This document shows positions 1 to 64,000 of a stretch of DNA of 64,000 nucleotides, in pieces. The notes beneath the pieces were generated by a model, which was not told the origin of the DNA, ran no database searches, and saw only the letters and a list, made by a program, of their open reading frames with translations. Every line of letters starts with the position of its first letter. Positions within the stretch are counted from its first letter, which is position 1. The stretch lies in sequence record OK272490.1. One strand, 5' to 3'. The stretch is from Escherichia phage JLBYU32. Position numbers and translations under genes: made by a program.

Positions 1-1
1 T

Positions 2-2368
2 ATGCGCATGGTAAATGACCACGCAGAAGTGATTAAGAGTTCAACTTCTTTAGAGACGTCTCAAGCACAGATTACAATGACACCTGAGATGTTCAGCCTT
101 TTGAGTTCTGGTGTGTATACCTTTAAAGAAAGGGCAGTGATTCGTGAACTGTCATGTAACGCAGTAGATGCTCAGAAAGAAGCTGGAAAAGAGAACATCC
201 CGTTCCATGTGCATTTACCTACTCGTTTTGAGCCTTACTTTGAAGTTCGTGATTTTGGAACTGGATTGACTCATGATAAAGTTATGAGTTTGTATCTAAA
301 CTACGGGGCTTCTACGAAGAATGACTCTAATGACTACATTGGTGCAATGGGTATCGGCTCAAAATCACCATTTGCAATTGCTCAGTCATTCACAGTGTCT
401 AGCTATGTTGATGGTGTTGTTAATAAGTACTCTGTTTATCTTGAGAATGGTATCCCTCAAGTAACTAAGCTGACCACTAACCCAACAAAAGAACCTAATG
501 GTTTAGCTGTACGTGTGGCAGTTGCTGACCACCGTATCTCAAAGTTCTTTGAAGAAGCTGGAAATGTGTACTCATACTTCACTGTAAAACCAGAAAGTAA
601 TATTGAGTACGACGATGTATTAGCAGACATGAACGTCATTGCCCGTGAAGAAGGTGTTTATGATGCCATGATTCATAAGCAAAGCTGGCGTTCTAGTGGT
701 AACAGGACAGAGTTTAATGTGGTGATGGGTAACATTGCCTACCCTGTTAATATGGAAGCATTACTTGGTGATGATTTCTTCAAAGTATTGCCAGAATTTT
801 TCCGTAGGAGCGTAGACCTTGTAAACATCTACATGCCTATTGGTTCAGTTGCTATTGCAGCTTCTCGTGAAGCATTGCAGATGAATGATACGACAAAAAA
901 TGTTATCATCGAGGCTACCAAAAAGATAACTGAAGCAATTACAAAGGATGTTATCAAGAAAGTTAATAGCCAACCTACACTCATGGATGCTGCACAGGCT
1001 TATGCAGAGCTACGTTTGAACTCACGAGAGATGTTTAATGCTGTGTGTCCAAAGCTAGAGTGGGGAGGCATTAAGCTTGATTCTCTGGAAGAAGAATTGT
1101 TAAACATTCGTCGTGGAATTATCTACGCAGAAGACGGCTCAGTCATTTATGAACGTGACGGTAAAGGCAATATTAAGGTTGATAGGAACGGGAACAATAT
1201 CCCTAAAGTAGATTATCTTTATGACCCAGTTGCTTATGTCAAGTTCAACTCTTTAGAGAGTAAGATTCGTGCAACAGCACTTTCCTACACTCAAGAGGCA
1301 AGTATGTTCAATATCTTTGGTGCAATGCGTAAAAGCCAAATTGAACAGTTTTTGTTCGTGATTAATGACCGTCGCAATAAAAACGGTACTGAGAAGACTG
1401 TAGGCCGCAATCAGATTCTGCGTGGTGCATGTCGAGATTACGCCAATGAGTCAAGTCTGTTTCACAGATACAATGGTATTGTGTTTGTATTCTCAACTGA
1501 GAAAGAGTTAGATGATTTAATCAATCTGCATAAACTTGATAAAAGTTTGTTAAAGATTGTGAAGATGTCTGATAAGGAACACCATTATCAGCGTAAAGAA
1601 GCTGTGAGGGGTGTTGTAAAACTCTGGAAAGCTGTCCCAGCAGAAGGTGTAGCCTCCTACAAAGAGGTATCAGAAGACTTAGACACAATTGAAGAGCCTC
1701 AGCTTTACATTAAGGCGGTTGGCGACACAGTTGATGGTGAATGTTTTTGCTCATCTCCAGAAGATGTGGCTAAGTCAGTTGCTAATGTTATTGGAAAGAC
1801 AGTCTATGTTTTCCGAAAAGCAAATTGGAAAAAGATACCAGAAGACTGGATTGAAGTAGATGAGAAGCTCTTGAACGACAGCTTAACTGATGTTCATTGG
1901 ATTAACCATAACAGGTATATGACACGCATCTACATGAATGGTGTTCTTGACCTTACAAGTAGCTGGATTATTGCCAGAAACTTTACATTCAATAATAGGA
2001 AGATTTCTCGTGGTTATTGCTATTCACGGGATACAAACAAAACTATCTTCCTAGAAGGTAATGAAGAGGCTGTAGAGGCAATGTTCGGTAAAATCCAATA
2101 CGTTGCTGCACCGTTTGCATACACTTACACTGTTAGTAGATTGCAAACTTTGAAAGAATGCCTTGACAATGATACAAAGCTGTACAAGAAAATTAAGAAA
2201 GCTGGTGACCGCATGGTCATTAAGGTGACAAACTATCTTTCAAAAAGAAAACAAGAAAACTTCTTGCTTTCTCATTTAGATTGGAATAAAGTGTCACCTA
2301 TTGAAGTGAGTAAGTTTTTAGGCTTTGATGTGAAATGTGTTCCAGAAGGGACTACAATTTACGATTAA
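2..2368 (+). CDS. rIIA: rIIA-like protein (GHKL/histidine-kinase-like ATPase N-domain)
   Basis: N-terminal block FSLLSSGVYTFKERAVIRELSCNAVDA ... DFGTGL ... NDYIGAMGIGSKSPF matches T4 rIIA ATPase motifs as recalled; 788 aa; followed by rIIB-like gene. Confidence 0.85.
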   Translation: MRMVNDHAEVIKSSTSLETSQAQITMTPEMFSLLSSGVYTFKERAVIRELSCNAVDAQKEAGKENIPFHVHLPTRFEPYFEVRDFGTGLTHDKVMSLYLNYGASTKNDSNDYIGAMGIGSKSPFAIAQSFTVSSYVDGVVNKYSVYLENGIPQVTKLTTNPTKEPNGLAVRVAVADHRISKFFEEAGNVYSYFTVKPESNIEYDDVLADMNVIAREEGVYDAMIHKQSWRSSGNRTEFNVVMGNIAYPVNMEALLGDDFFKVLPEFFRRSVDLVNIYMPIGSVAIAASREALQMNDTTKNVIIEATKKITEAITKDVIKKVNSQPTLMDAAQAYAELRLNSREMFNAVCPKLEWGGIKLDSLEEELLNIRRGIIYAEDGSVIYERDGKGNIKVDRNGNNIPKVDYLYDPVAYVKFNSLESKIRATALSYTQEASMFNIFGAMRKSQIEQFLFVINDRRNKNGTEKTVGRNQILRGACRDYANESSLFHRYNGIVFVFSTEKELDDLINLHKLDKSLLKIVKMSDKEHHYQRKEAVRGVVKLWKAVPAEGVASYKEVSEDLDTIEEPQLYIKAVGDTVDGECFCSSPEDVAKSVANVIGKTVYVFRKANWKKIPEDWIEVDEKLLNDSLTDVHWINHNRYMTRIYMNGVLDLTSSWIIARNFTFNNRKISRGYCYSRDTNKTIFLEGNEEAVEAMFGKIQYVAAPFAYTYTVSRLQTLKECLDNDTKLYKKIKKAGDRMVIKVTNYLSKRKQENFLLSHLDWNKVSPIEVSKFLGFDVKCVPEGTTIYD

Positions 2369-2381
2369 AGTGTTTGACAAG

Positions 2382-2398
2382 GGGCTTTGAAGCCCCTT
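2382..2398 (+). terminator. stem-loop GGGGCTT-TGAA-GCCCC after rIIA (no clear U-tract)
   Basis: inverted repeat directly after stop codon; same GGGGCT/AGCCCC stem recurs elsewhere in window. Confidence 0.4.
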
Positions 2399-2447
2399 AG
2401 AATAGCCTTACAAAATGATTTATTAACTAACAAGAGAGAGTAATAAG

Positions 2448-3557
2448 ATGACTACTAAAACTAAAGCACAGATTGACGCAGAAATTTACAAACTGGTTAA
2501 AGAAGGTAAGCTGACTAAAACAGCTATTGCACAGAAATTTAATACTTCAACCCGTTCAGTCGGTCGTGCTGTAGAGCGTCATGAAGCAACCTTAAAAGGT
2601 AAGAAAAAGGTAGCTTCTAAACCAGCTACGAAGACTTTGAAGCAAGTTGCTAAATCAGTTAAAAAGAAAGCTGACAAGCCAGTTAAAAAGGCTGTTAAAG
2701 AGGATGTACAGAAAGCTCCGGTAAATAAACTACACGAAGCTATGCAGAAAGATGACAAGATTGAGTACATGATTACTGGTGACTCTGTAATTATGACTTA
2801 CGGTTCAGAATCTGAAATTGTTGAGTCTACTCATCCGAACTATCAAGAGATTGTAGTTCATGTTGTTAAAGGTGAGTTTAAGAAAGCTTTCGAACTGATG
2901 AACATTCGTAAGTCTATCGAAAACTTCACTCAGGGAGCTATCACAATCAAAGGTGATAAGTTATTCTACGGTGCTGTTGAGATGCGCTCTACTCTGGTTG
3001 ACCGTATTCTTCACATGATGAAGACTGGTGACAAGGGCTTTGAACGTCTGGTAATGTTCTTCGAAAAACTGATGGAAAACCCATCCAAAGATTCTGTAGA
3101 ACAACTTTGGGGCTTCGTATCTCACCTTGATGTCGAAATTGATGAGGAAGGCTACATCATTGGTTGGAAGAAAGTCTCTACTCGTGAGGGTAAGCTGGTT
3201 GATTCTCACACCTACAAAGTGCCTAATGATTTGGGTAACATTGTAGAAATGCCACGTTGGATGGTTGATAATAACCGTAACGTGACTTGCTCTCAAGGTC
3301 TTCACGTTGGTGCTTGGGATTATGTTCGTTGCTTCTCAGGTGATACAATCCTGAAGGTTCGTGTCCATCCACGAGATGTTGTATCTGTTCCGACTGATTA
3401 CAATGATATGAAGATGCGTTCATCCCGTTATGAAGTTGCAGCAATCGTTGATAATCAACGTAAAGTGCTGGAAGCATGGAATGGTAAGACTGAAGCCTTG
3501 CATGTCATTGTTGGTACTGCTGGGGAACTCATCTCTCAACGCAAACGCGAAATCTAA
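2448..3557 (+). CDS. rIIB: rIIB-like protein
   Basis: C-terminal half (LFYGAVEMRSTLVDRIL ... CSQGLHV ... KVRVHPRDVVSVPTDYNDMKMR) resembles T4 rIIB as recalled; immediately downstream of rIIA. Confidence 0.75.
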   Translation: MTTKTKAQIDAEIYKLVKEGKLTKTAIAQKFNTSTRSVGRAVERHEATLKGKKKVASKPATKTLKQVAKSVKKKADKPVKKAVKEDVQKAPVNKLHEAMQKDDKIEYMITGDSVIMTYGSESEIVESTHPNYQEIVVHVVKGEFKKAFELMNIRKSIENFTQGAITIKGDKLFYGAVEMRSTLVDRILHMMKTGDKGFERLVMFFEKLMENPSKDSVEQLWGFVSHLDVEIDEEGYIIGWKKVSTREGKLVDSHTYKVPNDLGNIVEMPRWMVDNNRNVTCSQGLHVGAWDYVRCFSGDTILKVRVHPRDVVSVPTDYNDMKMRSSRYEVAAIVDNQRKVLEAWNGKTEALHVIVGTAGELISQRKREI

Positions 3558-3572
3558 TAAGTAATTTCTTAA

Positions 3573-3597
3573 AAGGCTGCTTCGGCGGCCTTTTTTA
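3573..3597 (+). terminator. rho-independent terminator
   Basis: GGCTGC-TTCG-GCGGCC hairpin followed by TTTTTTATTT. Confidence 0.7.
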
Positions 3598-3657
3598 TTT
3601 GTATTTTGTGCAGAGTGCTGTATAATTGTTGTCACGATAAACTAAACAGGAGAACCA

Positions 3658-4206
3658 ATGAAGAAGTTGATTCTAGGTTTGTGCTTAATGTTTACAGCAC
3701 ACTTATCTTATGCAGTTGACTGCCCAGAGCTATCAATTAGCCAAAAAGTAAACATGTTAAAAGCTTACCAGTATGGTGAGAATAATATGGGTAAAGGTTG
3801 GGGTATCACTCTAGCTGCTATAGCCTTACAAGAGTCAGAGTTAGGTCTGAAGGTAGAGAATAAAAAGACACACGATTATGGTATTTTCCAGAATCACTTG
3901 AAGACTGTTGTAAAGCGTAACAAAATTAGTCCTAATGTTGCTAAAAAGAAACTCTTAAAAGACTTTGACTATGCTGCGAAGGAGACTCACAAAGAGCTTG
4001 AGTTTTGGACAAAGGTGCATGGTCAACCAAAGTCAAAGAAGACTTTACAAAAAGTTTTAGCATCATATAATGCTGGGTATTCGTACAAAATCCCTAAAGC
4101 TAAGAAATACTCTCAAGATGTCTATAACAATATGAAAGTCATCGCTCAATGTGAATTTGCAACAAACATCTCTAAGGTAAATCATGAAAAAATTAAAAAA
4201 GTCTGA
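3658..4206 (+). CDS. secreted lytic transglycosylase-like protein (SLT domain) with signal peptide
   Basis: N-terminal signal peptide MKKLILGLCLMFTAHLSYA; QESELG...YGIFQ and SYNAGYSY resemble SLT catalytic/AYNAG motifs. Confidence 0.5.
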   Translation: MKKLILGLCLMFTAHLSYAVDCPELSISQKVNMLKAYQYGENNMGKGWGITLAAIALQESELGLKVENKKTHDYGIFQNHLKTVVKRNKISPNVAKKKLLKDFDYAAKETHKELEFWTKVHGQPKSKKTLQKVLASYNAGYSYKIPKAKKYSQDVYNNMKVIAQCEFATNISKVNHEKIKKV

Positions 4207-4879
4207 TGAAGTACTGTGTCATGCTTACGACTTACATCCTCATGAGTTAGGTCTTGATTCCTGTGTATGGACTCCAGAACAGTGTAGGGATTTTGAAGAC
4301 ACTGCAAGAGAAGTTGTATGTTCACTGGAAGAGTTCCACACATCAGAACCAATTGTGAACGTTGTGGACAAAGAGACTGGACAAACTATAGGTGTAAGGC
4401 GTGATAGTTTAGTCATAGTCAATAAAGACCTTGTAGAAAAAGGTAACCTCATCTTAGCAGATATTGATGGCGTTCTTACAAATTTTAATCACGAAGATTG
4501 CTCAACGGAGTTGACTGATGGGTCATTCTCACAGTACACTAATCTTCTTGATTCTGTAAGAGCAAAGCCAACATATGTTTTCAACATTATTGATGCAATT
4601 GCTAATCATGCTGCCGTTGGACTCTTGACAGCAAGAGGTGAATCTCAGAGAATACCTACTGAGATGTTTTTAAGGCACAATATAGAGCATGATTACTTGC
4701 TTTTTATGCGTGGTTTTGGAACTAACTCTATAAGTGCAGAAAGTTTGAAAGTGAGGATGATTCAGTCTTGCATTCTTCCTTACTTTAATATAGTATGCTT
4801 TATAGAAGATACAGAGAATAATGTTAAGAAGGTAAACAGAATCCTTCCACACATTAAAACTATGTTAGTTAAACATTGA
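4184..4879 (+). CDS. hypothetical protein, possible HAD-family phosphatase
   Basis: LILADIDGVLTNF resembles HAD motif I (DxDGxL); GLLTAR possible motif II; weak. Confidence 0.35.
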   Translation: MKKLKKSDEVLCHAYDLHPHELGLDSCVWTPEQCRDFEDTAREVVCSLEEFHTSEPIVNVVDKETGQTIGVRRDSLVIVNKDLVEKGNLILADIDGVLTNFNHEDCSTELTDGSFSQYTNLLDSVRAKPTYVFNIIDAIANHAAVGLLTARGESQRIPTEMFLRHNIEHDYLLFMRGFGTNSISAESLKVRMIQSCILPYFNIVCFIEDTENNVKKVNRILPHIKTMLVKH

Positions 4880-5355
4880 GAGAAGAACTTATGAACAATA
4901 TCATTACGGTAGCACTGGACGATACGGCAAACAAATCTGAAGTAGTTCGTAAAATGATTCAAGGCAACTTTGAAGGTAAAATTTTCCGTGCTGTTAATGT
5001 AAAAGCTGATGGTAGCATTCGTGAATACCGTGCACTGTTGAACGTTAAGAAGCACGTAAAAGGTGTTGGTTCAACGACTGCACACAAAGAAAACCTGATG
5101 ACTATCTATGATATGGGTAAGGCTTCAGAGTTAGGTGCTGAAGGTATCGTTAAAGAAGGTGCTCCGTATCGCTCTTTCAATCTGGAAACTACCCTTATGC
5201 TTTCCTTTACAAGTGGTTCCAAAACAATCACTTATCTCTTTACTGATGCTGCAACGGTATCTGCTATTAAGGATAGCACTGTCAAAGCTGGCGTAGTTGC
5301 TGCTGCAAAAGCTTCTTCGATGGCTGCAAATATCCTTGCTAAAGTCCTCGGTTAA
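4876..5355 (+). CDS. hypothetical protein
   Basis: ORF with overlapping start/stop (ATGA) with upstream gene; followed by terminator. Confidence 0.5.
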   Translation: MREELMNNIITVALDDTANKSEVVRKMIQGNFEGKIFRAVNVKADGSIREYRALLNVKKHVKGVGSTTAHKENLMTIYDMGKASELGAEGIVKEGAPYRSFNLETTLMLSFTSGSKTITYLFTDAATVSAIKDSTVKAGVVAAAKASSMAANILAKVLG

Positions 5356-5366
5356 GGTTAAGATAC

Positions 5367-5389
5367 AGGCTCCTTCGGGAGCCTTTTTC
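5367..5389 (+). terminator. rho-independent terminator
   Basis: AGGCTCC-TTCG-GGAGCCT hairpin followed by TTTTT. Confidence 0.75.
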
Positions 5390-5407
5390 ATTTCAGGAGA
5401 TTGTTAA

Positions 5408-5755
5408 ATGACATTTAAAGAGTTCTGTCAAGCTACTTTCATAGTTGTTTTCTTAGTTGGGGCAGGTGTCTGGGGAGGATACTCTTACAGAGACTACCAA
5501 GTTGCTGAAACTGAGCTAAACAATGAGAAGCTGATAAGTGTTGCTAAAGATGCTTATCAGGAAGGATTAGCTACACTGAGCACCAATTACAAAAATGATT
5601 TGAAAGATGTGCTTGCTAAGAATAAGCATACAAAAGAGGTACTAACATATGAAAAGACTAAGCCAGAGTTTTATAATGTTTGTGTTACTGATAATTATGT
5701 CAGGGTGTTCAACGAGCAAAGTGAACAGTACATTCAAAAACTCCCAAGTAAGTGA
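5408..5755 (+). CDS. putative i-spanin (Rz-like): N-terminal TM helix plus coiled-coil region
   Basis: hydrophobic segment FIVVFLVGAGVWGG near N-terminus; downstream lipoprotein ORF overlaps its 3' end in another frame. Confidence 0.35.
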   Translation: MTFKEFCQATFIVVFLVGAGVWGGYSYRDYQVAETELNNEKLISVAKDAYQEGLATLSTNYKNDLKDVLAKNKHTKEVLTYEKTKPEFYNVCVTDNYVRVFNEQSEQYIQKLPSK

Positions 5756-5918
5756 GAGTGACAAGTACACTCAAGAAGAGTCAAGATTCACTGTCAAAGG
5801 TAATACTGGTAGTGATGTGGCAGCAGCCCTTGAGTTTTATCGTGATGGTTTTTACCAGTGCACAATCAGAGCTAATAACCTTATTGATATGATTTTATTA
5901 GGAAATAAACAGCAATGA
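5649..5918 (+). CDS. putative o-spanin-like lipoprotein (Rz1-like), overlapping the preceding gene
   Basis: signal peptide with lipobox-like IMSGC (MKRLSQSFIMFVLLIIMSGCS); ORF starts inside and extends past the Rz-like ORF. Confidence 0.35.
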   Translation: MKRLSQSFIMFVLLIIMSGCSTSKVNSTFKNSQVSESDKYTQEESRFTVKGNTGSDVAAALEFYRDGFYQCTIRANNLIDMILLGNKQQ

Positions 5919-6184
5919 CAGAGAATGAAGATACTTTTTACGTAGAGGGTTACTTACTGTTACCACGACCAAAAGAAACTTATATGCGAATTGACTTCTT
6001 ACCAACCATTATGGATAATGTGATGTGTCATATCTTTATGCAAGGTGTCACAGCACAGCTTAAGCACGTTGGTAAAGAGTGCAAAATAAAGGTTGACACT
6101 CATCCAGAAATCAAAGAGAATCACTACACATGGTTCTTACCAGACTCTAAAGAAATCTTAGCAGTTCTTAAAACGAGGAAGTAA
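5915..6184 (+). CDS. hypothetical protein
   Basis: ORF, start overlaps upstream stop. Confidence 0.45.
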   Translation: MTENEDTFYVEGYLLLPRPKETYMRIDFLPTIMDNVMCHIFMQGVTAQLKHVGKECKIKVDTHPEIKENHYTWFLPDSKEILAVLKTRK

Positions 6185-6186
6185 CT

Positions 6187-6513
6187 ATGCAGATTAATGG
6201 AAGAGATTTTGTAGCCGTTTACTACGAGAAAGATAAAGAAGTTGGCGTAGCACAAGTATCTTATGGCAATGGTAAGTGGTTGTATGGGACAATCGCAGTA
6301 GTTGGAACAAGAAGTGATACAAAAACTTTTAAAGACTGTGTTGACCTTCTTGAAGAATCCATCCATAATCATTGGTGTCTGATATGGATGACTGACAACG
6401 AAGTGATAGAACGCTTCAAAAAGATTGGTATCAACATTGATAGCATTGAGCATGTTGACTTGTATGAGCTAACTGAGAAGGTAAACTATGAAAGTAATAC
6501 TAGCCAGAGATAA
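6187..6513 (+). CDS. hypothetical protein
   Basis: ORF in tightly packed + strand array. Confidence 0.5.
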   Translation: MQINGRDFVAVYYEKDKEVGVAQVSYGNGKWLYGTIAVVGTRSDTKTFKDCVDLLEESIHNHWCLIWMTDNEVIERFKKIGINIDSIEHVDLYELTEKVNYESNTSQR

Positions 6514-6721
6514 AAAGACCCGTAAGATTGTACGTTCAGCAGTATTCATAGGGAGAGATGAAGTTGTACCGTTTGCAGGGGAAGATGTGCTAACTTATAA
6601 GAAGGGTTTAAAACGTAAATTCAGTGACCGTTTACGTGGCTTCATCTCTGAACCATTAGAAGATTTCAAAAGTCGCTGTGGCGAAGGCATCATCATTCAA
6701 GAGGCAATTATTCATGGCTGA
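6488..6721 (+). CDS. hypothetical protein
   Basis: ORF. Confidence 0.4.
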   Translation: MKVILARDKKTRKIVRSAVFIGRDEVVPFAGEDVLTYKKGLKRKFSDRLRGFISEPLEDFKSRCGEGIIIQEAIIHG

Positions 6722-6914
6722 TTTCTGCAAAGATTGTGCTATCGAAATGTTCGGACGTGATACAGGTGACTTAAAAGGTCTCATCACTGAAGATGACTTT
6801 AAAGCTGGTTATGCAATGCCAGTAATCTGTGAAGGTTGTGGATGTATCTGGGTAGACCATGAAGGACAACGTGTAAAACCTTCAGAAGATAAAGAATCTT
6901 GGGAGAGATGTTAA
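6678..6914 (+). CDS. hypothetical Cys-rich (zinc-ribbon-like) protein
   Basis: CKDC ... CEGCGC cysteine pairs. Confidence 0.4.
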   Translation: MAKASSFKRQLFMADFCKDCAIEMFGRDTGDLKGLITEDDFKAGYAMPVICEGCGCIWVDHEGQRVKPSEDKESWERC

Positions 6915-7700
6915 ATGGGTATTGTAAAAATCATCAATGGGGATATCTTCTCCGCATTTGATAAAGGTAAGTTTGATATTATTGGTCACGGTTGCAACTG
7001 TATGAACTTAATGGGTGCGGGTATCGCTGACAAGATTTCTAAACTTTACCCAAAAGCATATGAGACCGATACAGAAGCTTATCTGTATGCAGGTGGTATA
7101 GGTCACAAACCCTGTGAAAATTTACTAGGAAATTTCTCTGTAGCACGTTTAGAACAAGGCCGTATAGCTAATCTTTACACTCAGCTTAAGACTGGTAAAG
7201 ATGCCCGATACAGTGCTTTAGAGTCATCTTTGAAACAGCTTAACAGATACTGTGAAGTTAATCAGTTGAAGAAAGTCGGGTTACCTATGATTGGTGCAGG
7301 TATCGGTGGGCTAGACCCTCAAGCCGTCACAGTTATCATTAATCAGGTGATGAAGAGTGTAGATGTGTATCTGTATGTTTATGAAGGAGAGATGTACCAC
7401 AAGTTACGCTCAGGTTGGAAGAACTACTGTGAACCAGAATACTTTGCAGGTGTAGTAACGTTCACAGATAATACAGTTACCCTCTTCAGACGAAGAAAAG
7501 GTAAGATACATCAAAGTAACCCTCCGGTTGAAAAGATGTCTCTGAGTAACGCTCTAGTTACCCACCTGTCGAAGAGCAATCACAGGATTGCAGTAACATT
7601 TGGTAGTGATGCAGACACTTATATCTATGCAAGAACTGATGAGGATATCGAGACAGTTTTCTCTTCTCCAGAAGTTATCTTCTTAGACGCAAAGAACTAA
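6915..7700 (+). CDS. macrodomain protein (TARG1/OARD1-like ADP-ribose processing domain) with C-terminal extension
   Basis: DIIGHGCNCMNLMGAGIADKI resembles TARG1 HCISEDCRMGAGIA signature; second glycine-rich loop PMIGAGIGGLDP. Confidence 0.5.
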   Translation: MGIVKIINGDIFSAFDKGKFDIIGHGCNCMNLMGAGIADKISKLYPKAYETDTEAYLYAGGIGHKPCENLLGNFSVARLEQGRIANLYTQLKTGKDARYSALESSLKQLNRYCEVNQLKKVGLPMIGAGIGGLDPQAVTVIINQVMKSVDVYLYVYEGEMYHKLRSGWKNYCEPEYFAGVVTFTDNTVTLFRRRKGKIHQSNPPVEKMSLSNALVTHLSKSNHRIAVTFGSDADTYIYARTDEDIETVFSSPEVIFLDAKN

Positions 7701-7761
7701 GAAACTCTGTAGTATATTCACAATAGACTAAGCCTTTCTTATCTGGTAAATTTTTCAGGTA

Positions 7762-7965
7762 AGGAGGGCTTTTTCATTTCAGATTTGTGCAGGTAGAGTT
7801 CTGTAGAGAAATCTATAGAGAAAATTTTGAACTCCAAAGAGAAAATTCATTTTCAAACTGTGCAGGTAATCTCCAAAGAGCTTTTTCATTTTCAAAACGT
7901 GCAGACCCCGCTCAGGTCGGGCAAGAAAAATCATTTTAGAATTGTGCAGGTAGGTGGGTGCAGGT
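7762..7965 (+). repeat. four direct repeats of ~TTTCATTTTCAAA-N-TGTGCAGGTA in ORF-free intergenic region
   Basis: copies near 7764, 7848, 7884 and 7930 (last with duplicated GTGCAGGT); no ORF >=60 aa in 7701-8208 on the + strand. Confidence 0.7.
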
Positions 7966-8129
7966 GGGAATGTCGCCATTTCTCACAAGGCTACCACATC
8001 TGGAAATAAAAGTCAACAGAAAAATTTGTAGCGGATTGAAAAATAATTCTTGATTGTAGTTCTGTTTTGTGGTAGTCGCGCGCACCCGTTTCATTACAAT
8101 TTTTGCAAAAAATATTTTTAAAATTCCTA

Positions 8130-8158
8130 TTGACTCTTTGAGTATAGTTATCTAATAT
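8130..8158 (+). promoter_or_regulatory. sigma70-like promoter TTGACT-17-TAATAT
   Basis: consensus -35/-10 with 17-bp spacer ~50 bp upstream of first small ORF (8209). Confidence 0.6.
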
Positions 8159-8208
8159 TTGCATCAGACGGGCAATCAAGCCCACTTCCTAAACTGGAGA
8201 TTCAAAAA

Positions 8209-8397
8209 ATGGCATCAAGAAAGATTAAAGTTGGCGATGAGGTTAACATCAAGCACGAATACTCTTACAAAATGCTAACTATACGCTCTTATAAGGTTTA
8301 TCAGGTGGAAGCTATCCACGAAGATAACACTTTTTCCTTAAAAGGTTATAGCGAACGTTTCCCTGCTGAACTCTTTGAGAAATGGAGTGCGAAATAA
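8209..8397 (+). CDS. hypothetical small protein
   Basis: preceded by conserved AAACTGGAGATTCAAAAAATG RBS/start module. Confidence 0.55.
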   Translation: MASRKIKVGDEVNIKHEYSYKMLTIRSYKVYQVEAIHEDNTFSLKGYSERFPAELFEKWSAK

Positions 8398-8603
8398 TGA
8401 TATACAGTCGCGAATTGATGGTTACAACTAACATTCACACAAAGGCAAAACGTTTTTACATGCAAATTTGTGGCGTATGGTCTAGAATATCAGAAGCTGA
8501 CTATTGCAACTATGTAGAAACGTCTATAAACTCTAATTGCTACCTTACAAGAAATACAAGAAAGTACATAAGACAGACAGCAATTTACTACTACGATAAA
8601 TAA
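8397..8603 (+). CDS. hypothetical small protein (start ATG overlapping upstream stop, TAATG)
   Basis: ORF MIYSRELMV...; ends exactly at cassette-associated TAA. Confidence 0.35.
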   Translation: MIYSRELMVTTNIHTKAKRFYMQICGVWSRISEADYCNYVETSINSNCYLTRNTRKYIRQTAIYYYDK

Positions 8604-8690
8604 AGTACTTTACAAGGGGCTTATAGTTCGATAAAGTAAGCCCCAGATAAAGAGCTTTACTAACTAACCTTAAACTAGGAGAATCTGAAA
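8603..8690 (+). repeat. intergenic cassette type A (TAAAGTACTTTACA-GGGGCTTA..TAAGCCCC-AGATAAAGAGCTTTAC + RBS)
   Basis: near-identical copies at 8984, 9592, 10661; stem conserved, loop variable; begins at the stop codon of the upstream gene. Confidence 0.75.
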
Positions 8691-8984
8691 ATGGCTATTA
8701 TCAAAAACGTTGTAATTACTGCAAAAACTCGTGATGACGCTCGCGTTATGGCTAAAAAGTTATGCGGGAAAGTGGTTGACAACGGAAAACAATCTGCTGT
8801 AAGGTGGGGCGTGAAGGCTGATAAACAGTTGAAGTTAAAAAATTCACCGATAAACCTTTTTACATGTGTAAACACTATCGGGAAGACAAATGTATACACG
8901 AAAAAGGCATACATTAGACGCGTAGCATTAACATCCCCCATTCGTACAATGAGAAGTTATGCAAAGCTGAAAATTAACAAATAA
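8691..8984 (+). CDS. hypothetical small basic protein
   Basis: ORF after cassette with GGAGAATCTGAAAATG start context. Confidence 0.55.
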   Translation: MAIIKNVVITAKTRDDARVMAKKLCGKVVDNGKQSAVRWGVKADKQLKLKNSPINLFTCVNTIGKTNVYTKKAYIRRVALTSPIRTMRSYAKLKINK

Positions 8985-9069
8985 AGTACTTTACATGGGG
9001 CTTAAAAGTTGATATCTTAAGCCCCAGATAAAGAGCTTTACCACTCAATCCTAAACTGGAGATTCAAAA
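8984..9069 (+). repeat. intergenic cassette type A
   Basis: TAAAGTACTTTACATGGGGCTTAAAAGTTGATATCTTAAGCCCCAGATAAAGAGCTTTAC. Confidence 0.75.
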
Positions 9070-9582
9070 ATGAAAACTGTAGACGCTACTTTTGAAGTTG
9101 TAAAAGAAAAATTCACCATTATCTATGAAGCGGTAAATTGCTTTGAAGCAAGCCATAATCTTGATAATTGGAAGTTTACAGATGACCATCAAGGCGGTGT
9201 GACTATTAAAAACCCTAACTGTCAGCGTAACGATTTTAAATATGCAATTCCTTTAAATTATAGCCTTAAGCAGCTTTCTAGTGACTATGCAAAACAAGGC
9301 CGGGAAAACCCATCAAAAGAGGCTTATATCAGCTTACAGGAAGAAATAGAAAGAGATTTAGAGGCTTCAGAGTACAACCTTGCCGCGAAAGTTGTGGATG
9401 CAAACGGTAACACGGTTTTAGAAAGTTTTTATCTTGGTTATGCTTTCGATTGGTGCTATCGTGACGGCGATGATTTAGAGGATAGACTAAAAGAAGAGGT
9501 GAGCGATTCAGACGCAGAAACTGAAGTATTAGAACGTTTGGAATCGTTGAAAGACTCAGTGATGAATATCTTTAAGAACTAA
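9070..9582 (+). CDS. hypothetical protein with acidic C-terminus
   Basis: conserved GGAGATTCAAAAATG start module; D/E-rich C-terminal third. Confidence 0.55.
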   Translation: MKTVDATFEVVKEKFTIIYEAVNCFEASHNLDNWKFTDDHQGGVTIKNPNCQRNDFKYAIPLNYSLKQLSSDYAKQGRENPSKEAYISLQEEIERDLEASEYNLAAKVVDANGNTVLESFYLGYAFDWCYRDGDDLEDRLKEEVSDSDAETEVLERLESLKDSVMNIFKN

Positions 9583-9591
9583 ATAGATTTC

Positions 9592-9674
9592 TTTACACGG
9601 GGCTAACAAGCTGATATGATAGCCCCAGATAAAGAGATTTATCAAATAAAGCCCTTAAACTAGGAGATTCTAAA
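9592..9674 (+). repeat. intergenic cassette type A (variant)
   Basis: TTTACACGGGGCTAACAAGCTGATATGATAGCCCCAGATAAAGAG ... AAACTAGGAGATTCTAAAATG. Confidence 0.7.
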
Positions 9675-9971
9675 ATGAAATTATCGAATAAAGTTCGTGA
9701 AAATCTGAGCAAATTACTCAACAAAATTGATTTCATTGAAACATCAAGGAATAGCCATGATGTTATGGAATGGTTACACGGCAAAATAAAAGGTCGTCGT
9801 GTAGTGATTTGCTTATGGAATAGTTGCAGGGAGTATAAAAAACCTGTATTGCAAGTAAATATTTATGATGATACTTTTAAAAGTCCTGTAAAGTCTAAAA
9901 GTGATTTATTAGAATCCTATGAGATAACTTTAAATGGCAAAGTGTCACGTAAAGAGGAAACACCATGTTAA
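9675..9971 (+). CDS. hypothetical small protein
   Basis: ORF following cassette. Confidence 0.55.
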   Translation: MKLSNKVRENLSKLLNKIDFIETSRNSHDVMEWLHGKIKGRRVVICLWNSCREYKKPVLQVNIYDDTFKSPVKSKSDLLESYEITLNGKVSRKEETPC

Positions 9972-10297
9972 TGACTGGTATCACTGCAATCATTGCCATT
10001 TTCGCGCTATATAAGGCATATAAAGCCTATAATCTAGCAAATAAGGCAATCACACAGCAGGTTAGCAATAACCTTGTAGAAAGCTTTCTAGGGCGCCTCA
10101 GTGATGAGCAAATAAAGCGGCTAGAGATGAGCTTCAGATATAAAGCGAAAACCTATCAGATAAGTGACATCTTCAAAGATGATTTTCAGTTAGTCGATGA
10201 TTATAATTCACTGATAAATGCTTTAAATATCAGTGACTTGAAAGACTATTACGCTGTAATTGTTCAAGAATTGAGCAAACGAAAACAAAACAGTTGA
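9965..10297 (+). CDS. hypothetical protein with N-terminal hydrophobic helix
   Basis: ITAIIAIFALY hydrophobic segment; stop TGA lies inside the -35 of the next cassette promoter. Confidence 0.5.
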   Translation: MLMTGITAIIAIFALYKAYKAYNLANKAITQQVSNNLVESFLGRLSDEQIKRLEMSFRYKAKTYQISDIFKDDFQLVDDYNSLINALNISDLKDYYAVIVQELSKRKQNS

Positions 10298-10322
10298 CAC
10301 TGGTTTTTAGATAGATTAAATT
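10294..10322 (+). promoter_or_regulatory. sigma70-like promoter TTGACA-17-TAAATT (cassette type B)
   Basis: exact consensus -35, 17-bp spacer; duplicated at 11162. Confidence 0.6.
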
Positions 10323-10388
10323 ACACATCAACGGGGAGGGAATGACCTTCCCCACTAAGTAAAGTCCTTAAACTAGGAGATTCAAAAA
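10323..10388 (+). repeat. cassette type B hairpin + RBS (ACACATCAACGGGGAGGGAATGACCTTCCCCACTAAGTAAAGTCCTTAAACTAGGAGATTCAAAAA)
   Basis: GGGGAGGGAATGACCTTCCCC stem-loop; copies at 11191, 11758, 12352. Confidence 0.7.
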
Positions 10389-10661
10389 ATGTATACTACT
10401 AACAACGGTCGTACTCTAAATGTCACTCTACGTCACTACATCAACGGGGTGATGCACTTTGAAGACTTACAAGCTGAGCAACATATCTTAGATTGGCAAC
10501 TTGCAGGACTACAAAAAACTGCTACAGGATACGGGAAAAAGATTCCAACCAGTTGGAAAGTATACTACGAAGGCCGTTTGCGCAGAATTTATCAGGATGT
10601 GCAAAGCAATAGCGCATCGAGTTACATCATAGTAAAAGGTAAAAAGCTGCATTTAGTATAA
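10389..10661 (+). CDS. hypothetical small protein
   Basis: ORF after type B cassette. Confidence 0.55.
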   Translation: MYTTNNGRTLNVTLRHYINGVMHFEDLQAEQHILDWQLAGLQKTATGYGKKIPTSWKVYYEGRLRRIYQDVQSNSASSYIIVKGKKLHLV

Positions 10662-10747
10662 AGTACTTTACAAGGGGCTTATAGTTCGATAAAGTAAGCC
10701 CCAGATAAAGAGCTTTACCACTAAATCCTAAATTGGAGAACTTAAAA
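10661..10747 (+). repeat. intergenic cassette type A
   Basis: TAAAGTACTTTACAAGGGGCTTATAGTTCGATAAAGTAAGCCCCAGATAAAGAGCTTTACC, near identical to copy at 8603. Confidence 0.75.
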
Positions 10748-11152
10748 ATGACTATTAATAATCGCGAGTTATCAATCTTAAAAGCACGTTTGACCGTTAA
10801 CCGGATTAATGTTATTACGTCATCAGCACCGGACGAAACATTGCACAACATTATTGGGAAGATTCAAAGCGTTATCTTAGACGTTGAAAACGTAAAAAAC
10901 TCATTGGCTGACGTTGCAGCAGGTATCACGCTAGACGGTGCACAATATGAAATGTCAGACATGTTAGGCAAATCTAAGGTAATGAATAAAGAGTTAGATT
11001 TGAAAATGTTCCGATTTGCTGTTAAAGTGTGGCTATCTGTCGAGTATGACGCTAACTTTGCAATCGCTGACTTTTTCGCCACTTGGTTACAACGTAATTT
11101 GACAAATCATGATTTTCGTGGTATCTGTGATGCAATTTATGCAGAACTCTAA
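10748..11152 (+). CDS. hypothetical protein
   Basis: start moved to ATG at 10748 after GGAGAACTTAAAA module; track start at 10733 lies inside the RBS. Confidence 0.5.
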   Translation: MTINNRELSILKARLTVNRINVITSSAPDETLHNIIGKIQSVILDVENVKNSLADVAAGITLDGAQYEMSDMLGKSKVMNKELDLKMFRFAVKVWLSVEYDANFAIADFFATWLQRNLTNHDFRGICDAIYAEL

Positions 11153-11161
11153 AAAATTTTG

Positions 11162-11190
11162 TTGACACTGGTTTTCAGATAGATTAAATT
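11162..11190 (+). promoter_or_regulatory. sigma70-like promoter TTGACA-17-TAAATT (cassette type B copy)
   Basis: identical architecture to 10294-10322. Confidence 0.6.
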
Positions 11191-11253
11191 ACACATCAAC
11201 GGGGCGGGAATGAACTTCCCCACTAAATAAAGTCCTAAACTGGAGATTCAAAA
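11191..11253 (+). repeat. cassette type B hairpin + RBS
   Basis: GGGGCGGGAATGAACTTCCCC stem-loop then AAACTGGAGATTCAAAAATG. Confidence 0.7.
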
Positions 11254-11595
11254 ATGGCTTATGTAACCGTAATTACCGATAAAGCTGGCTCATCTTGGTC
11301 AACTCAAGTAAGCGATAAGATGTCACCTATGCAGTGCCTAAAATACTTTGAGCAGTGGAATAAAGGCGAGGATGTAAGCCCCTTTCAAGTAATGAAGGTT
11401 ATTCATGTAGACAATGAAGGGAAGAAAACAACGCTGAATAGTGAGTACTATGCAAGCCGTTTTGAAACGAGAAGTAAAACAATGAAACTTTTACGTGAGT
11501 CCGGTTATGCCCATATCGCCGCGTTAATCTGGGATGACCTGCTAAAAAACCAACGTATGAACTATGTAAAACCTGAAAAAATATTCATCAGTTAA
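11254..11595 (+). CDS. hypothetical protein
   Basis: ORF after type B cassette. Confidence 0.55.
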   Translation: MAYVTVITDKAGSSWSTQVSDKMSPMQCLKYFEQWNKGEDVSPFQVMKVIHVDNEGKKTTLNSEYYASRFETRSKTMKLLRESGYAHIAALIWDDLLKNQRMNYVKPEKIFIS

Positions 11596-11627
11596 TCAAT
11601 AACTTACAAAAAACTTTTAAAAAAGTA

Positions 11628-11656
11628 TTGACAATACCCCTTGACATTGGTAACTT
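11628..11656 (+). promoter_or_regulatory. candidate promoter TTGACA-17-TAACTT overlapped by palindrome GTATTGACAATAC
   Basis: perfect 13-bp palindrome centred on the -35; second TTGACA 8 bp downstream. Confidence 0.4.
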
Positions 11657-11724
11657 TGTTCGAGGGGGTTTATCTAAAAAGGATTAACTTAAAAGATTCT
11701 TTATAGATAAGCTTAAAAAATTGC

Positions 11725-11753
11725 TTGCAATCAGATATCAAAACAAGTAAATT
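11725..11753 (+). promoter_or_regulatory. sigma70-like promoter TTGCAA-17-TAAATT
   Basis: same -10 and spacing as type B cassette promoters; followed by type B hairpin. Confidence 0.5.
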
Positions 11754-11757
11754 ACTA

Positions 11758-11815
11758 ATCAACGGGAGGGAATGACCTTCCCCACTAAGTAAAGTCCTAA
11801 ACTGGAGATTCAAAA
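11758..11815 (+). repeat. cassette type B hairpin + RBS
   Basis: AATCAACGGGAGGGAATGACCTTCCCCACTAAGTAAAGTCCTAAACTGGAGATTCAAAA. Confidence 0.7.
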
Positions 11816-12346
11816 ATGAACAAGTTCAAAGCTATCAACTTCATTCGTTCAAATGCTGTAATGTCCAAGCCTGTTAAAGACACCTATGAATTTCGTTGCA
11901 ATGGTGAACATTTCGCAACCATCACCAAATCAGAAAACGGGGCTTATTATATCCATCGTCGTAATGTTTCTACCGTTGTAGTTTCTAACTTTATGCAAGC
12001 TGTAGCGGAACTCCTCCCGCTCTTCATGGAAAAGTATGCCGTACAATGTGAAAGTGTTCGTGAATGCACTAAATCAGTACTTAACGGTTATCGTATGGCT
12101 TACGAGCGCTCTTTAAAGAATCTCAATAAGTACTACAAAGCACCAGAAGGTACTACCTCGACAGCCTACGGGGTAGGGGGCTTCAATGTTAGCCTTTACG
12201 AAGTGGAAGAAATCGAGCTTTACGACCATCGCCCAAATGGTTACGCTAAAACACTGGGGGAAGGGTTAATGATGAATATCAAGAACTTAGAAAAAACTTT
12301 AAGAGAAATTGAAAAAGACATTGACGAGACAATCAAAAATCTGTAA
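11816..12346 (+). CDS. hypothetical protein
   Basis: ORF after cassette. Confidence 0.55.
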   Translation: MNKFKAINFIRSNAVMSKPVKDTYEFRCNGEHFATITKSENGAYYIHRRNVSTVVVSNFMQAVAELLPLFMEKYAVQCESVRECTKSVLNGYRMAYERSLKNLNKYYKAPEGTTSTAYGVGGFNVSLYEVEEIELYDHRPNGYAKTLGEGLMMNIKNLEKTLREIEKDIDETIKNL

Positions 12347-12349
12347 ATT
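12321..12349 (+). promoter_or_regulatory. sigma70-like promoter TTGACG-17-TAAATT inside 3' end of upstream gene
   Basis: same -10/spacing as cassette promoters; precedes type B hairpin. Confidence 0.5.
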
Positions 12350-12351
12350 GT

Positions 12352-12414
12352 CAATCAACGGGGAGGTAATGAACTTCCCCACTACATAAAACCCTTAAAC
12401 TAGGAGATTCAAAA
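12352..12414 (+). repeat. cassette type B hairpin + RBS
   Basis: GGGGAGGTAATGAACTTCCCC stem-loop then AAACTAGGAGATTCAAAAATG. Confidence 0.7.
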
Positions 12415-12663
12415 ATGGCAACTATTCGCGCTACTGTTAACGAATTTGGTTTTTCCTCTCTGGATGTTAAATTTGACATTGTAGGCACTGATAACGCCTT
12501 TGAAATGGTGAAAGGTCTTATCAGTCAGACTATCAAAGGCTATAATCCTTCGGAAGAGTTCTGGGAGGAAACAAAACAAGAAGTTCTCAAGGATGGTTAT
12601 ACTTATCACTATTGGGGAGAAAAAATCGTCTCCCTGTACTACAACAAACAAGATTATAACTAA
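12415..12663 (+). CDS. hypothetical small protein
   Basis: ORF after cassette; last gene of + strand array. Confidence 0.55.
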   Translation: MATIRATVNEFGFSSLDVKFDIVGTDNAFEMVKGLISQTIKGYNPSEEFWEETKQEVLKDGYTYHYWGEKIVSLYYNKQDYN

Positions 12664-14434
12664 TCGACGCAGCGGGGCTAAATAGCCCCAGATACCTTTA
12701 CAGCCCCTTTATTTAGATTCGATAGAGTCTATCTCATAGGGGCTTTTTTACGTCCTATCAAATCCCTTATACAATCCCTTTCCCTTTCCTTTCCAGAATC
12801 TTATCAGACCTTAAAAAGCAATAACTCTATAGTCTACTCTATAGCCTACTCTATAGCCTTTTATCAAATCAACTTAAATATAAGCCCATAACCCGAAAGG
12901 GAAGGGCAACCATTTAAACGCTCTATAAAGCCCTATAACAGCCTTATCAACCTAACTTAAGGGATTGCATTACCTCACCCTTAAAAGCCCTTTATAAAGC
13001 TTCCCAGAGCCTTAAAAGAATCTTATAAGGGTGTAAGCTTTATCATCTCGTTAGCTATCTTGTGAACTACTAAACAACCCCCTTGATAGTCACTAAAAAG
13101 TATGTTATAGGGGCTTTAAAGTTGCTTAAAAGTAGCTTAAAAGTTACTTCAAAGTTACGTAAATGCTAGCCCCCTTAACATTTTCTTAACAATTTCTTAA
13201 CAAACCCTACATAGTTATGCTTGTTAGCAACTTGTTAGCCCCTTGTTAAATCTCTGTTAAGACCACGTAAAAGCCTTGTAAGAGTCTTTGACATAGCCTT
13301 TAAAGCCCCTGTAAAGCCCTATAAAGAGCTATCTGTACAGTTGGGCTGTAGTTACTAGGGAGAGACTTAAAAGGGGCTATACAGAGCTATACAGAGCTTT
13401 TAAGAGGTATGTTTAGAGAATCACTAAGAAAGGAAAGGGAACGATAAGAAAAGATAGTTGTGTTTGTAAACAACCACTGTGACCATGTTAATAGCTTGTT
13501 AAAAAGGTTAAACACTTGTTAGGAACTTGTTAATTATCTTAACAAAATAACTCTTAAAAATTAACTTGTTAGCTCTTGTTAGTCATCTGTTAAGATTCTG
13601 TAAAGACTATTCAGCACTTGTTAATTGGTATTGTTACCAATCCCTAGAAAACTGTTACAGCCTTGTTAGTTCTGTTAAGAATCTGTTAAGACCTTTGAAG
13701 AATTGTTAAGAAGATGTGAGAACTGTTAAGAGATTGTTAAGGATATTTTAAAATTCTGCAAAGGGGGTGTTAAGGAGCTGTTAAGGGCTACCAAGCAGAT
13801 ATACATCTTCTACAGATATTTTTCAGTTCCTTCAAAGACCCTAAAAAATGACTTGATAGTCCTATTTTATAAAAATTTTAAAAATCTGAATAATTACCTA
13901 TACAGTCTTTTAAAAATACAGGTAGAAACAGGCTTATAAGATACCTTGTTAGTACCGTGTTAGACCTTGTGAGATAAGGTCTGTAAAGATATTCCTGTTA
14001 AGTTTGTTAAAACAGTCTATATAGAGGCTTAGTAATACCTAGTGAACACCTATAGAGGGTGACATAGCTGACATAGAGATTAAGAGGTGTATAGGAGCTT
14101 CTAAGAGTGTGTAGAGAGATGGTTAAGGTGATTGTATAGGTTGTTTAGAAGGCTTGTTAGAAGAGTGTTTAGAAGGCTTGTTAGAGGGCTTGTTAGAAGG
14201 GTTATACAGAGGGGCTATTAAGACCACTAGATAGTTACTAAGATACTATATAGTACTATATAACTATATATATATAGAGAGTAAGATTAAGAAGGTTGTT
14301 AAGAAGGATAGATATTTGTTCACATATGATGGTGACCCAGAGGTTGGGACAACCGATAAAATTTTATAAAAAGTATAAATTTCGTAAATTTTACTCAATA
14401 AAAAGCCCCCGATTAAGGAGGCTCTTAAGATATT
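12664..14434. repeat. 1.7 kb ORF-free, repeat-dense region between convergent gene blocks
   Basis: no ORF >=60 aa on either strand; tandem CTCTATAG(T/C)CTA x3 (~12826-12860), GCTTGTTAGA(A/G)G x4 (~14143-14200), dozens of YTGTTAR units, TATATA tract ~14246-14280. Confidence 0.8.
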
Positions 14435-15058
14435 TTAAATCAGTGTTTCCAGAACTGTTTTAAGGGATGACTTAGTTGTCTGATAAAAATGAGTGAATCC
14501 GTTGTTGTTATCGAATATCTGCATCATGATATCATCTCCCTTGATTGGGTATACTCGGATATCATAGTGAAAACCATTAAAGACACAAGACCCATTACAG
14601 AATGCACTAAAGTCATCCACTGAGATATACTCTTCATGTCCTGTGATTTTTATACAAACACCTTTACTCGGTCTCTTAGGGTTGATATCTTCCATCACAG
14701 ACATACTCTGTCCACCAAGAGACACCATAGTGACCACTTTACGGTTCTTCTGTCTAAAGTACATCTTAACTTTCTGCAAAGTGTCTTCATAGAACGGATA
14801 AGACCTTTCTACAAAGATTCCTTCAAGTGGCTCTTTACCATTTTCAACTTCTCGGTTATGCCGTACTGCAAAGATAATTTGTTCGAACCAGTCAAGATTT
14901 TCTTCGGAGAGTGCTTCCCGAACATCCTTCCAGTCAAGTACTAAGTAGTTACCTTCAACTTCTTTTAAGTTATCTTTTTCCATATCTATCACACCATTAT
15001 CGTAAAACTTGATATTCTGGTACTGCGAATTTATTACTATTGTTCTTGATGAGGTCAT
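14435..15058 (-). CDS. hypothetical protein
   Basis: first gene of - strand block; 207 aa. Confidence 0.5.
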   Translation of the reverse strand: MTSSRTIVINSQYQNIKFYDNGVIDMEKDNLKEVEGNYLVLDWKDVREALSEENLDWFEQIIFAVRHNREVENGKEPLEGIFVERSYPFYEDTLQKVKMYFRQKNRKVVTMVSLGGQSMSVMEDINPKRPSKGVCIKITGHEEYISVDDFSAFCNGSCVFNGFHYDIRVYPIKGDDIMMQIFDNNNGFTHFYQTTKSSLKTVLETLI

Positions 15059-15461
15059 CTTCTGAAACTAAAAATGTAACCCCACATAAGTGTCTGTAAC
15101 GACTATCATACTCGAATATCTTAAACAGATATTTACCATCATGATAAACCTGTTGCACTTCGCCTTCTGCAACAATCTCGCCTGTAATAAAATTTTTTAG
15201 TTTATACACATTACCAACTTTAGGTACTGTTTTCATCTCAGGCTCTTTTAGTGCTACACCTATTTTTGCATCACCGAGTAAGTGAGAACTTTCAAACGCT
15301 ACATATTGCATATAAGCCTCTGAGCATTCCCAGATAAAACAGTGTACAAGAACCTTAGCAGCATGTCTTGAGCAATTCAACTTATCACAAATCTCTTTGT
15401 ACATGTCATCTTTAGTTGAGTTGTCAAGCATTGCTTTTTGAACGACTTCTTTAATTTTCAT
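14997..15461 (-). CDS. hypothetical protein
   Basis: ORF. Confidence 0.5.
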   Translation of the reverse strand: MKIKEVVQKAMLDNSTKDDMYKEICDKLNCSRHAAKVLVHCFIWECSEAYMQYVAFESSHLLGDAKIGVALKEPEMKTVPKVGNVYKLKNFITGEIVAEGEVQQVYHDGKYLFKIFEYDSRYRHLCGVTFLVSEDDLIKNNSNKFAVPEYQVLR

Positions 15462-15491
15462 AAACTCTTTACCTATATAACCTTTCGTTTC

Positions 15492-15764
15492 TTAAAGCCT
15501 ATCAATTTGAAATTCTTCAGGTAACTCAGCAACCACTTTTAAATAGTAAGCGTCAGAGATTGTATGCTTTGTCTCATAGCTACCATTCTTAATCCAGTTA
15601 TAATTTTCTGGTACTCCATCATCATTACAGAAACCTGAGTACATAATTGCTCTGTGGATTATATTTTTATTAGAGTATGCAACATCTACAATATAGTATG
15701 TTTTTTCTTTCCAACCACCTTCAGGTTTACAAATACCTGAGATACCTTCTAATTCTGGTGTCAT
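15492..15764 (-). CDS. hypothetical protein
   Basis: ORF. Confidence 0.5.
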   Translation of the reverse strand: MTPELEGISGICKPEGGWKEKTYYIVDVAYSNKNIIHRAIMYSGFCNDDGVPENYNWIKNGSYETKHTISDAYYLKVVAELPEEFQIDRL

Positions 15765-15820
15765 TTCGCTACCTTCTAAGTTTCTATAAAGGGGCTATCA
15801 AGTAACCCCTCAAGCTACTA

Positions 15821-16042
15821 CTAAGACTTTTCAGTCTTCTTGTCGGATTTCTTACTAGTCTTCTTCTCAGCTTTCTGTTCAGGTTCCTTTTCAGGAGTTG
15901 CCTTGATAACCATATCAAGAAGCTCTGATAAGTCACTCTTCAGCAAAGTAACAGGCTGCTCATTGTAGAAGTTTTTGTCAAGATAAACTTTGAACTCTTC
16001 AATAGATGGAAATCCAAAAATTGGTACAGGTGTCTTAATCAT
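15821..16042 (-). CDS. hypothetical protein with lysine-rich C-terminal tail
   Basis: ORF; KAEKKTSKKSDKKTEKS tail. Confidence 0.45.
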   Translation of the reverse strand: MIKTPVPIFGFPSIEEFKVYLDKNFYNEQPVTLLKSDLSELLDMVIKATPEKEPEQKAEKKTSKKSDKKTEKS

Positions 16043-16118
16043 TACTTAGTTTCTCCATAGGCATCTTTTAAGATTGCCTTGTTAATCATTTCAGCGATTG
16101 CAAAACGAACACATACAG

Positions 16119-16652
16119 CTATAATTGTAGGTTGCATTCTTTACTTACCTCTTCAAGTTTAACCTCAGAGTCCTTAAGTCGTTTCTTATGAACTCTGAAC
16201 CTCATTAGTGAGATGATGATACCAGCTAAAGGAACAGTATACAAGTACCAAACATCATGTACCTTTGCAGTAATCTGTGTAATGGTCAAGTCTTGAGATA
16301 TACAACTGATTGCTGATACTGCCAGTAACATTGCTAAGAAGAACGCCAGTACCATAACAATACTCAGGCATCCTCTGGCATGGTGTTCATGCTTAATGCA
16401 CTTATTCTTTTCGTCAACAACTCTGTTGTAGTCATTTGTAAAGTCTCTGTAGAAAGCTTTCAAGTATTCTTGAGTGTAGCCTTCAAAGCAACCTGTACCG
16501 TACCAATAATCACCACCAAAATGTGCTATGATACCAGTCTCTCCATTTGGTTTGGTTACTCTTAGTGAAGTATGATGACCAGTCTTCTGATAATCTATCT
16601 TGTATCTTTCTTCGTAAATCATTTCCCAACCCCTCTCAATCGTTTGTTCCAC
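16119..16652 (-). CDS. hypothetical membrane protein (soluble N-domain + two predicted TM helices)
   Basis: hydrophobic segments LSIVMVLAFFLAMLLAVSAISCI and LYTVPLAGIIISL. Confidence 0.5.
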   Translation of the reverse strand: MEQTIERGWEMIYEERYKIDYQKTGHHTSLRVTKPNGETGIIAHFGGDYWYGTGCFEGYTQEYLKAFYRDFTNDYNRVVDEKNKCIKHEHHARGCLSIVMVLAFFLAMLLAVSAISCISQDLTITQITAKVHDVWYLYTVPLAGIIISLMRFRVHKKRLKDSEVKLEEVSKECNLQL

Positions 16653-16837
16653 TCAAGGTCAACAAGTCTTTGCAGGACTTTCCCTCTAGGTGTTACACCT
16701 TTTAAATCTGCATCGTAGCAACGGTAAAAGTCACCTTCAGCGTGTTTACCATAGCATTTTCTGATATTCTGACTCCTACGATATTGTTCTAATAGGGACA
16801 GTTTGTAGTAATCTTCAACTGTAGTTAGTTTTTTCAT
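16619..16837 (-). CDS. hypothetical protein
   Basis: ORF. Confidence 0.4.
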   Translation of the reverse strand: MKKLTTVEDYYKLSLLEQYRRSQNIRKCYGKHAEGDFYRCYDADLKGVTPRGKVLQRLVDLEWNKRLRGVGK

Positions 16838-16909
16838 TTTTCACCACGCATCTTCTTAAGAAGCTAAAAAGGGAACTACCTCTCGATAGCTCCCATTATA
16901 GTCAATATT

Positions 16910-17500
16910 TTATACTCGGCAAGAGTACTTCTTAGGCATTAATGCACTGCGTTTGCTACTTTCTTCACTCAATAGTGCGATAAAGTCATCACCTTTACCT
17001 TTCCACGGGCTGAATGAAGGGATATGCTCACGAATAGCCTCAATAACCGTCTTAAGTGCTGTGTTCTTCATCCACCAATCAGAATCTGCTGATGCAACCA
17101 CGTAGTATCCACCGTCATCAGTTAAAATTGGCTCTGAAATACATGGTGAAATCAAAGTGGTGATGATTGAACCGTTGTTCATGTAGTATGTGCGCTTCAT
17201 AACCTTTTCAAGAAGCTTGTGAAGGTCACCAAACAGTGTTACAAGTTCTTTGTGGTCAATGTCTTTTTCTAGGTTTGCTCGATACTTCAATAGTGCAGCA
17301 TCAACCTCTCTGTCATTAAACTTGAAATATTGAACTTCATCAACAAGGCAAACACTTATGTTGTTAACATTCATAGTCAGCTTGCAAACTTTTGCAGGAG
17401 AGTTGATGCTTGGTTGAAAAAGTGCAACACACCCTTCAATATTTCCAAAGTGTTGTACAAGTGTTACTTGTGGAATGATATCCTGTTGCTCTTCGGACAT
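16910..17500 (-). CDS. hypothetical protein
   Basis: ORF. Confidence 0.5.
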   Translation of the reverse strand: MSEEQQDIIPQVTLVQHFGNIEGCVALFQPSINSPAKVCKLTMNVNNISVCLVDEVQYFKFNDREVDAALLKYRANLEKDIDHKELVTLFGDLHKLLEKVMKRTYYMNNGSIITTLISPCISEPILTDDGGYYVVASADSDWWMKNTALKTVIEAIREHIPSFSPWKGKGDDFIALLSEESSKRSALMPKKYSCRV

Positions 17501-17844
17501 TACAGTTTCCTCATTAAATATTTTTTAAGTTGTGTGTTAGGTTTCTCAAAAACTTCTATAGAAGATATCTTGACAGCTTCACCACGCATACCAGTATGTT
17601 TGAATATATAGTACTCTAACATCCCTATGTACTTTGCTGGCAAGTCATGCTTGACATACACCGTCACAGAATCTTCAAATTCGACAACCTTTGTACCATC
17701 TTTATAGTTGAACTCTTTAGGATGGTTGTAGTTGTCTATGTCATACATTAAAAAGAGTCTTTTCCGTTGCATGTCAAGCTTATTGGTTAAAGACTCTTTG
17801 ATATCTGAGAAGTTTTTGTAAACTGTGACATGGAGCTTACTCAT
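17500..17844 (-). CDS. hypothetical protein
   Basis: ORF with overlapping start/stop. Confidence 0.5.
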   Translation of the reverse strand: MSKLHVTVYKNFSDIKESLTNKLDMQRKRLFLMYDIDNYNHPKEFNYKDGTKVVEFEDSVTVYVKHDLPAKYIGMLEYYIFKHTGMRGEAVKISSIEVFEKPNTQLKKYLMRKL

Positions 17845-18130
17845 CGTTAAACTCTCTGACGAAGAAATAGTTGACTTTGTTATTACCTACCATAAGGTCA
17901 AAGCAGGTATTCTCAAAAGGCTTGTTGTAGGCATCATAAGAAGTATATGTATCAGCTACTTGTTTAGTATTCAGCTTTTTACTTGATGGGTTTAAGAGAC
18001 CACCATACAACTTCTTGATAGCCTCTTCTACAACAGACCAGATGATTTCGTCAGTAATTTCTTCGTACAGGTCAAGTTCACGCTCTAGTGAGAAGTCACA
18101 AATAGGGAAGATAACCTGTACTTTGCTCAT
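17837..18130 (-). CDS. hypothetical protein
   Basis: ORF. Confidence 0.5.
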   Translation of the reverse strand: MSKVQVIFPICDFSLERELDLYEEITDEIIWSVVEEAIKKLYGGLLNPSSKKLNTKQVADTYTSYDAYNKPFENTCFDLMVGNNKVNYFFVREFNDE

Positions 18131-18519
18131 TAACGAATAACCTGTGAAACTTGAATTGCTTCAGTTACAGACAAATCACCAACTTTCTCTTCTTTGATAA
18201 AAGTGAATGTGAGTTCAACAGGCTCTTGCTCTTCTTGCTCAACTGGAATGCCATTAAGCTCATCAAAGATTGATTGGGTAGTCCAGTCTTCTCCACCATC
18301 TGGATAATGGATGGCGTAAAGAGGAAACTCCATGTCATACCAGCCAAATACAGGGCAACCATCTGCATCATCTCGCATTCTGCGAAGGGTGCTACCTGAG
18401 CCTGTAAAGCGAAGACTAATATTTCCATTACACTCAAAAATCACTGCGTCAGCAAGTCCAGCATCTTCCCGACCATCATGGCCAAAGGTGTCAACTTTTA
18501 CTTGAATCTCTTTATTCAT
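18130..18519 (-). CDS. hypothetical acidic protein
   Basis: ORF. Confidence 0.5.
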   Translation of the reverse strand: MNKEIQVKVDTFGHDGREDAGLADAVIFECNGNISLRFTGSGSTLRRMRDDADGCPVFGWYDMEFPLYAIHYPDGGEDWTTQSIFDELNGIPVEQEEQEPVELTFTFIKEEKVGDLSVTEAIQVSQVIR

Positions 18520-18910
18520 AAAAACCTCTCTCTGCTTGTTCGATTTTTGCTCTTAAAGCTTCACAATGTTGAAAATGATAGTTAGCCTCTTGTTCATGTG
18601 TTGCTAACTGCCTTTCAAGAACAGTTTTATAATAACTTGCAAGTTGCTCTTTTGTCAATGGGTGTTCTGAAATAATATCAAGTCCACTTTCACCAAGAGG
18701 GTTGAATTGTCCATGTTCATTGACATTGTAAGTCTCAAACTTGAAGAGTCCATTGTTCACAGACTCAATAGGCGACAGCTCAACAAGCTCTACAGTAAAC
18801 CGTGTATATACCTTGTCACCTCTTGAAACCACATTGTTTCCGACAATGCGTACAAGCGAGCCATTACGAGTGTACTTAAAAGTTCCAAAGTCACTAGCCC
18901 AAAGTTTCAT
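18512..18910 (-). CDS. hypothetical protein
   Basis: ORF with AAGGAG RBS after - strand terminator. Confidence 0.5.
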   Translation of the reverse strand: MKLWASDFGTFKYTRNGSLVRIVGNNVVSRGDKVYTRFTVELVELSPIESVNNGLFKFETYNVNEHGQFNPLGESGLDIISEHPLTKEQLASYYKTVLERQLATHEQEANYHFQHCEALRAKIEQAERGFYE

Positions 18911-18925
18911 AATTTTCTCCTTAGA

Positions 18926-18952
18926 AAATAAAAAAGGCTCCCGAAGGAGCCT
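18926..18952 (-). terminator. rho-independent terminator (- strand)
   Basis: GGCTCC-TTCG-GGAGCC hairpin followed by U-tract on - strand, downstream of endolysin. Confidence 0.6.
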
Positions 18953-18961
18953 ATGAAGATA

Positions 18962-19426
18962 TTACTTTGGATATACACTGTCAAGATAAATGTCAGCTTC
19001 CATTCTACGTCTGTTTTTCAGGCCGTTTGAAGTGACCTTCTTACCTTTGACTGTAACCTTGTTCCACCACTGCATAGCTTCTGCACAACCGACCTTATTA
19101 CCAGCATTGTGGCGCTTGATAAATGTAGAATCCTGCATAGCTGTGATACCGATGTTGTATGTTTCACTTACAAGTGCATCGAACTCGTTCTGAGAAGTTG
19201 GAACCTTGATAGCTTTATTCACTGCTGCAACGAACTTCTCAACATCTGCAAGAAGATACTGTTCAGCTTGTTCAGCAGTAATTTTCATACCCATCTTAAC
19301 AGGTTTTCCGTCAATACGGATTGTCCCATACCCGATTGTTGGGATTCCGGCAGAGTCTTCGTAAGCCTCTAACTTCAGACCTTCAAAGAACTTAATAGCC
19401 TCTAAACCTTTTCTTGAGAGTTGCAT
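18962..19426 (-). CDS. endolysin, T4-lysozyme-like (GH24 family)
   Basis: EGLKLEAYEDSAGIPTIGYG resembles T4 lysozyme catalytic N-terminus (E..D..T motif); 154 aa. Confidence 0.75.
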   Translation of the reverse strand: MQLSRKGLEAIKFFEGLKLEAYEDSAGIPTIGYGTIRIDGKPVKMGMKITAEQAEQYLLADVEKFVAAVNKAIKVPTSQNEFDALVSETYNIGITAMQDSTFIKRHNAGNKVGCAEAMQWWNKVTVKGKKVTSNGLKNRRRMEADIYLDSVYPK

Positions 19427-20061
19427 TATGCCTCCCCTGCTGGGTTAACAGTAACTGTTGCTGCATCTGAGGTAACACTTGTTCCACCCTCTCCAGATAC
19501 AACGCAAGTGTATGAACCAGTGTCAGAAGGTACTACTGACTGTTTTGTGTAAGTTGCAGAATTGGCACTAGGGATGTCCTCACCATCCTTTTTCCACTGA
19601 TATCCAGTGGCGTTAGTTGCTAGAATGCTTAGAGTAAGTGTGTCACCCTCATTGACTGTTTGACCTGTTGGTTGCTGAGTAATTGTTGGTGGCTTAATAG
19701 CATCCTTCAACTTAGCATTCAACATTGAGAACGGCTTAACTCTTGCCAACCATTCACAGTAAATTGTGTCAACATCTTTACCATTGATGATTGCATACTG
19801 CAAATCCATGAAGAAATCAGCAGTTCTCATCTGTGCACCAACACTGTAAAGGAGTTCATCACTAAAAGGGACTTTGTAGTCTGGTTTGTAGTCAAACTTC
19901 TTAACCTCTGCAATATCAGCTTCAGGCCAATATGAGCTATAGGTGAGTGGTAAAATAGCCTCTTGATATGTTCTAAAATCATATCTCTTACCAGCTTTTA
20001 CGTTTGCAATGAAGCCCTTCACAAACTCTTTGAAGTCTGGGTAAGTCTTTGCTTTAATCAT
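19426..20061 (-). CDS. hypothetical protein with C-terminal Ig-like domain
   Basis: C-terminal ~85 aa (TITQQPTGQTVNEGDTLTLS...YQWKKDG...DTGSYTCVV) has Ig-like hallmarks; N-domain paralogous to next gene. Confidence 0.5.
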   Translation of the reverse strand: MIKAKTYPDFKEFVKGFIANVKAGKRYDFRTYQEAILPLTYSSYWPEADIAEVKKFDYKPDYKVPFSDELLYSVGAQMRTADFFMDLQYAIINGKDVDTIYCEWLARVKPFSMLNAKLKDAIKPPTITQQPTGQTVNEGDTLTLSILATNATGYQWKKDGEDIPSANSATYTKQSVVPSDTGSYTCVVSGEGGTSVTSDAATVTVNPAGEA

Positions 20062-20429
20062 TTCTTTTTAGCCTCTAAATGTGCGTTTAGTCTAAAATAA
20101 CCTTTGTGATTCGGAGATACATCACCAACGACAATACCTTTAACCTTATAACCTTTACCAATTACATACTGGATATCCATAAGGAATCTTCCAAGGCCAA
20201 CAATATGGAACATTGGGTATAATAGACTCTCAGAGTCTGGAATATTGATTTCAGGTTTGTAGATACGCTGTTCGCTTGTTGGTGTAATATCTTCTTCAGG
20301 CCATTTACTGAGTCTCCATGTCAAAGGTGTTGGGATAACATCATTAAGGCTGTACCTTTCACCATTTTGCACGGAATTGATATAGGATTGTAGGAAGCAA
20401 TAAAAGTCTTTTGCACTCTTAGCCTTCAT
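20058..20429 (-). CDS. hypothetical protein, paralog of N-domain of 19426-20061 product
   Basis: shared motifs (FMDxQY.I..GK, WPExDI) with the adjacent gene. Confidence 0.5.
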   Translation of the reverse strand: MKAKSAKDFYCFLQSYINSVQNGERYSLNDVIPTPLTWRLSKWPEEDITPTSEQRIYKPEINIPDSESLLYPMFHIVGLGRFLMDIQYVIGKGYKVKGIVVGDVSPNHKGYFRLNAHLEAKKK

Positions 20430-20476
20430 TAAATATCCTTATAAATAATTAAAGGGGCATCAGCCCCTATTCACAC

Positions 20477-21067
20477 TTAAGCTTTGGTCTTAAGTAGGTT
20501 CTTAAGTTTTTTAAGATTCATACTCTCATCAAACTTAAAACCAAATCCATTGACATAATCAATGAACTCGGATTTCTTACTAAGTGACAATGCGTAACTC
20601 ATATCAAAGTTCTTACTTGTTTCTGCGTCTGGACTAGAGTTCACATCAAATGAAATTTCTGTAGGCTCTTGCTTACTTTTTCTCATATTATCAATTAACA
20701 AACATGTATAGTTTGCTGGATAGAAGTTTACACTACCATCAACGTAGCTGTACTTATTATTGTGGATAAGGTTGGAAAAGACCTTAAGGAATGTTTCTGA
20801 GTCGTGGCAAACAAGTTTGAATTGGCTGCTCTCTCCAAGCGCAACTAATGAATACGGACTTTCACTATCAAAGTCATAATTTGGATTAGATGCCGTCACT
20901 GTTACACGCATCAAGTTATTAGCAATAGTCTTCTGTTTAAAAGAATTTTGAACATAGTGAAGACCTCTATCACACTGATTGACTAGCTCTTTAAGTAGGT
21001 CATTTGCATATGGTGAATTAATTGATACAGAGCCATCACTATTGTAATTAAAACTTACTGTTAACAT
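20477..21067 (-). CDS. hypothetical protein
   Basis: ORF. Confidence 0.5.
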   Translation of the reverse strand: MLTVSFNYNSDGSVSINSPYANDLLKELVNQCDRGLHYVQNSFKQKTIANNLMRVTVTASNPNYDFDSESPYSLVALGESSQFKLVCHDSETFLKVFSNLIHNNKYSYVDGSVNFYPANYTCLLIDNMRKSKQEPTEISFDVNSSPDAETSKNFDMSYALSLSKKSEFIDYVNGFGFKFDESMNLKKLKNLLKTKA

Positions 21068-21294
21068 TTTTCAGTTCTCCTGCGATTTATAATTTTGCTG
21101 CAATAGAGAAACGAAGTAAACTCACTGGAAGAAACCACTAAGTGTTGTTCACTAGATTGAGCCATTGCCCTGAAATACATTCCAGTCAAAGCATCATAGT
21201 GACTATTCTTTCCAATTGAGGTTATATAGCCATGACTCTTTGCAGTTTGATATAAATCTATAATATCTGCGATTTCTAATTGGGAACTACACAT
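21061..21294 (-). CDS. hypothetical protein
   Basis: ORF. Confidence 0.4.
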   Translation of the reverse strand: MCSSQLEIADIIDLYQTAKSHGYITSIGKNSHYDALTGMYFRAMAQSSEQHLVVSSSEFTSFLYCSKIINRRRTEKC

Positions 21295-21458
21295 AGATAA
21301 TCCTCTTGTCTTCTGTAATTTTGAAAGAACAGGTACAGACCAATTTCAGAGGATGAATAGTAGAGTAACTCTACCCTTTTTGATTCCTTACAGTGATTGG
21401 TATTTTTACCTTTCTTCGGGTTGTTTGATTTTCTCATTAAGTCTCCTTTGTAGAACAA
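21276..21458 (-). CDS. hypothetical small basic protein
   Basis: ORF; first gene of - strand block. Confidence 0.35.
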   Translation of the reverse strand: MFYKGDLMRKSNNPKKGKNTNHCKESKRVELLYYSSSEIGLYLFFQNYRRQEDYLCVVPN

Positions 21459-21536
21459 GGCAGACCTACAGCTTTAAGTAAGATGGTACAGTAATCCATA
21501 CAACAAGTCAAGAACTATTGCAAGTTAAAAAAGTTG

Positions 21537-21577
21537 TTGACAAAGTACTTGACAAGGTGTAGGCTTCTAAATACTTA
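21537..21577 (+). promoter_or_regulatory. candidate tandem promoters (two TTGACA boxes) in divergent intergenic region
   Basis: TTGACA at 21537 and 21549; -10 candidates weak. Confidence 0.3.
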
Positions 21578-21686
21578 GAAGATAACTTAAAAGGTTCCTC
21601 TAAAAAGGCTATTTAAACAGATATCTTTCTGGATATCTATCTTTTATCTTAAAAGCCTTTTAAGAGGTCTTATAAGAGGCATACCA

Positions 21687-22058
21687 ATGAAAAACAGAAC
21701 AAACAAAGGCCAGTTTAAAAAAGGCCAGTCTGGAAACCCATCTGGAAGACCTAAAGGCTCTCGTAACAAAAGTTCACTCGTAAAAGCTCAACTGACCATT
21801 GATAATTCTGCTGAGTTTGCTGCAAAGTTGTTTGAAGCGATTGTTACAAGGGATGCTGCTAAGCTTGCAGAGTTCGGTTTGACGACTGACGATGTAAACC
21901 TGAAGTCGATGATGGAAGCTGGTAAAACTATCATGACCCACTCAGCAGGTGAGATGAAAGCGATTGCAGCAGACACTAAGAAGACCCCTGATAATGGTGG
22001 TCAAACCCAGACAGATAACAAACCAACGTTTTCTGCTGTAGCGACTCTCAAAAAATAA
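21687..22058 (+). CDS. hypothetical protein with N-terminal AT-hook-like GNPSGRPKG motif
   Basis: KGQSGNPSGRPKGSRNK basic motif. Confidence 0.5.
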   Translation: MKNRTNKGQFKKGQSGNPSGRPKGSRNKSSLVKAQLTIDNSAEFAAKLFEAIVTRDAAKLAEFGLTTDDVNLKSMMEAGKTIMTHSAGEMKAIAADTKKTPDNGGQTQTDNKPTFSAVATLKK

Positions 22059-22138
22059 TTTTAAAAGGTGTTGACAGACTCTACAAAGTTGCTCTAAAGT
22101 CTGTCACATCAAACAACAATGAGAGAAGAGAGTAAAAT

Positions 22139-23554
22139 ATGAGCGAGTTATTTAAACATGCGCACCTTCATGCAGGTCGAACTGAAAATGGTGCTGTAAA
22201 CCATACTTCATCAATGTCTTCTCTGGTAGACTTTTACAAAGCCGCTGGCTCAAGCCGTAGTAATGTAGAAATCTTACCAGACCTGTTCTACAAAGCTTTG
22301 CGTGAGGATGTTGATGTTGCAGTTCGTATTTTGCTTCATATGCGAGATGTACGAGAAGGTATGGGTGAGCGTAAAGCTTTCCGAACTGTTTTACTTCAAG
22401 CGATTGAAGATAAAGTTTTAGAGCCTACGCAGGTTCTTCGCATTATGGGTAAGATTGCAGAACTTGGTCGTTTTGATGACTTCAAAATCTTCGCAGGTAC
22501 TCGTTTTGAGACAGATGCCTTCAAACATTTAGAAGCAGCATTACTAGACCCTGCAACAGCAGGTTTAGCAGCTAAGTGGTTGCCACGAGTAAAACCACGC
22601 CACAAACAGTTTGTAAAACGTTTCTGCAAGTTTGCAAACTTAAGTGAGAAGGAGTATCGCACACTGTTGTCTGCACTGTCTGATACGGTTGAGCAAAAAA
22701 TCTCTGCTAATGAGTTTGGTAAGATTGACTACAGCAAGATTCCTTCACTCGCTGCTGCACGTTACCAAAAACTCTTTAACCGTAAAGATGGGGAACGTTA
22801 CAAAGCTTACATTGAGTCCCTCTCAAAAGGTGAGGCTAAGATTAACGCTGGCGCTGTTTACCCATACGATGTGATTAAATCTATCAAGTATGGTAATGCA
22901 GATGTTGCTAATGAGCAGTGGAAAGCACTACCAAACTGGATGGCAGAAGGTGAAAACATCCTGTGTATGACTGATGTTTCAAGCTCAATGTCTTGGGTGA
23001 ATCTTGGTTCAATCACTGCCCTTGATATTGGTGTATCACTTGCATTGTATGTAGCAGAACGCAATACAGGTTGCTTTAAAAATGAGTTAATGGTGTACTC
23101 AACAGACCCTCATTTCATCGAACTGAGTGGTGATTTACAGACTCGTATGCGTCAAGTAATGAGTCATGTTGAATATGGTTCAACTTACTTACAAGCAGCT
23201 TTTGACCGTATTCTTGAGATAGGTAAAAGAAACAACTTGACTCAGGAAGATATGCCAAGTAAGCTTATCATCTTCTCCGATATGGAGTTCAATCAGGTTG
23301 ATGGTGCTAACGGTCGTACAAACTTTGAAGCAATTCAGAGTAAGTACAAAAAAGCTGGATATGAGATGCCACAACTGGTATTCTGGTACTTAGCAAACCG
23401 TAATGGCACTTGCGAAGTATCTGTTAAGGATAACGGTGTAGCAATGGTATCTGGTTTCTCTCCAGCCACTTTAAAAGCTCTGCTTGGTGGTGAGAAGTTT
23501 GACCCAATCAGCGTAATGCTCAAAGCAGTAATGATTGACCGTTACATTTGGTAA
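22139..23554 (+). CDS. vWA-domain protein with MIDAS-like DxSxS motif (Ro60/TROVE- or DUF2828-like architecture)
   Basis: alpha-helical N-terminal half; CMTDVSSSMS MIDAS-like motif and FSDMEF in C-terminal half; 471 aa. Confidence 0.45.
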   Translation: MSELFKHAHLHAGRTENGAVNHTSSMSSLVDFYKAAGSSRSNVEILPDLFYKALREDVDVAVRILLHMRDVREGMGERKAFRTVLLQAIEDKVLEPTQVLRIMGKIAELGRFDDFKIFAGTRFETDAFKHLEAALLDPATAGLAAKWLPRVKPRHKQFVKRFCKFANLSEKEYRTLLSALSDTVEQKISANEFGKIDYSKIPSLAAARYQKLFNRKDGERYKAYIESLSKGEAKINAGAVYPYDVIKSIKYGNADVANEQWKALPNWMAEGENILCMTDVSSSMSWVNLGSITALDIGVSLALYVAERNTGCFKNELMVYSTDPHFIELSGDLQTRMRQVMSHVEYGSTYLQAAFDRILEIGKRNNLTQEDMPSKLIIFSDMEFNQVDGANGRTNFEAIQSKYKKAGYEMPQLVFWYLANRNGTCEVSVKDNGVAMVSGFSPATLKALLGGEKFDPISVMLKAVMIDRYIW

Positions 23555-23572
23555 AAAGTTTCAAAAAGGGTA

Positions 23573-23601
23573 TTGACAATATGTTTGATACCCTTTAATA
23601 T
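23573..23601 (+). promoter_or_regulatory. sigma70-like promoter TTGACA-17-TAATAT overlapped by palindrome GGGTATTGACAATA...ATACCC
   Basis: consensus boxes; inverted repeat spans the -35; upstream of tRNA cluster. Confidence 0.55.
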
Positions 23602-23663
23602 GTTCTACATAGAAACGAAATGAGAGCTTTTCTAAGATACTGAAAAATATTTTAAAAAAGTTC

Positions 23664-23692
23664 TTGACAATCACTAAAAAATAATGTTAAAG
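23664..23692 (+). promoter_or_regulatory. candidate promoter TTGACA with weak -10, just upstream of first tRNA
   Basis: TTGACA at 23664; -10 ambiguous. Confidence 0.3.
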
Positions 23693-23719
23693 TGGTTACA
23701 TAGAGTTTGAAAAGTTTAT

Positions 23720-23796
23720 CTCTGTTTAGCTCAGCTTGGTAGAGCGTTCCGTTTGGGGCGGTAAGGCCGGAGGTTCAAGTCCTCCAACAGAGACCA
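23720..23796 (+). tRNA. tRNA-Pro (anticodon TGG)
   Basis: hand-folded cloverleaf; 7-bp acceptor, T-arm GGAGG-TTCAAGT-CCTCC, CCA encoded. Confidence 0.7.
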
Positions 23797-23803
23797 AATT
23801 AAT

Positions 23804-23881
23804 GTTCCAGTAGACAAAACGGTAAAGTCACCACTCTTTCAAAGTGGATATTTGAGGGCTCAAATCCCTTCTGGAACGCCA
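23804..23881 (+). tRNA. tRNA-Glu (anticodon TTC), atypical T-loop CTCAAAT
   Basis: perfect acceptor and anticodon stems; loop CTTTCAA. Confidence 0.7.
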
Positions 23882-23883
23882 GT

Positions 23884-23963
23884 TTTGACAGAAGACCAAT
23901 TACAGCAAGTTTAATCTTATTCATCTGACACGAAATCGGACAAAGAAGAGATTTGGTCTGGTC
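23884..23963 (+). repeat. tRNA spacer element CAGAAGACC..ACAGCAA ... TTGGTCTGG (copy 1)
   Basis: long-range inverted repeat AGACC/GGTCT; recurs at least 4 times between tRNAs. Confidence 0.6.
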
Positions 23964-23972
23964 ATTAAGAAT

Positions 23973-24049
23973 TGCGGGTATAGAGAAAGGGCGTCTCACA
24001 TGTCTCATTAGCATGGTATCGGCAGGTTCGACTCCTGCACCCGCCTCCA
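23973..24049 (+). tRNA. tRNA-Met (anticodon CAT)
   Basis: anticodon loop CTCATTA; T-arm GCAGG-TTCGACT-CCTGC; 1-72 mismatch. Confidence 0.65.
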
Positions 24050-24050
24050 A

Positions 24051-24117
24051 TTTTGCAGAAGACCGTATGCAGCAATAAACTACTTTTTGCGGATAAAAGA
24101 AAAAACACGGTCTGGCA
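24051..24117 (+). repeat. tRNA spacer element (copy 2)
   Basis: TTTTGCAGAAGACCGTATGCAGCAA ... CACGGTCTGGC. Confidence 0.6.
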
Positions 24118-24126
24118 ATGTATTAA

Positions 24127-24203
24127 GGTTAGGAAGCACATAAGGTATGTGCGGTCGCCTGTTAAGCGAATGGCACAGGGTTCGAATCCCTGACTAACCG
24201 CCA
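24127..24203 (+). tRNA. tRNA-Asn (anticodon GTT)
   Basis: loop CTGTTAA; T-arm CAGGG-TTCGAAT-CCCTG. Confidence 0.75.
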
Positions 24204-24212
24204 AATTTAAAT

Positions 24213-24300
24213 GTGTCGTTATCCCGTAGATGGTAGCGGTGGGGACTGTAAATCCCTTGTCATTGAGACTCGGTAGGTTCGACTCCTACACGGCACACCA
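24213..24300 (+). tRNA. tRNA-Tyr (anticodon GTA), long variable arm
   Basis: 88 nt; loop CTGTAAA; T-arm GTAGG-TTCGACT-CCTAC. Confidence 0.7.
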
Positions 24301-24306
24301 AATAAA

Positions 24307-24384
24307 GGTTATGTAGTTTAATCTGGTTAAAATACTCCCCTGTCACGGGAGATGATGAGGGTTCAAATCCCTTCGTAACCGCCA
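24307..24384 (+). tRNA. tRNA-Asp (anticodon GTC)
   Basis: anticodon stem CTCCC/GGGAG, loop CTGTCAC. Confidence 0.75.
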
Positions 24385-24442
24385 ATTTTGAGAGGGCTAT
24401 TTAGCCCCTCCCTTAAAGAGTTCTTACGAGTATTCTTTAAAG

Positions 24443-24514
24443 GAGCAGAAGACCAAATACAGCAAATACGTATGATATTTTCAAGCCAATTTAATTTTGA
24501 AAAAATTTAAAACT
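24443..24514 (+). repeat. tRNA spacer element (copy 3)
   Basis: GCAGAAGACCAAATACAGCAA ... AACTTGGTCTGGC. Confidence 0.6.
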
Positions 24515-24520
24515 TGGTCT

Positions 24521-24668
24521 GGCTCAACAATTTTACAGAAGACCGTTTACAGCAAAACTTAAACAATCTATTTCTCGGTAAAGAAAAGGAGAAGGTTCGA
24601 TTCCTTCACTCGACAGATGTCGAGTTGGTGTAATGGTAGCACTTAAGATGATAAACAACGGTCTGGTA
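24521..24668 (+). repeat. tRNA spacer element (copy 4) containing a tRNA-like fragment
   Basis: TTTTACAGAAGACCGTTTACAGCAA ... AACGGTCTGG. Confidence 0.6.
24585..24640 (+). pseudogene. tRNA-like fragment: T-arm then acceptor-like hairpin then D-arm-like segment (degenerate or permuted tRNA?)
   Basis: GAAGG-TTCGATT-CCTTC then ACTCGAC-AGAT-GTCGAGT then TGGTGTAATGGTAGCAC; no canonical cloverleaf in normal order. Confidence 0.25.
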
Positions 24669-24817
24669 ATCATCTTTGCAGTAGCTTATGTGGCTAATTA
24701 TGTCGTCCCATGAGTGCCGATGAATTTCCTTAGCATGATTCTAGATTAGCTTAATAGGAAATGACTCTACAGACCCTTTAGCAAGGTCTGCGTAGGTTAC
24801 TGCAAAGATGATTTAAT

Positions 24818-24892
24818 GGAAGTGTAGCAGAATGGTGATGCGGCAGACTTTTAATCTGACAGGCGATGGGTTCGAATCCCTCCACTTCTACC
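24818..24892 (+). tRNA. tRNA-Lys (anticodon TTT)
   Basis: loop CTTTTAA; paralog of tRNA at 26051 (shared T-arm GATGGGTTCRAWTCCCTCC). Confidence 0.65.
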
Positions 24893-24897
24893 AAAAT

Positions 24898-24974
24898 GGT
24901 TCAGTCGCAGATAAGGTAATGCAGGGGTCTCATAAGCCCTATGAATGTGGGTTCGATTCCCATCTGAACCTCCA
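24898..24974 (+). tRNA. tRNA with anticodon CAT (Met, or Ile via lysidine)
   Basis: loop CTCATAA; perfect acceptor GGTTCAG/CTGAACC. Confidence 0.7.
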
Positions 24975-24976
24975 AT

Positions 24977-25051
24977 TGTGGGTTAGCATAAATGGTAATG
25001 CAAACGGCTGATAACCGTTAGAAGAGGGTTCGATACCCTCACCTACAACCA
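24977..25051 (+). tRNA. tRNA-Ile (anticodon GAT)
   Basis: anticodon stem AACGG/CCGTT, loop CTGATAA. Confidence 0.75.
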
Positions 25052-25066
25052 ATTTCAATAAAGTTG

Positions 25067-25095
25067 TTGACATTTAGATGTGACCACTTTATAGT
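25067..25095 (+). promoter_or_regulatory. sigma70-like promoter TTGACA-17-TATAGT inside tRNA cluster
   Basis: consensus boxes; followed by ~200 nt of structured non-tRNA sequence before next tRNA. Confidence 0.6.
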
Positions 25096-25299
25096 AACCT
25101 TAGTTTTCGTTGCGTAGCGTCTATTTTGCAAATTTAAAATAAATGCAAACGACAATGTTTTTCTGGCAGTAGCTTGATAGGCTAAACACCAGTGAGGTCT
25201 TCCAATCCCTCATCAAAGAATTTGGCGTACTAGCCCACGGTATGATTAATAAAGTGGGCATCTTTAAGGGCTTTCTAAGAGAGTCTTTAAAGATAATTA

Positions 25300-25381
25300 C
25301 GGGGCGTATCTCAGCTGTCTTCTAAACAGCCGTTAACCGAGTAAGTGGAGTATGCGGGTTCGAGTCCTGCCGCCTCGACCA
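25300..25381 (+). tRNA. atypical tRNA-like gene (possible anticodon TCT, Arg); fold uncertain
   Basis: good acceptor and T-arm (GCGGG-TTCGAGT-CCTGC) but non-canonical D region; hairpin GCTGT-CTTCTAA-ACAGC. Confidence 0.35.
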
Positions 25382-25524
25382 ATTTAGTTAGCAGATTACT
25401 TAGACGACCTAAGCGGGTCTTCCTGTAGGGAGGTGGTCTGTATCTCATGTTTTCCAGAACATGTAAATAATCTGAGAAGGGGCTTTACAGTGTTGAGATA
25501 ATACGGTAAGCTTCGAATTATAGT

Positions 25525-25606
25525 ATGGGACGATGTTAAGACTCTAAGGCATGAGCAACGGCTTCCAACACCGTTTCAAAGGGGTTCAACTCCTCCGTCC
25601 CATGCC
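25525..25606 (+). tRNA. atypical tRNA, possibly tRNA-Trp (anticodon CCA) with oversized D region
   Basis: perfect 7-bp acceptor ATGGGAC/GTCCCAT, T-loop TTCAACT; candidate anticodon loop TTCCAAC. Confidence 0.4.
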
Positions 25607-25620
25607 AAAGTCTTATTAGG

Positions 25621-25708
25621 GGTAGGTAGCGGCTAATGGTAGCCAAACTGTCTTGAAAACAGTTGCCACTGTAGAGATACGGTGAGGGTTCGACTCCTTT
25701 ACTTACCG
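25621..25708 (+). tRNA. tRNA-Ser (anticodon TGA), long variable arm
   Basis: 88 nt; anticodon stem ACTGT/ACAGT loop CTTGAAA; CCA not encoded. Confidence 0.7.
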
Positions 25709-25855
25709 CCTAATAAGATTTAAAGCCAAGCTTCATTCGGATGTTGCTTTGGTATACCGCGTGTATTGTTGTACACACAGATAAAACACCTAGTAGGTGT
25801 CACGGAGAAGAGATAATATCAAGCTCTCCAAAGGTTCTAGTCACCGGATTAAACA

Positions 25856-25880
25856 AGACTATGCAAAGACCTTTTTAGGT
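25856..25880 (+). terminator. hairpin + T-tract inside tRNA cluster spacer
   Basis: AAGACC-TTTTT-AGGTCTT followed by TTTTAGAG. Confidence 0.4.
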
Positions 25881-25966
25881 CTTTTTAGAGGGCTTCTAAG
25901 GTTATTAGTCGCTTGTTGTGGAACCTTGTTGCTCAGGTTCTTAGAAGTTCTCTAAAAAGATTTAAT

Positions 25967-26043
25967 GCACCTATAGCCCAACTGGTGGAGGCAGCAGACT
26001 TAGAATCTGCTCAGTGTGAGTTCGAATCTCTCTAGGTGTACCA
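25967..26043 (+). tRNA. tRNA with anticodon TAG (Leu by anticodon) but class I (short variable loop) shape
   Basis: anticodon stem GCAGA/TCTGC loop CTTAGAA; 77 nt; discriminator A. Confidence 0.6.
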
Positions 26044-26050
26044 AATTAAT

Positions 26051-26126
26051 GCAGGTGTAGCAAAATGGTTATGCGGCTGACTCTTAATCAGTAAGACGAT
26101 GGGTTCAATTCCCTCCACCTGTACCA
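26051..26126 (+). tRNA. tRNA-Lys (anticodon CTT)
   Basis: loop CTCTTAA; paralog of tRNA-Lys(TTT) at 24818. Confidence 0.65.
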
Positions 26127-26132
26127 AACATT

Positions 26133-26208
26133 GGGGTCATAGTTTATATGGTTAAAATTCGAGTTTTGCAAACTTGGGAACTGAGTTCAATTCTCAGTGA
26201 CTCCACCA
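26133..26208 (+). tRNA. tRNA-Ala (anticodon TGC)
   Basis: G3:U70 wobble pair in acceptor stem; loop TTTGCAA; T-arm CTGAG-TTCAATT-CTCAG. Confidence 0.8.
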
Positions 26209-26214
26209 ATTAGT

Positions 26215-26289
26215 GCATCCATAGTTTAAACGGGAAAATTACAGTCTTCCAAACTGAGGTTGAGGGTTCGATTCCCTCTGGATGCTCCA
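26215..26289 (+). tRNA. tRNA-Gly (anticodon TCC)
   Basis: perfect acceptor GCATCCA/TGGATGC; loop CTTCCAA. Confidence 0.75.
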
Positions 26290-26296
26290 AATTAAT

Positions 26297-26372
26297 GCTC
26301 CTATCGTATAATTGGCTATTACGGTTGCCTTGTAAGCAACTTATCAGGGTTCGAATCCTTGTGGGAGCACCA
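26297..26372 (+). tRNA. tRNA-Thr (anticodon TGT)
   Basis: anticodon stem GTTGC/GCAAC loop CTTGTAA. Confidence 0.8.
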
Positions 26373-26467
26373 ATTCAGAGGTCAAGTGAAAGACCGCTTT
26401 GAGTCAACTGAAGACCGTAACAAATTCCACGGAGTTGAGTTAGCGGCACAACTCCAGACCTCTTTCA

Positions 26468-26543
26468 TACTCGCTTAGTTTATATGGTAAAACATCACCC
26501 TTACAAGATGAAGAAAAAGGTTCAAGTCCTTTAGTGAGTACCA
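26468..26543 (+). tRNA. tRNA-Val (anticodon TAC)
   Basis: T-arm AAAGG-TTCAAGT-CCTTT; loop CTTACAA. Confidence 0.65.
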
Positions 26544-26544
26544 T

Positions 26545-26622
26545 GTTCCAGTATCCCAATTGGCAGAGGATGCAAGCTCAAACCTTGTACTAGTGACGGT
26601 TCGAATCCGTCTTGGAACACCA
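26545..26622 (+). tRNA. tRNA with anticodon CAA (Leu by anticodon), class I shape
   Basis: T-arm GACGG-TTCGAAT-CCGTC; loop CTCAAAC; discriminator A. Confidence 0.6.
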
Positions 26623-26627
26623 ATTTT

Positions 26628-26703
26628 GCAGGATTAGTTCAAATGGAAAGAGCAACAGTCTACGAAGCTGTTAATAGGGGTTCGAATCCCTTATCCTGCG
26701 CCA
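26628..26703 (+). tRNA. tRNA-Arg (anticodon ACG)
   Basis: perfect acceptor GCAGGAT/ATCCTGC; loop CTACGAA. Confidence 0.8.
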
Positions 26704-26722
26704 ATTTAAAGAGGCTATTTAG

Positions 26723-27280
26723 ATGAGATATTTGAAGTATGCTTCATGGATTTTCTTAGCTTTGTTAGAGCCATTTGCAGCAATCTTAGCAGTTATCTTA
26801 GCACCTTTTGTAGTTCCATTCTACAGTGAGAAGAAAGGACACTTACCTTTCGGGTTCAGATGGATGGAGACATATGACAACCCAATTGATGGTGATGAAG
26901 GTCACGTTAAAAGATGGGCTAATATTAGATGGATTGGTAAACTAGGTGTCTACATGCAAAGAGTCGGATGGCTCTGGAGAAACAAAGCTTATAACTTCTC
27001 TTACCATGTATTAGGAAGAGATGTAAAAGATGTTACTAAGTGGAAAGGTAATATCAACGTAAGTTCTGACCCCGAAGATAATCAGACAGGTTATCTCCTA
27101 ATGTGGAACAGTAATGCTTGGGGATTATTCGCTTTTATCCCATCAATTAAAATCTTTGGTAAACAATTTTACTGGAGAATTTATATTGGATGGAAACTAA
27201 AAAGTGTTGTCCCAGAAGAAAGAGCATTCTCAAGGGAAAGAGTTATGTTGGCATTCTTTATTCATCCACTGAGAAAGTAA
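26723..27280 (+). CDS. hypothetical membrane-anchored, Trp-rich protein embedded in tRNA cluster
   Basis: AAAGAGG RBS 8 nt upstream of ATG; N-terminal hydrophobic segment. Confidence 0.55.
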   Translation: MRYLKYASWIFLALLEPFAAILAVILAPFVVPFYSEKKGHLPFGFRWMETYDNPIDGDEGHVKRWANIRWIGKLGVYMQRVGWLWRNKAYNFSYHVLGRDVKDVTKWKGNINVSSDPEDNQTGYLLMWNSNAWGLFAFIPSIKIFGKQFYWRIYIGWKLKSVVPEERAFSRERVMLAFFIHPLRK

Positions 27281-27288
27281 AGATTTAA

Positions 27289-27364
27289 AGGGGATTAGTT
27301 TACAAGGTTAAAACCTCGGTCTTTGAAATCGAAGAAGTTGGTTCAATTCCAACATCCCCCGCCA
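27289..27364 (+). tRNA. tRNA-Gln (anticodon TTG)
   Basis: T-arm GTTGG-TTCAATT-CCAAC; loop CTTTGAA. Confidence 0.7.
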
Positions 27365-27366
27365 AT

Positions 27367-27445
27367 GCTCCATTACTCCAATTGGCAGAGAGGCCAGACT
27401 TAAAATCTGTGTTATGTATCGGTTCGAATCCGATATGGAGTACCA
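27367..27445 (+). tRNA. tRNA with anticodon TAA (Leu by anticodon), class I-like shape
   Basis: T-arm ATCGG-TTCGAAT-CCGAT; loop CTTAAAA; discriminator A. Confidence 0.6.
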
Positions 27446-27450
27446 AATTT

Positions 27451-27526
27451 AGCGGTATAGCATAACTGGCAATGCAGCAGCCTCTGAAGCTGTCCTATTA
27501 AGGTTCAAATCCTTATGCCGCTGCCA
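27451..27526 (+). tRNA. tRNA-Gln (anticodon CTG)
   Basis: T-arm TAAGG-TTCAAAT-CCTTA; loop CTCTGAA. Confidence 0.65.
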
Positions 27527-27557
27527 CTTCTAAGGATTCTTGCGAGAGTCCTTAAAT

Positions 27558-27633
27558 GTGGCCTTATCATAAATGGTAATGACCCATGCTGTGAACATGG
27601 TCTATACGGGTTCAAATCCCGTAGGTCACCCCA
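27558..27633 (+). tRNA. tRNA-His (anticodon GTG)
   Basis: anticodon stem CCATG/CATGG loop CTGTGAA; discriminator C. Confidence 0.75.
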
Positions 27634-27639
27634 ATTTAT

Positions 27640-27715
27640 AGTCCAAGTAGCTTATATGGTTAAAGCGCGTGTCTGAAAAACATGAGAAGAGGGTTCGAAT
27701 CCCACTGGACTACCA
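27640..27715 (+). tRNA. tRNA-Phe (anticodon GAA)
   Basis: loop CTGAAAA; T-loop TTCGAAT; acceptor pairing slightly ambiguous. Confidence 0.65.
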
Positions 27716-27731
27716 ATTTCAAAGGTGCTTA

Positions 27732-28466
27732 ATGAAAGAGATGACAGAACAAGGTAAGGAGATTTTTAATCTCTTAAAAACCGGTAGAGGGTTTTCTAAT
27801 CCCCTTATTACTGGTGCAGCAGTTCTCGGTGGAACCGTAGCTGCCTCTACATCACTTGTAAGTTCTATTAGCTCTGTAACAGACCCTACAATGAAGGAGA
27901 AACTTGTTGCTGCTGGACTTACAACAGTCCTTCTAAACAGCTTTACAACAAGCCTTACAAGCACTACAGCGACTACTAAGACCTTAACAGACTATGGTCA
28001 AAAGTCTATTGATGAGTTTTCATCACGTATGCAGGTAGCAAAGGGGTATTCCAATGTTATGGGTGCAGCAGGGGAACAAGTTGGCTGTACACCGTTTAGT
28101 GGTATTATGGGCGTTGCTACAGAATATGGTCAAAAAGCTATTGACACAATTAACAGTGCACTAGATGACGTTAATGATGTATTAAGTGACTTACAAGATG
28201 CTATTGATAAGGGTCTTGATACTGTTTCTGATTTAGCTAATCAGGCTGTTAGCAAGATTAATGAAGGTATCTCGAAGATTACAGCTTATGCAGATGAAGT
28301 TGTGCAGATGATTGAAGAAGAAGCTGCCCTTATTGCAGAGTACCTTAAAACGAATATCAATGGGTTCTTAGCAGGTATCTTACCAGACTGGTTTGATGAT
28401 GCCTGTAAAACTGGTGTAATTGATACTATTGCAACACCAGAAATGAAGAGCGCATTACAGAAGTAA
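27732..28466 (+). CDS. hypothetical Ser/Thr/Ala-rich protein embedded in tRNA cluster
   Basis: start moved to ATG 27732 (track start 27669 is an alternative start inside tRNA-Phe); ends 1 nt before tRNA-Ser. Confidence 0.5.
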   Translation: MKEMTEQGKEIFNLLKTGRGFSNPLITGAAVLGGTVAASTSLVSSISSVTDPTMKEKLVAAGLTTVLLNSFTTSLTSTTATTKTLTDYGQKSIDEFSSRMQVAKGYSNVMGAAGEQVGCTPFSGIMGVATEYGQKAIDTINSALDDVNDVLSDLQDAIDKGLDTVSDLANQAVSKINEGISKITAYADEVVQMIEEEAALIAEYLKTNINGFLAGILPDWFDDACKTGVIDTIATPEMKSALQK

Positions 28467-28467
28467 T

Positions 28468-28560
28468 GGAAGATTAACCCTAAAAGGTAAGGGAGCAGTT
28501 TGCTAAACTGCCAGTAGCTGAGAAATCGGTGTACCAGTTCAAGTCTGGTATCTTCCTCCA
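28468..28560 (+). tRNA. tRNA-Ser (anticodon GCT), long variable arm
   Basis: 93 nt; perfect acceptor GGAAGAT/ATCTTCC; anticodon stem GCAGT/ACTGC loop TTGCTAA. Confidence 0.75.
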
Positions 28561-28564
28561 ATTT

Positions 28565-28640
28565 GAATCCGTGACAGAAATGGCTATGTGCCTGTCTGCA
28601 AAACAGGTTTATAAGGGTTCGAGTCCCTTCGGATTCTCCA
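28565..28640 (+). tRNA. tRNA-Cys (anticodon GCA)
   Basis: perfect acceptor GAATCCG/CGGATTC; anticodon stem CCTGT/ACAGG loop CTGCAAA. Confidence 0.8.
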
Positions 28641-28679
28641 AGTTATTTTACTCTCTCTCTCAATTAAAATAATAATAAT

Positions 28680-28740
28680 GCCCTGCTATAAGTATTCTTC
28701 CTTTCGCTACCGAAGAGTATTTTTAGACAGGGCTTTTTTA
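28680..28740 (+). terminator. long hairpin + T-tract terminator after tRNA cluster
   Basis: GCCCTG ... CAGGGC with internal complementarity followed by TTTTTT. Confidence 0.6.
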
Positions 28741-28804
28741 CAGAGCTATACTTTATAAGAAGACTTATACAGTATGTCTCTGACGTACATTGTGGTTTCT
28801 CCTT

Positions 28805-28830
28805 GACGGTCTCTGTGCCGTCTTTTTTAA
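28805..28830 (+). terminator. hairpin + T-tract
   Basis: GACGG-TCTCTGTG-CCGTC followed by TTTTTT. Confidence 0.5.
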
Positions 28831-28864
28831 GGGGAAACATGGTTAATTATTTGGAGAAAACATA

Positions 28865-29065
28865 ATGAGCGAGACCGTTTATAAAGAACTTTATGAAGCT
28901 AACAAGAAGCTAGAATTTATGCAGAATACTATCATGGCAATTGCAGACAGATTATCTGTAGCAACAGGCATTGATATTAAAGAAGCATCTATGGATGCAC
29001 TTCTTGATGCTGTTGATGCAAAGTTCGAAGTTAAGAAAGAAGAGACTGCTACAGACTCTGAATAA
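28865..29065 (+). CDS. hypothetical small acidic protein upstream of terminase
   Basis: GGAG RBS; first gene of late + strand module. Confidence 0.5.
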   Translation: MSETVYKELYEANKKLEFMQNTIMAIADRLSVATGIDIKEASMDALLDAVDAKFEVKKEETATDSE

Positions 29066-29086
29066 TTCTATTTGCGGAGGTGCTTA

Positions 29087-30688
29087 ATGGACTTAAATGC
29101 TGTTAAGCAGAAGCGAGTGGAAGATGTTAGGAAAGTCCTAGCTGGAGAGTTGGGGCTTTCTGATGAAGTAAAAGAAATTATCAAATCATTCGGTAAAGAC
29201 CCCTCTAAATTCCTTCCAACTCAAATTCTGACTTTATTAAGATACACACCAGACCAAGTTAGACTTATCTTCAAATTGATGACTGATAAGAACTATGTAG
29301 CCCCTCAGCCGGGTTCTCAAGAGGTCTTTTTAAATACTAATGCTGACTTGGTTCTCTATGGTGGTGCTGCGGGTGCTGGTAAAACTGCTGCATTGTTAAT
29401 GGACTCTTTAAGGTTTATTGAAGACCCTAACTATAATGCTGTATATTTCCGTCGAAATACAACACAGTTACAAGGTGGTTTATGGCCTGCTGCAAAGAAA
29501 CTATTTGGTAAGTTTGGTGGGGTTCCTCACGAGCAGAAGATGACTATCACATTCCCTTCTGGGGCAACTATCAAGTTTACCTATCTAGAACTTGAAAAGC
29601 ACGCTGAAGGTCATCAGGGTATTGAATACTCAGCTATTTACTTTGACGAAGGTACACACTTCTCTGCTTCACAGATTTCATACCTACAGACTCGTCTACG
29701 TTCTGGGGCTGAAGGTGATTCATACATGAAGATTTCTATGAACCCAGACAGAGACCACTTTATTTACGATTGGGTAGAACCATTCTTAGATGAAGAAGGC
29801 TACCCAGACCCTGAAAAGTGTGGTCGTATTCGTTGGTATGTAATGAATGATGGTGTTATGGTTTCTGATTGGGAGAGAGACAAGATTCTTGAAATGTTTC
29901 CTCTTGAGATTCCTCAAACATATACATTCATCTCTGGTACGATTGATGATAACCCAATCCTTGACTTCTTAGAGCCTAAGTACCGTGGTAAGTTGGAAAA
30001 CAACACCCCTGTAAACGTTGCAAGACTTCGTTTCGGTAACTGGAAGGCTCGTGCAGAAGGTTCAAACTATTGGCAAAGACAATGGTGTGAGATTGTTGAT
30101 TCACTCCCAGAAGATGTATTCGATGTTAGAGCATGGGACTTAGCAGCAACTTTACCATCTGAGATTAACCCTAATCCAGACTGGACAGCAGGTGTTAAGA
30201 TGGGTAAATCTAAAAAAGACGGTTGCTATTATATCATTGATGTAGTAAGATTTAGAGATAGACCCTCTGGAGTCGAAACACAAATTAATTTGACTGCTGA
30301 AAGTGACGGTAAGCGAACTGGTATTTTTATCCCTCAAGACCCAGGCGCTGCTGGTAAATCCTACGCAACATCCCTCATCAGGAAACTTGCCGAGAAAGGT
30401 TATCGAGCAAGAGCTAAACCAACAAATAAAGATAAAGTTACCCGCTTTGCGGGATTTTCTGCTGCTTCTGAAGCTGGACTTGTAAAAGTCTTGAGAGGTA
30501 GTTGGAATGAAGCTTACTTTCAAGAGCTTGAAGGCTTTTGTGGTGATGGCAAAACTAAAGATGACCAAGTGGATGCTACCAGTGATGCTTTCAACAGTCT
30601 TAACGAAGTTAAATTATTCAAGCCACCATCAATGGGTGCTCACACAGATTTAGTGAGAGGAAACCCGTATGAGGGGCTTAGACGTTGA
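29087..30688 (+). CDS. terL: terminase large subunit
   Basis: Walker A LVLYGGAAGAGKTAAL; start moved to ATG 29087 after GGAGG RBS (track start 29072 is TTG); ~533 aa. Confidence 0.8.
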   Translation: MDLNAVKQKRVEDVRKVLAGELGLSDEVKEIIKSFGKDPSKFLPTQILTLLRYTPDQVRLIFKLMTDKNYVAPQPGSQEVFLNTNADLVLYGGAAGAGKTAALLMDSLRFIEDPNYNAVYFRRNTTQLQGGLWPAAKKLFGKFGGVPHEQKMTITFPSGATIKFTYLELEKHAEGHQGIEYSAIYFDEGTHFSASQISYLQTRLRSGAEGDSYMKISMNPDRDHFIYDWVEPFLDEEGYPDPEKCGRIRWYVMNDGVMVSDWERDKILEMFPLEIPQTYTFISGTIDDNPILDFLEPKYRGKLENNTPVNVARLRFGNWKARAEGSNYWQRQWCEIVDSLPEDVFDVRAWDLAATLPSEINPNPDWTAGVKMGKSKKDGCYYIIDVVRFRDRPSGVETQINLTAESDGKRTGIFIPQDPGAAGKSYATSLIRKLAEKGYRARAKPTNKDKVTRFAGFSAASEAGLVKVLRGSWNEAYFQELEGFCGDGKTKDDQVDATSDAFNSLNEVKLFKPPSMGAHTDLVRGNPYEGLRR

Positions 30689-30704
30689 TAGCTAGGTGAG
30701 AAGA

Positions 30705-32171
30705 ATGGCAGATATTACAGAAACACAAGAAAGCTTACCACCATTTAGAATGGGTGAAGTAGGTTCTTTGGGTCTGAAGGTTAAGAATGGAAGAATCTAT
30801 GAAGAACCTCGTCAGGCACTAAGGTTCCCTGAAAGTATTAAAACTTTCCAATTAATGATGCGTGACCCTGCTGTAGCAGCATCTGTAAATATTATTAAGA
30901 TGTTTGTCAGAAAAGTCAACTGGAGATTCGTACCTCCAAAGGGAAAAGAGCAAGACCCTAAAATGCTTGAAAGAGCAGACTTCTTTAATTCTTTAATGGA
31001 TGACATGGAGCATGATTGGGCAGATTTTATTAATTCTGTAATGTCATTCTGCACTTATGGGTTCTGTGTTAACGAAAAGGTTTATAAGAAGCGACAGGGT
31101 AAAAAAGGAAAGTACCAGTCAAAATTTGATGATGGTCTAATTGGATGGGCTAAATTACCAATCAGAAACCAATCAACACTTGATAAGTGGTATTTTGACG
31201 AAGACTTTAGAAAAGTTACTGGTGTCAGACAGAATCTGAGAAATGTTTCACATATTGCTGGAGCAATTAATCTTGGAGAAAGACCGCTAACAAGAAAACT
31301 TCCACGAGCTAAATTCATGCTGTTTAAGTATGATGATGAATATGGAAACCCAGAAGGTCGTTCACCATTACTTAATGCCTATGTACCGTGGAAATATAAA
31401 GTTCAGATTGAAGAGTACGAAGCTGTTGGTGTTTCAAGAGACTTGGTTGGTATGCCAAAGATTGGTTTACCACCAGATTATCTGGATGAAAATGCAGAAC
31501 CTGAAAAGAAAGCTTTCGTACAATACTGCAAAACTGTTGTTAACGATATGATTGCTAATGACAGAGCAGGTTTAATCTGGCCTAGATATATCGACCCAGA
31601 TACTAAAGAGGATATTTTCGAGTTCTCATTAGTTTCTAGACAGGGTGCTAAAGCATACGATACAGGTTCTATTATTGACAGATATTCCAAGCAGATTATG
31701 ATGGCATTTATGTCAGATGTTCTTGCTATGGGTCAGTCAAAATATGGTTCATTCTCTCTTGCAGATTCTAAGACAAGCTTACTAGCGATGTCAGTAGATA
31801 TTCTGCTGAAGCAAATTAAGAACGTAATTAACCGTGATTTAGTTGCACAGACTTATGCTCTTAATATGTGGGACGATGAAGAACATGTACAAATCACTTA
31901 TGATGATATCGAAACTCCAGACCTTGAAGCAATTGGTTCTTATATCCAGAAGACTGTTGCAGTAGGTGCTTTGGAAGTTGACAAAGAGCTATCTAACAAA
32001 CTTAGAGAGCATATTGGTCTTCCTCCTGCTGATGAGTCTCAGCCAGTATCTGAAAAGCTTTCTCCAAATAGCCAAAGCCGCTCAGGAGATGGTTATAAGA
32101 CCGCTGGGGAAGGTACTGCAAAGACACCTTCAGCGAAAGACCCAAGCACAGCAAATAAGGCAAATAAATAA
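30705..32171 (+). CDS. portal protein (by size and position after terminase)
   Basis: ~489 aa immediately after terL; ATG 30705 preferred over GTG 30696. Confidence 0.6.
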   Translation: MADITETQESLPPFRMGEVGSLGLKVKNGRIYEEPRQALRFPESIKTFQLMMRDPAVAASVNIIKMFVRKVNWRFVPPKGKEQDPKMLERADFFNSLMDDMEHDWADFINSVMSFCTYGFCVNEKVYKKRQGKKGKYQSKFDDGLIGWAKLPIRNQSTLDKWYFDEDFRKVTGVRQNLRNVSHIAGAINLGERPLTRKLPRAKFMLFKYDDEYGNPEGRSPLLNAYVPWKYKVQIEEYEAVGVSRDLVGMPKIGLPPDYLDENAEPEKKAFVQYCKTVVNDMIANDRAGLIWPRYIDPDTKEDIFEFSLVSRQGAKAYDTGSIIDRYSKQIMMAFMSDVLAMGQSKYGSFSLADSKTSLLAMSVDILLKQIKNVINRDLVAQTYALNMWDDEEHVQITYDDIETPDLEAIGSYIQKTVAVGALEVDKELSNKLREHIGLPPADESQPVSEKLSPNSQSRSGDGYKTAGEGTAKTPSAKDPSTANKANK

Positions 32172-32671
32172 TGGCTGAAGTTATCTCTATTTCAAATGCT
32201 ACACGAGTGCATTCGTATAGGGGTGTCCTTATCATCACTGACAAGTTATCTGTAGAGGCTGGCTCAAGGGTCAGCCTTTCAGGTTATGTTAGTGATGGTG
32301 GAATCTCTGACGTTTTCACTATTTGCAGGTTACTTGATGCACCAATGAGTGGAAAACCGTTTATTTCAGGAAATTGTAGTGAAATTGTTAAAATTCCATT
32401 TGACAGTTCATGCCTTTTGGGTGTAAAGTTATATAACTGCGAGAATAAACGTATCAATGTTAATAGCATTGAAGCCGCTTTCATTACCCTCGATACTGCA
32501 TTTCAATCTCCAATGACAGTTAATAAAGAAACAAACAGACTTGAATACATTTTTTCACAAAATGATTACAAAGTACTTGTCAAAGGTAAAGTATATGATA
32601 TGATTGTAAATGTGGTAGATGAATCTGGTAACCATTCAACAGTCCTTAAACAAAAAGTAAGGTTTAATTAA
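32171..32671 (+). CDS. hypothetical head-module protein
   Basis: ATGA-coupled ORF. Confidence 0.5.
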   Translation: MAEVISISNATRVHSYRGVLIITDKLSVEAGSRVSLSGYVSDGGISDVFTICRLLDAPMSGKPFISGNCSEIVKIPFDSSCLLGVKLYNCENKRINVNSIEAAFITLDTAFQSPMTVNKETNRLEYIFSQNDYKVLVKGKVYDMIVNVVDESGNHSTVLKQKVRFN

Positions 32672-33003
32672 TGGGAACATTAACTATTGATGGTAAGAAT
32701 AAAATCCTCGCCACGCTAACCCCAACGACTATTATTTTACACAATGTAGACCCAACGGCAGACCCTACAGCAAATAAGGTTACTCAGCCAGTGGCTATTT
32801 ATTTTTCTGAACCGGATAATGGCTTAATTGCCTCAGAAGACACAGTTAATATTACTGTTCCAGCTTCTGCAACGGTCTCACACTATAGCTTGTGGGATGC
32901 TAACGATAAATGCGTGGCAACTGGTGCTCTTAGCAAACCTCAATTCTTTGCTGAAGAAGGTATTTATGTTGTCTCTTCAGTCTCTGTAGATTTAAACAAA
33001 TAG
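32671..33003 (+). CDS. hypothetical head-module protein
   Basis: ATGA-coupled ORF. Confidence 0.5.
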   Translation: MGTLTIDGKNKILATLTPTTIILHNVDPTADPTANKVTQPVAIYFSEPDNGLIASEDTVNITVPASATVSHYSLWDANDKCVATGALSKPQFFAEEGIYVVSSVSVDLNK

Positions 33004-33014
33004 GGTGAGTAAAA

Positions 33015-34361
33015 ATGAGTTCGAATATCTTCAGACTTGCTGATAGATTATTCAACCAACCTTTACTAGCCACTGAATCATTAGCTCACTCAGCAGCAAC
33101 TTATGTGAATAACAGATTGCTGGGTGATGTCCAAGCAGCAGTAAACTTTGATAAACCCAAAGGTGACGCAAGAAGTCTTTTAAAAGTAAAAGATGACATT
33201 GCTATTATCCCTATTATGGGTGGTTTAACTCATCGTATGACGTTCATTGATGCAATGTGTACAGGTGGATTAAGCTCTTATGAGGGTTTACGTAGAGGCT
33301 TTGACGAAGCTTTAGCAGATGAGTCAATCAAGACTATTGTTCTGCATATTGATTCTGGTGGTGGTGAAGCTTCAGGTTGCTTTGAATTAGCACGTCACAT
33401 TATGGCTTCAAGAGGCCAAAAGAAAATTATTGCTTATGTAGATGAGTTCGCTTGTTCCGCTGCATACGCTCTTGCATCTTCTGCTGAAGAAATTATTGCA
33501 TCACCAGATGCAGATGTTGGTTCTATTGGTGTAATTATGGTTCATCAGGAATTAACTAAGGCATTTGAAAAGAATGGCGTAACAATTAACGTCATCAAAG
33601 CTGGTGAGTTTAAAGGTATGGGTTCACCATTCCAAGCACTCTCGGAAGAAAGCAAAGAAAGACTTCAAAAGAGAATTAATGATACCTACGCAACCTTTAC
33701 AGGTTTTGTAGCTGAATCTCGTAATCTCTCTGAAGAAGCTGTAAAGAATACTGAGGCGAATGTTTATTCTGCTCAGGAAGCTCTTGAACTTGGTTTAATT
33801 AACTCAATCATGTCTCAAGATGATTTCTTAAATTACTTACAAGGTTCTGAAGAGGCTCCTGTAAGTTTAAACGTTAACAATTCAGGTGAAGAAATGACTG
33901 AACAAGAAAAGCAAGAACTAGAAGCTTTGCGTCTTCAGGTTGCTCAAATGAAAGCCAAAGAACAGGAAGCTGCTTTGTCAGATTTGACTAATAAGATTTC
34001 TGCTTCTGCTGAAGCTTTTGGATTTGATGCAAAAGAAGCTGCAACGACTATTTTAGGTGCTGGTCTTGATAACCCTCTGAGTGTTCTGTTTATGAATGCT
34101 ATGGAAGGTGCTAACCAGAAACTTAATGAAACTATCGCGTCCCATGCTTCTGCAATGGAAGAAAAAGAATCAGAAATTACCAAGTTGAAAGAAACTGCTG
34201 GTGCTGTTCTTGAACATTCCAACGCTATGGAAGAAATGGGTAATGACGGCGAAGCTGATTTGGTTGAAGAAGAAAAAGAACCAGCTAAGAATGCTTCCGA
34301 AGACACCGCTGAACAACGCAAACTGGCTCTCCAGAATGCTCTAAAATCTCTTATCAAATAA
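33015..34361 (+). CDS. prohead protease (ClpP/S49-like) fused to scaffold-like coiled-coil C-terminal region
   Basis: IVLHIDSGGGEASG and CSAAYALAS motifs typical of S49/ClpP-type head maturation proteases; E/A/K-rich coiled-coil tail. Confidence 0.7.
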   Translation: MSSNIFRLADRLFNQPLLATESLAHSAATYVNNRLLGDVQAAVNFDKPKGDARSLLKVKDDIAIIPIMGGLTHRMTFIDAMCTGGLSSYEGLRRGFDEALADESIKTIVLHIDSGGGEASGCFELARHIMASRGQKKIIAYVDEFACSAAYALASSAEEIIASPDADVGSIGVIMVHQELTKAFEKNGVTINVIKAGEFKGMGSPFQALSEESKERLQKRINDTYATFTGFVAESRNLSEEAVKNTEANVYSAQEALELGLINSIMSQDDFLNYLQGSEEAPVSLNVNNSGEEMTEQEKQELEALRLQVAQMKAKEQEAALSDLTNKISASAEAFGFDAKEAATTILGAGLDNPLSVLFMNAMEGANQKLNETIASHASAMEEKESEITKLKETAGAVLEHSNAMEEMGNDGEADLVEEEKEPAKNASEDTAEQRKLALQNALKSLIK

Positions 34362-34372
34362 GGAACACAATA

Positions 34373-34750
34373 ATGGCATATCAAGGTTTTACTAAGTTAG
34401 GTAACAGAGAACCTCTGAATGATATCATTCTTTGGGAACAGATTACCCCAACAGGCCACTCTCGTAAAGAGTACACTCCACAGGCATCTACAGAGTATCG
34501 TGTAGGTGAAGTTCTGAAAGCAGATGGTACTAAAGTTGCAGCAGGGGAAGAATCTCAGGCTGATTCTGTATGTATCGTTAACTTTTACGCAGACCTACAA
34601 CTGTCTTACCACGGTCAGTTGAAAGTTGTTGGTATTTACCGTGACGCAGAACTAAAAGACCTGCTTACTCTTGAATCAGGTGTTGATGCTGATGCAGTCA
34701 AGACAGCTCTGGCTGCTAAAGGTATTGATTTCGTACCAACTGGCCTGTAA
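34373..34750 (+). CDS. hypothetical protein (possible head decoration/accessory)
   Basis: ORF between protease and capsid gene. Confidence 0.45.
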   Translation: MAYQGFTKLGNREPLNDIILWEQITPTGHSRKEYTPQASTEYRVGEVLKADGTKVAAGEESQADSVCIVNFYADLQLSYHGQLKVVGIYRDAELKDLLTLESGVDADAVKTALAAKGIDFVPTGL

Positions 34751-34783
34751 TAACAATAATAAGACATTCTGGAGAATTTTACA

Positions 34784-35896
34784 ATGTTGACTAATTCTGA
34801 AAAAAGCAGATTTTTCCTTGCTGACCTGACTGGTGAAGTCCAGTCTATCCCAAATACTTATGGGTATATTTCCAACTTAGGTCTGTTCCGTTCAGCACCA
34901 ATCACCCAAACTACTTTCCTTATGGACTTGACTGATTGGGATGTTAGCTTGCTTGATGCGGTAGACCGTGATAGCCGTAAAGCAGAGACTAGCGCACCTG
35001 AGCGTGTTCGTCAAATCAGCTTCCCAATGATGTACTTCAAAGAAGTTGAAAGCATTACTCCTGATGAGATTCAGGGTGTACGTCAGCCAGGCACTGCAAA
35101 CGAACTGACCACTGAAGCTGTGGTACGTGCTAAGAAGCTGATGAAGATTCGTACCAAGTTCGATATTACTCGTGAGTTCTTGTTTATGCAAGCTCTGAAG
35201 GGTAAAGTTGTTGATGCTCGTGGTACTCTGTACGCTGACCTGTACAAGCAGTTCGACGTTGAGAAGAAGACTATTCACTTCGACCTTGACAATCCTAATG
35301 CTGACATTGACGCTGCTATTGAAGAACTGCGTATGCACATGGAAGACGAAGCTAAGACTGGCACTGTAATCAACGGTGAAGAAATTCACGTAGTCGTTGA
35401 CCGTGTATTCTTCAGCAAACTGGTTAAGCATCCTAAGATTCGTGACGCTTATCTTGCACAGCAGACTCCACTGGCTTGGCAGCAGATTACTGGTTCTCTG
35501 AGAACTGGTGGTACTGACGGCGTTCAGGCTCATATGAACACCTTCTACTACGGTGGTGTTAAATTTGTCCAGTACAACGGTAAGTTCAAAGACAAGCGCG
35601 GTAAGGTTCACACTCTGGTTAGCATTGATGGTGTTACTCAGGATGGAACTGTAGGTGTAGGCCACGCTTTCCCTAACGTTTCTATGCTGGGTGAAGCAAA
35701 CAACATCTTCGAAGTGGCATATGGTCCATGTCCTAAGATGGGTTACGCAAATACTCTGGGTCAGGAACTGTACGTATTCGAATACGAAAAAGACCGTGAC
35801 GAAGGTATTGACTTCGAAGCTCACTCTTACATGCTGCCATACTGCACTCGTCCTCAGTTGCTGGTAGATGTCCGTTCTGATGCTAAAGGCGAATAA
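34784..35896 (+). CDS. major capsid protein (by synteny and size)
   Basis: 370 aa after protease-scaffold gene; strong codon bias. Confidence 0.65.
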   Translation: MLTNSEKSRFFLADLTGEVQSIPNTYGYISNLGLFRSAPITQTTFLMDLTDWDVSLLDAVDRDSRKAETSAPERVRQISFPMMYFKEVESITPDEIQGVRQPGTANELTTEAVVRAKKLMKIRTKFDITREFLFMQALKGKVVDARGTLYADLYKQFDVEKKTIHFDLDNPNADIDAAIEELRMHMEDEAKTGTVINGEEIHVVVDRVFFSKLVKHPKIRDAYLAQQTPLAWQQITGSLRTGGTDGVQAHMNTFYYGGVKFVQYNGKFKDKRGKVHTLVSIDGVTQDGTVGVGHAFPNVSMLGEANNIFEVAYGPCPKMGYANTLGQELYVFEYEKDRDEGIDFEAHSYMLPYCTRPQLLVDVRSDAKGE

Positions 35897-35917
35897 TATT
35901 CTTAAGGAGGGTTATTA

Positions 35918-36367
35918 ATGTGTTATACAGGCGACCCAGCCAATAACCCTCTTGATAGAGTAAGAATCCTCTGCACAGACACCAATAATGATGAAATTCT
36001 TATTGAGCAGTCTGTGCTAGAGTGGTTCTATCTAGAATCTGGAAAGGATGAAAAGAAAGCAGCCATCAAAGCTCTTAAATATTTACTCTTTCAAGTAGCC
36101 AAGATGGGAGATGAGAAGGTTGGTGGTGTTTATTTACGTAACTCTTCCAGATTCAAATCTCTGAAAGCTGTTTATGATGACCTTGTTAAAAGCTCTGTTT
36201 CAGGACTACCCTATGCAGGTGGTATCAATCAGTGTGATATTGACATGCGTCGTCAGAATCCTTGCTCTGTCAAGAAATACACAGAATATGGTGATGCTGC
36301 CAGATACGAAGGCAGAGATTACTGCAACCGTGTCAATGGCGTATTTATTATCGAGCGAGATGAATAA
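35918..36367 (+). CDS. head-tail connector/completion protein (by position)
   Basis: ORF with GGAGG RBS. Confidence 0.45.
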   Translation: MCYTGDPANNPLDRVRILCTDTNNDEILIEQSVLEWFYLESGKDEKKAAIKALKYLLFQVAKMGDEKVGGVYLRNSSRFKSLKAVYDDLVKSSVSGLPYAGGINQCDIDMRRQNPCSVKKYTEYGDAARYEGRDYCNRVNGVFIIERDE

Positions 36368-36849
36368 TGGTTAAAAGGGTTATTCACCCCGCTAGAGCAA
36401 AATTAGTCGGGGCTATGAAGAACTTGCAAACGGCTAATGCTCAAGTTGGGTATTTTCAAGAACAAGGTCAACATAGCTCTGGTTTTTCTTATCCTGCTTT
36501 AATGTATTTGCAAGAAGTTATTGGGGTTCCTTCAGCTTCTGGTAAAGTATATCGTAGGTTGTTTGAAATCACTATGATGCTAAACAAACAGACCTTGTTA
36601 GAGCAGACTAAGAAGAATCTATATAAGCAACTTAGCAGTCTCAACACAGACCCTTCAAATACCTTAGAAGCATTTGCAAAGAATGCTCAAAAGGCAATTA
36701 AAAGGGGTTTTGGTAATTCTGCTATCCTCCCTCCTAACGCACCTTCCACAGTCAAGAAAAAAGGCTTTAACGCACCTCTTGTTGAGACAGGTGACTTAAG
36801 AGATAACCTTGCTTATAAAATTTCTACTAAGAAGGGTATTAAAAAATGA
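36367..36849 (+). CDS. head-tail joining protein (by position)
   Basis: ATGA-coupled ORF. Confidence 0.45.
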   Translation: MVKRVIHPARAKLVGAMKNLQTANAQVGYFQEQGQHSSGFSYPALMYLQEVIGVPSASGKVYRRLFEITMMLNKQTLLEQTKKNLYKQLSSLNTDPSNTLEAFAKNAQKAIKRGFGNSAILPPNAPSTVKKKGFNAPLVETGDLRDNLAYKISTKKGIKK

Positions 36850-37247
36850 GACTCTTAAACAGACACAGCTTTGTAGTAAAGCGCAAAGTCTCTGAAGACG
36901 GTTATTATAATGATGATGGTGATTGGGTAGCTTCACAAGATATTGTTGAGGTTAACTGCAAAGGTAATATCCAGCCATACATCAAAGGTTCTGTAAAGAA
37001 TGGTACACAGATTGCTTTACCGGAAGGTATTAGACTCACCGATACAAGAATCCTGTATACTACATATAAACTTAGAACTTCAGATGATGTAGAGTGGAAT
37101 GAGTCTGATATTGTTATGATTGATGGTCATGAGTATGAAGTATTTATGACTATGGATTGGTCACAACAATTAGCCCATACGTCCCATTATGAATATATCA
37201 TTATTAGAAGGGATAAAATGAATGCAGTTAGAAACAGCAGAACTTGA
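36846..37247 (+). CDS. head-tail joining protein (by position)
   Basis: ORF. Confidence 0.45.
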   Translation: MRLLNRHSFVVKRKVSEDGYYNDDGDWVASQDIVEVNCKGNIQPYIKGSVKNGTQIALPEGIRLTDTRILYTTYKLRTSDDVEWNESDIVMIDGHEYEVFMTMDWSQQLAHTSHYEYIIIRRDKMNAVRNSRT

Positions 37248-37821
37248 AAAAGGTCTAGTTAGAACCTTAGTGGATGTTATTGGTCACAGACTAGCTCGTG
37301 ATAAAAATAATAGACCAAACGTAATTAGAGCTTACCCTTCTGATAACTCAAATGACAAAGGTTTAAAACCTGACCAACCATTTATCACCGTATATTGTCA
37401 AGATGCTGCAACACCTTATGGTTGGGTTCTTGATAAGTTTGTTGAGGATGATGTAGTTTGTTACAGAATTGCTTTTCAGATTCCAGTATTAATTACGGTG
37501 AATGGTAAAGGTGCTCACAGTATTATGCTTGAGCTTAAACAACGATTAGAGATGAGTTCAGTCAGAGATTTAATCCTTGAAGAAACAGGAGCTACAGTAC
37601 TAGACACTGGAGCTATCCCGAATGACTATACTTATCTCAATACAGATTTCGAAAATTCTGCACCTCTTGTTGTAACTCTTGTAAAAAACTCAGTCCTGAA
37701 AGATGAACGTGGAAGTATTATTGAGCGTGTCATTGTTGATGGTGAGTTAGTTTATGAAGAAGGACAAGAGCCACCAGAATATACTATCCATCTAGATGTA
37801 GACTCCAAAGGGGTAAAATAA
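37222..37821 (+). CDS. tail completion/neck protein (by position)
   Basis: ORF. Confidence 0.45.
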   Translation: MQLETAELEKGLVRTLVDVIGHRLARDKNNRPNVIRAYPSDNSNDKGLKPDQPFITVYCQDAATPYGWVLDKFVEDDVVCYRIAFQIPVLITVNGKGAHSIMLELKQRLEMSSVRDLILEETGATVLDTGAIPNDYTYLNTDFENSAPLVVTLVKNSVLKDERGSIIERVIVDGELVYEEGQEPPEYTIHLDVDSKGVK

Positions 37822-39174
37822 ATGTGGAATCCAATTGTTAATGTAGATATTACATTGAACACCGCAGGAACTACAAGAGAAGGTTTTGGTTTGCCACTAT
37901 TCTTAGCTTCAACAGATAACTTTGAAGAAAGAGTACGTGGTTACACTTCCTTAACTGAAGTTGCTGAAGATTTCGATGAGAATACTGCTGCATATAAGGC
38001 TGCTAAACAACTTTGGAGTCAGACTCCTAAAGTGACTCAGCTTTATATTGGTAGACGTGCTATGCAGTACACTGTATCAATTCCTAATGCCGTTACTGAA
38101 AGTACAGACTACTCAATCACTGTAGCTGCTGGCGGTGGAATTTCTCAACCATATCAGTATACAGCGCAAGCTGAAGACACTGCTGAAAACGTGTTGCAAC
38201 AGTTTAAAACACAGATTGAAGCTGACCCAACAATCAAAGATAAGGTTTCTGTGAACGTAACTGGTAGCAATGGCTCTGCCACAATGATTATTACCAAAGC
38301 TGGTGATAATGACTTTGTGAAAGTAACAACCACAGCACAGACTGTATATATTGCAAGTACAACTGCCGATACAGCATCAACTGCTCTAGCAGCCATTGAA
38401 GCTTACTCTACTGACTGGTATTTCATTGCAGCAGAAGACAGAACTCAACAGTTTGTCTTAGCAATGGCTTCTGAGATTCAGGCTCGTAAGAAAATTTTCT
38501 TTACAGCTAACTCCGATGTAACAGCCCTACAAGGTACAGAATTAGCCAGTGCAAATGATGTTCCAGCACAGCTTGCTAAGAATATGTACACTCGTACAGT
38601 TTGCTTGTGGCATCACGCAGCATCAGAAGATTATCCAGAGATGGCATACATTGCTTATGGTGCTCCATATGATGCAGGTTCAATTGCTTGGGGTAATGCT
38701 CAGCTAACTGGTGTAGCCGCTTCTCTACAACCATCTAATCAGAGACCTCTGACAAGTATTCAGAAGTCTGCTTTAGATGTACGTCACTGTAACTTTATTG
38801 ACCTTGATGGTGGTGTTCCAGTGGTTCGTAGAGGGATTACTTCTGGTGGGGAATGGATTGATATCGTCCGTGGTGTTGACTGGTTAGAATCAGACCTGAA
38901 AACTTCTCTGAGAGACTTGCTAATTAACCAGAAGGGTGGTAAGATTACTTATGATGATACTGGTATTACCCGTATTCGTCAAGTCATTGAAACCTCTCTG
39001 CAAAGAGCAGTCAACAGAAACTTCCTGTCATCTTACACAGTTAATGTTCCTAAAGCCTCTCAAGTTGCTTTAGCAGACAAGAAAGCTCGTATCCTGAAAG
39101 ACGTTACCTTCGCAGGTATCTTAGCAGGGGCTATCTTGGATGTTGACTTGAAAGGTACAGTGGCTTACGAATAA
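37822..39174 (+). CDS. tail sheath protein
   Basis: 450 aa directly upstream of 148-aa tube gene, chaperone frameshift pair and tape measure (canonical myovirus order). Confidence 0.65.
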   Translation: MWNPIVNVDITLNTAGTTREGFGLPLFLASTDNFEERVRGYTSLTEVAEDFDENTAAYKAAKQLWSQTPKVTQLYIGRRAMQYTVSIPNAVTESTDYSITVAAGGGISQPYQYTAQAEDTAENVLQQFKTQIEADPTIKDKVSVNVTGSNGSATMIITKAGDNDFVKVTTTAQTVYIASTTADTASTALAAIEAYSTDWYFIAAEDRTQQFVLAMASEIQARKKIFFTANSDVTALQGTELASANDVPAQLAKNMYTRTVCLWHHAASEDYPEMAYIAYGAPYDAGSIAWGNAQLTGVAASLQPSNQRPLTSIQKSALDVRHCNFIDLDGGVPVVRRGITSGGEWIDIVRGVDWLESDLKTSLRDLLINQKGGKITYDDTGITRIRQVIETSLQRAVNRNFLSSYTVNVPKASQVALADKKARILKDVTFAGILAGAILDVDLKGTVAYE

Positions 39175-39189
39175 TAGAGGTAAATTGGA

Positions 39190-39636
39190 ATGGCTATGTA
39201 TCAGCAATATTCCCCTAAAGACGTTGTATGTAGCTGGAACGGCATTGCTATTGAAGGCTTTGCTCCAGACTCATTCTTGCGTCTACAGAGAACATCACCA
39301 CTTGTGACACCAGTTGTTGGTGCAGGTGGTCAGGTTGCTCTGACAAGAAATGCAGACAAGACAGGTACTATTGAGATTGAGCTAATGCAGACTTCTCTCT
39401 CTAACCAGATGCTTTCTGCAATTCAAGCTAAACAAGACAATATGGAACTTGAAGAAGATATCTCTTCTAACTTCGTAATCTACGACCCATCAGGCTCTGT
39501 TCTGGCAACTGGTATTAACGCTTGGTTGCAGGAGTTACCACAGATTGAACTTGGTCGTGACCAGAACTCTAAAACTTGGATTTTTGGTTGTGAGAAGTTA
39601 GACTACACTTCTACAATTCCAGCGTCAAGTGTTTAA
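39190..39636 (+). CDS. tail tube protein
   Basis: 148 aa between sheath and chaperone genes; terminator follows. Confidence 0.6.
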   Translation: MAMYQQYSPKDVVCSWNGIAIEGFAPDSFLRLQRTSPLVTPVVGAGGQVALTRNADKTGTIEIELMQTSLSNQMLSAIQAKQDNMELEEDISSNFVIYDPSGSVLATGINAWLQELPQIELGRDQNSKTWIFGCEKLDYTSTIPASSV

Positions 39637-39648
39637 TAAATCCTATAA

Positions 39649-39680
39649 GGGGGAGACTTTAAAAGGTCTTCCCCTTTTTT
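39649..39680 (+). terminator. rho-independent terminator (likely partial readthrough)
   Basis: GGGGGAGAC..GGTCTTCCCC hairpin followed by TTTTTTG. Confidence 0.6.
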
Positions 39681-39709
39681 GTTTCTTTTAAAAGTATTAA
39701 GGAATCACA

Positions 39710-40108
39710 ATGAAAACAGAATCTAGAGTAATTAATGGTAAGAAAGTAAATATCGTTCTGCTTGGGGCAAGAGATGGTATTAAGATGTCTATGAAGTTGG
39801 GTAAAATTGTTGTTCCAACTTTTGCACAGATGCTGTCAAGTCTGACTGACAAGGGTAAGAAAGAAGCTCCAATGGTTCCATTTAAAGAACTTGTTGAAGC
39901 TTGTTTTGACAGAATTGAAGAAATTAACCTTGAAGAAATGGCTACCCTGTTATTTCAAGGGGCAACTGTTGATGACTTCCCACTCAATATTGATACATAC
40001 TTCCAAGCAAACTACGGTGAGTTCATTGATTACTTAGCATTTGCGCTGGAGGCAAACTTCGGAAGTTTTTTCGAAGCAAGCATTTTCAAAAGCCTAACTT
40101 CTCAGTAA
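39710..40108 (+). CDS. tail assembly chaperone (G-like)
   Basis: position before tape measure; slippery heptamer near 3' end. Confidence 0.6.
   Translation: MKTESRVINGKKVNIVLLGARDGIKMSMKLGKIVVPTFAQMLSSLTDKGKKEAPMVPFKELVEACFDRIEEINLEEMATLLFQGATVDDFPLNIDTYFQANYGEFIDYLAFALEANFGSFFEASIFKSLTSQ
40066..40072 (+). other. programmed -1 ribosomal frameshift site (slippery heptamer T_TTT_TTC)
   Basis: heptamer in X_XXY_YYZ register of 39710 ORF; -1 frame is open from 40069 into ORF 40111-40350. Confidence 0.6.
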
Positions 40109-40110
40109 AC

Positions 40111-40349
40111 ATGGGTAACACTCTACAGACACCACTAACTGATGCTGCTGTAGAGGCAACCTATGAAGAAGCAGACGAGATGAAATTTGTGCTTGCTATT
40201 TATGGTATGGAAGGGTGTAAAGAAACACTCGACCAACTCTTTGCTATGACATTCTCTGATTTATTATCATTGAGACAATTTCTTGAAATTCAGAGGTCGT
40301 ATAAAGAGGAAATTGCTTACAACGAACTTAGAAGAGCAGGAAAAATGTA

Positions 40350-40350
<1 letters not shown>
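40111..40350 (+). CDS. tail assembly chaperone frameshift extension (GT-like)
   Basis: in -1 frame relative to upstream chaperone, no intervening stop from slip site. Confidence 0.55.
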
Positions 40351-48369
<8,019 letters not shown>

Positions 48370-48371
48370 TA

Positions 48372-49520
48372 ATGGCAGTAGGTGAAATTCAAATTAGTGC
48401 CTTGCCTCAAGCAGCCTTACCAATCGACCTTAGTGATATCTTCCATCTTAAACAGGGTATCGAGGATAAGAGATGTACTCTTGAGCAACTACTTGCTCCA
48501 CATTCAAGCCTAAGAAATAACCCTCATGGTGTTACTAAGACACAAATTGGTCTAGACAATGTTATTAATGCTCTTCAGTTAGTTGCTGCAAATAACTTAT
48601 CAGATATTGTTAATGTAGCTGAGGCAAGAGCAAATCTACAGATTATGTCTTCAGAAGAGGTTAATAGCCTTATTCAACAGCATATTAATGACAAGAGCAA
48701 CCCACACAATACAACTAAGGCACAGGTTGGTTTAAGTAATGTCCAGAACTGGACAACATCTAACCTTTATAATGAAGATGCAGATAAGTATGCTACAGCA
48801 AGAGCAGTAAATAACTTGTACAAGGCTGTTCAGGCTTCTTATCCAGTAGGTACTATCCATCTCTCTATGAATCCTGCAAACCCCTCTACATATTTAATTT
48901 GTGGAGGTACTTGGGAGTTAGTTTCAAAAGGAAGAGCACTTGTAGGTTATGATAGTGATTCTAGGCCAGTTGGTTCAACGTTTGGTTCACAGACTACTGC
49001 ACTGACGGTTAATAACATCCCTGCACATACCCACTCAGTGTATGTCACTGGTGGTGGTCACACTCATGGTGCAACGGCCTCTATCGGTGCTTTTGATTAT
49101 GGCACTAAAGGGACTACAACGTTTGACTACGGAACCAAGACCGTATCTACTTACGACTATGGCAACAGAACAACAAGTGCTGCTGGCTTAACACAAACAA
49201 CATTCATTAACCGTGGCTATGCTGATGGTGGTTGGAGAGGTTTATCGGTTGAGGGGGCAAGCTATGACCCAAGAGCTACGCTGACAACAGCTAACAACCA
49301 CACTCACTCTGTAGCAATTGGTGCGCATAATCATACGGTTGGTATTGGTGCTCACAGCCATACTGTTGCAATTGGTTCCCACAACCACTCAGCAACAGTA
49401 ACAGTAACCGGAGCAGGTGAGCATTCACACTCTGGCACAACTGGCACAACTGGTTCTGGTCAAGCATTTAGTGTTGAACAGCCATCCTTCGTATTGTATG
49501 TATGGCAGAGAACAGCTTAA
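48372..49520 (+). CDS. tail fiber protein with C-terminal His-rich HxH repeat domain
   Basis: repeated HTHS / HNHT / HSHT motifs; C-terminal ...GSGQAFSVEQPSFVLYVWQRTA shared with next fiber. Confidence 0.65.
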   Translation: MAVGEIQISALPQAALPIDLSDIFHLKQGIEDKRCTLEQLLAPHSSLRNNPHGVTKTQIGLDNVINALQLVAANNLSDIVNVAEARANLQIMSSEEVNSLIQQHINDKSNPHNTTKAQVGLSNVQNWTTSNLYNEDADKYATARAVNNLYKAVQASYPVGTIHLSMNPANPSTYLICGGTWELVSKGRALVGYDSDSRPVGSTFGSQTTALTVNNIPAHTHSVYVTGGGHTHGATASIGAFDYGTKGTTTFDYGTKTVSTYDYGNRTTSAAGLTQTTFINRGYADGGWRGLSVEGASYDPRATLTTANNHTHSVAIGAHNHTVGIGAHSHTVAIGSHNHSATVTVTGAGEHSHSGTTGTTGSGQAFSVEQPSFVLYVWQRTA

Positions 49521-49530
49521 TTTCTTTACA

Positions 49531-49552
49531 GGGGCTTTATAGCCCCTTTTAA
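49531..49552 (+). terminator. hairpin GGGGCT-TTAT-AGCCCC + T-tract
   Basis: same stem sequence as cassette type A hairpin; followed by TTTT. Confidence 0.55.
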
Positions 49553-49566
49553 GAGGAAAATTTATA

Positions 49567-51918
49567 ATGGCAGATTACAAGTTGAGTGAATTAAACTCAA
49601 TTGATACAATTCGTTCAGACGACCTTCTTCATGTCAGGGTTAAAAAGAGACCTGAAATGCTGGGTGATGAAGACCGTCGAATGACCTATCAAGACTTCTT
49701 AGCATCTTTTAAACTAGAAAGATTTGTCCAGATTGCTGGTAGCACTATGACGGGTGACTTAGGAATTGTTAAGTTACTTTATGGTGGTAAGGTAGTCTTT
49801 GACCCAACAGGCTCTTCTGAGATTAATATTGGGGATGTTTTAAAGACTTTTAAAATTAACGCAAATGGCCTTAAACTAACTATCGCAGATGCTTCAAGGT
49901 CGGCAACTGTTTATCATACTCTTAATAAGCCAAGTCCTAATGAACTTGGGATGAGAACTAATGAAGAGAATGATGCAAGATATGCAAGACTTGCTGTAAA
50001 TAACACCTTTAGGGCCACTCAAAATATTCTATCTGATAATGAAACTATTATTGTTAAGAATGTTACACAAGGGATGCCGCTGTATATTCGCGGTCGAGAT
50101 GCAGATGGTTCTAACAGGTGGTATCTAGGCAATGATAACAAAGGTACAGACAATCTTGTTTTAAAAAATGTTAAATCTGGTGCATATGTAGCTATTTTGG
50201 ATAGCTTAATCACTGTGAACAAATCTATCCAGATTACTGGTCAAGTTCAGCCTTCTGACTTCTCTAACTTAGATGCTAGATACTTTACTCAGACAGCAGC
50301 TAATCAGAGATTTGCACAGTTAGTTGCGAATAACACTTTTAGAGGTATTAACAATTTTGTAGGAGAGTTCAATATCACCAGAGATAACGCTGTGCTAGTC
50401 GTTAAGAATGCCACTGCTGCAACTGGACTGTACTTGCTGGGGCAGAAGGCTGATGGGACAAACAAGTTCTACTTAGGGACTGATGACTCTGATTCTGTAG
50501 TCAACCTACATAACTACACCACGAGTACAACTATCTCTTTGTCAAATGTGATTACCACTACTAAGACTGTGAAAATCACTGGTCAAGTACAACCTTCAGA
50601 TTGGACTAACATTGACTCTCGTTATGTTCTTATTGGTTCATACGCAAATCTTGCTAAGAAGAATGAAGCTAACACATTCACTTTACAGCAGAATATTCAA
50701 TCTGATGGTGAAGCATTAAGAATCTACAGCAAGGCTCAGAATAATTCTTCTTACATTGTTGGTAAGAATACTGATAACACAAATAAGTGGTTTATTGGTT
50801 GTGGTACTAATGGTTCTGGTACGGCATCATTCCATAACTACTTGACTGGTGCAAGACTCGATTTAGCTGACGAAATTCTTCTGTCTAAATCTCTACAGAT
50901 TACTGGACAGGTAAAACCTTCTGATTGGTCTAACTTAGATGCTAGATACTTCACTCAGTCAGCAGCTAATCAGAGATTCATGGTTGCAGGTTCTACAGGA
51001 GAAGCTACAGAGCATAATGCAGATGGTGTGGCATGGAACGCTAAAACAGGCTTATATAATGTAACCTCAACAAATGCTGATTACACAGCACTTGTGTTTC
51101 AAATGTATCAGGGGGTTAACTCTTCTACTGCCTGTGCGCAATTAAAGTTCCAGTATAAGAACGGTGGGATGTGGTACAGAACATCTGTAGATAGTAAAGG
51201 CTTTGAAGCTAAGTGGTCTAAGATTTACACAGAAGCACAGAAGCCAACCCCTTCAGAGCTTGGTGCATACACTAAAGCAGAAACTGACCAGAAGATTGCA
51301 CAGGCAGTAAGTGACTCTACAGACCTTAATAAAATCTATCCAGTAGGTATTGTGACGTGGTTTAACAGTAATGTTAACCCTAATACAGCACTGCCTGGTC
51401 TAACTTGGACGTATCTGAACAATGGTGTTGGTAGAACTATCAGAATTGCAGCAGCAAACGGTTCAGATGTTGCTACAACTGGTGGTTCAGACTCTGTGAC
51501 GTTAGCTGTTGGTAACTTACCTTCACACACTCACAGTTTTTCTGCGACTACCTCATCGTTTGACTACGGAACAAAAAACACTAACACGACTGGTGCTCAC
51601 ACACACTCTGTAAGTGGTTCTACTTCATCTGCTGGTAACCACAACCACGCTATCTCGTGGATTGGTCAGAACTCTACACACTATTCTGGTGGTGGTGGTG
51701 GTAAAATCGGTACAGGTCCGGGTTACACTGATGCTGCTGGTGCGCACACCCACACAATCTCTGGTACTGCTGCTTCTGCTGGTAACCATGCTCACAGTGT
51801 TGGTATTGGTGCTCACAGTCATACTGTTAGTGGTAACACTGGTGGTACAGGTTCTGGTTCAGCATTTAGTGTAACTAACCAGTTCTACAAGTTAATGGCT
51901 TGGGTGAGAACTGCTTAA
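49567..51918 (+). CDS. long tail fiber protein with internal repeats and C-terminal His-rich HxH domain
   Basis: three copies of ~[20 protein letters not shown](T/S)AANQRF; C-terminal HTHS/HNHA/HSHT repeats and ...[22 protein letters not shown]. Confidence 0.7.
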
Positions 51919-51997
51919 TCCCTTGTTGACTGATTGTTAAGATGGTGTTAATATTCTTTATGGGTATTCTCACCATCTTGGCTGATGAGGTGATTAA

Positions 51998-52192
51998 ATG
52001 CCTACAATCCTAGCAATTCTTCTAAAAAATCTAGGTAGTTTCTTCTGGAAACTCATTTTATCCCTTCTAAGTGAATACATGATTGAGAAAGTGTTCTTTA
52101 GGCTTGCAAGATACCTTGCGAGTAAGACAGACACACCTATTGATGATGAGTTCGTAGATAACTTAGAAAAAGCTTTTAAGGGGGAGAAATAA
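51998..52192 (+). CDS. hypothetical small membrane protein (holin candidate)
   Basis: 64 aa, hydrophobic N-terminal segment ILAILLKNLGSFFWKLILSLL. Confidence 0.3.
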   Translation: MPTILAILLKNLGSFFWKLILSLLSEYMIEKVFFRLARYLASKTDTPIDDEFVDNLEKAFKGEK

Positions 52193-52564
52193 ATGAAGTG
52201 GCTGGAGGAAGCTTTTAAAAATAATATTGGTGCAATTGTAGTTGGTATTTTTAGTGTTATTGGGATGTATACCACCATGCAAGTTTCGGATGGTAAACAA
52301 GAAGTGTCTATCACAACAAAGTTACAGCAGCTAGATAATTATTCCAAAAGTAATTATTCAGCTATTCGTGATTTACAGTCTGATATGAGGCTGCTTCAGC
52401 TAGGGATGGAGAACCAGAAAGTCCAGTTAGAGAATGTTAAGGGAGAGAACGCAAAACTTACTAAGACTCTTGATAAATTTTCTGATAGTGTGAACAATCT
52501 GGCTCAATCAGTATCAGCCCTCCAAGCTATTACTGAAAAGAACACAAAGAATACTGAAAAATAA
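52193..52564 (+). CDS. hypothetical membrane-anchored coiled-coil protein
   Basis: N-terminal TM (IGAIVVGIFSVIGMY) then heptad-rich region. Confidence 0.4.
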   Translation: MKWLEEAFKNNIGAIVVGIFSVIGMYTTMQVSDGKQEVSITTKLQQLDNYSKSNYSAIRDLQSDMRLLQLGMENQKVQLENVKGENAKLTKTLDKFSDSVNNLAQSVSALQAITEKNTKNTEK

Positions 52565-52571
52565 AATTTTA

Positions 52572-52600
52572 AGGCTCCTTTTTACGGGAGCCTTTTTTGT
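52572..52600. terminator. bidirectional rho-independent terminator between convergent blocks
   Basis: AAGGCTCC..GGGAGCCTT hairpin flanked by A-run and T-run. Confidence 0.7.
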
Positions 52601-52602
52601 TT

Positions 52603-53502
52603 CTACTTACCTACTGACAAAGGTGCTTCAATCTTTCCTGCATGTTGGTAGTTACTAATTCCACCAATAAAGTCACTTGCAGTAAGATGTTTCAGGTCAC
52701 TTAAAGTATTAAGTTGTAGACCAATCTCAAAAGTTGGTGCATGGAACTCTTCATTGTTCATCAGTTCATAAACCTGCTTCATATGATTCTGATAAATCTG
52801 AGTATCTCCAAAGACACCTATCAAGTACCGTGGAGTGTATCCAGTCATCTTACAAAGAACTTCCAGAATAAAACCATAAGATGCAATATTAAACGGAAGT
52901 CCTAAAAAGGTGTCTACTGAACGCTGATACCACTGTAAGTCAACTTCACCCTCGTTAGTAATATAAATCTGAAACAGAACATGGCAAGGTGCTAGAGCCA
53001 TTGAGTTTGCTGCAATATCTGCTGCATTCCAAGCATTCACAAGCATGTAACGGTCTGTGATATCACCCTTCATCTTCGTTACTAAGGTCTCTAGCTGGTC
53101 TACAACACAACCGTTATGACCTTCAAAGTTTCTCCACTGAACTCCGTAGATTCTTCCACCTGCATCTTCTAACCAATCTTGTTCAGAAGAATAGTTAGAG
53201 CTTAACCATCGTTTAAAATCATCTGACCAGATAGTCCAACGTTCTCCGTCATTTTCACCCCAAGTACGGTAACGGAGTTCACCCAGTTTATTCTCACCAT
53301 TCAGGAACCATAAAGCTTCCCCAATAACTTGCCGCGTAAACACCTGTTTAGAGGTTAAGAGTGGGAAACCAGTTCTCATATCAAAACGAAACTGTGGTGG
53401 AGCAAATGCAGAGATAACATCTCCAGTTCGTGTAGTACGCAGTTCGCCAACAGATAAAACATGGTTCAGGATATTTTTGTAACTTGTATCTGCTTGTGAC
53501 AT
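52603..53502 (-). CDS. thyA: thymidylate synthase
   Basis: catalytic cysteine motif ALAPCH and overall ThyA-like sequence; 299 aa. Confidence 0.85.
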   Translation of the reverse strand: MSQADTSYKNILNHVLSVGELRTTRTGDVISAFAPPQFRFDMRTGFPLLTSKQVFTRQVIGEALWFLNGENKLGELRYRTWGENDGERWTIWSDDFKRWLSSNYSSEQDWLEDAGGRIYGVQWRNFEGHNGCVVDQLETLVTKMKGDITDRYMLVNAWNAADIAANSMALAPCHVLFQIYITNEGEVDLQWYQRSVDTFLGLPFNIASYGFILEVLCKMTGYTPRYLIGVFGDTQIYQNHMKQVYELMNNEEFHAPTFEIGLQLNTLSDLKHLTASDFIGGISNYQHAGKIEAPLSVGK

Positions 53503-53503
53503 A

Positions 53504-54049
53504 TCAAAAGTGTCCTTTTACTTGTGGAACATAAATTTCAAAAGTTGCTTTACCATCCTCTGATGGTTTTGACTGTACCTTTGTAAACACACGGTTATCA
53601 TACAGCTTCTCAAAGAAGTTTTCAAAAGGTAAATGCACAGTGGCCTCTTCAGTGACTTTATGGAAAACTGTATGGAAAACTACACCAGCATACGGTAAAG
53701 CATTGACAAGGACACCTGCACCACCAATTACAAAGACATCTTCATCAATAGAGCTATCAAGATACTTCAAAAATGCTCCAAAGGATTCTTTGCTGGCCTT
53801 AGCATACATTACATCATCTTTGCCAAAATCTATGCCTAAGTATGGTACAGAATTTGTTAAGATGAGGTTTGCACGTTCTGGTAAAGGTTTACTACCCAGA
53901 GTCTTAAAAGTCTCATTACCCATGACTACTAAGTTATTTTTAGTGAGTCTCTTAAACTCTTGCATGTCCTGTTTATGTCGAGGCCACGGCATACCAGTCG
54001 GTGTACCAAATTCACCGTTTTCACCACTTGCAAATATTAGTTTAATCAT
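53504..54049 (-). CDS. folA: dihydrofolate reductase
   Basis: N-terminal IKLIFA...NGEFG...GMPW motif typical of DHFR; 181 aa; adjacent to thyA. Confidence 0.75.
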   Translation of the reverse strand: MIKLIFASGENGEFGTPTGMPWPRHKQDMQEFKRLTKNNLVVMGNETFKTLGSKPLPERANLILTNSVPYLGIDFGKDDVMYAKASKESFGAFLKYLDSSIDEDVFVIGGAGVLVNALPYAGVVFHTVFHKVTEEATVHLPFENFFEKLYDNRVFTKVQSKPSEDGKATFEIYVPQVKGHF

Positions 54050-54306
54050 TTTGTAAACCCTTTCTTAATGAACCAGTTGATGACACTCTTCACAACTTTA
54101 CTACGATGGTAGATAAAATGTGGAGATGGTTGGTATGAACCATAAGCCCAGAAAGCGATAATTTCATTACACCCTGTGCATCGGGTACTTTCTTCAGCAA
54201 TATGACCGTTGACTATTTCACTTACCTCACCTTGTAAGTCTGTACACCCACAATGTGGACAACGGATAGGTGTTCCATCAGACTCATAGCAGTGTTCAAT
54301 TTTCAT
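54046..54306 (-). CDS. hypothetical zinc-ribbon protein
   Basis: CPHCGC ... CTGCNE cysteine pairs. Confidence 0.5.
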   Translation of the reverse strand: MKIEHCYESDGTPIRCPHCGCTDLQGEVSEIVNGHIAEESTRCTGCNEIIAFWAYGSYQPSPHFIYHRSKVVKSVINWFIKKGFTK

Positions 54307-54822
54307 TTATTTAACCTCAAAAACTGGCTCAAGAACCAATATAAAGTCTACACAGTCATCTTCTTCATCCAGAATACCATCAAAGTTCTTAGGAACGAAG
54401 TCGAAGAGGCTCATAACAAAACAGTCAGAAGTGACCTTGATAGTTCCTCCCATGTTCTCTACAGTCAACACTGTACGACTTTCTTTTACCTCCCTCAGAA
54501 GATTACCCACAAAGTCATCTAAGAAGTACTTCATCAGTGACTTAAACCCTTTAGGGTAGTCTGTACCAGAGTATGTTTCAATCTGTGGTACAAGCTTAAC
54601 ATTTATACTAGTCTTTGTTAAGAACGTGTTAGAGAACATACTATCAGGTAGCTTACAAACAGTCTTTCCAGTACCTTCATGTTCAATCTCAACAAAACCA
54701 GCTTCATCGCCACATGTAACTATTTTAAAAGATGCTTCATTCTCATACTGTGAAGCCATAAACTTTTTAAGCATCACTTTAAGGAAGTCTGCATGAGTAT
54801 CTTGTAAGAAGATATCAATCAT
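54307..54822 (-). CDS. hypothetical protein
   Basis: ORF. Confidence 0.5.
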   Translation of the reverse strand: MIDIFLQDTHADFLKVMLKKFMASQYENEASFKIVTCGDEAGFVEIEHEGTGKTVCKLPDSMFSNTFLTKTSINVKLVPQIETYSGTDYPKGFKSLMKYFLDDFVGNLLREVKESRTVLTVENMGGTIKVTSDCFVMSLFDFVPKNFDGILDEEDDCVDFILVLEPVFEVK

Positions 54823-54835
54823 AGTTAATCACCTA

Positions 54836-55195
54836 TTATGGGAACAAGCACTTAATGTCATCGTTTTTGAAAACAAAACTTGTGTAGTTATGACCGTCAA
54901 CATCCAGCCAAACAGCCTGAACATCTACACCATCAAGATTCTGGTAAAGCTCCTTGATGAAGTGGTCTTTCACAATCTGGCTACTGGTTGTTTCCAGCTT
55001 GATGTTTGAGATTGCTGAACCTACAGCCATATAACCAATGACACGTTTCTTCTCAGTATGCTTAATCTTACCATCTTTGTAAGCCATAATGAGATTGGAA
55101 AGAATCTTTACACCATAATACTTTTCAAGGTGAGTAGGTGCACCATAAAAGCCTAATGCGAAGTTTTCAGAGTGGATAATGTTTTCACGTTTCAT
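54836..55195 (-). CDS. hypothetical protein
   Basis: ORF. Confidence 0.5.
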   Translation of the reverse strand: MKRENIIHSENFALGFYGAPTHLEKYYGVKILSNLIMAYKDGKIKHTEKKRVIGYMAVGSAISNIKLETTSSQIVKDHFIKELYQNLDGVDVQAVWLDVDGHNYTSFVFKNDDIKCLFP

Positions 55196-55196
55196 A

Positions 55197-55526
55197 TTAA
55201 TCTGCCAACCTTAAATTGAAATTAACACCAAATTTTTCACATACTTCCAACATATACTCAAGGGAGACGTTACCAGTGAGATGGATTATGTTGGATACAC
55301 GAGCCTGAGAGATACCACAAATTTTAGCAACTTGCTCTTGAGAAAGACCTCTTGATTTAATCTCTCTCTTAAAACGATGTGCAACAAAGTCTCTCATTTC
55401 GTCTACATCCATTGGACAAATATAACTCTCCATTTCAGCCTCTCTATCAGCCTCCCAATCATCTTGTGGGGCATAAGGGTCAAAAGCTTCATTCATCTTT
55501 CTTCTTCCGTTTGCGTGAAGTGTCAA
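55197..55526 (-). CDS. helix-turn-helix (XRE-like) DNA-binding protein
   Basis: RGLSQEQVAKICGISQARVSNI helix-turn-helix signature. Confidence 0.6.
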   Translation of the reverse strand: MTLHANGRRKMNEAFDPYAPQDDWEADREAEMESYICPMDVDEMRDFVAHRFKREIKSRGLSQEQVAKICGISQARVSNIIHLTGNVSLEYMLEVCEKFGVNFNLRLAD

Positions 55527-55701
55527 TCAATGAATCTATGTTTGTAGCTCTAACCTTTTCACGTTCATCGTTAAGATAATCATCAAGAGCCTTTTCAATC
55601 TGTGAATCATCTTGACAGATAACTGTAAAGACTGTAAAGCCGTCTGTATCGTCAATTATCTTACCATAACCGCTTCTGGGATGTAACTTTTTAAGAGCCA
55701 T
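55489..55701 (-). CDS. hypothetical small protein
   Basis: ORF; overlaps downstream gene start by ~38 nt. Confidence 0.4.
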   Translation of the reverse strand: MALKKLHPRSGYGKIIDDTDGFTVFTVICQDDSQIEKALDDYLNDEREKVRATNIDSLIDTSRKRKKKDE

Positions 55702-55702
55702 A

Positions 55703-56086
55703 TCAAATACCTGTGCAGCTTCTGTTTTCTAAGAAATACTCAACACCATACATAGCTTTTTGCATCAAATCTTCTTTAAACTGAATACGATGATTGAGCA
55801 TAGCCTGTACATCAATATCATCATGGTGTTTCTCTTTAATATTTGCAGATTGCAGGAAATACTCTGCAAGAACGCGATACTGATAGTCAGTTACCTTATC
55901 AGTCATCTCTGTTAAAGATTCTTCAGAGATTGGTTTAAGTAGCTCACCTTTGGATAAAGCAATACCTTTTACAATCTGGCAAGTGTCTTCTGGAACACCT
56001 GACAAGTCCACATTTGGGAGTTCTGTTGCATTGACTGGTAAATTCATTGCCATAACCATTGCAGCAGCTAATAAAATCTTTTTCAT
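55703..56086 (-). CDS. hypothetical secreted protein (signal peptide)
   Basis: MKKILLAAAMVMAMNLPVNA signal peptide. Confidence 0.5.
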   Translation of the reverse strand: MKKILLAAAMVMAMNLPVNATELPNVDLSGVPEDTCQIVKGIALSKGELLKPISEESLTEMTDKVTDYQYRVLAEYFLQSANIKEKHHDDIDVQAMLNHRIQFKEDLMQKAMYGVEYFLENRSCTGI

Positions 56087-56099
56087 AATGACCTCAAAG

Positions 56100-56590
56100 T
56101 TATATTAAATTTTGTATTACATTGAGTATAAAAATAAGCTATAACACCTGACTTGTCAACAGACTTTATAGCTTATTTGGCAGATTTTTTATAAGGCTAC
56201 TGCCATCCTTCCATACCCTACCTTACCACACCTAACCATACCTAACCAAACTACACCATACAATACCTTGTTAAAAGACCCTATTTAAAGACCTTTTAAA
56301 AAGGTAAGTCTCATTTTAATGTAGCTGAGACTAACTACCCATACCGAACAACACCGCGCTATACCTTAGCCCACCTCACCGAGCCTCGCCCCACATCACT
56401 TAAAAACCCTCTTAGAAGACTCTTAAGTGATGTAATCGGATTTTTATGTAGCTCCGATTAACTACCCATACCAAGCCTAACCTGACCGCACCAAACCTTA
56501 CAACACCACACCATACCTGACCATACCAAACCTCATTAAAAGACCCTGTTTAAAGACCTTTTAAAAAGGAGCCTCCGAAGAGGCTACCTA
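56100..56590. repeat. ORF-free C/A-rich repeat region, copy 1
   Basis: shares ~70-bp block TTAAAAGACCCT.TT.AAGACCTTTTAAAAAGG(TAAGTCTCATTTTAATGTAGCTGAGACTAACTACCC) and CACTTAAAA.CCCT.TTA.AAGACTCTTAAGTGATG with 57650-58020. Confidence 0.7.
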
Positions 56591-56596
56591 GTCAAC

Positions 56597-57037
56597 TTAG
56601 AAAGGTTTTCTACGTTGCTTGTTAATGTTAGCTTTCATAGCAGCTAAATGGTTTTGCTGTTCAATCAGTCGTGAACGTTCTTGATGGCTAAGTGCCATAG
56701 TGTTCACATTCTCAATCGCTTGAGTGGCTTGCTTTAAAGCCCGACCAATCTTACCAGACATTTTACGTTTTGCAATAGTTGCTTGATGTTTAGGTTCAAC
56801 CACACGATAACCAACACCCATTGAAGCAACCAGATAAATCTTCTCTTCTTTAAGAAGCTTTTCAATAAACTTCTCAAGTCGGTTTAGACGTGTAAGTGCA
56901 TAAGCCTTCATTTCATCTTCGTACTTAACAATGTCGCCTTGATAAGTTGGCTTCACAATACCTAAGAAGGTATCCATCTCAGAATGTGATACAGTGTCAC
57001 CGTAACTAAACTTTGCTGCTAATGCTTTTGTATTCAT
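56597..57037 (-). CDS. hypothetical protein
   Basis: ORF. Confidence 0.5.
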   Translation of the reverse strand: MNTKALAAKFSYGDTVSHSEMDTFLGIVKPTYQGDIVKYEDEMKAYALTRLNRLEKFIEKLLKEEKIYLVASMGVGYRVVEPKHQATIAKRKMSGKIGRALKQATQAIENVNTMALSHQERSRLIEQQNHLAAMKANINKQRRKPF

Positions 57038-57039
57038 AA

Positions 57040-57645
<606 letters not shown>

Positions 57646-57649
57646 TTAG

Positions 57650-58020
57650 TTTATTGTTAAGTTGTTTGTAAAGAACCCTCAACAGAAGACTCTTTAGAAA
57701 CTTGGTAGATTTTTAACGTGGCTACTACCATCCACCCATACCAGACCTAACCACACCTCACCCCACCTGACCCATACCTCACATTACCATACCAAACCAG
57801 ACCCCACCTCATTAAAAGACCCTCTTAAAGACCTTTTAAAAAGGTAAGTCTCATTTTAATGTAGCTGAGACTAACTACCCGCACCTTACCAAACCACACC
57901 ATACACCACCGAACCGAACCAAACACTACCTTACCGGACATCACTTAAAACCCTTTTAAAAGACTCTTAAGTGATGCTGGTGAGTACCCGTTGGTTTATG
58001 ATGCTCAGTATACTCACCAA
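57650..58020. repeat. ORF-free C/A-rich repeat region, copy 2
   Basis: near-identical blocks to 56100-56590. Confidence 0.7.
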
Positions 58021-58030
58021 ATTTTCTATG

Positions 58031-58219
58031 TCAACAACTTTCTAATAAAGTTTTATGAAGATTTTGCTTAACAACCCGCCTCACATGCCTATGTTCTTTC
58101 TTAATAAAGAGTGACCTCTTCTTGATAGAGCGCCTATTCTTGTAAGTATTACTAGGATACTTATCATGAACCGGACAACAACTCCCCGGATTTGTAAACT
58201 TGATAATCTCTCTTTTCAC
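58031..58219 (-). CDS. hypothetical small basic protein
   Basis: ORF. Confidence 0.35.
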   Translation of the reverse strand: MKREIIKFTNPGSCCPVHDKYPSNTYKNRRSIKKRSLFIKKEHRHVRRVVKQNLHKTLLESC

Positions 58220-59355
58220 TATTCATAATCCCTAATAACTAGCCCGACAGGGAACTGTAAAGAACCCTTACGAGTCATCTTCTGGAACTGTACCGTTAAA
58301 GGTTTCCCGATAAACTCTTCAGGATGCTCAGCAAGATACTGTTTCTTCTCATGAGTAGTCTTCCATGAGACATCTACAAAGACGTTAGGAAGAGTCTCTA
58401 CAACGAACTTACCGTGGCCACGTTTATCAGTCTTGACACCAGTCACTTTAAACTCTTCAGTGTGCATCTTCTTGTGCTTAATCAAGAAGTATGAACGGTG
58501 ACAACACTCATAGAAGGAGTCTTCAGAGATTGAACGGTACATTGCACCTTCAAACTTAGCTTCAACCCACTTATCATGAGCTTCATCGAACTCTTCCCAA
58601 GAATTTACACGACGAGACTTAACAGGGACAACTTTACAGCCGTCTCTAAAGTCATTCAATGGTGAAGTCTCAATAATATCTCTACGCTCAGGCCACGTCT
58701 TAGTACTGTCACAGATATCGTACCAGTAAAACTTGAGTAAGTGTCTGTCAGGATTGTCTTCATTTTTAATCATGGAGACAATATCTTCTAAGTCCCACCC
58801 ATGAGCATAAATCTCTCCATCAAATTCATCAACATCTTTGTGGAGCCTTAACATTGCCATAATGTCAGGTATTAGTTCAGTAGGGATTTTGTAAACAGTA
58901 TTCTCACGAGAATATGCCGTGAAACTAACTGAATCATCACCTCTTGAAATTCTACAACGTACACCATCAAGTTTTGGTTGAGCATCAGCAGGGAACTTCA
59001 GATACTTTGCATGACTAACCTTTGCAGCATCATGAGCAAGCTGTACACCTACCTTCTCAGTATTCTGTGCAGATTCTTTTGTGTAAGCATACCCTTTACG
59101 GTCAACCTGCTTTTTATACTTAGCAGCAACTTCAAAGAGAGCTTGCTGTTCAGCGTTACGCTCATTCTTTTTACCAATGTTCTTAGGTTCTGCTGTATAC
59201 TCTTCAAACATCATCTTGCCATTTTCTTTACCGTAGGTTGTAATAACTTTGTCGCCTACAGCAACACATGACCAGACATTGAAAGAGCCATCTTTATTTT
59301 GTTTGTATAGAATTGTCATTTTATTCCTCTGAGTGATACCAAGTATTGCAAGCAT
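58219..59355 (-). CDS. ATP-dependent DNA ligase
   Basis: adenylation motif I KLDGVRC (KxDGxR); 378 aa, T7-ligase-like size. Confidence 0.75.
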   Translation of the reverse strand: MLAILGITQRNKMTILYKQNKDGSFNVWSCVAVGDKVITTYGKENGKMMFEEYTAEPKNIGKKNERNAEQQALFEVAAKYKKQVDRKGYAYTKESAQNTEKVGVQLAHDAAKVSHAKYLKFPADAQPKLDGVRCRISRGDDSVSFTAYSRENTVYKIPTELIPDIMAMLRLHKDVDEFDGEIYAHGWDLEDIVSMIKNEDNPDRHLLKFYWYDICDSTKTWPERRDIIETSPLNDFRDGCKVVPVKSRRVNSWEEFDEAHDKWVEAKFEGAMYRSISEDSFYECCHRSYFLIKHKKMHTEEFKVTGVKTDKRGHGKFVVETLPNVFVDVSWKTTHEKKQYLAEHPEEFIGKPLTVQFQKMTRKGSLQFPVGLVIRDYE

Positions 59356-59512
59356 TACATGCGTAAAGCTCTAAGTCATTTTTATCAGGTTTATGAAAGC
59401 AGTTTGCTCCGCAGTGGCAACGAAACGGCTTTCCACCAACTGTCAGGGTGAAGGATTGAACCTTTCCATTAGGAGTTCGTACAGCATTTTTATGCTTATC
59501 TTCTTTGTTCAT
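59321..59512 (-). CDS. hypothetical zinc-finger protein
   Basis: CHCGANCFH ... CNACN motif. Confidence 0.45.
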   Translation of the reverse strand: MNKEDKHKNAVRTPNGKVQSFTLTVGGKPFRCHCGANCFHKPDKNDLELYACNACNTWYHSEE

Positions 59513-59715
59513 TTTCTCTTACCACCAATCTCTACGTCAACCACTTGAACATCACCAGCAACATCAAACTTATGAATGATGCTTTCCACAGTGTAAGTCC
59601 AACCATCAATGCGAACTAACTCACCCTCTCGTGGGACGATTGGATTACGTTGAGCTACAGTTGTAGTGGAGTGAACAACATCATAACAATAGATATAGTT
59701 TACTAATACTTCCAT
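59509..59715 (-). CDS. hypothetical protein (start placed at internal ATG with GAGG RBS)
   Basis: track ORF 59509-59814 overlaps lipoprotein gene; internal Met has AGTGAGG RBS. Confidence 0.4.
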   Translation of the reverse strand: MEVLVNYIYCYDVVHSTTTVAQRNPIVPREGELVRIDGWTYTVESIIHKFDVAGDVQVVDVEIGGKRK

Positions 59716-59725
59716 CGTGAAAACC

Positions 59726-59983
59726 TCACTCAATAACCGTGGTATGTGATTGACCATTTTTGCCATAGCTATAAGATGTTGTTGTTTGAGAGTTTGGACA
59801 TCTGACAACAACAATATCCCTGCTTATAGCGTCACCATTGAGTTTGTAGATTTTGCAGTCTTGCATCTCTGGAGGTAGGCTGTAAGAAGCATCTTTGTTT
59901 TCATAAGAAGGGTTGCAGCCAGCCAGAAAAATTACTCCAAGTGCAACCATTACTTTCACACAACTCTTAATCTTATTGTTCAC
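59726..59983 (-). CDS. small lipoprotein (signal peptide + lipobox LAGC)
   Basis: MNNKIKSCVKVMVALGVIFLAGC; mature part ~63 aa. Confidence 0.55.
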   Translation of the reverse strand: MNNKIKSCVKVMVALGVIFLAGCNPSYENKDASYSLPPEMQDCKIYKLNGDAISRDIVVVRCPNSQTTTSYSYGKNGQSHTTVIE

Positions 59984-60115
59984 GATAGTCTACCTCTCTG
60001 TATGTTTTTAAATAGTGGGTGATGAGTTCTGGTAATTCACTACGTTTAACGTTTGAACGAAGAAGTGTCCAGTCAAAACCTTTACCAACCCTTCCCCAGA
60101 GACTGTACAGTTTCT

Positions 60116-60349
60116 TCATATCAACTCCAGAATATCAATACGTTCACCCTTAAGAACTCCAGTACGGTCTCTTGCAATCTTGCCGTCAACAATAAGGATA
60201 TGTGCAGCCCTTAAAGAGTCACCATTAAAACCTTTTACGAACTTGCTAGGCATCACTACAATGGACATCTCCTGAATCAACTCTGGAGTATAGCAATTAT
60301 CGTGAAGTTGCTGAATAACGTCTGCAAGTGTCATTTTTGATGTCTCCAA
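60116..60349 (-). CDS. hypothetical protein
   Basis: ORF. Confidence 0.45.
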   Translation of the reverse strand: METSKMTLADVIQQLHDNCYTPELIQEMSIVVMPSKFVKGFNGDSLRAAHILIVDGKIARDRTGVLKGERIDILELI

Positions 60350-60540
60350 TACTCAATGTCAATAAGTTCTTGTGCAATGCTTTTCAGATTACCTTTCAAG
60401 AAAACCTTCTCAGAACCTGAAAGAGATGAATTGTCAATTAACCTGTTCATTCTCTCAAACAACTTCTGCTTACGGTTCTTAATAGTTTCCTTTGAAGCAC
60501 CTTTCATCATCGCTGCATGGGTTCTTCCACGGTGACTCAT
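60331..60540 (-). CDS. hypothetical small basic protein
   Basis: ORF. Confidence 0.4.
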   Translation of the reverse strand: MSHRGRTHAAMMKGASKETIKNRKQKLFERMNRLIDNSSLSGSEKVFLKGNLKSIAQELIDIEYWRHQK

Positions 60541-60601
60541 AAGCCCTCCTATACAAGATGTAGTATAAGGTACTCTTCCCTGAGCACCTTGTCAATACTA
60601 A

Positions 60602-61165
60602 TTAGTGTACCTCATACCAGCTTTTACCAACCTTACCAGTACCTGTAACAAGTGTTTCTTTCTTAAGACCTAAGTTCTTAGAAGCTTGTCCATAATACCA
60701 GTCAGTAACTGCTTTCACTTCTGCCGTCATACTTTCTGGACATTCCCAACTCGTCTCGTCGTGATAGGAGCACAATAAACGAGCACCTATAGCTGGCTTG
60801 CGACCGTTCAACTTCATCAAACCTTCGTCAATCATACGACGGCAAGCAAGGTTAATTGCTTCATTCTGAACCTGCGCCTCACTACCCATAAGTGTGTAAT
60901 TCAATAACTTATGTGGAGATTTACACCATAACCACGCTCCAGCGACCTGAATGTACCCACCCTTAGCGATTGCAGCACTCTTGCCGAAAACCTCTTCTAA
61001 TGCCTTCTTAGTGGCCTTAAAATCGGCTTCTAAGTTATCAAGTAGCTTCTTAATCTTTGGTAGACGCATATAGTAGGTCTGCTTAGTCAATGCACCTTCT
61101 TCTGTAGAAGCTGCCTTAATGGTTTTGGCAAACTTCTCATCACCTGCACCGAACAATACATCTGG
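60602..61165 (-). CDS. DNA polymerase (family A), C-terminal segment (second half of motif B and motif C)
   Basis: VLFGAGDEKFAKTI matches T7-like motif B second half; YHDE motif C; in-frame stop at 61166-61168 bounds the segment. Confidence 0.7.
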   Translation of the reverse strand, partial: PDVLFGAGDEKFAKTIKAASTEEGALTKQTYYMRLPKIKKLLDNLEADFKATKKALEEVFGKSAAIAKGGYIQVAGAWLWCKSPHKLLNYTLMGSEAQVQNEAINLACRRMIDEGLMKLNGRKPAIGARLLCSYHDETSWECPESMTAEVKAVTDWYYGQASKNLGLKKETLVTGTGKVGKSWYEVH

Positions 61166-61965
61166 TCAATACACTCGCAAGGTGTACCAGTTCTCTTATG
61201 AACTTCTCCGCATTTCTACGGAGTGTCGGACTATATCACGTAGTAGTAATACTACCGTTGCACTTGGGAATGGTCATTAGCTTACCACCCTACTCTACTC
61301 AGTTCATACATTAAGTATGCTTTTCGATAGTCTCTGAACGTTTCTCTGTTAGGAACTCTAAAATACTATTGTTTACTAAGGTATGCAATTGCTCTCTGCA
61401 TATTATCTACACTGTCTGAGAACAAGCCAAGACCTCTGTTACAGTTGTGGCACAACATCCCTCTCACCTTACCTGTTTTGTGGTCATGGTCAACAACAAG
61501 TTTAGCTTTATGTCTTGAGCCATTCATGATGAAACCTTCACCGCCACAGATTTGGCACTTATGGCCACATTTACTTAACAACTCTTCAACCTCTTCTCTT
61601 TCTAGGCCGTAAGTCCTTAAGTAGTAGTTCTTTACCCTTCCCTTTTCTCCACATGCAGAACTGCAATATGTCTGTCTTGCTGTTCTAGGTGTGAATTGGT
61701 TATTGCAGCTTGGACATATCTTTTCTATGACACGGTTTGCTGCTCTCCTGTCTACTTCAAGAACGCAGTTTCTGCAACGTTTTTGATTGTACTGGTATGG
61801 CTTAAACTCTTCGCCACATCTGGAACAAACTCTCTCTTTATAACCTACCATTGTCTCTCTCCCATTTCTACTATAGGAGTCCTAACAGAGACTTCGCTGC
61901 TGATTACCATATCTTTTAAGACTTAGGCTTCCAGCAATTCACAACGTTTTACATGCGCCACTGAC
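61160..61965 (-). mobile_element. intervening sequence in DNA polymerase gene (putative group I intron; boundaries approximate) carrying HNH endonuclease
   Basis: splits motif B between ...AKNGIYA and VLFGAGDEK...; contains HNH ORF on same strand. Confidence 0.55.
61366..61851 (-). CDS. HNH homing endonuclease
   Basis: multiple CxxC pairs and DHDHKTGKVRGMLCHNCNRGLG HNH motif. Confidence 0.8.
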   Translation of the reverse strand: MVGYKERVCSRCGEEFKPYQYNQKRCRNCVLEVDRRAANRVIEKICPSCNNQFTPRTARQTYCSSACGEKGRVKNYYLRTYGLEREEVEELLSKCGHKCQICGGEGFIMNGSRHKAKLVVDHDHKTGKVRGMLCHNCNRGLGLFSDSVDNMQRAIAYLSKQ

Positions 61966-64000
61966 GCATAGATACCATTCTTAGCCTTCTTACGGCCTTT
62001 AGTTATCTCGTGAAGAAGTTCCTCATCCTGTGTCTCTCTACAACGGATAATATCTTCTTCTTTGTTCAATGCAAAATAGATACTGTTAAGTGTATGCGCA
62101 TCAGTACCTGTGTAGACTTCATACAAATCATTATCAGCATCGTAACGACAATATTTATCAGCCTCTGGATTTAGGTACTTATCAAGATGCTTGCAGTAGT
62201 ATCGTCCATCATCCTGTTTAGTGAACTCTACAAACTCTTTACCTTCAGTTACCGCTTTGGTGAAGTCTTTATCACCCATAAAGTTACACAGTAAAACAAG
62301 CTGTGCAGAGTTCTGGTCAACTGAAACGATATTAGTCCCTTCCTCGCAAATCCACACCTCCCTCATAGGCGCTCCATAGACAGCAGCACCAGACGGCACG
62401 TTTACAATACCATATTGTGTCATACGCCCAGTTGAAGTACCAAACACCATTGCACCAGCACTAAGGCGACCATCTGGACGAATCTGGTTCAGCCAACCTT
62501 TCTCGTCATCCTTTGAGTTCTCAATAGTTCTGCGTCGGTGCATCAAAGTATAGTACTTAGCAATCTTCTGTCCAAGTTCACCTTCAATCGTATCATAAGA
62601 TGATTCAGTAAGTTTTGGTGAAGTACGGATTAAGCAAGGCTCAAGCAAATCTGTGTACTTCTTCACAGACCAGTTATGCTCAATGTACTGGACACCTTCA
62701 TGCTCAACATAGCTCAAACCACACCGCTCAACCATTTCCTGCCATTTAGGATGCTTGGTAATCATCTTTTTGTTGTCTTTGAAACGACAAACCTTAACAG
62801 GACGACCATCTGAGTCTTTCTTGTAGTTCCAGTCATCTGGAATCCAACCAACTGATTTCAAGTAGTCTTTAACAACTGCTACCTGAGTCATACGAGAAAC
62901 TTCAAACTCAATTGGTGTATATGGTGCATCAATCAATCCTGTGTAGCGACTTGACTCAAGTTCAAAGTGGTTAACAACGTGGCTGTTATAGTACTTCACA
63001 GTTTTGACTGTTTTTACTGGCTTCCAGTCTTTGCATTTCTTACCAATCTTTGCATTCAACTCATTGCAAATTGCACGAGCATCCTTCATTGCTACAAAGC
63101 CTTCCTTGTACTCTTCACCAGTTACAGAGTTGGTTGGTGTATAGCAATTTCTCTTTTCAATGTTAAAAATCTTTGTAGTTGGCTTACCAAATGGTTTGAT
63201 TTCATAAGTCTGCATCTCACCATTACGCACCTGCTGACGATACTTCGTCTTAGGGTACTTGGTAATTCTTTTCAGTCCATCTGCATGACCAAATGCTTCA
63301 ACATACTCATTCCAAGCTTTTGCAAACTCTTCTCCAGTGACTTTACCTTTGGTCTTAATAGTTGGAGGTAGATGTGGTTCAACCTCTGAAGCAAGCTCAT
63401 TAGTCAACTTGTCAAGTTCCTTTACATGGAACTCCATAAGCTCTTTATCAGCTTTCCAGCCATTAATAGCTTGTTGACTCATCCAGAAAGACGTCTCTTT
63501 AGCTCGCATGTAGGTTTCATAAGTGTCTATGCCACACTTCTTAAGCTTGAGATACTCGTTATCAAGTGCCCGTTTAGTTTTGGCGTTAATACGGATATCT
63601 TCTACAACACGAGTGAAGATTTCTGCATTCCACACACCCCAATGTTCAATCTCTGGTTTACGAACACCAACACGAGCACCCCATGCAGCCAAACCATGAG
63701 CACCTTTATAACCCTTTGGAGTTGGTCTATCCATCCACTGAACACGAGACTGGATAAGAGAATCCTGAAAGAAATTACTCCACGGTTTACACTTTGGATT
63801 ATCAAAGTTCCATAAATCAGGTGCAATGTGATTGAAAACCCACCAGTCATAACCGAGACCATTATGGATGCAAAGACGTTTTGCCTTTAACGCAAACTCA
63901 ATGCCTTCACGTAAGCCACCCTTAATGTACTTGGTATACTTGTGACCGAGGATAGGCTCATCTGTAAAGACCCATACAGGCGGCTCTTCATCGTCAGATT
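61923..64000 (-). CDS. DNA polymerase (family A), N-terminal segment; partial, runs off window end
   Basis: DQNSAQL (motif A-like) and ...RKKAKNGIYA (first half of motif B); frame open from 63734 to 64000. Confidence 0.7.
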   Translation of the reverse strand, partial: SDDEEPPVWVFTDEPILGHKYTKYIKGGLREGIEFALKAKRLCIHNGLGYDWWVFNHIAPDLWNFDNPKCKPWSNFFQDSLIQSRVQWMDRPTPKGYKGAHGLAAWGARVGVRKPEIEHWGVWNAEIFTRVVEDIRINAKTKRALDNEYLKLKKCGIDTYETYMRAKETSFWMSQQAINGWKADKELMEFHVKELDKLTNELASEVEPHLPPTIKTKGKVTGEEFAKAWNEYVEAFGHADGLKRITKYPKTKYRQQVRNGEMQTYEIKPFGKPTTKIFNIEKRNCYTPTNSVTGEEYKEGFVAMKDARAICNELNAKIGKKCKDWKPVKTVKTVKYYNSHVVNHFELESSRYTGLIDAPYTPIEFEVSRMTQVAVVKDYLKSVGWIPDDWNYKKDSDGRPVKVCRFKDNKKMITKHPKWQEMVERCGLSYVEHEGVQYIEHNWSVKKYTDLLEPCLIRTSPKLTESSYDTIEGELGQKIAKYYTLMHRRRTIENSKDDEKGWLNQIRPDGRLSAGAMVFGTSTGRMTQYGIVNVPSGAAVYGAPMREVWICEEGTNIVSVDQNSAQLVLLCNFMGDKDFTKAVTEGKEFVEFTKQDDGRYYCKHLDKYLNPEADKYCRYDADNDLYEVYTGTDAHTLNSIYFALNKEEDIIRCRETQDEELLHEITKGRKKAKNGIYASVAHVKRCELLEA

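Follow-up and report, generated by a model that had tools for sequence, protein, structure and literature searches.

A phased repeat island that probably holds the chromosome ends and packaging region of a Felix O1-like phage

We describe a non-coding, repeat-dense island at positions 12664-14434 of a 64-kb window, where the window is the whole stretch of DNA that was analysed. Judging from its sequence, the source is a myophage of the Felix O1-like group (Ounavirinae). The island very probably represents the collapsed concatemer junction of this phage, containing chromosome ends of the T7 type with a short direct terminal repeat (DTR). The island is matched by 256-270 phage records, nearly all of which are Felix O1-like. 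Its most likely function is to provide cis-acting sites for terminase recognition and cutting, together with a phased protein-binding lattice for packaging. A sequence-only reading of this DNA had offered a replication origin, a protein-binding array, a packaging signal or a long non-coding RNA as possible functions. The packaging signal and the protein-binding array fit, because the termini and a DTR of ~624 bp lie inside the island, while no support was found for the origin or the RNA, as described below.

The same reading had depicted the island as lacking open reading frames (ORFs) of 60 aa or more and as lying between convergent gene blocks, and both descriptions hold. The largest ORFs in 12664-14434 are 42-55 aa, the plus-strand gene block stops at 12663, and the minus-strand gene block starts at 14435. 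The strand switch at this place would be explained by the island being the chromosome end, seen here as a collapsed junction, a point that the sequence-only reading had missed. Small proteins that some depositors have annotated in the island were considered and rejected, since the small ORFs are intact in just 0-10 of 24 related genomes; in addition, substitutions among related genomes show no mod-3 pattern.

Intrinsic terminators are found at both edges of the island and face into it. The one that closes the plus-strand gene block (12702-12750, plus strand) is a nested hairpin of 7 bp + 7 bp followed by a T-run (-21.1 kcal/mol, z = -5.4), and a short hairpin, GGGGCTAAATAGCCCC, is located upstream of it (12674-12689, plus strand). 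The one that closes the minus-strand gene block (14396-14426, minus strand) is formed by GAGCCUCC...GGGGGCUUUUU (z = -2.8). In AYO145A, terminators are annotated at the places matching both of these. Such inward-facing terminators would insulate both subterminal flanks from the converging operons.

The DTR corresponds to 13169-13792 (~624 bp, no strand assigned), and would be present once in the collapsed sequence and twice in the virion. The records of E9 and HP1 carry an exact 580-bp repeat and an exact 570-bp duplication, respectively, at both ends, and both map to 13169-13792. In UAB_69, an annotated 618-bp "DTR" corresponds to 13167-13794, 2 nt off at each boundary, a difference that leaves some doubt about the precise points of cutting and about possible overhangs. 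At least five records of Felixouna- or Mooglevirus (E9, HP1, ZX4221, SeKF_63 and NBSal004) open at 13169. The termini are fixed and non-permuted across independent isolates of relatives, and the same sequence is found at both ends in close relatives (E9, HP1 and UAB_Phi87). The ends of E9 were determined by PhageTerm, a 613-bp DTR was obtained for Ro111lw by the same program, and a 608-bp DTR was shown experimentally in UAB_Phi87 with Bal31 digestion and run-off sequencing. In a PhageTerm study, a Felix O1-like phage was classed as "similar to T7, short DTR". For the present phage, we infer the termini by homology, its boundary sequences being identical to those of E9. The packaged chromosome would be linear and non-permuted, starting at 13169, making a full circuit of the genome and ending at 13792, so that 624 bp would be present at both ends.

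Each boundary of the DTR is marked by a distinct sequence block. The left-terminus block (13155-13203, plus strand) consists of TTACGTAAATGCTA followed by GCCCCCTTAACAttttCTTAACAatttCTTAACA, with the inferred cut between them at 13168/13169, so that the virion would start at G13169; it includes GCCCNNTTAACA, which is unique in the window. The right-terminus block (13768-13805, plus strand) consists of TGTTAAGGAGCTGTTAAGGGCTACC followed by AAGCAGATATACA, with the inferred cut at 13792/13793. The two blocks contain the arms of the inverted repeat that bounds the DTR: the left arm, CCCTTAACATTTTCTTAACA (13172-13191, plus strand), is 20 nt long and 85% complementary to the right arm (13768-13787). 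At both DTR ends, inward-pointing copies of TAGCCC(CC)TTAACA, inverted relative to each other, are followed by phased CTTAACA units.

A conserved, sequence-specific context is found at both cut sites. The cut-site sequences are identical between the window and E9. Across Felixouna-, Susp- and Mooglevirus the blocks hardly vary, in Kolesnikvirus they are retained in part, and AAGCAGATATACA is invariant in all four of these genera, Erwinia phage phiEa21-4 included. The motif also has predictive value: used alone, it put the left terminus of phiEa21-4 at L032 17028 (query position 229), and at least eight Kolesnikvirus records start at query positions 226-230, within 3 nt of this motif-predicted terminus. 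The repeat predicted for phiEa21-4 spans L032 17028-17466 (~439 bp). Roscha1 and Prophecy, considered as Kolesnikvirus records in which two repeat copies might reveal the length of the DTR, open at the left cut and have one copy each.

The repeats of the island are built on a single 8-bp core, CTNNNNAG, of which all the motifs named in the sequence-only reading are variants. The core occurs 65 times in the island, against 11.8 +/- 3.1 copies (maximum 22) in 1000 dinucleotide shuffles, and in the rest of the window the next best 1771 bp contains 26 copies and the median is 17. Spacings of 10-12 bp between adjacent cores number 26 against 0.25 expected, and the pairwise core distances peak at 11, 22 and 33 bp. 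The cores are distributed over all three parts of the island. The right-end flank (12664-13168, non-coding, no strand assigned), the right boundary of which is taken from the mapped termini of relatives, is C-rich on the plus strand (GC skew -0.26) and contains 19 cores, of the types CTTAAAAG, CTATAAAG and CTCTATAG. The DTR contains 27, and the left-end subterminal flank (13793-14434, likewise non-coding with no strand assigned), which comes directly after the left-hand copy of the terminal repeat in the chromosome, contains 18 and is G-rich on the plus strand (GC skew +0.28).

In several places, the units form regular tandem arrays, all listed here on the plus strand. The three tandem copies of CTCTATAG(T/C)CTA that had been claimed are present at 12824-12859, where the unit ACTCTATAGCCT is repeated 3.0 times with a period of 12 and a 95% match. 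A sub-array of CTTAAAAGTTA (13113-13168; period 11, ~4.5 copies) reaches the left cut site. Its A-tracts recur in phase with each helical turn, and the palindrome TTACGTAA lies within it at 13155-13162. The array of GCTTGTTAGA(A/G)G is also real, at 14145-14200 (unit TTAGAAGGCTTG, period 12, 4.7 copies), but the count of four given for it was approximate: there are three exact and two degenerate units, and the copy number differs among relatives. A TA-rich tract follows at 14243-14276. The earlier judgement that this is not a CRISPR array was correct, since the island has an 8-bp core at an 11-bp period and no unique spacers, in place of identical repeats of 24-48 bp with uniform unique spacers.

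The motifs are strongly polar. YTGTTAR occurs 25 times on the plus strand and three times on the minus strand, at a density 19.5-fold above that of the rest of the window, and there are 10 copies of CTTGTTAG where 0.07 would be expected, all of them on one strand. Within the DTR, TGTTA outnumbers TAACA by 22 to 4; the units are mostly oriented like those of the right boundary, the exceptions being three inverted units at the left boundary. The packaging model leaves this asymmetry of unit orientation in the DTR unexplained.

Since the units are one helical turn apart, equivalent contacts would line up along a single face of the helix for 1.7 kb. The ~65 CTNNNNAG units most likely constitute a phased lattice that either introduces a bend into the junction or serves as the coating surface for a putative packaging or recognition protein. 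As for cutting, the terminase would recognise the asymmetric TAGCCC(CC)TTAACA element together with CTTAACA units 11 bp apart. The copies of this element at the left and right DTR boundaries are oriented oppositely, and the enzyme would nick or cut just outside each copy, the strand and chemistry of the reaction being our conjecture. The geometry of the boundaries would suit nicks that are staggered between the two strands, after which strand-displacement synthesis would duplicate the repeat. The same course of events has been proposed for T7.

The enzyme expected to cut both boundaries is the large terminase subunit (TerL), which is encoded outside the island at 29072-30688 on the plus strand (phrog_979, E = 1e-233; Terminase_6N and Terminase_6C). 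TerL proteins of the Felix O1 type form their own DTR cluster (PMC4837284). No ORF between 26.7 and 29.1 kb matches a small terminase subunit (TerS) family, and the Felix O1 authors likewise found only TerL. We considered as a candidate a 66-aa ORF just upstream of TerL, the position of which is conserved in phiEa21-4 with 30% identity. It is unconvincing as a small terminase, being acidic and helical without a basic surface, and a homologue search for it gave only near-identical sequences. The genes flanking the island have no Pfam match and belong to PHROG families of unknown function, and among these genes and the 66-aa ORF no motif-binding protein, small terminase or other, could be tied to the motifs. 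A tentative extension of the packaging model, to which we assign a fairly low probability, is that the lattice is a nucleoprotein scaffold: a phage protein replacing the missing TerS would polymerise along, or wrap, the ~1.7-kb junction and thereby position TerL symmetrically at the inverted boundary motifs. If true, packaging would be initiated by a type of complex, and on a scale, undescribed for tailed phages.

An alternative to a functional lattice is that only the two cut-site blocks are functional, and that the remainder is filler or buffer DNA, a spacer that shields genes from exonuclease and terminase cuts, with repeats that arose as a by-product of slippage or unequal recombination. 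The mode of variation of the array lends this some weight. Of 48 indels of at least 5 nt, 26 correspond to whole units, with lengths of 10-13, 20-24 or 33-35 nt, and copy number is variable in several sub-arrays. Several island blocks are poorly conserved (0.5-0.7), and together with the whole-unit indels they show that a portion of the array changes readily in evolution and may be filler produced by slippage. The unit interiors are also heterogeneous, with at least six sub-families, and the lack of an identified binding protein counts on the same side. However, when distinct islands are compared among 24 genomes of three genera, the length is held at 1635-1807 bp and the number of cores at 54-70. 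Moreover, the CT/AG anchors of the units are under purifying selection: their conservation is 0.922, compared with 0.823 +/- 0.015 for matched bases, and the anchor value was reached in 0 of 10,000 permutations. The left-end flank, the best-conserved third of the island with 0.90 identity, is conserved like coding DNA, TGTTAAGA units are still present in the very divergent Erwinia phage, and T7 has converged on the same layout. In view of these observations, we regard filler as an unlikely account of the array as a whole. The island is also retained more fully than its surroundings, with coverage in relatives of 94-99% versus 69-82% for the adjacent mosaic genes.

A replication origin, in which the phased repeats would be initiator iterons and the A+T-rich stretches unwinding elements, could in principle be added to the terminus role. 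Direct repeats at multiples of 11 bp and stretches of 90% A+T, near 13863-13900 in the left-end flank and near 14356, are the features that one would cite for it, and priming from chromosome ends is a known route in phages with recombination-dependent replication. However, DnaA boxes are absent from the island even with one mismatch allowed, the adjacent genes include no recognisable initiator (Rep) gene, and the 8-bp core is unlike a typical iteron of 17-22 bp. The physical termini already account for the position of the island, and the Felix O1 authors placed the early replication genes far off, among genes 96-105. An origin is thus improbable.

Still less probable is a role in end protection or control of DNA entry, whereby the subterminal arrays would bind a phage or host protein that shields the incoming ends from RecBCD or restriction, or that pauses ejection, as has been suggested for the T5 repeat region. 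This idea draws on the location of the arrays, which fill ~1.1-1.3 kb at either end of the virion DNA, and on the strand polarity described above, but a search for Chi-like or other known protective sequences found none and no protein is linked to the arrays. In addition, conservation is strongest exactly at the cut sites, which points to packaging. A long non-coding RNA or RNA-protein sponge, in which the strand-biased motifs would act as RNA, is extremely improbable in spite of a slight enrichment of sigma-70-like hexamer pairs (13 versus 7.6 +/- 2.5), since the best Rfam match (E = 0.98) scores 23 bits where the threshold is 55, the edge terminators stop incoming transcription, the promoter-like matches are merely TTAACA, the reverse of the repeat unit, and the DNA arrays of T7 are strand-biased in the same way.

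Among known systems, the T7 junction, which was measured in the same way, has the same design as the island. Each places a short terminal repeat, exact and not permuted, within a non-coding junction, and each repeats a short A-rich motif with fixed phasing. In T7, the terminal repeat is 160 bp, and CCTAAAG occurs 13 times on one strand and not on the other, with 13-bp phasing; like the island units, it is found in the two flanks as well as within the repeat. The short-repeat arrays that flank the T7 terminal repeat are called SRL and SRR, and we know of no established function for them. The differences are also clear: the DTR here is ~4 times longer (624 versus 160 bp) and the junction ~2.4 times longer, the unit is CTNNNNAG with an 11-bp period rather than CCTAAAG with a 13-bp period, an inverted repeat bounds the DTR whereas none was seen at the T7 ends, and transcription converges on the junction instead of running through it. 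Furthermore, the source phage is a myovirus, its TerL has a T4-type fold, and it lacks a phage RNA polymerase; in T7, by contrast, the polymerase pauses at the junction as part of packaging. The T7 class II pause signal, ATCTGTT, is present in two copies in the DTR, but it is not enriched in the window (14 versus 14.9 expected) and Felix O1-like phages encode no T7-like RNA polymerase, so we treat these copies as coincidence.

Resemblances to other systems are more partial. The pac and cos regions of phages contain several short phased recognition elements and intrinsically bent DNA beside the terminase cut site, and those of SPP1 (pacL/pacR), lambda (the R-sites of cosB) and P22 (pac) are read by small terminase subunits. 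Multiple short phased elements and probably bent DNA adjoin the cut site in the island too, but these phages have a recognisable TerS, which was not found here, their sites span tens to ~200 bp rather than 1.7 kb, and their ends are cohesive or headful rather than exact DTRs. The parC centromere of plasmid R1 has ten 11-bp iterons bound cooperatively by ParR, and with units every 11 bp a small protein could likewise cover the helix along a single side, which makes parC a helpful physical model of how the lattice might be read. The resemblance is mechanistic only, since no partition system or ParR-like gene is present here, and ~65 units with heterogeneous interiors contrast with 10 near-identical iterons. 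The long terminal repeat of T5 (~10 kb) contains genes, and its non-coding repeat region has been proposed as an injection stop signal and linked to two-step DNA transfer. T5 and the present phage share a kilobase-scale, ORF-free, repeat-rich tract tied to the terminal repeat of a virulent coliphage, but there is no evidence of two-step transfer in Felix O1-like phages.

Neither the repeat lattice nor the boundary motif turned up in the openly accessible literature, which suggests that the fine architecture of the island, probably a packaging region of a known kind, was previously undescribed. With its conserved symmetric cut sites and no known TerS, it offers a tractable system for studying how DTR-generating terminases find and duplicate ends, and it could also show the purpose of short-repeat arrays of the T7 type. 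Felix O1-like phages are widely used in the typing of Salmonella and E. coli, in biocontrol and in therapy, and several hundred genomes have been deposited; in engineering or rebooting them, the island is the minimal cis region to retain. Most Felix O1-like records are opened arbitrarily, at rIIA or elsewhere, with the island unannotated or filled with spurious small ORFs. The boundary sequences supply a rule for orienting and annotating these genomes, the left terminus being cut between TA and GCCCCCTTAACA and the right between GGGCTACC and AAGCAGATATACA, and this rule correctly called the left terminus in another genus.

Judging from sequence comparison, the island at window positions 12664-14434 serves a phage with a direct terminal repeat (DTR) as chromosome terminus and packaging region, and this is the ordinary main explanation of its structure. 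The island matches 256-270 phage records at 75-92% identity, nearly all of them Felix O1-like myophages (Ounavirinae), in which depositors have annotated nothing, a 'repeat_region', flanking terminators or doubtful small ORFs. According to the Felix O1 genome paper, that sequence was opened upstream of rIIA 'for annotation purposes', and short terminal repeats were only inferred; since the window was opened by the same convention, the true chromosome ends fall about 13 kb into it. A sensitive search yielded many records whose start or end falls mid-island and which have a second match at their opposite end. The linear record of Citrobacter phage HP1 (Mooglevirus) has a 570-bp repeat annotated at both ends, Escherichia phage E9, whose termini were determined with PhageTerm, has an exact 580-bp end duplication, and Salmonella phage UAB_69 has a 618-bp 'DTR' annotated within the syntenic gap; these terminal repeats all map to window 13167/13169-13792/13794. 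Short DTRs in Felix O1-like phages are already published: a 608-bp repeat was demonstrated in UAB_Phi87 by Bal31 digestion and run-off sequencing, the 613-bp repeat reported in Ro111lw has been described as T7-like, and kolesnikviruses, too, have been suggested to carry short DTRs. Because the termini are mapped in these relatives and the boundary sequences in the window are identical to those of E9, the island divides into a right-end subterminal flank (12664-13168), a 624-bp DTR (13169-13792) and a left-end subterminal flank (13793-14434). By homology, the chromosome ends and terminal repeat are thus shown to lie in the island.

The sequence-only reading had described this region as ORF-free and lying between convergent gene blocks. 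Indeed, no ORF in it reaches 60 aa. The longest ones measure 42-55 aa, and among 24 related genomes only 0-10 keep them intact; comparison of these genomes revealed no codon periodicity of substitutions in the island. The + strand block ends at 12663 and the - strand block starts at 14435, and inward-facing intrinsic terminators (z = -5.4 and -2.8) are found at both island edges, where both operons are shown to terminate. No family assignment was found for the genes flanking the island. The left neighbor, an 82-aa ORF (12415-12663, +) without known family, encodes a protein that is 54-62% identical in many relatives whose island DNA is 85-90% identical and about 95% identical in others; there seem to be two divergent alleles beside the right chromosome end.

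The repeats proved stronger and more regular than first described. The unit CTCTATAGYCTA is present three times at 12824-12859, and the 12-bp array at 14145-14200 exists, except that the four tandem units claimed are 4.7 copies, namely three exact GCTTGTTAGARG units and two degenerate ones. YTGTTAR occurs 25 times on the + strand versus three times on the - strand, and CTTGTTAG occurs ten times versus 0.07 expected, with no copy on the opposite strand. Every repeat motif named in that reading is a variant of one 8-bp core, CTNNNNAG, of which the island contains 65 copies, compared with 11.8 +/- 3.1 (maximum 22) in 1000 dinucleotide-preserving shuffles. Neighboring cores are spaced by 10-12 bp in 26 cases versus 0.25 expected, and pairwise core distances peak at 11, 22 and 33 bp. 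No comparable repeat structure was found elsewhere in the 64-kb window.

This phased array, or lattice, recurs in all 24 distinct islands compared (1635-1807 bp), each with 54-70 cores, 12-27 spacings of 10-12 bp and a YTGTTAR strand ratio of about 24 to 3; the island of Erwinia phage phiEa21-4 (Kolesnikvirus) contains TGTTAAGA nine times in a single orientation, plus a CTTCTAAR family. A reading of the island as filler or a by-product of slippage, which we consider improbable but the strongest of the alternatives, would fit its variable blocks and unit-sized indels: 26 of the 48 indels of at least 5 nt measure 10-13, 20-24 or 33-35 nt, so that units are gained or lost whole and the helical phase is preserved. 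However, the CT and AG bases that anchor the core are conserved at 0.90-0.95 and the spacers at 0.80-0.84. The anchor mean is 0.922, compared with 0.823 +/- 0.015 at base-matched positions outside cores, and none of 10,000 permutations reached the anchor mean, which shows that the anchors are under purifying selection. Moreover, the island is retained across genera, with a coverage of 94-99% in relatives versus only 69-82% for the mosaic flanking genes; its best-conserved third is the left-end flank (0.90 identity).

To return to the chromosome terminus, an inverted repeat marks the two limits of the DTR: the left boundary falls between TA and GCCCCCTTAACAttttCTTAACAatttCTTAACA, and the right boundary, on the other strand, between cttgctt and GGTAGCCCTTAACAgctcCTTAACA. 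The same asymmetric element, TAGCCC(CC)TTAACA followed by CTTAACA units at 11-bp spacing, therefore lies at both boundaries on opposite strands, pointing into the repeat. GCCCNNTTAACA occurs once in the 64-kb window, and the left cut is preceded by five A-tracts with 11-bp phasing. Across ten aligned genomes of Felixouna-, Susp- and Mooglevirus, the two cut-site blocks hardly vary, and the very divergent phiEa21-4 keeps the blocks TTACG...TTAGCC...TTAACA and TTTTGCAAAGG...AAGCAGATATACA; the boundaries are thus shown to be symmetric and conserved. These blocks predict the left terminus of phiEa21-4 at position 17028 of its sequence (L032), which is query position 229; at least eight Kolesnikvirus records, independent of one another, begin at query 226-230, and those of Roscha1 and Prophecy, with one repeat copy each, were opened exactly at the predicted terminus. 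The predicted Kolesnikvirus repeat length is about 439 bp. A 24-nt insertion, GAGGTAGATTCTACCGAATCAACT, is found after window position ~13808, about 16 nt outside the right DTR boundary, in three relatives (L020/VpaE1, L022 and L030), so insertions are tolerated immediately outside the invariant AAGCAGATATACA block.

In the packaging mechanism that we propose, the terminase would recognize the inverted boundary elements and cut or nick just outside each of them, on opposite strands, with the large subunit TerL (29072-30688) as the putative cutting enzyme. Strand-displacement synthesis would then duplicate the 624-bp repeat, giving each packaged genome a full copy. Cutting and duplication of this kind have classically been proposed for T7. 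With the units phased, their equivalent contacts and any bend intrinsic to a unit would all fall on one helix face, so the lattice would suit wrapping or cooperative coating by a putative recognition protein. No small terminase subunit (TerS) was recognizable, and the authors of the Felix O1 paper likewise found none. Directly upstream of TerL, a 66-aa ORF (28865-29065, +) encodes a strongly acidic, helical protein (phrog_4397, function unassigned), possibly a packaging accessory; in phiEa21-4 its position is conserved and its sequence weakly so (30% identity), and the curated Bas63 record was opened at this gene.

Measured with the same scripts, the T7 junction has the same design: CCTAAAG occurs 13 times on one strand and never on the other, with 13-bp phasing, in both flanks and within the 160-bp terminal repeat. 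The two differ in repeat unit and period (CTNNNNAG at 11 bp in the island) and in scale (repeat, 624 versus 160 bp; junction, 1771 versus 739 bp). Unlike T7, the island phage is a myovirus with a T4-type TerL and without a phage RNA polymerase, its repeat has an inverted-repeat boundary, and transcription converges on the island, whereas it runs through the T7 junction. Further possible functional analogies are offered by small-terminase pac/cos sites, the 11-bp iterons of R1 parC/ParR and the non-coding tract of the T5 terminal repeat. The T7 class II pause heptamer ATCTGTT was dropped, as it is not enriched. The - strand sequence at 13745-13773 resembles A0, the leftward promoter annotated close to the left end of T7, a likeness that may come simply from the TTAACA repeat unit. 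In the searchable literature, the CTNNNNAG lattice of 65 helically phased units appears undescribed, as do the inverted TAGCCC(CC)TTAACA boundary motif, nearly invariant in three genera and partly kept in a fourth, and the close parallel with the T7 junction.

A replication origin, possibly on top of the termini, is unlikely, since neither DnaA boxes in the island nor an adjacent initiator was found. A role in end protection or ejection control is somewhat less likely still, being without specific support. A non-coding RNA is very improbable: an Rfam search gave no match and the edge terminators face inward.

The 147-kb record of Staphylococcus phage SA1 (GU169904.1) contains a full Felix O1-type island (135357-137078, 84.8% identity), which most likely reflects a chimeric or contaminated assembly and not real biology. 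GATC is entirely absent from the window (1-64000; about 227 expected from base composition), whereas the depletion of other 4-bp palindromes is only 2- to 5-fold (CCGG and CGCG, 0.2x; CTAG, TCGA and TATA, 0.44x); the pattern points to very strong selection against host systems that target GATC, for example Dam/MutH or restriction of the DpnII type. Finally, an intergenic module, CTTTACAnGGGGCT(10-14 nt)AGCCCCAGATAAAGAGCTTTAC...CCTAAACTGGAGA..ATG, recurs in the + strand early block at 8595-8700, 8975-9080, 9577-9680, 10653-10756 and 12640-12745, and AGCCCCAGATA occurs five times in the window, always on the + strand, versus 0.6 expected. The module matches the 57-bp direct repeats that the Felix O1 paper lists and has the look of a hairpin flanked by promoter-like elements, upstream of small early genes; its copy next to the island is truncated.

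Follow-up and report, generated by a model that had tools for sequence, protein, structure and literature searches.

A predicted Hoc-like hexamer decoration protein with a single Ig-like domain, and its Ig-less tandem paralog, in Escherichia phage JLBYU32

The closest described systems to the locus considered here are the hexamer decoration protein (Hex-Dec) of phage Bas63 (bas63_0124; PDB 9ncf, chain S) and gp20 of phage Sf14 (9c2d and 9c3a, chain S). Both are monomeric, Hoc-like proteins in which a capsid-binding domain (CapBD) at the N-terminus plugs the centre of the pentamer-proximal hexamers of a T=9 head (PMC12609058; PMC11821841). Cryo-EM places Hex-Dec on the facet-edge hexamers, with its string of Ig domains projecting outward, and the number of these domains ranges from one to four among relatives (PMC12609058). 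In Sf14, Arg79 and Arg107 of gp20 form salt bridges with Asp221 of the major capsid protein (MCP); gp20 was detected in virions by MS (PMC11821841). The Hex-Dec and gp20 genes are located over 10 kb away from the structural module and have been mislabelled 'tail protein' (PMC12609058; PMC11821841). In the related phage Felix O1, RT-PCR showed that ORF36 and ORF37 reach their maximum late, at 60 min, together with the genes for the portal and tail fibre, whereas the lysin gene peaks at 25 min; MS of virions identified gp36 from 14 peptides (44% coverage; PMC3185647).

T4 Hoc is alike in being a non-essential monomer at hexamer centres that joins a small capsid-binding domain to an outward string of Ig domains, and it has been proposed to act in adhesion or in the sensing of aggregation (PMC12609058; PMC10385173). 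The order of the parts differs, since the Ig domains of Hoc are N-terminal and its capsid-binding domain C-terminal, whereas in Hex-Dec this arrangement is reversed. Hoc is found at hexamer centres across the T4 head, and Hex-Dec on the pentamer-proximal hexamers only. The Bas63 authors further describe the CapBD of Hex-Dec as topologically distinct from that of Hoc, larger, and composed of pseudo-C2 lobes (PMC12609058).

The DNA analysed here, a window of 64,000 nucleotides from Escherichia phage JLBYU32 (OK272490.1), belongs to a Felixounavirus, that is, a Felix O1-like myophage; 250 Ounavirinae records were matched, and the locus is 97% identical to that of Escherichia phage momo. It is very likely that this Felixounavirus encodes a Hoc-like Hex-Dec of 211 aa, left with one Ig domain by a deletion, and next to it a 123-aa tandem duplicate of the CapBD alone. 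With the endolysin gene, the two form a small terminator-bounded unit on the minus strand, which lies about 9 kb upstream of the structural genes. The 123-aa gene (20058–20429; phrog_4463), recognised as an Ig-less paralog of the Hex-Dec CapBD by BLASTP, PHROG and PDB matches, comes first, followed by the 211-aa open reading frame (19426–20061) and, as the third gene, the endolysin (18962–19426). The last was correctly called a lysozyme in a preliminary description of this sequence, being of the T4 type (PF00959; Phage_lysozyme, E 6.6e-41). Both junctions, between the 123-aa and 211-aa genes and between the 211-aa gene and the endolysin, are ATGA/TAATG start-stop overlaps. A scan located terminator-like hairpins at either end, also on the minus strand: AGGGGCTGATGCCCCT with a T-rich tail (20453–20468) directly upstream of the 123-aa gene, and AGGCTCCTTCGGGAGCCT plus TTTTTTATTTT (18935–18952) downstream of the endolysin. 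The upstream hairpin has the sequence given for Felix O1 terminator t38, and the downstream one, which also agrees with the annotation of KhF3, corresponds to t35 (PMC3185647, Table 2). The t38-like hairpin is kept in momo, KhF3, Felix O1, SP3 and Sf13.

The order of the three genes is the same in Bas63 (bas63_0123 to bas63_0125), Felix O1 (ORF35 to ORF37), Sf13 (gp23 to gp25), momo and KhF3. The 211-aa gene has its direct ortholog in Felix O1 gp36 ('tail protein', NP_944848.1) and the 123-aa gene in gp37 (ORF37, NP_944851.1), and there too the terminators t38 and t35 flank the genes. Further orthologs of the 123-aa gene are bas63_0125 and SUSP1 agp126, and those of the endolysin are Felix O1 gp35 and bas63_0123. 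The unit is separated by about 15 kb, including a tRNA cluster, from the MCP gene (34784–35896, plus strand; 9ncf_A, E 4.5e-244; 9c2d_A, E 5.2e-234), and the structural genes begin near 29 kb in the window. A position beside the lysozyme had at first been thought unexpected for an Ig-bearing protein, but such genes were already published as encoded away from the structural module (PMC12609058; PMC11821841). Scanning for a sigma-70-like promoter directly upstream of the unit found none, and a candidate late-promoter motif, CTATTTATAAGG, downstream of the upstream hairpin was rejected, as its 11 matches in the window against 8.1 expected amount to no enrichment. A programmed -1 frameshift that would join the paralog to Hex-Dec, which lies in the -1 frame (A AAA AAG, 6 nt before the stop), was likewise rejected, because the motif varies (GCTGAAAAGAAATGA in KhF3, GCTAAGAAATGA in Sf13) and a conserved GAGG Shine-Dalgarno sequence lies 11–14 nt upstream of the Hex-Dec ATG.

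The 211-aa protein can be compared directly with the two solved structures. In phmmer searches it matched 9ncf_S (Bas63 Hex-Dec) with E 5.6e-214 and 9c2d_S (Sf14 gp20) with E 4.4e-146, aligned over residues 1–207, and Foldseek aligned its AF2 model with the modelled CapBD chains of both with a probability of 1.0 and a TMt of 0.80. The CapBD (aa 1–122; 19696–20061, minus strand) is 96% identical to that of Bas63 and 88% identical to that of Sf14. The same paralog, Hex-Dec and endolysin locus, the I-set type of Ig domain and a PAGEA-like tail are shared with both phages, as are Arg79 and Arg107, which are present in the 211-aa protein, and Asp221, which is found at residue 221 of the MCP ortholog. 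By orthology to solved structures, the 211-aa protein is thus identified as a predicted Hex-Dec, a protein already known from the literature, and its place on the capsid, late expression and presence in virions would carry over from orthologs that are 88–96% identical in the CapBD. The suggestion in the preliminary description that the Ig domain points to a role on the virion surface is borne out by these orthologs, which are capsid decoration proteins; an Ig fold is indeed predicted, and orthologs are present in virions. In the proposed arrangement, one Hex-Dec monomer would insert its CapBD of about 120 aa at every pentamer-proximal (quasi-3-fold) hexamer of a T=9 capsid, into the acidic centre, where Arg79 and Arg107 would anchor it to MCP Asp221, and the acidic Ig domain would project outward as a short flexible fibre. 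By analogy with what has been proposed for T4 Hoc, this fibre would probably adhere weakly to surfaces or to mucus, or modulate the aggregation of particles.

More distant relatives share parts of this design. Erwinia phage phiEa21-4 gp38 and Hafnia phage SarahDanielle gp85 have the same synteny (an ORF38 homolog, a CapBD-Ig gene and the endolysin) and a CapBD of 30–38% identity, but their Ig modules are of the Big_2 type rather than I-set, and they have no Ig-less paralog. The Arg79 anchor is not universal, because the Hafnia phage Hex-Dec lacks an Arg at that position. T5 pb10 (5lxk, 8zvi) has the same architecture as the one-Ig allele and is matched in the Ig domain (E 8.8e-12 and 2.6e-12), but only over aa 124–208, and the CapBD shows no detectable similarity. 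Matches of the 211-aa protein to Hoc-like PHROGs (phrog_4069, phrog_2973, phrog_1149 and phrog_3945) likewise cover only aa 96–209, the Ig part, and on its sequence the protein is placed outside the T4 Hoc family. A search of 1.84 billion protein representatives with a CapBD profile gave 12 matches, all of them Ounavirinae-like in architecture, and therefore the function of the domain has no clues from outside this group.

The 123-aa gene is the less familiar member of the pair. Its identification as a paralog of Hex-Dec in the preliminary description is supported by BLASTP (37% identity over 101 aa, E 2e-15) and by reciprocal PHROG matches, phrog_4463 recognising the 211-aa protein (5.8e-17) and phrog_3995 the 123-aa protein (3.8e-14). 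Of the two motifs on which that identification had relied, WPExDI is exact in both proteins, whereas the long copy has FMDxQYxIxxGK exactly and the short one only approximately (FLMDIQYVIGKGY). The only PDB matches of the 123-aa protein in phmmer were 9ncf_S (E 5.5e-11, aa 2–117) and 9c2d_S (E 1.7e-10). The same two chains were its only significant Foldseek matches (TM 0.60–0.61); the AF2 model behind them is poor and was used for the PDB fold match only, because of its pLDDT of 62. The protein ends after the CapBD (LEAKKK) with no Ig-like domain, all orthologs are 122–124 aa long, and a Pfam search of its sequence gave no matches. It is basic (pI 9.1), and its gene has its own upstream AAGGA Shine-Dalgarno-like motif. 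In all paralog orthologs, the positions aligned with Arg79 and Arg107 are occupied by Gly, within an invariant HIVGLG, and by Asn, Gln or His, and the segment that corresponds to the capsid contact carries a different, equally conserved motif, PMFHIVGLG. The same division is seen in a divergent lineage, where the Hex-Dec P0099 keeps both Arg residues and the partner-type P0098 is without them.

The paralog is present in Felixounavirus, Mooglevirus and Suspvirus but is missing from the Ounavirinae of Erwinia and Hafnia, where just one CapBD-Ig gene occupies this locus; the duplication therefore post-dates the split from these lineages, or the paralog was lost there. The gene would have arisen by tandem duplication of only the capsid-binding domain. 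With a dN/dS of 0.14–0.17 (dS reaching 1.1), about four times the value for the Hex-Dec CapBD, it is clearly under purifying selection. Three phages that have kept Hex-Dec, namely fKMPT1, CECAV_041 and Z31, carry it as a pseudogene. In a knock-down screen of SUSP1 both agp125 and agp126 were scored 'Not Fit' (PMC11879866, supplements), so the paralog (agp126) is dispensable in that setting. The presence of this Ig-less paralog alongside Hex-Dec is new relative to both cryo-EM papers, neither of which mentions it in text or models (PMC12609058; PMC11821841). A literature search for virion proteomics that names the paralog found none: the Sf14 supplement has no MS table, and the wV8 paper concerns the tail fibre only. 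STGO-35-1 was rejected as a source, being an unrelated siphophage, and the phages covered by the HIDEN-SEQ and transposon preprints include no Ounavirinae.

As to what the paralog does, we tentatively favour, as one possibility among several, an accessory late protein that may transiently recognise the capsid protein or prohead and not be retained in mature virions. Fairly unlikely, by comparison, is a second, Ig-less decoration protein of hexamer centres, which would either occupy the true 3-fold hexamers, left empty by Hex-Dec, or share the Hex-Dec sites and thereby adjust how densely the Ig fibres are set. Its CapBD homology spans both lobes, its Felix O1 ortholog is co-expressed late with that of Hex-Dec, its stop codon overlaps the Hex-Dec start, Bas63 and Sf14 leave 20 of their 80 hexamers empty, and its pI can be set beside the Asp-lined, acidic capsomer centre of Sf14 (PMC11821841). 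However, both cryo-EM papers report the 3-fold hexamers to be free of density, although icosahedral averaging would blur a monomer there, and gp37 is absent from the Felix O1 virion list, compiled at a stringent cut-off of at least 25% coverage, though proteins of 9.7–13.7 kDa were detected (PMC3185647). For VpaE1, the only additional virion proteins named are gp54, gp58 and gp68, from which the absence of the paralog would follow. The replacement of both anchoring Arg residues, and the loss of the gene from three phages that retain Hex-Dec, also speak against a second decoration protein. A natural chimera in SP3_SHan-2021, in which aa 1–47 of the paralog are fused to Hex-Dec, might seem to favour it, but it occurs in a single record whose relatives of 99% identity have both genes, and could reflect a recent deletion or an artefact of assembly; it was not relied on as proof that the lobes are interchangeable.

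Two further readings of the paralog have less in their favour than the transient, accessory role. It is unlikely that the protein is a capsid-protein binder that regulates decoration, for example by transiently capping prohead or true 3-fold hexamer centres and so setting the place or density of Hex-Dec. To our knowledge, no phage decoration system has been described in which a Hoc-like protein has such a 'site-licensing' partner. More improbable again is a functionless, decaying remnant of the duplication: dispensability, pseudogenes in three phages, the 'Not Fit' score and the four-fold higher dN/dS all fit decay, but purifying selection is clear, the length of 122–124 aa is intact in three genera and in the further divergent lineage (P0098), the paralog-specific motifs are invariant, and the gene has kept its own Shine-Dalgarno-like motif and, in Felix O1, late expression. 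If it still binds capsid protein, this conserved, dispensable and Ig-less paralog would offer a straightforward way into the question of how decoration proteins select among quasi-equivalent hexamers.

The 211-aa protein itself has carried other labels. It is named a tail protein in most GenBank records and in the label of phrog_3995, and 'major tail protein' in the Felix O1 paper; annotations as 'tail protein' or 'putative tail protein' are widespread, and it matches the major-tail-protein families phrog_853, phrog_158 and phrog_3575. These matches are confined to aa 96–210, a promiscuous Ig module, and no tail-protein structure appeared among the Foldseek matches to the CapBD. Orthologs have been built into hexamer-centre density of the capsid in two independent cryo-EM structures (PMC12609058; PMC11821841), and the Bas63 authors explicitly call the tail label a mis-annotation (PMC12609058), which makes a tail protein highly improbable. 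Equally improbable is an early, non-virion pair of proteins acting in the cell or envelope with the lysozyme, as lysis or envelope accessories for instance: the pair sits in a minus-strand block otherwise made up of small genes of unknown function, next to the endolysin, with a start-stop overlap, and a long way from the genes for head and tail, but the 'early-block' assignment of the preliminary description is contradicted by the 60-min peak of Felix O1 ORF36 and ORF37 against 25 min for lysin (PMC3185647), gp36 and gp20 are in virions by MS, cryo-EM puts the protein on the capsid, and a direct reading of the 123-aa and 211-aa sequences reveals no signal peptide or TM segment. The annotation of the 211-aa locus should accordingly read 'Hoc-like hexamer decoration protein (Hex-Dec)', and neither 'tail protein' nor early gene.

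The Hex-Dec of JLBYU32 is distinguished from those of its nearest relatives by its single Ig domain. This I-set/C2-type domain (aa 124–208; 19438–19692, minus strand), which is followed by the PAGEA tail, is found in the 211-aa copy only, as had first been noticed from the sequence, and is recognised by Pfam as Ig_3 (E 7.8e-12, aa 124–189), Ig_2 (2.2e-8) and I-set (7.4e-7). AF2 models it as an Ig beta-sandwich with pLDDT 92–98, and Foldseek aligns it with the MALT1 Ig domain 3bfo and Robo1 Ig5 (TM 0.89, rmsd 1.6 Å). By comparison, there are four Ig domains in Bas63, three in Sf14, and two in Felix O1 gp36, which has 294 aa. Among 46 sampled full-length loci, one Ig was present in 5, two in 22, three in 17 and four in 2, so that the one-Ig class is a minority. 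At 19444–19464 (minus strand), the repeat-end sequence GCAGCAACAGTTACTGTTAAC joins Ig1 directly to the C-terminal tail, and forms the in-register deletion junction, defined relative to the alleles with two, three and four Ig domains by DNA alignment with momo and Felix O1 (two Ig each) and KhF3 (three). The single Ig of this allele would be explained by unequal in-register recombination between Ig-coding repeats of about 249 bp, which removed the other Ig units. Since the nearest relatives, at 97% identity, have two Ig domains, the deletion was probably recent and independent; the one-Ig allele formed by in-register deletion is new here. Tandem Repeats Finder reported no repeats in a three-Ig allele, whose Ig units have diverged too far in DNA sequence, and the repeat structure was seen by alignment instead. 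In the same DNA alignments, the second Ig of Felix O1 gp36 is a hybrid of the Ig2 and Ig3 units of KhF3, which shows that its crossover point was a different one. As copy number varies from one to four among nearly identical phages through such recombination, these phages would form a natural allelic series for the function of the head fibre, for which a host-dependent effect on fitness is already seen in Bas63, where knock-out of g124 was more deleterious on E. coli S17-1 (PMC11482910).

The Ig-bearing protein of the pair is an already known, structurally solved capsid decoration protein, Hex-Dec. Its gene (19426..20061, -; 211 aa) is the middle one of three minus-strand ORFs arranged head to tail, preceded by that of an Ig-less paralog (20058..20429, -; 123 aa) and followed by that of an endolysin, a T4-type lysozyme of 154 aa (18962..19426, -; PF00959, E 6.6e-41). 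The ORFs of the paralogs overlap at ATGA and those of Hex-Dec and the endolysin at TAATG. A hairpin scan found terminator-like hairpins at either end of the unit (20468..20453, - and 18952..18935, -), with the sequences of the Felix O1 terminators t38 and t35, which flank ORF35 (lysin), ORF36 ('tail protein', 294 aa) and ORF37 (123 aa), the orthologs of the three genes (PMC3185647). The locus is 97% identical to that of Escherichia phage momo and is matched by 250 records of Felix O1-like phages; judged by sequence, the phage is a Felixounavirus.

The preliminary description had reported adjoining genes with common N-terminal motifs beside a lysozyme, only the longer copy carrying a C-terminal Ig-like segment, and this observation was confirmed in full by the paralog alignment, the Pfam matches and the predicted fold. 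The 123-aa and 211-aa proteins are 37% identical over 101 residues (E 2e-15) and reciprocally match each other's PHROG families (5.8e-17 and 3.8e-14). The quoted motifs are present: WPEADI/WPEEDI fits the quoted WPExDI exactly in both paralogs, and in the other N-terminal motif FMDLQYAIINGK is set against LMDIQYVIGKGY. Residues 124-208 of the longer protein form the Ig domain (Pfam Ig_3 7.8e-12, Ig_2 2.2e-8, I-set 7.4e-7); its AF2 model has a pLDDT of 92-98 in this segment and superposes on the Ig domains of MALT1 and Robo with a TM of 0.89 and an rmsd of 1.6 A.

In a PDB sequence search, the 211-aa protein matched chain S of the Bas63 (JohannRWettstein) capsid reconstruction (9ncf, E 5.6e-214) and of the Shigella phage Sf14 capsid (9c2d/9c3a, E 4.4e-146), and its predicted N-terminal domain agrees with the modelled parts of these chains (TM 0.80). 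The Bas63 genes follow in the same order (bas63_0123, endolysin; bas63_0124, Ig-like protein; bas63_0125, 123 aa), so this is the same locus. Hex-Dec, or gp20 in Sf14, is a Hoc-like monomeric decoration protein whose capsid-binding domain (CapBD), N-terminal and of ~118-120 residues in two pseudo-C2 lobes, sits in the middle of those hexamers of the T=9 head that are pentamer-proximal and line the facet edges, leaving the true 3-fold hexamers unused, while its C-terminal Ig string is flexible and gives no resolved density (PMC12609058, PMC11821841). In Sf14, Arg79 and Arg107 anchor gp20 to Asp221 of three major capsid protein subunits (PMC11821841). Both arginines are kept in the 211-aa protein, as is D221 in the major capsid protein encoded at 34784..35896 (ortholog of 9ncf_A, E 4.5e-244). 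Most genomes wrongly label Hex-Dec a 'tail protein' (PMC12609058). Matches of the 211-aa protein to the 'major tail protein' and 'Hoc-like' PHROG families are confined to the Ig segment, which is why the tail and Hoc labels mislead. In the AF2 model of the CapBD (19696..20061, -), confidence falls to ~63 at residues 31-50 and ~72 at 61-70. According to the Sf14 authors, the AlphaFold CapBD does not fit the capsid-bound density (PMC11821841), which suggests that the domain folds upon binding.

The expectation that an Ig domain marks a virion-surface protein was borne out, since 14 peptides covering 44% of gp36 were detected in purified Felix O1 virions (Whichard et al., PMC3185647) and its orthologs lie on the Bas63 and Sf14 capsids. 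The assignment of the pair to an early block is not supported: by RT-PCR, Felix O1 ORFs 36 and 37 were maximal late (60 min), along with portal and tail-fibre genes, and ORF35 at 25 min (PMC3185647). Nor is the position beside the lysozyme a new puzzle, as the Bas63 account already places the gene >10 kb outside the structural module (PMC12609058). A shared late-promoter motif showed no enrichment. Knock-out of Bas63 g124 in a PhageMaP library was tolerated on three K-12 strains and mattered more on E. coli S17-1 (PMC11482910), and a CRISPRi-ART screen of SUSP1 classed both agp125, orthologous to Hex-Dec, and agp126, the counterpart of the paralog, as 'Not Fit' (PMC11879866 supplements). Both screens are consistent with a Hoc-like accessory role and do not identify a ligand of the Ig fibre.

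The one-Ig allele belongs to an already described polymorphism of one to four Ig domains per felixounavirus Hex-Dec (PMC12609058), with two in momo (294 aa), three in KhF3 (377 aa) and four in Bas63 (460 aa). Among 46 full-length loci, an evenly spaced sample, locus spans indicated one Ig domain in 5, two in 22, three in 17 and four in 2 (Bas63 and vB_EcoM_Shy). In a DNA alignment, the PAGEA tail at the C-terminus follows straight on the end of Ig1, and the junction falls inside GCAGCAACAGTTACxGTTAA, the sequence that closes every Ig unit; momo and Felix O1 owe their second Ig domains to different crossover points. Together these bear the signature of unequal, in-register recombination between ~249-bp Ig repeats. 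Since its nearest relatives carry two Ig domains and other one-Ig alleles are merely 89-92% identical, this allele probably arose independently. Four Ig domains had been ascribed to Bas63 alone, in an analysis limited to 18 ICTV species (PMC12609058); in vB_EcoM_Shy the locus spans 2351 bp (MT833282.1, 21470..23820; Bas63, 2348 bp), which implies a Hex-Dec with four Ig domains there too. The intact 377-aa three-Ig ORF of KhF3 (KT184315, L002 2027..3160) has no annotation in its GenBank record.

The Ig-less paralog, which the Bas63 and Sf14 capsid papers do not mention (PMC12609058, PMC11821841), is the sole part not covered by the literature consulted, and a modest lead. Its orthologs are 122-124 aa throughout Felixounavirus, Mooglevirus and Suspvirus, a more divergent lineage holds both the Ig-less form (P0098) and the Hex-Dec form (P0099), and its dN/dS against Sf13 is 0.17 (Hex-Dec CapBD, 0.04; lysin, 0.08); on these comparative grounds the gene is genuine and conserved. 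At the equivalent locus, Erwinia phage phiEa21-4 and Hafnia phage SarahDanielle each carry just one CapBD-Ig gene and lack the paralog; either the duplication therefore arose after the subfamily did, or these lineages lost the copy. Only 12 relatives of the CapBD family came up when 1.84 billion representative proteins were searched with a profile, so no clue to the paralog's function comes from outside. In fKMPT1 (L009 1305..1498), vB_CECAV_041 (L010 1312..1498) and Z31 (L004 1605..1798) the paralog is a pseudogene lacking its start codon, with frameshifts and a common ~215-bp internal deletion, which speaks for the gene being dispensable; Hex-Dec remains whole in fKMPT1 and vB_CECAV_041 and is split into two ORFs in Z31.

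Residues common to both families (F9, F12, Y26, P35-L36, WPExDI, LLY, F.MD.QY, K109, LNA.L) look like core or fold residues. Where Hex-Dec has the anchoring R79, the paralog has Gly, as part of an invariant PMFHIVGLG segment, and it has N/Q/H in place of R107; it is also basic (pI 9.1, versus 7.7 for the Hex-Dec CapBD). We read it as an accessory late protein, neofunctionalised or subfunctionalised, in which the fold was kept and the capsid-contact segment changed. More specifically, it may still touch the capsid protein transiently, an idea held with low confidence. A role as a true second decoration protein we consider quite improbable: gp37 is missing from the Felix O1 virion MS list, in which four proteins of 9.7-13.7 kDa were detected (PMC3185647), and cryo-EM of Bas63 and Sf14 showed nothing on the 3-fold hexamers (PMC12609058, PMC11821841). 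The VpaE1 study extended that list by gp54, gp58 and gp68 only, which would leave the paralog out there too. A -1 frameshift fusing the paralog to Hex-Dec was dropped, the slippery-looking A AAA AAG not being conserved. Salmonella phage SP3_SHan-2021 (MW296865, L003 1801..2679) has no separate paralog gene and a single 292-aa chimera, in which paralog residues 1-47 are joined at WPEEDI to Hex-Dec from residue 50 onward with two Ig domains. This could be genuine recombination or assembly collapse, and was set aside as an anecdote because it is a singleton whose 99.2%-identical relatives Shy, SME50, ZX4221 and KEP2 keep both genes.

By locus comparison, the endolysin is the ortholog of Bas63 g123 (bas63_0123), which is reported, with validation, to trigger the Ec67 retron defence system and whose loss became advantageous under several defence systems (PhageMaP preprint, PMC11482910). 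A 196-aa ORF38 homolog (20477..21067, -; phrog_4034) lies directly upstream of the decoration-protein gene at all Ounavirinae loci examined, even in the paralog-less Erwinia and Hafnia phages. The plus-strand block opens with a 471-aa protein (22139..23554, +), annotated in relatives as vWFA / DUF2828 (pfam11443), just upstream of the tRNA genes. A tRNA cluster is typical of Felix O1-like phages, and here 25 tRNA genes at 23720..28640 (+) separate the minus-strand block from the structural module.

What the first reader, a model, noticed from the sequence alone, without database searches (positions are those of the whole stretch)
21687..23554. vWA/MIDAS protein with Ro60/DUF2828-like layout, next to an AT-hook protein, immediately upstream of the tRNA cluster
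The 471-aa protein has an alpha-helical N-terminal half and a C-terminal region with a MIDAS-like CMTDVSSSMS motif, a layout reminiscent of Ro60/TROVE proteins, which bind tRNA-like Y RNAs usually encoded beside them. Here the gene sits directly before a tRNA cluster containing extra structured RNAs, suggesting a phage RNP for RNA quality control or tRNA protection. The upstream gene has a GNPSGRPKG AT-hook-like motif. This homology is recalled by eye and is the least secure call here.
Basis: inference. Interest (0 to 1): 0.6.

Follow-up and report, generated by a model that had tools for sequence, protein, structure and literature searches.

The report
Phage Ro60-like protein with partner RNAs
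This Felix O1-like phage encodes a ring-shaped Ro60-like RNA-binding protein already known to block a bacterial defence, and four previously unannotated small RNAs hidden among the neighbouring tRNA genes look like its dedicated RNA partners.

Summary

The apparently new part is a candidate partner RNA: a 7-bp terminal stem, 2 nt, then NCAGCAA. Four copies lie between the first tRNAs, one carrying a T arm. A strict descriptor finds 4 in the window against 0.04 in shuffles. A covariance model built only from unrelated phages ranks three of them as the window's top hits. Across 155 other loci encoding relatives, model hits are 179 on the gene's strand and 1 opposite, mostly close to the gene, including loci without tRNAs. 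Rfam and the searched literature lack this RNA.

The neighbouring "AT-hook" protein is a lineage-specific DUF5681 protein. RNA binding, expression and the anti-Ppl mechanism remain inferred.

The parts
21687..22058 (+). 123-aa DUF5681 protein (the 'AT-hook-like' GNPSGRPKG neighbour). It is a lineage-specific neighbour, not a conserved partner of the Ro-like gene.
   Evidence: ORF. Pfam DUF5681 E 7e-14 with no AT-hook family match. PHROG 4114, function unknown. tblastn finds it only in the 8 Felixounavirus loci and L011, and in none of the other 74 viral loci.
22071..22100 (+). Sigma-70-like promoter match (TTGACA-18-TAAAGT) in the gap before the Ro-like gene.
   Evidence: Consensus scan, 10 of 12 matches. 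This is a pattern match only; the total number of sites in the region is not above shuffles.
22139..23554 (+). 471-aa Ro60-like protein (DUF2828+DUF7788), ortholog of Bas63 gp130. Alpha-solenoid ring at about residues 1-265 (22139-22933); vWA domain at residues 266-471 (22934-23551).
22973..22987 (+). MIDAS DxSxS motif (D279, S281, S283). The remaining MIDAS residues are T349 (23183-23185) and D381 (23279-23281).
   Evidence: All five residues are invariant in the 40-sequence alignment A1.
23573..23693 (+). Two tandem sigma-70-like promoter matches (TTGACA-17-TAATAT at 23573-23601; TTGACA-18-TAAAGT at 23664-23693) ahead of tRNA-Pro. They fill the gap between the gene and the array.
   Evidence: Sequence and consensus scan. 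A 12-bp inverted repeat at 23565-23596 overlaps the first site.
23893..23959 (+). Candidate Y-like RNA unit 1 (AGACCAA-tt-ACAGCAA ... TTGGTCT-G), between tRNA-Glu and tRNA-Met.
   Evidence: Strict descriptor hit. Model R1, built without Felixounavirus sequences, scores 24.8 bits, E 1.3e-3, third-best hit in the window. Present in all 9 Felixounavirus loci.
24060..24113 (+). Candidate Y-like RNA unit 2 (AGACCGT-at-GCAGCAA ... ACGGTCT-G), between tRNA-Met and tRNA-Asn.
   Evidence: Descriptor hit. R1 25.8 bits, E 8e-4. Fold z-score -2.4. Conserved in all Felixounavirus loci.
24450..24520 (+). Candidate Y-like RNA unit 3 (AGACCAA-at-ACAGCAA ... TTGGTCT-G), after tRNA-Asp.
   Evidence: Descriptor hit. 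R1 26.8 bits, E 4e-4, best hit in the window. Conserved in all Felixounavirus loci.
24540..24664 (+). Candidate Y-like RNA unit 4, long form: the same closing stem and ACAGCAA, enclosing a T arm (GAAGGTTCGATTCCTTC), a stem-loop (ACTCGACAGATGTCGAGT) and a D-arm-like hairpin. This is the YrlA-type order.
   Evidence: Descriptor hit. MFE -35 kcal/mol, z -3.4, 0 of 200 shuffles fold as well. The T arm aligns with long forms from 15 other loci, with compensatory changes in 4 of 5 pairs. Not reached by the Rfam YrlA model; R1 gives only 12.5 bits because of the long insert.
24665..24817 (+). Further conserved structured RNA of unknown role, just after unit 4. It has a long closing helix and contains a small hairpin AGACC-CUUUAGCAA-GGUCUG that resembles the units. 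Whether it belongs to the system is uncertain.
   Evidence: MFE -57.1 kcal/mol, z -6.1. Outer helix and inner hairpin are kept in 9 Felixounavirus loci although the interior is replaced; 5 pairs show compensatory changes. No Rfam match.
23720..28640 (+). Array of 25 tRNA genes in which the units are embedded.
   Evidence: ARAGORN and Rfam tRNA hits.

Best explanation
The gene at 22139-23554 encodes a divergent Ro60-type protein: an alpha-solenoid ring closed by a vWA domain with a complete MIDAS site. It belongs to the DUF2828/DUF7788 family that is widespread in tailed phages. It is the ortholog of Bas63 gp130, an anti-defence factor that neutralises the Ppl system (shown for the ortholog). 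I propose that, like cellular Ro60, it works as a ribonucleoprotein. Its RNA ligands would be four small RNAs encoded 340-1100 nt downstream, between the first tRNAs of the array. Each has a 7-bp terminal stem followed by NU-NCAGCAA and an A-rich interior. The fourth also carries a tRNA-like module, mirroring the YrlA/YrlB pair of bacterial Ro60. Because they lie among tRNAs behind two strong promoter matches, they would be made from the tRNA precursor and cut out by the tRNA-processing enzymes (inferred). The RNAs would gate or tether the ring, for example to a host exoribonuclease such as PNPase, as shown for Deinococcus and Salmonella Rsr and for Thermus phage phiLo Ro60. The conserved MIDAS face would hold a protein partner (inferred). 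The anti-Ppl activity needs only the protein, so the RNAs probably regulate or redirect it rather than being essential for that activity.
Against: There is no expression or binding data; the RNA-protein link is by association only. gp130 alone protects T7 from Ppl, so the RNAs are dispensable for the one known phenotype. Rfam's Y_RNA and YrlA models find nothing in the window even at E<=10. The short units are thermodynamically unremarkable, z -0.9 to -2.4. The protein fails Pfam TROVE, and a PDB profile search gives only E about 1 to Ro60. The covariation count was made on an alignment fitted to the model, and many loci are related to each other. R1 E-values are rough because calibration was shortened. 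In many loci the units lie in what could be the gene's own 5' or 3' UTR, so a cis-regulatory role is possible there.
Confidence: 0.7

Rival explanations
1. The protein is a stand-alone protein inhibitor. It blocks Ppl, or masks its trigger, by direct protein-protein contact through the MIDAS face. The stem+CAGCAA elements are unrelated to it, for example processing signals or spacers of phage RNA gene arrays.
For: gp130 expressed alone from a plasmid, or inserted into T7, restores plaquing on Ppl hosts. MIDAS residues are invariant, and MIDAS domains typically bind an acidic residue of a protein ligand (established knowledge; the nearest vWA matches are midasin and NorD MIDAS domains).
Against: The elements follow the gene, not tRNA arrays. 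They sit 27-36 nt after the stop codon, or directly upstream, in loci with no tRNA within 10 kb. Hits are on the gene's strand in 179 of 180 cases. None occurs in the TROVE-type Bxz1 locus. A full Ro60 ring conserved from Mycobacterium to Listeria to E. coli phages argues for a retained RNA function.
Confidence: 0.15
2. The elements are cis-acting operators in the Ro-like gene's own mRNA, allowing autoregulation through the 5' or 3' UTR, rather than separate Y-like small RNAs.
For: In many loci the units lie 16-250 nt upstream of the start codon or 27-36 nt after the stop codon, where they would be part of the mRNA.
Against: In the window and all Felixounavirus loci the units are separated from the gene by two promoter matches and by tRNA genes. 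They occur in tandem sets of 3-4. Some enclose tRNA-like domains, as YrlA does. Either way they would still be binding sites for the protein.
Confidence: 0.1
3. The protein is a chaperone or protector of the phage tRNAs themselves; adjacency to the tRNA array reflects that function.
For: 20 of 75 distant loci have a tRNA within 1 kb of the gene. All 343 tRNA and tmRNA genes in the flanks are on the gene's strand. Listeria phage LMTA-57 adds an RtcB ligase nearby.
Against: 37 of 75 loci have no tRNA or tmRNA within 10 kb, yet most still carry the units. RtcB was found in only 1 locus. gp130 helps T7, which has no tRNA genes.
Confidence: 0.1
4. It is an ordinary vWA-family protein with no RNA-binding module.
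For: No Pfam TROVE match. Sequence-profile hits to Ro60 chains in the PDB are not significant.
Confidence: 0.03

Closest known systems
Bas63 (Escherichia phage JohannRWettstein) gp130, from the PhageMaP preprint PMC11482910
   Same: Ortholog: 471 aa, 96% identical, same position directly upstream of tRNA-Pro. It was reported as structurally Ro60-like and as a transferable counter to the Ppl defence.
   Different: The protein is essentially the same. The preprint only guessed that some annotated tRNAs might be Y RNAs. The candidates found here are not annotated tRNAs but unannotated spacers; in Bas63 they lie at L005 16073-16907, and units 3-4 overlap the small minus-strand ORFs bas63_0137 and bas63_0138.
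Cellular Ro60/Rsr with Y RNAs (Xenopus/human Ro60; Deinococcus Rsr-Yrn1; Salmonella and M. smegmatis Rsr-YrlA/YrlB)
   Same: HEAT-type ring closed by a MIDAS vWA domain. Several small RNAs are encoded within a few kb on the same strand; one has a tRNA-like T arm/stem-loop/D arm module and others do not.
   Different: About 60-80 residues shorter. No Pfam TROVE match; it is filed as DUF2828/DUF7788. The conserved RNA motif is stem+NU-NCAGCAA rather than GNCGAAN0-1G or GGUCCGA. The RNAs are embedded in a tRNA array. The known phenotype is anti-defence.
Thermus phage phiLo Ro60 with Yrl1/Yrl2 (PDB 9KOP, 9L5Y; PMC12135203)
   Different: phiLo Ro60 is a TROVE-domain protein, and its RNAs were found through CGAA motifs. 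There is no tRNA-array context and no defence-system phenotype.
Cluster L mycobacteriophage 'Ro-like RNA binding protein' (e.g. Whirlwind gp55)
   Same: Same DUF2828+DUF7788 family, 33-34% identical over the full length. Three stem+ACAGCAA units lie directly downstream; the middle one is hit by Rfam YrlA.
   Different: Temperate siphovirus of an actinobacterium. Only one tRNA lies nearby. The units follow the gene directly rather than sitting in a tRNA array.
Stand-alone MIDAS vWA domains (midasin/Rea1 MIDAS, NorD, integrin I domains)
   Same: The C-terminal half has the vWA fold with DxSxS...T...D.

Membership tests
Pfam DUF2828 / DUF7788 | Match to both profiles above the curated gathering score | tested here: met
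   DUF2828 102 bits (cut-off 29); DUF7788 147 bits (cut-off 27.1). The same pair is found in relatives from Mycobacterium, Listeria and metagenomic phages.
Ro60 / TROVE | Match to the Pfam TROVE domain (and to vWA_Ro60) | tested here: not met
   No TROVE or vWA_Ro60 hit at E<=1. A bona fide phage Ro (Bxz1 gp220) gives TROVE 9e-50 and vWA_Ro60 4e-54 in the same test.
Ro60 / TROVE | Remote sequence homology to Ro60 proteins | tested here: inconclusive
   hhalign of A1 against A2 gives probability 88%, E 3e-6, but covers only residues 235-446 (last ring helix plus vWA). The PDB profile search gives E 0.7-1.5 to Ro60 chains.
Ro60 / TROVE | Architecture: alpha-helical repeat ring closed by a C-terminal vWA domain | tested here: met
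Ro60 / TROVE | Complete MIDAS motif in the vWA domain | tested here: met
   D279, S281, S283, T349 and D381 are invariant in 40 sequences.
Ro60 / TROVE | Y RNA gene(s) encoded near the protein gene on the same strand | tested here: inconclusive
   No Rfam Y_RNA or YrlA hit in the window. However, four units of a gene-linked RNA family lie 340-1100 nt downstream, and YrlA-type modules occur in relatives.
Ro60 / TROVE | Binding of Y RNA and of misfolded RNA 3' ends in the central cavity | not testable with these tools
   Needs EMSA, CLIP or an experimental structure.
YrlA RNA (Rfam RF02553), tested on window unit 4 | Match to the covariance model; 5' GNCGAAN0-1G motif; T arm - stem-loop - D arm enclosed by a terminal stem | tested here: not met
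   No hit at E<=10. The motif is ACAGCAA, not GNCGAA. The T arm, stem-loop and D-like hairpin inside a terminal stem are present in the predicted fold. So it works like YrlA but is not a member by the model.
AT-hook (upstream 123-aa protein) | R-G-R-P core flanked by basic residues; match to an AT-hook profile | tested here: not met
   The sequence is S-G-R-P-K-G, with GRP but no RGRP core. Pfam assigns the region to DUF5681 (E 7e-14), with no AT-hook hit at E<=1.
Anti-Ppl counter-defence proteins (Bas63 gp130 type) | Loss sensitises the phage to Ppl; expression rescues a heterologous phage | not testable with these tools
   Shown for the 96%-identical ortholog only.

The most novel reading that the evidence does not exclude
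DUF2828/DUF7788 proteins together with stem+NCAGCAA RNAs form a second, previously unrecognised Ro60/Y-RNA-type ribonucleoprotein lineage. It would be spread across hundreds of phage lineages, from Actinobacteria and Firmicutes to Proteobacteria hosts. In tRNA-rich phages its RNAs would be matured from the tRNA array, and the RNP would manipulate host RNA decay or RNA-sensing immunity, including Ppl.
Probability: 0.5. Interest if true: 0.8.

Novelty: new variant of a known kind. Interest (0 to 1): 0.72.

Why it matters
Ro60 and its Y RNAs form a conserved but still poorly understood RNA-surveillance particle. In phages only one TROVE-type example has been studied biochemically. Here a far more common phage family, found in 709 of 50,697 phage records, turns out to have the Ro60 fold. 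It already has a proven anti-defence phenotype, and now has a concrete, testable set of candidate RNA ligands with a defined motif. This makes two open questions directly testable: how gp130 disarms Ppl, whose mechanism is unknown, and what Y-like RNAs do in a virus. It also matters for annotation. The spacers in Felixounavirus tRNA arrays are not empty. Small ORFs called on them, such as bas63_0137 and bas63_0138, are probably spurious. Some 'tRNAs' next to these genes in other phages are embedded in such units.

Tried and rejected
- Rfam at permissive thresholds found no Y_RNA, YrlA or other family on the units in the window.
- I first suspected a Y RNA in the 165-nt gap right after the gene. 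It holds two tandem promoter matches and an inverted repeat instead.
- A single-sequence PDB search gave nothing, and the profile search gave only E about 1. NCBIfam gave no hit.
- The DUF5681 neighbour as a functional partner was rejected because it is lineage-specific.
- RtcB as a conserved neighbour was rejected: it occurs only in the Listeria phage locus. A DUF458 neighbour occurs in only 7 loci.
- The MAFFT alignment of all short units (A3) put the 3' strands out of register and was discarded. A length-matched seed (A5) was used instead.
- R1 does not capture long-form units because of the loop insert.
- Supplements of Chen et al. 2014 and three Ro60 reviews were not available.
- The PhageMaP text does not mention genes 129, 137 or 138.
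- No formal genome-wide background for tRNA adjacency was computed.

Full report
**Observation.** The window is a Felixounavirus (Felix O1-like myovirus). The region 21000-29000 is 95-96% identical to Escherichia phages LMP34, heid and others, with matches in 406 phage records. The two ORFs exist as described: 21687-22058 (123 aa, GNPSGRPKG) and 22139-23554 (471 aa, CMTDVSSSMS). Twenty-five tRNA genes, all on the + strand, follow at 23720-28640, starting 165 nt after the stop codon.

**The protein: family.** Pfam places it in DUF2828 (E 4e-29) plus DUF7788 (E 5e-43), both above gathering score. There is no TROVE hit even at E<=1. PHROGs puts it in phrog_850, 'RNA-binding protein' (E 1e-180).

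**The protein: fold.**
- An AlphaFold2 model built from 40 relatives is confident (pLDDT 87.7, pTM 0.88). It is helical to about residue 265 and alpha/beta afterwards.
- In Foldseek against the PDB, the top 11 hits are all Ro60 proteins aligned over the full length: Thermus phage phiLo, Xenopus, human and Deinococcus. Isolated vWA domains follow only at E>5e-3.
- I fetched a true TROVE phage Ro (Bxz1 gp220: TROVE 9e-50, vWA_Ro60 4e-54) and aligned its relatives. Profile-profile comparison with the DUF2828 alignment gives 88% probability, E 3e-6, over residues 235-446. This covers the last ring helix (VYPYDV ~ VHPINV) and the whole vWA domain up to VSGFS ~ VSGFD.
- The MIDAS residues D279, S281, S283, T349 and D381 are invariant.

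**What is already known.**
- Bas63 (MZ501086) is a Felixounavirus. Its gene bas63_0130 sits in the same place and is 96% identical.
- The PhageMaP preprint reports that gp130 is structurally Ro60-like and that its deletion makes Bas63 sensitive to the Ppl defence (ATPase+PHP). Complementation rescues the deletion.
- gp130 alone, from a plasmid or inserted into T7, restores T7 plaquing on Ppl hosts. The authors speculated that some annotated tRNAs might be Y RNAs.
- As of May 2026 no mechanism was described for Ppl.
- Cluster L mycobacteriophage relatives (33-34% identical) are annotated 'Ro-like RNA binding protein', and 709 phage records encode a relative.

The protein call is therefore correct but not new.

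**Genomic context of relatives.** I fetched 80 viral loci with the family profile.
- Of the 75 non-Felixounavirus loci (38-47% identity), 38 have a tRNA or tmRNA within 10 kb. All 343 such genes are on the gene's strand.
- 17 loci have a tRNA starting within 1 kb downstream and 5 within 1 kb upstream. Several different arrays are involved.
- 37 loci have none, so tRNAs are a frequent but not a constant neighbour.
- The DUF5681 neighbour occurs only in Felixounavirus and the related L011 lineage.

**The RNA lead.** The window has no Rfam Y_RNA or YrlA hit. The gap after the gene holds two promoter matches.
- Rfam YrlA gave partial hits on the tRNA-like core (model positions 24-84). One lies 140 nt downstream of the Whirlwind Ro-like gene and one 75 nt upstream of the gene in L022.
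- Reading those gaps showed three tandem units in each. Every unit has a short closing stem whose 5' strand is followed by (U)ACAGCAA. The middle or last unit encloses the T arm - stem-loop - D arm module.
- The same architecture occurs four times in the window, between the first tRNAs: 23893-23959, 24060-24113, 24450-24520 and 24540-24664. The last has a T arm GAAGGTTCGATTCCTTC, a stem-loop and a D-like hairpin.

**Tests of the RNA family.**
1. *Motif alone.* In the 75 loci, ACAGCAA within 600 nt of the gene occurs 63 times on the gene strand and 7 times opposite (0.72 against 0.08 per kb). Far from the gene the rates are 0.11 and 0.05 per kb.
2. *Strict descriptor.* The descriptor is a perfect 7-bp stem starting [AT]G[AG], then 2-4 nt, then C[AC]GCAA, with the 3' strand followed by G.
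   - In the window it finds 4 hits on + and 0 on -. 300 dinucleotide shuffles give a mean of 0.037 and a maximum of 1.
   - In the 75 loci it finds 85 hits on + and 0 on -, in 57 loci. 60 of these lie within 1 kb of the gene, and they use 46 different stem heptamers.
   - The spacing is fixed (offset 3 in 114 of 116 units). The U two bases before the C of CAGCAA is 94% conserved although it was not required.
3. *Covariance model R1.* It was built from 22 short units of non-Felixounavirus loci.
   - Run without filters on the whole window, both strands, its three best hits are units 3, 2 and 1 (26.8, 25.8 and 24.8 bits; E 4e-4 to 1.3e-3). The next hit scores 16.1 bits.
   - Over 1.44 Mb of loci, 109 of 110 hits at E<=1 are on the gene strand.
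   - On that alignment, 97.6% of stem cells pair against 62% in shuffles. 259 double-change cells compare with 76 in shuffles. All 7 pairs have compensatory changes, and slid controls stay at or below 0.17. The caveat is that the alignment is fitted to the model.
4. *Independent replicate.* I fetched 80 loci from GTDB genomes, mostly MAGs of Clostridia, Chloroflexi, Proteobacteria, Bacteroidales and others, at 33-42% identity. All 70 hits at E<=0.1 are on the gene strand. They fall in 48 loci, mostly 20-700 nt upstream of the gene. The strict descriptor gives 31 on + and 0 on - there.
5. *Long forms.* Aligned long forms share a T arm with compensatory changes in 4 of 5 pairs and an invariant GTTCRA loop.
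6. *Distribution in named phages.* All nine Felixounavirus loci, including Bas63, keep the four units. Listeria phage LMTA-57 has three directly upstream of its gene, and Whirlwind has three downstream. TROVE-type Bxz1 has none.

The short units are not thermodynamically special (z -0.9 to -2.4). Unit 4 is (z -3.4). The short units therefore look like protein-binding platforms rather than autonomous folds. Neither Rfam 15 nor the searchable literature describes them.

**Mechanism.**
- *Shown:* a Ro60 fold with an intact MIDAS; orthology to an anti-Ppl factor that acts alone; a gene-linked, strand-specific, covarying RNA family with YrlA-like long forms; four copies embedded in the tRNA array behind two promoter matches.
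- *Inferred:* the RNAs are transcribed with the tRNAs and released by tRNA-processing enzymes. They bind the ring as Y RNAs bind Ro60. They gate it or tether it to a host factor such as PNPase, as in the Deinococcus and Salmonella RYPER complex and the phiLo complex. The MIDAS face binds a protein.

Because gp130 alone rescues T7, the RNAs are not needed for the Ppl phenotype. They more likely regulate the protein or extend its activity.

**Verdict.** The Ro60-like call is correct but already published for the ortholog. The AT-hook neighbour is irrelevant. The RNP idea gains strong comparative support through a candidate RNA partner family that appears undescribed.

Noticed in passing
window 24665-24817 (+): A 153-nt spacer folds into a very stable structure (-57.1 kcal/mol, z -6.1) with a long closing helix. 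In 9 Felixounavirus loci the helix and an inner hairpin AGACC..UAGCAA..GGUCUG are kept while the interior is swapped between two versions. There is no Rfam match. In Bas63 it is overlapped by the small minus-strand ORF bas63_0138.
   Followed up: partly
window 25052-25620 (+): The gap holds two tRNA-like sequences that ARAGORN did not call. One, at about 25296-25378, corresponds to the tRNA-Arg(AGA) annotated in Bas63 and has a weak tRNA-Sec-like Rfam hit. The other, at about 25528-25612, has T arm GGGGTTCAACTCCTCC and a CCA end. Weak tmRNA-like Rfam hits at 24991-25298 are below threshold. The related phage heid has an HNH endonuclease gene in this gap.
   Followed up: no
L088 (Listeria phage LMTA-57, NC_047871) 1941-2039, 4428-4979, 8808-10019: The tRNA array next to this phage's DUF2828 gene also contains a drum RNA (50 bits, above gathering score) and a ROOL RNA (88.5 bits, E 2e-16). 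An RtcB 'tRNA-splicing ligase' lies 1.3 kb downstream. The region is a dense cluster of structured RNAs and RNA-repair genes.
   Followed up: partly
L041, L057, L059, L060, L070 (IMG/VR contigs): Phage-encoded tmRNA genes lie 4-7 kb downstream of the Ro-like gene, on the same strand, in one group of contigs. L030 has a permuted tmRNA 3.3 kb upstream.
   Followed up: no
L040 9758-9853; L044 9734-9833: Two ARAGORN 'tRNA' calls right next to the Ro-like gene, tRNA-Asn with the odd anticodon ATT and a tRNA-Thr, are enclosed by a unit's closing stem and CAGCAA motif. Some annotated phage tRNAs may therefore be Y-like RNAs.
   Followed up: partly
L005 (Bas63) 16749-17023: The annotated minus-strand ORFs bas63_0137 and bas63_0138 overlap units 3-4 and the 153-nt structured RNA on the opposite strand. 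They are probably not genes.
   Followed up: partly
window 26723-27280 and 27669-28466 (+): Two protein genes are embedded in the tRNA array: DUF7338 (E 1e-61) and DUF7217 (E 5e-89). The latter resembles tape-measure and coiled-coil segments in PHROGs and is annotated 'putative membrane protein' in phage heid.
   Followed up: no
L022 15696-15922: A group I intron (71.5 bits, above gathering score) lies about 4 kb downstream of the Ro-like gene in this metagenomic phage contig.
   Followed up: no
L086, L033, L083, L040, L030, L074, L075: A DUF458-family protein is encoded near the Ro-like gene in 7 loci; in Vibrio phage ValKK3 it is the gene directly after it. This is a possible secondary association.
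   Followed up: partly
window 22071-22100, 23573-23601, 23664-23693 (+): Three intergenic promoter matches share a perfect TTGACA -35 box and a TAAAGT or TAATAT -10 box. This may be a phage promoter class driving the Ro-like gene and the RNA array separately.
   Followed up: no

What the first reader, a model, noticed from the sequence alone, without database searches (positions are those of the whole stretch)
23720..28640. Large tRNA cluster (about 27 genes) with structurally unusual members
Hand folding gives about 27 + strand tRNAs. Three with Leu anticodons (TAG at 25967, CAA at 26545, TAA at 27367) have short variable loops and discriminator A, where bacterial tRNA-Leu is normally class II. 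Two genes (25300-25381 and 25525-25606) have good acceptor and T arms but non-canonical D regions. tRNA-Glu has a CTCAAAT T-loop. Two tRNA-Lys genes share an identical atypical T-arm. If the folds hold, the phage carries non-standard decoders, possibly to evade tRNA-targeting host defences.
Basis: partly seen in the sequence, partly recalled or inferred. Interest (0 to 1): 0.65.

Follow-up and report, generated by a model that had tools for sequence, protein, structure and literature searches.

The report
Phage tRNA cluster hiding non-cloverleaf tRNAs
This is the known tRNA gene cluster of a Felix O1-like phage, but two of its genes are conserved tRNAs of unusual shape that standard finders miss, and one belongs to a large arginine-only class found in many phages that I could not find described anywhere.

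Summary
The window is a Felixounavirus (95-96% identical to many sequenced phages). The cluster itself is already annotated in GenBank.

ARAGORN finds 25 + strand tRNAs at 23720-28640.

- **25300-25381** is not a cloverleaf. A 3-bp helix (25310-12 with 25339-41) encloses a perfect anticodon arm (UCU), followed by a D-loop-like UAAGUGGAGUAU. I collected 131 distinct relatives from unrelated phages. Covariation supports all four helices (98.5% paired). Only Arg anticodons occur. The A after GG (the ArgRS A20 determinant) is kept in 127 of 130. ARAGORN misses 137 of 143.
- **AGA** is this phage's commonest Arg codon (42%). Sister phages carry a canonical tRNA-Arg(UCU) at the same slot.
- **25525-25607** is an Ounavirinae-specific tRNA-Trp(CCA)-like gene with an 8/4 acceptor/T branch. 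It supplies the only missing amino acid.
- **The three tRNA-Leu** are type I but keep the Leu-type D arm and A73. This is common in phages.
- **The tRNA-Glu C54** is a private SNP.

Aminoacylation and defence evasion are untested. In passing, the upstream ORF is a Ro60-like protein followed by four Y-RNA-like elements.

The parts
22139..23554 (+). Ro60-like (TROVE + vWA) protein gene directly upstream of the cluster. Pfam DUF2828 + DUF7788; PHROG 850 'RNA-binding protein'.
   Evidence: AF2 model pLDDT 83. The ten best Foldseek PDB matches are all Ro60/TROVE, E 4e-9 to 6e-7, TM up to 0.63.
23573..23693 (+). Two sigma-70-like promoter matches ahead of the first tRNA (23573-23601 and 23664-23693).
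   Evidence: These are consensus matches only; the total count in the region is not above the shuffles.
23720..23796 (+). tRNA-Pro(UGG)
23804..23881 (+). tRNA-Glu(UUC). Its T loop CTCAAAT (C54) is a private variant of this isolate.
23884..23966 (+). Y-RNA-like element E1 (CAGAAGACC...GGUCUGG, closing stem UGAC/GUCA).
23973..24049 (+). tRNA with CAU anticodon (U1.C72 mismatch, U73).
24051..24120 (+). Y-RNA-like element E2 (closing stem UUGC/GCAA).
24127..24203 (+). tRNA-Asn(GUU)
24213..24300 (+). tRNA-Tyr(GUA), class II. Below the RF00005 gathering score.
24307..24384 (+). tRNA-Asp(GUC)
24441..24527 (+). Y-RNA-like element E3 (closing stem GAGC/GCUC).
24531..24671 (+). Y-RNA-like element E4 with a permuted tRNA-like module: T arm 24591-24607, loop-closed acceptor-like hairpin 24608-24625, D arm 24627-24642. 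This is the same order as in YrlA.
   Evidence: the hairpin covaries among relatives; PMC4201824
24818..24893 (+). tRNA-Lys(UUU), T stem ATGGG/CCCTC with two mismatches.
24898..24974 (+). tRNA-Met(CAU)
24977..25051 (+). tRNA-Ile(GAU)
25067..25095 (+). Best internal promoter match (TTGACA-17-TATAGT, 11 of 12).
25300..25381 (+). Non-cloverleaf tRNA-Arg(UCU). Acceptor 25300-06 / 25371-77. UAU 25307-09. Helix P2 25310-12 with 25339-41. Anticodon arm 25314-30 (anticodon 25321-23). Bulge CGUUAACC 25331-38. D-loop-like UAAGUGGAGUAU 25342-53. T arm 25354-70. A73 25378. CCA 25379-81.
   Evidence: (100.2 bits). Missed by ARAGORN and by RF00005.
25525..25607 (+). 8/4 tRNA-Trp(CCA)-like gene. Acceptor 25525-32 / 25596-603. 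Linker AUGUUAAG(A) 25533-41. D stem 25542-44 / 25553-55. Anticodon stem 25557-61 / 25571-75 plus a C.A mismatch. Anticodon 25565-67. T stem 25581-84 / 25592-95. G73 25604. CCA 25605-07.
25621..25710 (+). tRNA-Ser(UGA), class II, weak Rfam score (33 bits). Its 3' end reads GCCT, so the CCA is incomplete.
25967..26043 (+). Type-I tRNA-Leu(UAG), variable loop 4 nt, A73.
26051..26126 (+). tRNA-Lys(CUU), with the same mismatched T stem.
26133..26208 (+). tRNA-Ala(UGC)
26215..26289 (+). tRNA-Gly(UCC)
26297..26372 (+). tRNA-Thr(UGU)
26469..26543 (+). tRNA-Val(UAC)
26545..26622 (+). Type-I tRNA-Leu(CAA). D loop AAUUGGCAGA (A14, A15, G18G19, A20a), U48, A73.
26628..26703 (+). Canonical tRNA-Arg(ACG)
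26723..27280 (+). ORF embedded in the cluster (DUF7338, PHROG 2143, function unknown).
27289..27364 (+). tRNA-Gln(UUG)
27367..27445 (+). Type-I tRNA-Leu(UAA), variable loop 7 nt, the same Leu-type D arm, A73.
27451..27526 (+). tRNA-Gln(CUG)
27558..27633 (+). tRNA-His(GUG) with G1-C72 and C73, and T at position -1 (no encoded G-1).
27640..27715 (+). tRNA-Phe(GAA) with an irregular acceptor/T junction (A7.C66).
27732..28466 (+). ORF embedded in the cluster (DUF7217, PHROG 2114, annotated 'putative membrane protein').
28468..28560 (+). tRNA-Ser(GCU), class II
28565..28640 (+). tRNA-Cys(GCA)

Best explanation
Region 23720-28640 is the tRNA gene cluster of a Felix O1-like myovirus (Felixounavirus). 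It encodes 27 tRNAs covering all 20 amino acids. Twenty-five are called by ARAGORN as cloverleaf tRNAs, several with minor irregularities. Two are functional tRNAs of non-standard architecture.

Gene 25300-25381 is a tRNA-Arg(UCU) of a widespread, arginine-specific phage class. In this class the D hairpin is replaced. Nucleotides 11-13 pair with three nucleotides that follow the anticodon arm, so the anticodon arm is nested inside this 'D-stem-like' helix P2. A D-loop-like U-A-R-N(0-3)-G-G-A segment then leads into a canonical T arm.

I infer that P2 stacks on the anticodon stem and gives an anticodon limb of normal length. I also infer that the GG contacts the T loop at the elbow as G18 and G19 do, and that the following A serves as the A20 determinant for host ArgRS. 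On this reading an L-shaped, chargeable tRNA results, and it reads AGA, the phage's commonest and (from general knowledge) the host's rarest Arg codon.

Gene 25525-25607 is a tRNA-Trp(CCA)-like molecule with an 8-bp acceptor stem and a 4-bp T stem, A1-U72 and G73. The three tRNA-Leu lack the long variable arm but keep the features E. coli LeuRS uses (A73, A14, A15-U48, G18G19; A20a in two of the three).

What is shown: the sequences, their conservation, covariation, anticodon restriction and codon usage. What is inferred: the 3D fold, processing, aminoacylation and use on the ribosome.
For: Identity of the phage and prior annotation of the cluster. The 25 tRNAs.

Gene 25300-25381:
- It has 85-88% identical, mostly unannotated copies in unrelated phages: Vequintavirus-like, PBECO4-like jumbo phages, Sugarlandvirus, and Proteus, Listeria and Streptomyces phages.
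- Two independent IMG/VR pattern scans found more, giving 131 distinct sequences.
- A covariance model separates the family (49 bits or more) from canonical tRNAs (38.7 bits or less).
- All four helices covary. In A1, 98.6% of cells pair and 18 of 20 pairs show double changes, with 0 of 500 shuffles reaching this. In A3, 98.5% pair, and P2 is 99.2% paired using GC/UA/CG/AU.
- Anticodons are UCU, CCU, UCG, CCG, ACG and GCG only. The 50 sequences of the first scan and 8 extra tandem copies were not selected on anticodon.
- UAU follows the acceptor stem in 79 of 82 sequences, the GG motif is present in all, and A follows GG in 127 of 130. N73 is mostly G or A. Bacterial Arg identity is A20, C35, U/G36 and A/G73 (PMC9976931).
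- Only 4 of 133 family loci also hold a canonical tRNA-Arg with the same anticodon.
- JK55, Mordin, Sf13 and Wc4-1 have a canonical tRNA-Arg(UCU) at the same slot.
- AGA is 42% of Arg codons.

Gene 25525-25607: it is conserved in 235 Ounavirinae records. 98.9% of cells pair and 8 of 20 pairs show compensatory changes. Trp is the only amino acid missing from the ARAGORN set and from the published Sf14 set of 19 amino acids (PMC12482277). A1-U72, G73 and G3-5/C68-70 match bacterial Trp determinants.

tRNA-Leu: structures. E. coli LeuRS does not need the variable arm (PMC9976931). Type-I tRNA-Leu made up 41 of 88 distinct non-Ounavirinae phage tRNA-Leu in my sample.
Against: There are no expression, processing or aminoacylation data for either non-canonical gene.

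RNAalifold on A1 predicted the acceptor, anticodon and T stems but not the 3-bp helix P2. The single-sequence MFE pairs CUC with a second GAG (positions 49-51) instead. P2 therefore rests on covariation alone.

Alignment A3 was fitted to the model, which favours the model's structure. The sampling is pattern-based, so UCU is over-represented.

E. coli LeuRS was reported not to charge the type-I tRNA-Leu(CAA) of Streptomyces coelicolor (PMC6614811). Charging of the phage type-I tRNA-Leu is therefore not guaranteed.

The tRNA-Trp-like gene has a C.A mismatch next to the anticodon loop and U2-A71 instead of G2-C71.

The literature check was limited to the open-access library, so prior description cannot be excluded.
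Confidence: 0.72

Rival explanations
1. The two non-canonical genes are tRNA-like RNAs that are not used in translation. They could be decoys or sponges for tRNA-Arg- or tRNA-Trp-directed nucleases, partners of the neighbouring Ro60-like protein, or processing or regulatory elements.
For: A Ro60-like gene and tRNA-mimicking Y-like RNAs lie in the same cluster. Distant Ro-like genes sit within about 1 kb of family members in L013, L077 and L218. A decoy would also keep an Arg anticodon loop. Neither ARAGORN nor RF00005 calls these genes as tRNAs.
Against: A decoy has no need for a covarying 7-bp acceptor stem, an A/G73 discriminator, an encoded CCA, a canonical T loop or the A20-like base. The family replaces, rather than accompanies, a canonical tRNA-Arg of the same anticodon. 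AGA is the top Arg codon. Six different Arg anticodons occur in tandem sets like normal isoacceptor families. Most family loci have no Ro-like gene nearby.
Confidence: 0.13
2. The unusual shapes (D-hairpin-less tRNA-Arg, type-I tRNA-Leu, mismatched tRNA-Lys T stems) were selected mainly because they escape host or competitor tRNA-cleaving defence nucleases. It concerns the selective driver and is compatible with the best explanation.
For: Phage tRNAs are known to escape anticodon nucleases, and AriB of PARIS also contacts the D loop (PMC10264068, PMC11555353, PMC12409363). Colicin D targets tRNA-Arg. The remodelling is isotype-specific (Arg only), as expected if a specific enemy recognises the tRNA-Arg body.
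Against: No nuclease that recognises the tRNA-Arg D arm is identified here. The anticodon loop, the usual site of escape mutations, is unchanged (CUUCUAA). Canonical and remodelled alleles coexist among near-identical Felixounaviruses. Codon supply explains why the gene is present without invoking defence.
Confidence: 0.3
3. The two extra genes are decaying tRNA pseudogenes or recombination scars, and their folds are chance.
For: Some GenBank records label them tRNA-OTHER or leave them unannotated. Homing HNH endonuclease genes sit beside some copies, so rearrangement is frequent here.
Against: Both show compensatory base changes in every helix across many lineages. The 25300 family has 131 distinct members with invariant functional motifs. 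An HNH homologue lies within 300 nt in only 8 of 132 family loci.
Confidence: 0.02

Closest known systems
Annotated tRNA clusters of Felix O1-like phages (Felixounavirus, Mooglevirus; e.g. LMP34, bumzen, Sf13, Sf14)
   Same: Same locus, gene order and sequence (95-96% identity). The published analysis of the Moogle-like phage Sf14 lists 26 tRNAs for 19 amino acids (PMC12482277).
   Different: Public annotations and that paper do not recognise the tRNA-Trp-like gene and do not discuss variable-loop length. The remodelled tRNA-Arg is unannotated or labelled 'tRNA-OTHER / Nd_NNN'.
D-arm-lacking mitochondrial tRNAs (metazoan mt tRNA-Ser(AGY), nematode mt tRNA-Ser(UCU))
   Same: No D hairpin. Connector nucleotides after the acceptor stem pair with nucleotides 3' of the anticodon arm and so lengthen the anticodon limb. 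The extended-stem model for the mt tRNAs is from my own recollection of Steinberg and Cedergren 1994. D-arm loss in mt tRNAs is in PMC7609411.
   Different: The phage class is not miniaturised (77-82 nt with CCA). It keeps a canonical T loop and a GG-A D-loop-like motif. It is specific for arginine. It is encoded by bacteriophages and by tRNA arrays on bacterial contigs. The 2020 review of non-canonical tRNAs mentions no phage or bacterial case.
Type-I tRNA-Leu (Streptomyces coelicolor tRNA-Leu(CAA); mitochondrial tRNA-Leu)
   Same: Short variable loop with A73 and A14, and leucine anticodons (PMC6614811).
   Different: All three Leu isoacceptors of the phage are type I, and the host LeuRS (E. 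coli or Salmonella) normally sees only type II. E. coli LeuRS did not charge the Streptomyces type-I tRNA, but minimal E. coli tRNA-Leu without the variable arm is charged.
8/4 tRNAs (Mukai et al. 2017, PMC5389517)
   Same: A 12-bp acceptor branch built from an 8-bp acceptor stem and a 4-bp T stem, reported in phages for tRNA-Ser and tRNA-His.
   Different: Here the anticodon is CCA (Trp). There is also an 8-nt acceptor-to-D linker and a C.A mismatch at 31-39.
Phage T5 tRNAs that rescue infection from PARIS and retron tRNA nucleases
   Same: Phage-encoded tRNAs that differ from host tRNAs at nuclease contact sites, including the D loop (PMC12409363, PMC11555353, PMC10264068).
   Different: Those are point substitutions in normal cloverleaves with experimental proof. 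Here the secondary-structure topology is changed and nothing has been tested.
Ro60 (Rsr) with Y RNAs YrlA/YrlB (PMC4201824)
   Same: A TROVE + vWA fold protein next to several small RNAs whose ends form a conserved stem. One of them carries a V / T arm / closed acceptor / D arm tRNA mimic.
   Different: The protein is a DUF2828 family member with no sequence-level match to Ro. The RNA stem motif is CAGAAGA...UACAGCAA, not GNCGAAN0-1G. There is no Rfam Y_RNA or YrlA hit.

Membership tests
Canonical cloverleaf tRNA (Rfam RF00005), tested for 25300-25381 | 7-bp acceptor stem, discriminator base, CCA end | tested here: met
   CGGGGCG/CGCCUCG, A73, CCA. The acceptor stem covaries at all 7 pairs.
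Canonical cloverleaf tRNA (Rfam RF00005), tested for 25300-25381 | 5-bp T stem with a UUCRANY T loop | tested here: met
   GCGGG UUCGAGU CCUGC; the stem covaries.
Canonical cloverleaf tRNA (Rfam RF00005), tested for 25300-25381 | 5-bp anticodon stem and 7-nt loop with U33 and purine 37 | tested here: met
   GCUGU CUUCUAA ACAGC. All 5 pairs covary.
Canonical cloverleaf tRNA (Rfam RF00005), tested for 25300-25381 | D hairpin between the acceptor stem and the anticodon arm (four-way junction) | tested here: not met
   Only 7 nt separate the acceptor and anticodon stems. Nucleotides 11-13 pair across the anticodon arm with 40-42.
Canonical cloverleaf tRNA (Rfam RF00005), tested for 25300-25381 | Reaches the family gathering score, or is called by a tRNA finder | tested here: not met
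   No RF00005 hit even at E up to 10; only tRNA-Sec at 23.3 bits. ARAGORN misses it and misses 137 of 143 family members.
Canonical cloverleaf tRNA (Rfam RF00005), tested for 25300-25381 | Aminoacylation and decoding on the ribosome | not testable with these tools
   Inferred from Arg-only anticodons, the A20-like base, replacement of the canonical allele, and AGA usage.
D-armless mitochondrial tRNA | D hairpin absent, with a connector pairing 3' of the anticodon arm | tested here: met
   Helix P2.
D-armless mitochondrial tRNA | Organellar origin, reduced size, loss of the D-loop/T-loop elbow motifs | tested here: not met
   Phage-encoded, 77-82 nt, with conserved GG-A and a canonical T loop.
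Bacterial class II tRNA-Leu | Long variable arm (more than 10 nt, with a stem) | tested here: not met
   Variable loops of 4, 5 and 7 nt; lengths 77-79 nt with CCA.
Bacterial class II tRNA-Leu | A73; 3-bp D stem with A14, A15, G18G19 and A20a; U48 | tested here: met
   A20a is G in the UAG species of this isolate, but A in relatives.
Type-I tRNA-Leu | Leu anticodon with a short variable loop | tested here: met
   41 further distinct examples in other phage or tRNA-array loci.
Type-I tRNA-Leu | Leucylation by the resident LeuRS | not testable with these tools
   The literature is split: PMC6614811 (E. coli LeuRS negative on the Streptomyces tRNA) against PMC9976931 (variable arm dispensable).
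8/4 tRNA (Mukai 2017), tested for 25525-25607 | 8-bp acceptor stem plus 4-bp T stem (12 bp in all) | tested here: met
   AUGGGACG/CGUCCCAU and GGGG/CCUC, with compensatory changes in both.
Bacterial tRNA-Trp, tested for 25525-25607 | CCA anticodon, G73, A1-U72, G-C pairs at 2-5 | tested here: inconclusive
   CCA, G73, A1-U72 and G3-5/C68-70 are present. U2-A71 differs from G2-C71, and the D region and the 31-39 pair are abnormal.
Ro60 / Y RNA system | TROVE ring plus vWA protein | tested here: met
   Full-length Foldseek matches to Ro60 and Rsr. No sequence-level match.
Ro60 / Y RNA system | Adjacent small RNAs whose 5' and 3' ends form a conserved stem, one with a tRNA-like domain | tested here: met
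   Four paralogues with covarying closing stems. The E4 module order is V-T-AS-D. The same arrangement lies beside a 51%-identical homologue in L266.
Ro60 / Y RNA system | Y RNA sequence motif, or an Rfam Y_RNA / YrlA match | tested here: not met
   No hit at E up to 10. The motif differs from GNCGAAN0-1G (PMC4201824).

The most novel reading that the evidence does not exclude
Bacteriophages widely use an arginine-specific tRNA architecture that is not a cloverleaf. The anticodon arm is nested inside the D-stem-like helix, the D-loop motif (A-R..G-G-A20) is displaced to its 3' side, and the molecule is still charged by host ArgRS and decodes on the ribosome. This would be the first D-hairpin-less tRNA class outside organelles. 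It is invisible to ARAGORN and to the Rfam tRNA model, and where GenBank annotators recorded it at all it is labelled 'tRNA-OTHER / Nd_NNN'. Phage tRNA repertoires, and codon-supply or defence-evasion analyses built on them, would therefore be systematically incomplete. A second, lineage-specific case (the 8/4 tRNA-Trp-like gene) completes the Felix O1-group set to 20 amino acids.
Probability: 0.55. Interest if true: 0.85.

Novelty: new variant of a known kind. Interest (0 to 1): 0.78.

Why it matters
If the remodelled tRNA-Arg is a working decoder, the D hairpin is dispensable for a bacterial-type translation system. RNase P, the CCA enzyme, ArgRS, EF-Tu and the ribosome would all accept it, provided the elbow and the A20 contact are supplied from a different strand. 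That is a natural experiment in tRNA architecture and a ready-made scaffold for tRNA engineering.

It would also mean that phage tRNA censuses miss a whole isotype in hundreds of genomes. That affects codon-compensation and anti-defence hypotheses. The Felix O1 group, for example, would carry tRNAs for all 20 amino acids, not 19.

The isotype specificity points to an arginine-specific selective agent that is still to be found.

The side finding gives a genetically tractable E. coli/Salmonella phage model for Ro/Y-RNA biology: a Ro60-like protein with four Y-like RNAs inside the tRNA cluster.

Tried and rejected
- **Pseudogene reading of the two extra genes.** Rejected on covariation.
- **Mobile 'tRNA + HNH homing endonuclease' cassette** as the explanation for the spread of the 25300 family. 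HNH genes adjoin it in bumzen, wV8 and Spivey, but a homologue lies within 300 nt in only 8 of 132 family loci.
- **Rfam at permissive thresholds** gave nothing for either gene beyond a 23-bit tRNA-Sec match, and no Y_RNA or YrlA hit. The sub-threshold tmRNA hits (24991-25177 at 32.5 bits; 25109-25298 at 16 bits) overlap tRNA-Ile and were not pursued.
- **phmmer of the upstream ORF against PDB sequences** found nothing. Only the fold search showed the Ro60 relationship. NCBIfam gave no meaningful hit.
- **IMG/VR scan with the Y-like motif AGAAGANNNTACAGCAA** returned only chance matches. None of the 120 loci holds a Ro-like gene. This scan was wasted.
- **Bacterial/archaeal genome scan with the family pattern** gave mostly chance matches. 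Only 18 of 120 were structurally consistent, and several of those checked lie in dense tRNA arrays on MAG contigs.
- **RNAalifold and single-sequence MFE** do not recover P2.
- **UGA-recoding idea for the odd tRNA-Trp.** TGA is used as an ordinary stop in 10 of 64 ORFs.
- **Literature.** Ten full-text searches found no description of the remodelled tRNA-Arg, the tRNA-Trp-like gene or type-I tRNA-Leu in phages. The Nature paper with tRNA-seq of the Felixounavirus REP12 is not in the library.

Full report
**What the window is.** The 5.3-kb region is 95-96% identical over its full length to many sequenced Felix O1-like myoviruses: genus Felixounavirus, subfamily Ounavirinae, including Escherichia phages LMP34 and bumzen and Salmonella phage BPS15Q2. 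In those records the same stretch is annotated as a tRNA cluster with a few small ORFs. The cluster as such is known.

**Checking the observation.** ARAGORN tRNAs, all on the + strand, between 23720 and 28640. Rfam RF00005 reaches its gathering score for 23 of them. The two class II species, Tyr and Ser(UGA), fall to the tRNA-Sec model or score weakly.
- Nearly all encode their CCA.
- The 25 cover 19 amino acids. Trp is missing, and the only Arg species is ACG.

**The three tRNA-Leu.** The UAG, CAA and UAA species are 77-79 nt with CCA and have variable loops of 4, 5 and 7 nt, so they are type I. They keep a 3-bp D stem and the D loop A14-A15-Y-U-G18-G19-N-A20a-G, which matches my recollection of the E. 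coli tRNA-Leu D loop. In this isolate's UAG species position 20a is G, whereas relatives have A there. They also keep U48 and A73.
- According to the identity review PMC9976931, these are the elements E. coli LeuRS reads. The long variable arm is dispensable.
- A caveat: E. coli LeuRS was reported not to charge the natural type-I tRNA-Leu(CAA) of Streptomyces coelicolor (PMC6614811).
- Type-I tRNA-Leu is not peculiar to this phage. In the phage and tRNA-array loci I fetched, 41 of 88 distinct non-Ounavirinae tRNA-Leu are 80 nt or shorter, most with the same D-arm signature.
- Within Ounavirinae, Pectobacterium phage Wc4-1 has a class II tRNA-Leu(UAA) beside a type-I tRNA-Leu(UAG).

**Minor items in the finding.**
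- The tRNA-Glu T loop CTCAAAT is real, but homologues in 20 related loci read TTCAAAT, TTCAAGT or TTCGATT. It is a private substitution.
- The two tRNA-Lys share the T stem ATGGG/CCCTC (A.C and U.U at 49-65 and 50-64) but not the T loop. This is conserved in Felixounavirus and Mooglevirus (with U50 replaced by C, still unpaired) and is absent in Wc4-1.

**Gene 25300-25381: anatomy.** It has a 7-bp acceptor stem, A73, CCA and a canonical T arm. Only seven nucleotides (UAUCUCA) separate the acceptor stem from a perfect 5-bp stem with the loop CUUCUAA. That is an anticodon loop with U33, anticodon UCU and A37. After it come 23 nt: CGUUAACC-GAG-UAAGUGGAGUAU.

**Gene 25300-25381: relatives.**
- BLAST found 85-88% identical copies, mostly unannotated, in unrelated phages. 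These include rV5-like Vequintavirus, PBECO4-like jumbo phages, Klebsiella Sugarlandvirus, Proteus phage Mydo, a Listeria phage and Streptomyces phages. In all, 277 records matched.
- Five of these already showed compensatory changes in the acceptor, anticodon and T stems, and between CUC (nt 11-13) and GAG (nt 40-42), which become CGC/GCG in Streptomyces phage BoomerJR.
- An IMG/VR scan for the 3' motif gave 50 distinct sequences.
- A second scan constrained only GUAUC, the anticodon loop and the T loop.

**Gene 25300-25381: the family.** A covariance model separates family members (93 hits at 49-101 bits; the window copy scores 100.2) from all canonical tRNAs (38.7 bits or less).
- *Architecture:* acceptor(7) - UAU - P2 5' strand (C-N-N) - N - anticodon arm - 3 to 10 nt - P2 3' strand - U-A-R-N(0-3)-G-G-A-N(2-9) - T arm - acceptor - N73.
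- *Pair counts:* in A1, 98.6% of cells pair, 18 of 20 pairs show double changes, and 0 of 500 shuffles reach this. In A3 (82 distinct sequences), 98.5% pair, and P2 is 99.2% paired using GC, UA, CG and AU.
- *Caveats:* A3 is model-fitted, and RNAalifold does not predict the 3-bp P2 by itself.
- *Consequence:* because P2 encloses the anticodon arm, this RNA is a three-way junction, not a cloverleaf.

**Why I read it as a working tRNA-Arg.**
1. All 130 family sequences whose anticodon could be parsed, of 131 distinct, carry Arg anticodons: UCU 120, CCU 4, CCG 2, ACG 2, UCG 1, GCG 1. The 50 sequences of the first scan and the eight extra tandem copies found by the model were not selected on anticodon. 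Some phages carry UCU, CCU and CCG, or UCU, CCU and ACG, versions in tandem.
2. The base after GG is A in 127 of 130, and N73 is mostly G or A. Bacterial Arg identity is A20, C35, U/G36 and A/G73, with A20 the main determinant for E. coli ArgRS (PMC9976931).
3. U8-A9 follows the acceptor stem, and the A-R..GG segment mimics A14, R15, G18 and G19.
4. In 133 family loci, only four also hold a canonical tRNA-Arg of the same anticodon. Sister phages (JK55, Mordin, Sf13, Wc4-1) have a canonical tRNA-Arg(UCU) at the same position in the cluster.
5. AGA is the phage's most used Arg codon: 42% of Arg codons, 18 per 1000. In E. coli it is among the rarest (general knowledge).

**Inferred mechanism for the tRNA-Arg.**
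- P2 (3-4 bp) stacks on the anticodon stem and reproduces the roughly 10-layer anticodon limb normally built from the D stem plus the anticodon stem.
- The displaced GG docks on the T loop.
- The following A sits where ArgRS expects A20.
- None of this is shown experimentally.

**Gene 25525-25607.** It is conserved in 235 Ounavirinae records and is never annotated as a tRNA. A pattern scan found it only in this subfamily.
- *Model:* an 8-bp acceptor stem; the linker AUGUUAAG(A); a 3-bp D stem (CUC/GAG, which is CAC/GUG in Mooglevirus) with the loop UAAGGCAU; a 5-bp anticodon stem, then a C.A (or C.C) mismatch; a loop YUCCAAM with CCA at its centre; variable loop UCAAA; a 4-bp T stem; G73; CCA.
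- *Support:* nine distinct sequences give 98.9% pairing, with compensatory changes at 8 of 20 pairs.
- *Precedent:* the 8/4 acceptor branch has been described in phage tRNA-Ser and tRNA-His (PMC5389517).
- *Identity:* A1-U72, G73, G3-5/C68-70 and CCA match bacterial Trp determinants.
- *Literature:* the published tRNA analysis of the Moogle-like phage Sf14 counts 19 amino acids and does not mention this gene (PMC12482277).
- *Recoding:* TGA is used normally as a stop, so there is no sign of recoding.

**Distribution outside phages.** The family pattern in the bacterial and archaeal genome collection gave mostly chance matches. Eighteen of 120 are structurally consistent. Of the nine I examined, five (Blastocatellia, Pyrinomonadaceae, Bryobacterales and Parachlamydia MAG contigs) lie in tRNA arrays of 7-25 genes per 5.7-8 kb; one of these also holds three type-I tRNA-Leu. 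The other four have one or no neighbouring tRNA. Whether these are prophages, mis-binned phages or cellular arrays was not resolved.

**Selective driver.** tRNA-cleaving immune nucleases are widespread, phage tRNAs escape them, and AriB contacts the D loop (PMC10264068, PMC11555353, PMC12409363). The isotype specificity of the remodelling hints at an Arg-specific agent. Against this, the anticodon loop is unchanged, canonical and remodelled alleles coexist among near-identical phages, and codon supply alone explains why the gene is needed.

**Surroundings.**
- The ORF just upstream (22139-23554; DUF2828 + DUF7788; PHROG 'RNA-binding protein') folds as a full-length Ro60-like TROVE + vWA protein. 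The AF2 model has pLDDT 83. The ten best PDB matches are all Ro60, Rsr or TROVE entries, with E 4e-9 to 6e-7.
- Between the first tRNAs lie four paralogous elements, at 23884-23966, 24051-24120, 24441-24527 and 24531-24671. Each begins CAGAAGACC-NNN-U-N-CAGCAA and ends NNN-GGUCUGG, with a covarying closing stem.
- The fourth element contains a T arm, a loop-closed acceptor-like hairpin that covaries among relatives, and a D arm. That is the V-T-AS-D order of bacterial YrlA (PMC4201824).
- A 143-kb phage contig encoding a 51%-identical protein has the same kind of elements, followed by a tRNA cluster.
- I therefore read this as a Ro-like/Y-RNA-like module fused to the tRNA cluster. It has no Rfam match.

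**Novelty.** The cluster is known. Type-I tRNA-Leu are annotated but, as far as I could find, not discussed for phages. 8/4 tRNAs are known for other isotypes. For the remodelled tRNA-Arg class I found no description in ten full-text searches, nor in the 2020 review of non-canonical tRNAs, which lists D-arm loss only in mitochondria. The library holds open-access papers only, so prior description cannot be excluded. I rate it a new variant of a known kind (tRNA), with high interest.

Noticed in passing
window 22139-23554 and 23884-24671: The ORF upstream of the cluster is a Ro60-like TROVE + vWA protein by fold (sequence family DUF2828). It is followed by four paralogous Y-RNA-like elements interleaved with tRNAs, one carrying a YrlA-style permuted tRNA mimic. 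The same module sits beside a 51%-identical homologue in L266 (5500-6100).
   Followed up: partly
window 27640-27715: tRNA-Phe(GAA) has an irregular acceptor/T junction: pair 7-66 is A.C (A.A in Mooglevirus) and the T stem is out of register by one nucleotide. The six outer acceptor pairs covary among relatives, so the oddity is conserved.
   Followed up: partly
window 27558-27633: tRNA-His(GUG) has G1-C72 and C73, with T at position -1. The G-1 that bacterial HisRS normally needs is therefore not encoded. The same holds in all Ounavirinae homologues checked. LMP34 annotators called it a pseudo-tRNA.
   Followed up: partly
window 25621-25710: tRNA-Ser(UGA) scores only 33 bits with RF00005, and its 3' end reads GCCT rather than GCCA. 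Yet this is the phage tRNA reported to let Felixounaviruses infect serine-codon-recoded E. coli (context in PMC12269064).
   Followed up: no
window 24668-24813 and 25155-25300: Two tRNA-free stretches begin with a tRNA-5'-half-like motif: GCAGTAGCTTATGTGGCTAA and GCAGTAGCTTGATAGGCTAA (compare the tRNA-Phe 5' end). The first is closed by a 21-nt inverted repeat (24668-88 / 24793-813). Sub-threshold Rfam tmRNA hits fall at 24991-25177 and 25109-25298.
   Followed up: no
window 25875-25965 and 26373-26468: Long hairpins lie in intergenic gaps of the cluster: 26-nt arms at 25875-900 / 25940-65, and AGAGGUC...GACCUCU between tRNA-Thr and tRNA-Val. These may be processing or terminator structures, or further small RNAs.
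   Followed up: no
window 25967-26043; L002, L084 and other loci: Felixounaviruses carry one of two unrelated type-I tRNA-Leu(UAG) alleles at the same slot: GCACCUAUAGCC... as here, or GGGAGAUUGACGG.... This parallels the canonical and remodelled tRNA-Arg alleles and suggests cassette-like replacement of single tRNA genes.
   Followed up: partly
L002 2342-2740; L003 698-1207; L009 627-1031: HNH homing-endonuclease genes sit immediately downstream of the remodelled tRNA-Arg in bumzen, Spivey and wV8, but not in this window. Overall the association is weak: 8 of 132 family loci.
   Followed up: yes
L389 2000-5100; L402 2200-7800; L427; L435: Contigs binned to Acidobacteria carry arrays of 15-25 tRNAs in 8 kb. 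The arrays include the remodelled tRNA-Arg. L389, L402 and L435 also hold unusually long (92-95 nt) 'tRNA-Ile(UAU)' calls, and L389 holds three type-I tRNA-Leu (UAG, CAA, UAA). Whether the arrays are of phage or cellular origin is unresolved.
   Followed up: no
window 23973-24049: One of the two CAU tRNAs has a U1.C72 mismatch and U73. It could be an initiator-like or a lysidine-dependent tRNA-Ile2 species rather than an elongator tRNA-Met.
   Followed up: no
window 26723-27280 and 27732-28466: Two conserved protein genes of unknown function (DUF7338; DUF7217, annotated as membrane or receptor-recognition protein in relatives) are embedded among the tRNA genes and are presumably co-transcribed with them.
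   Followed up: no
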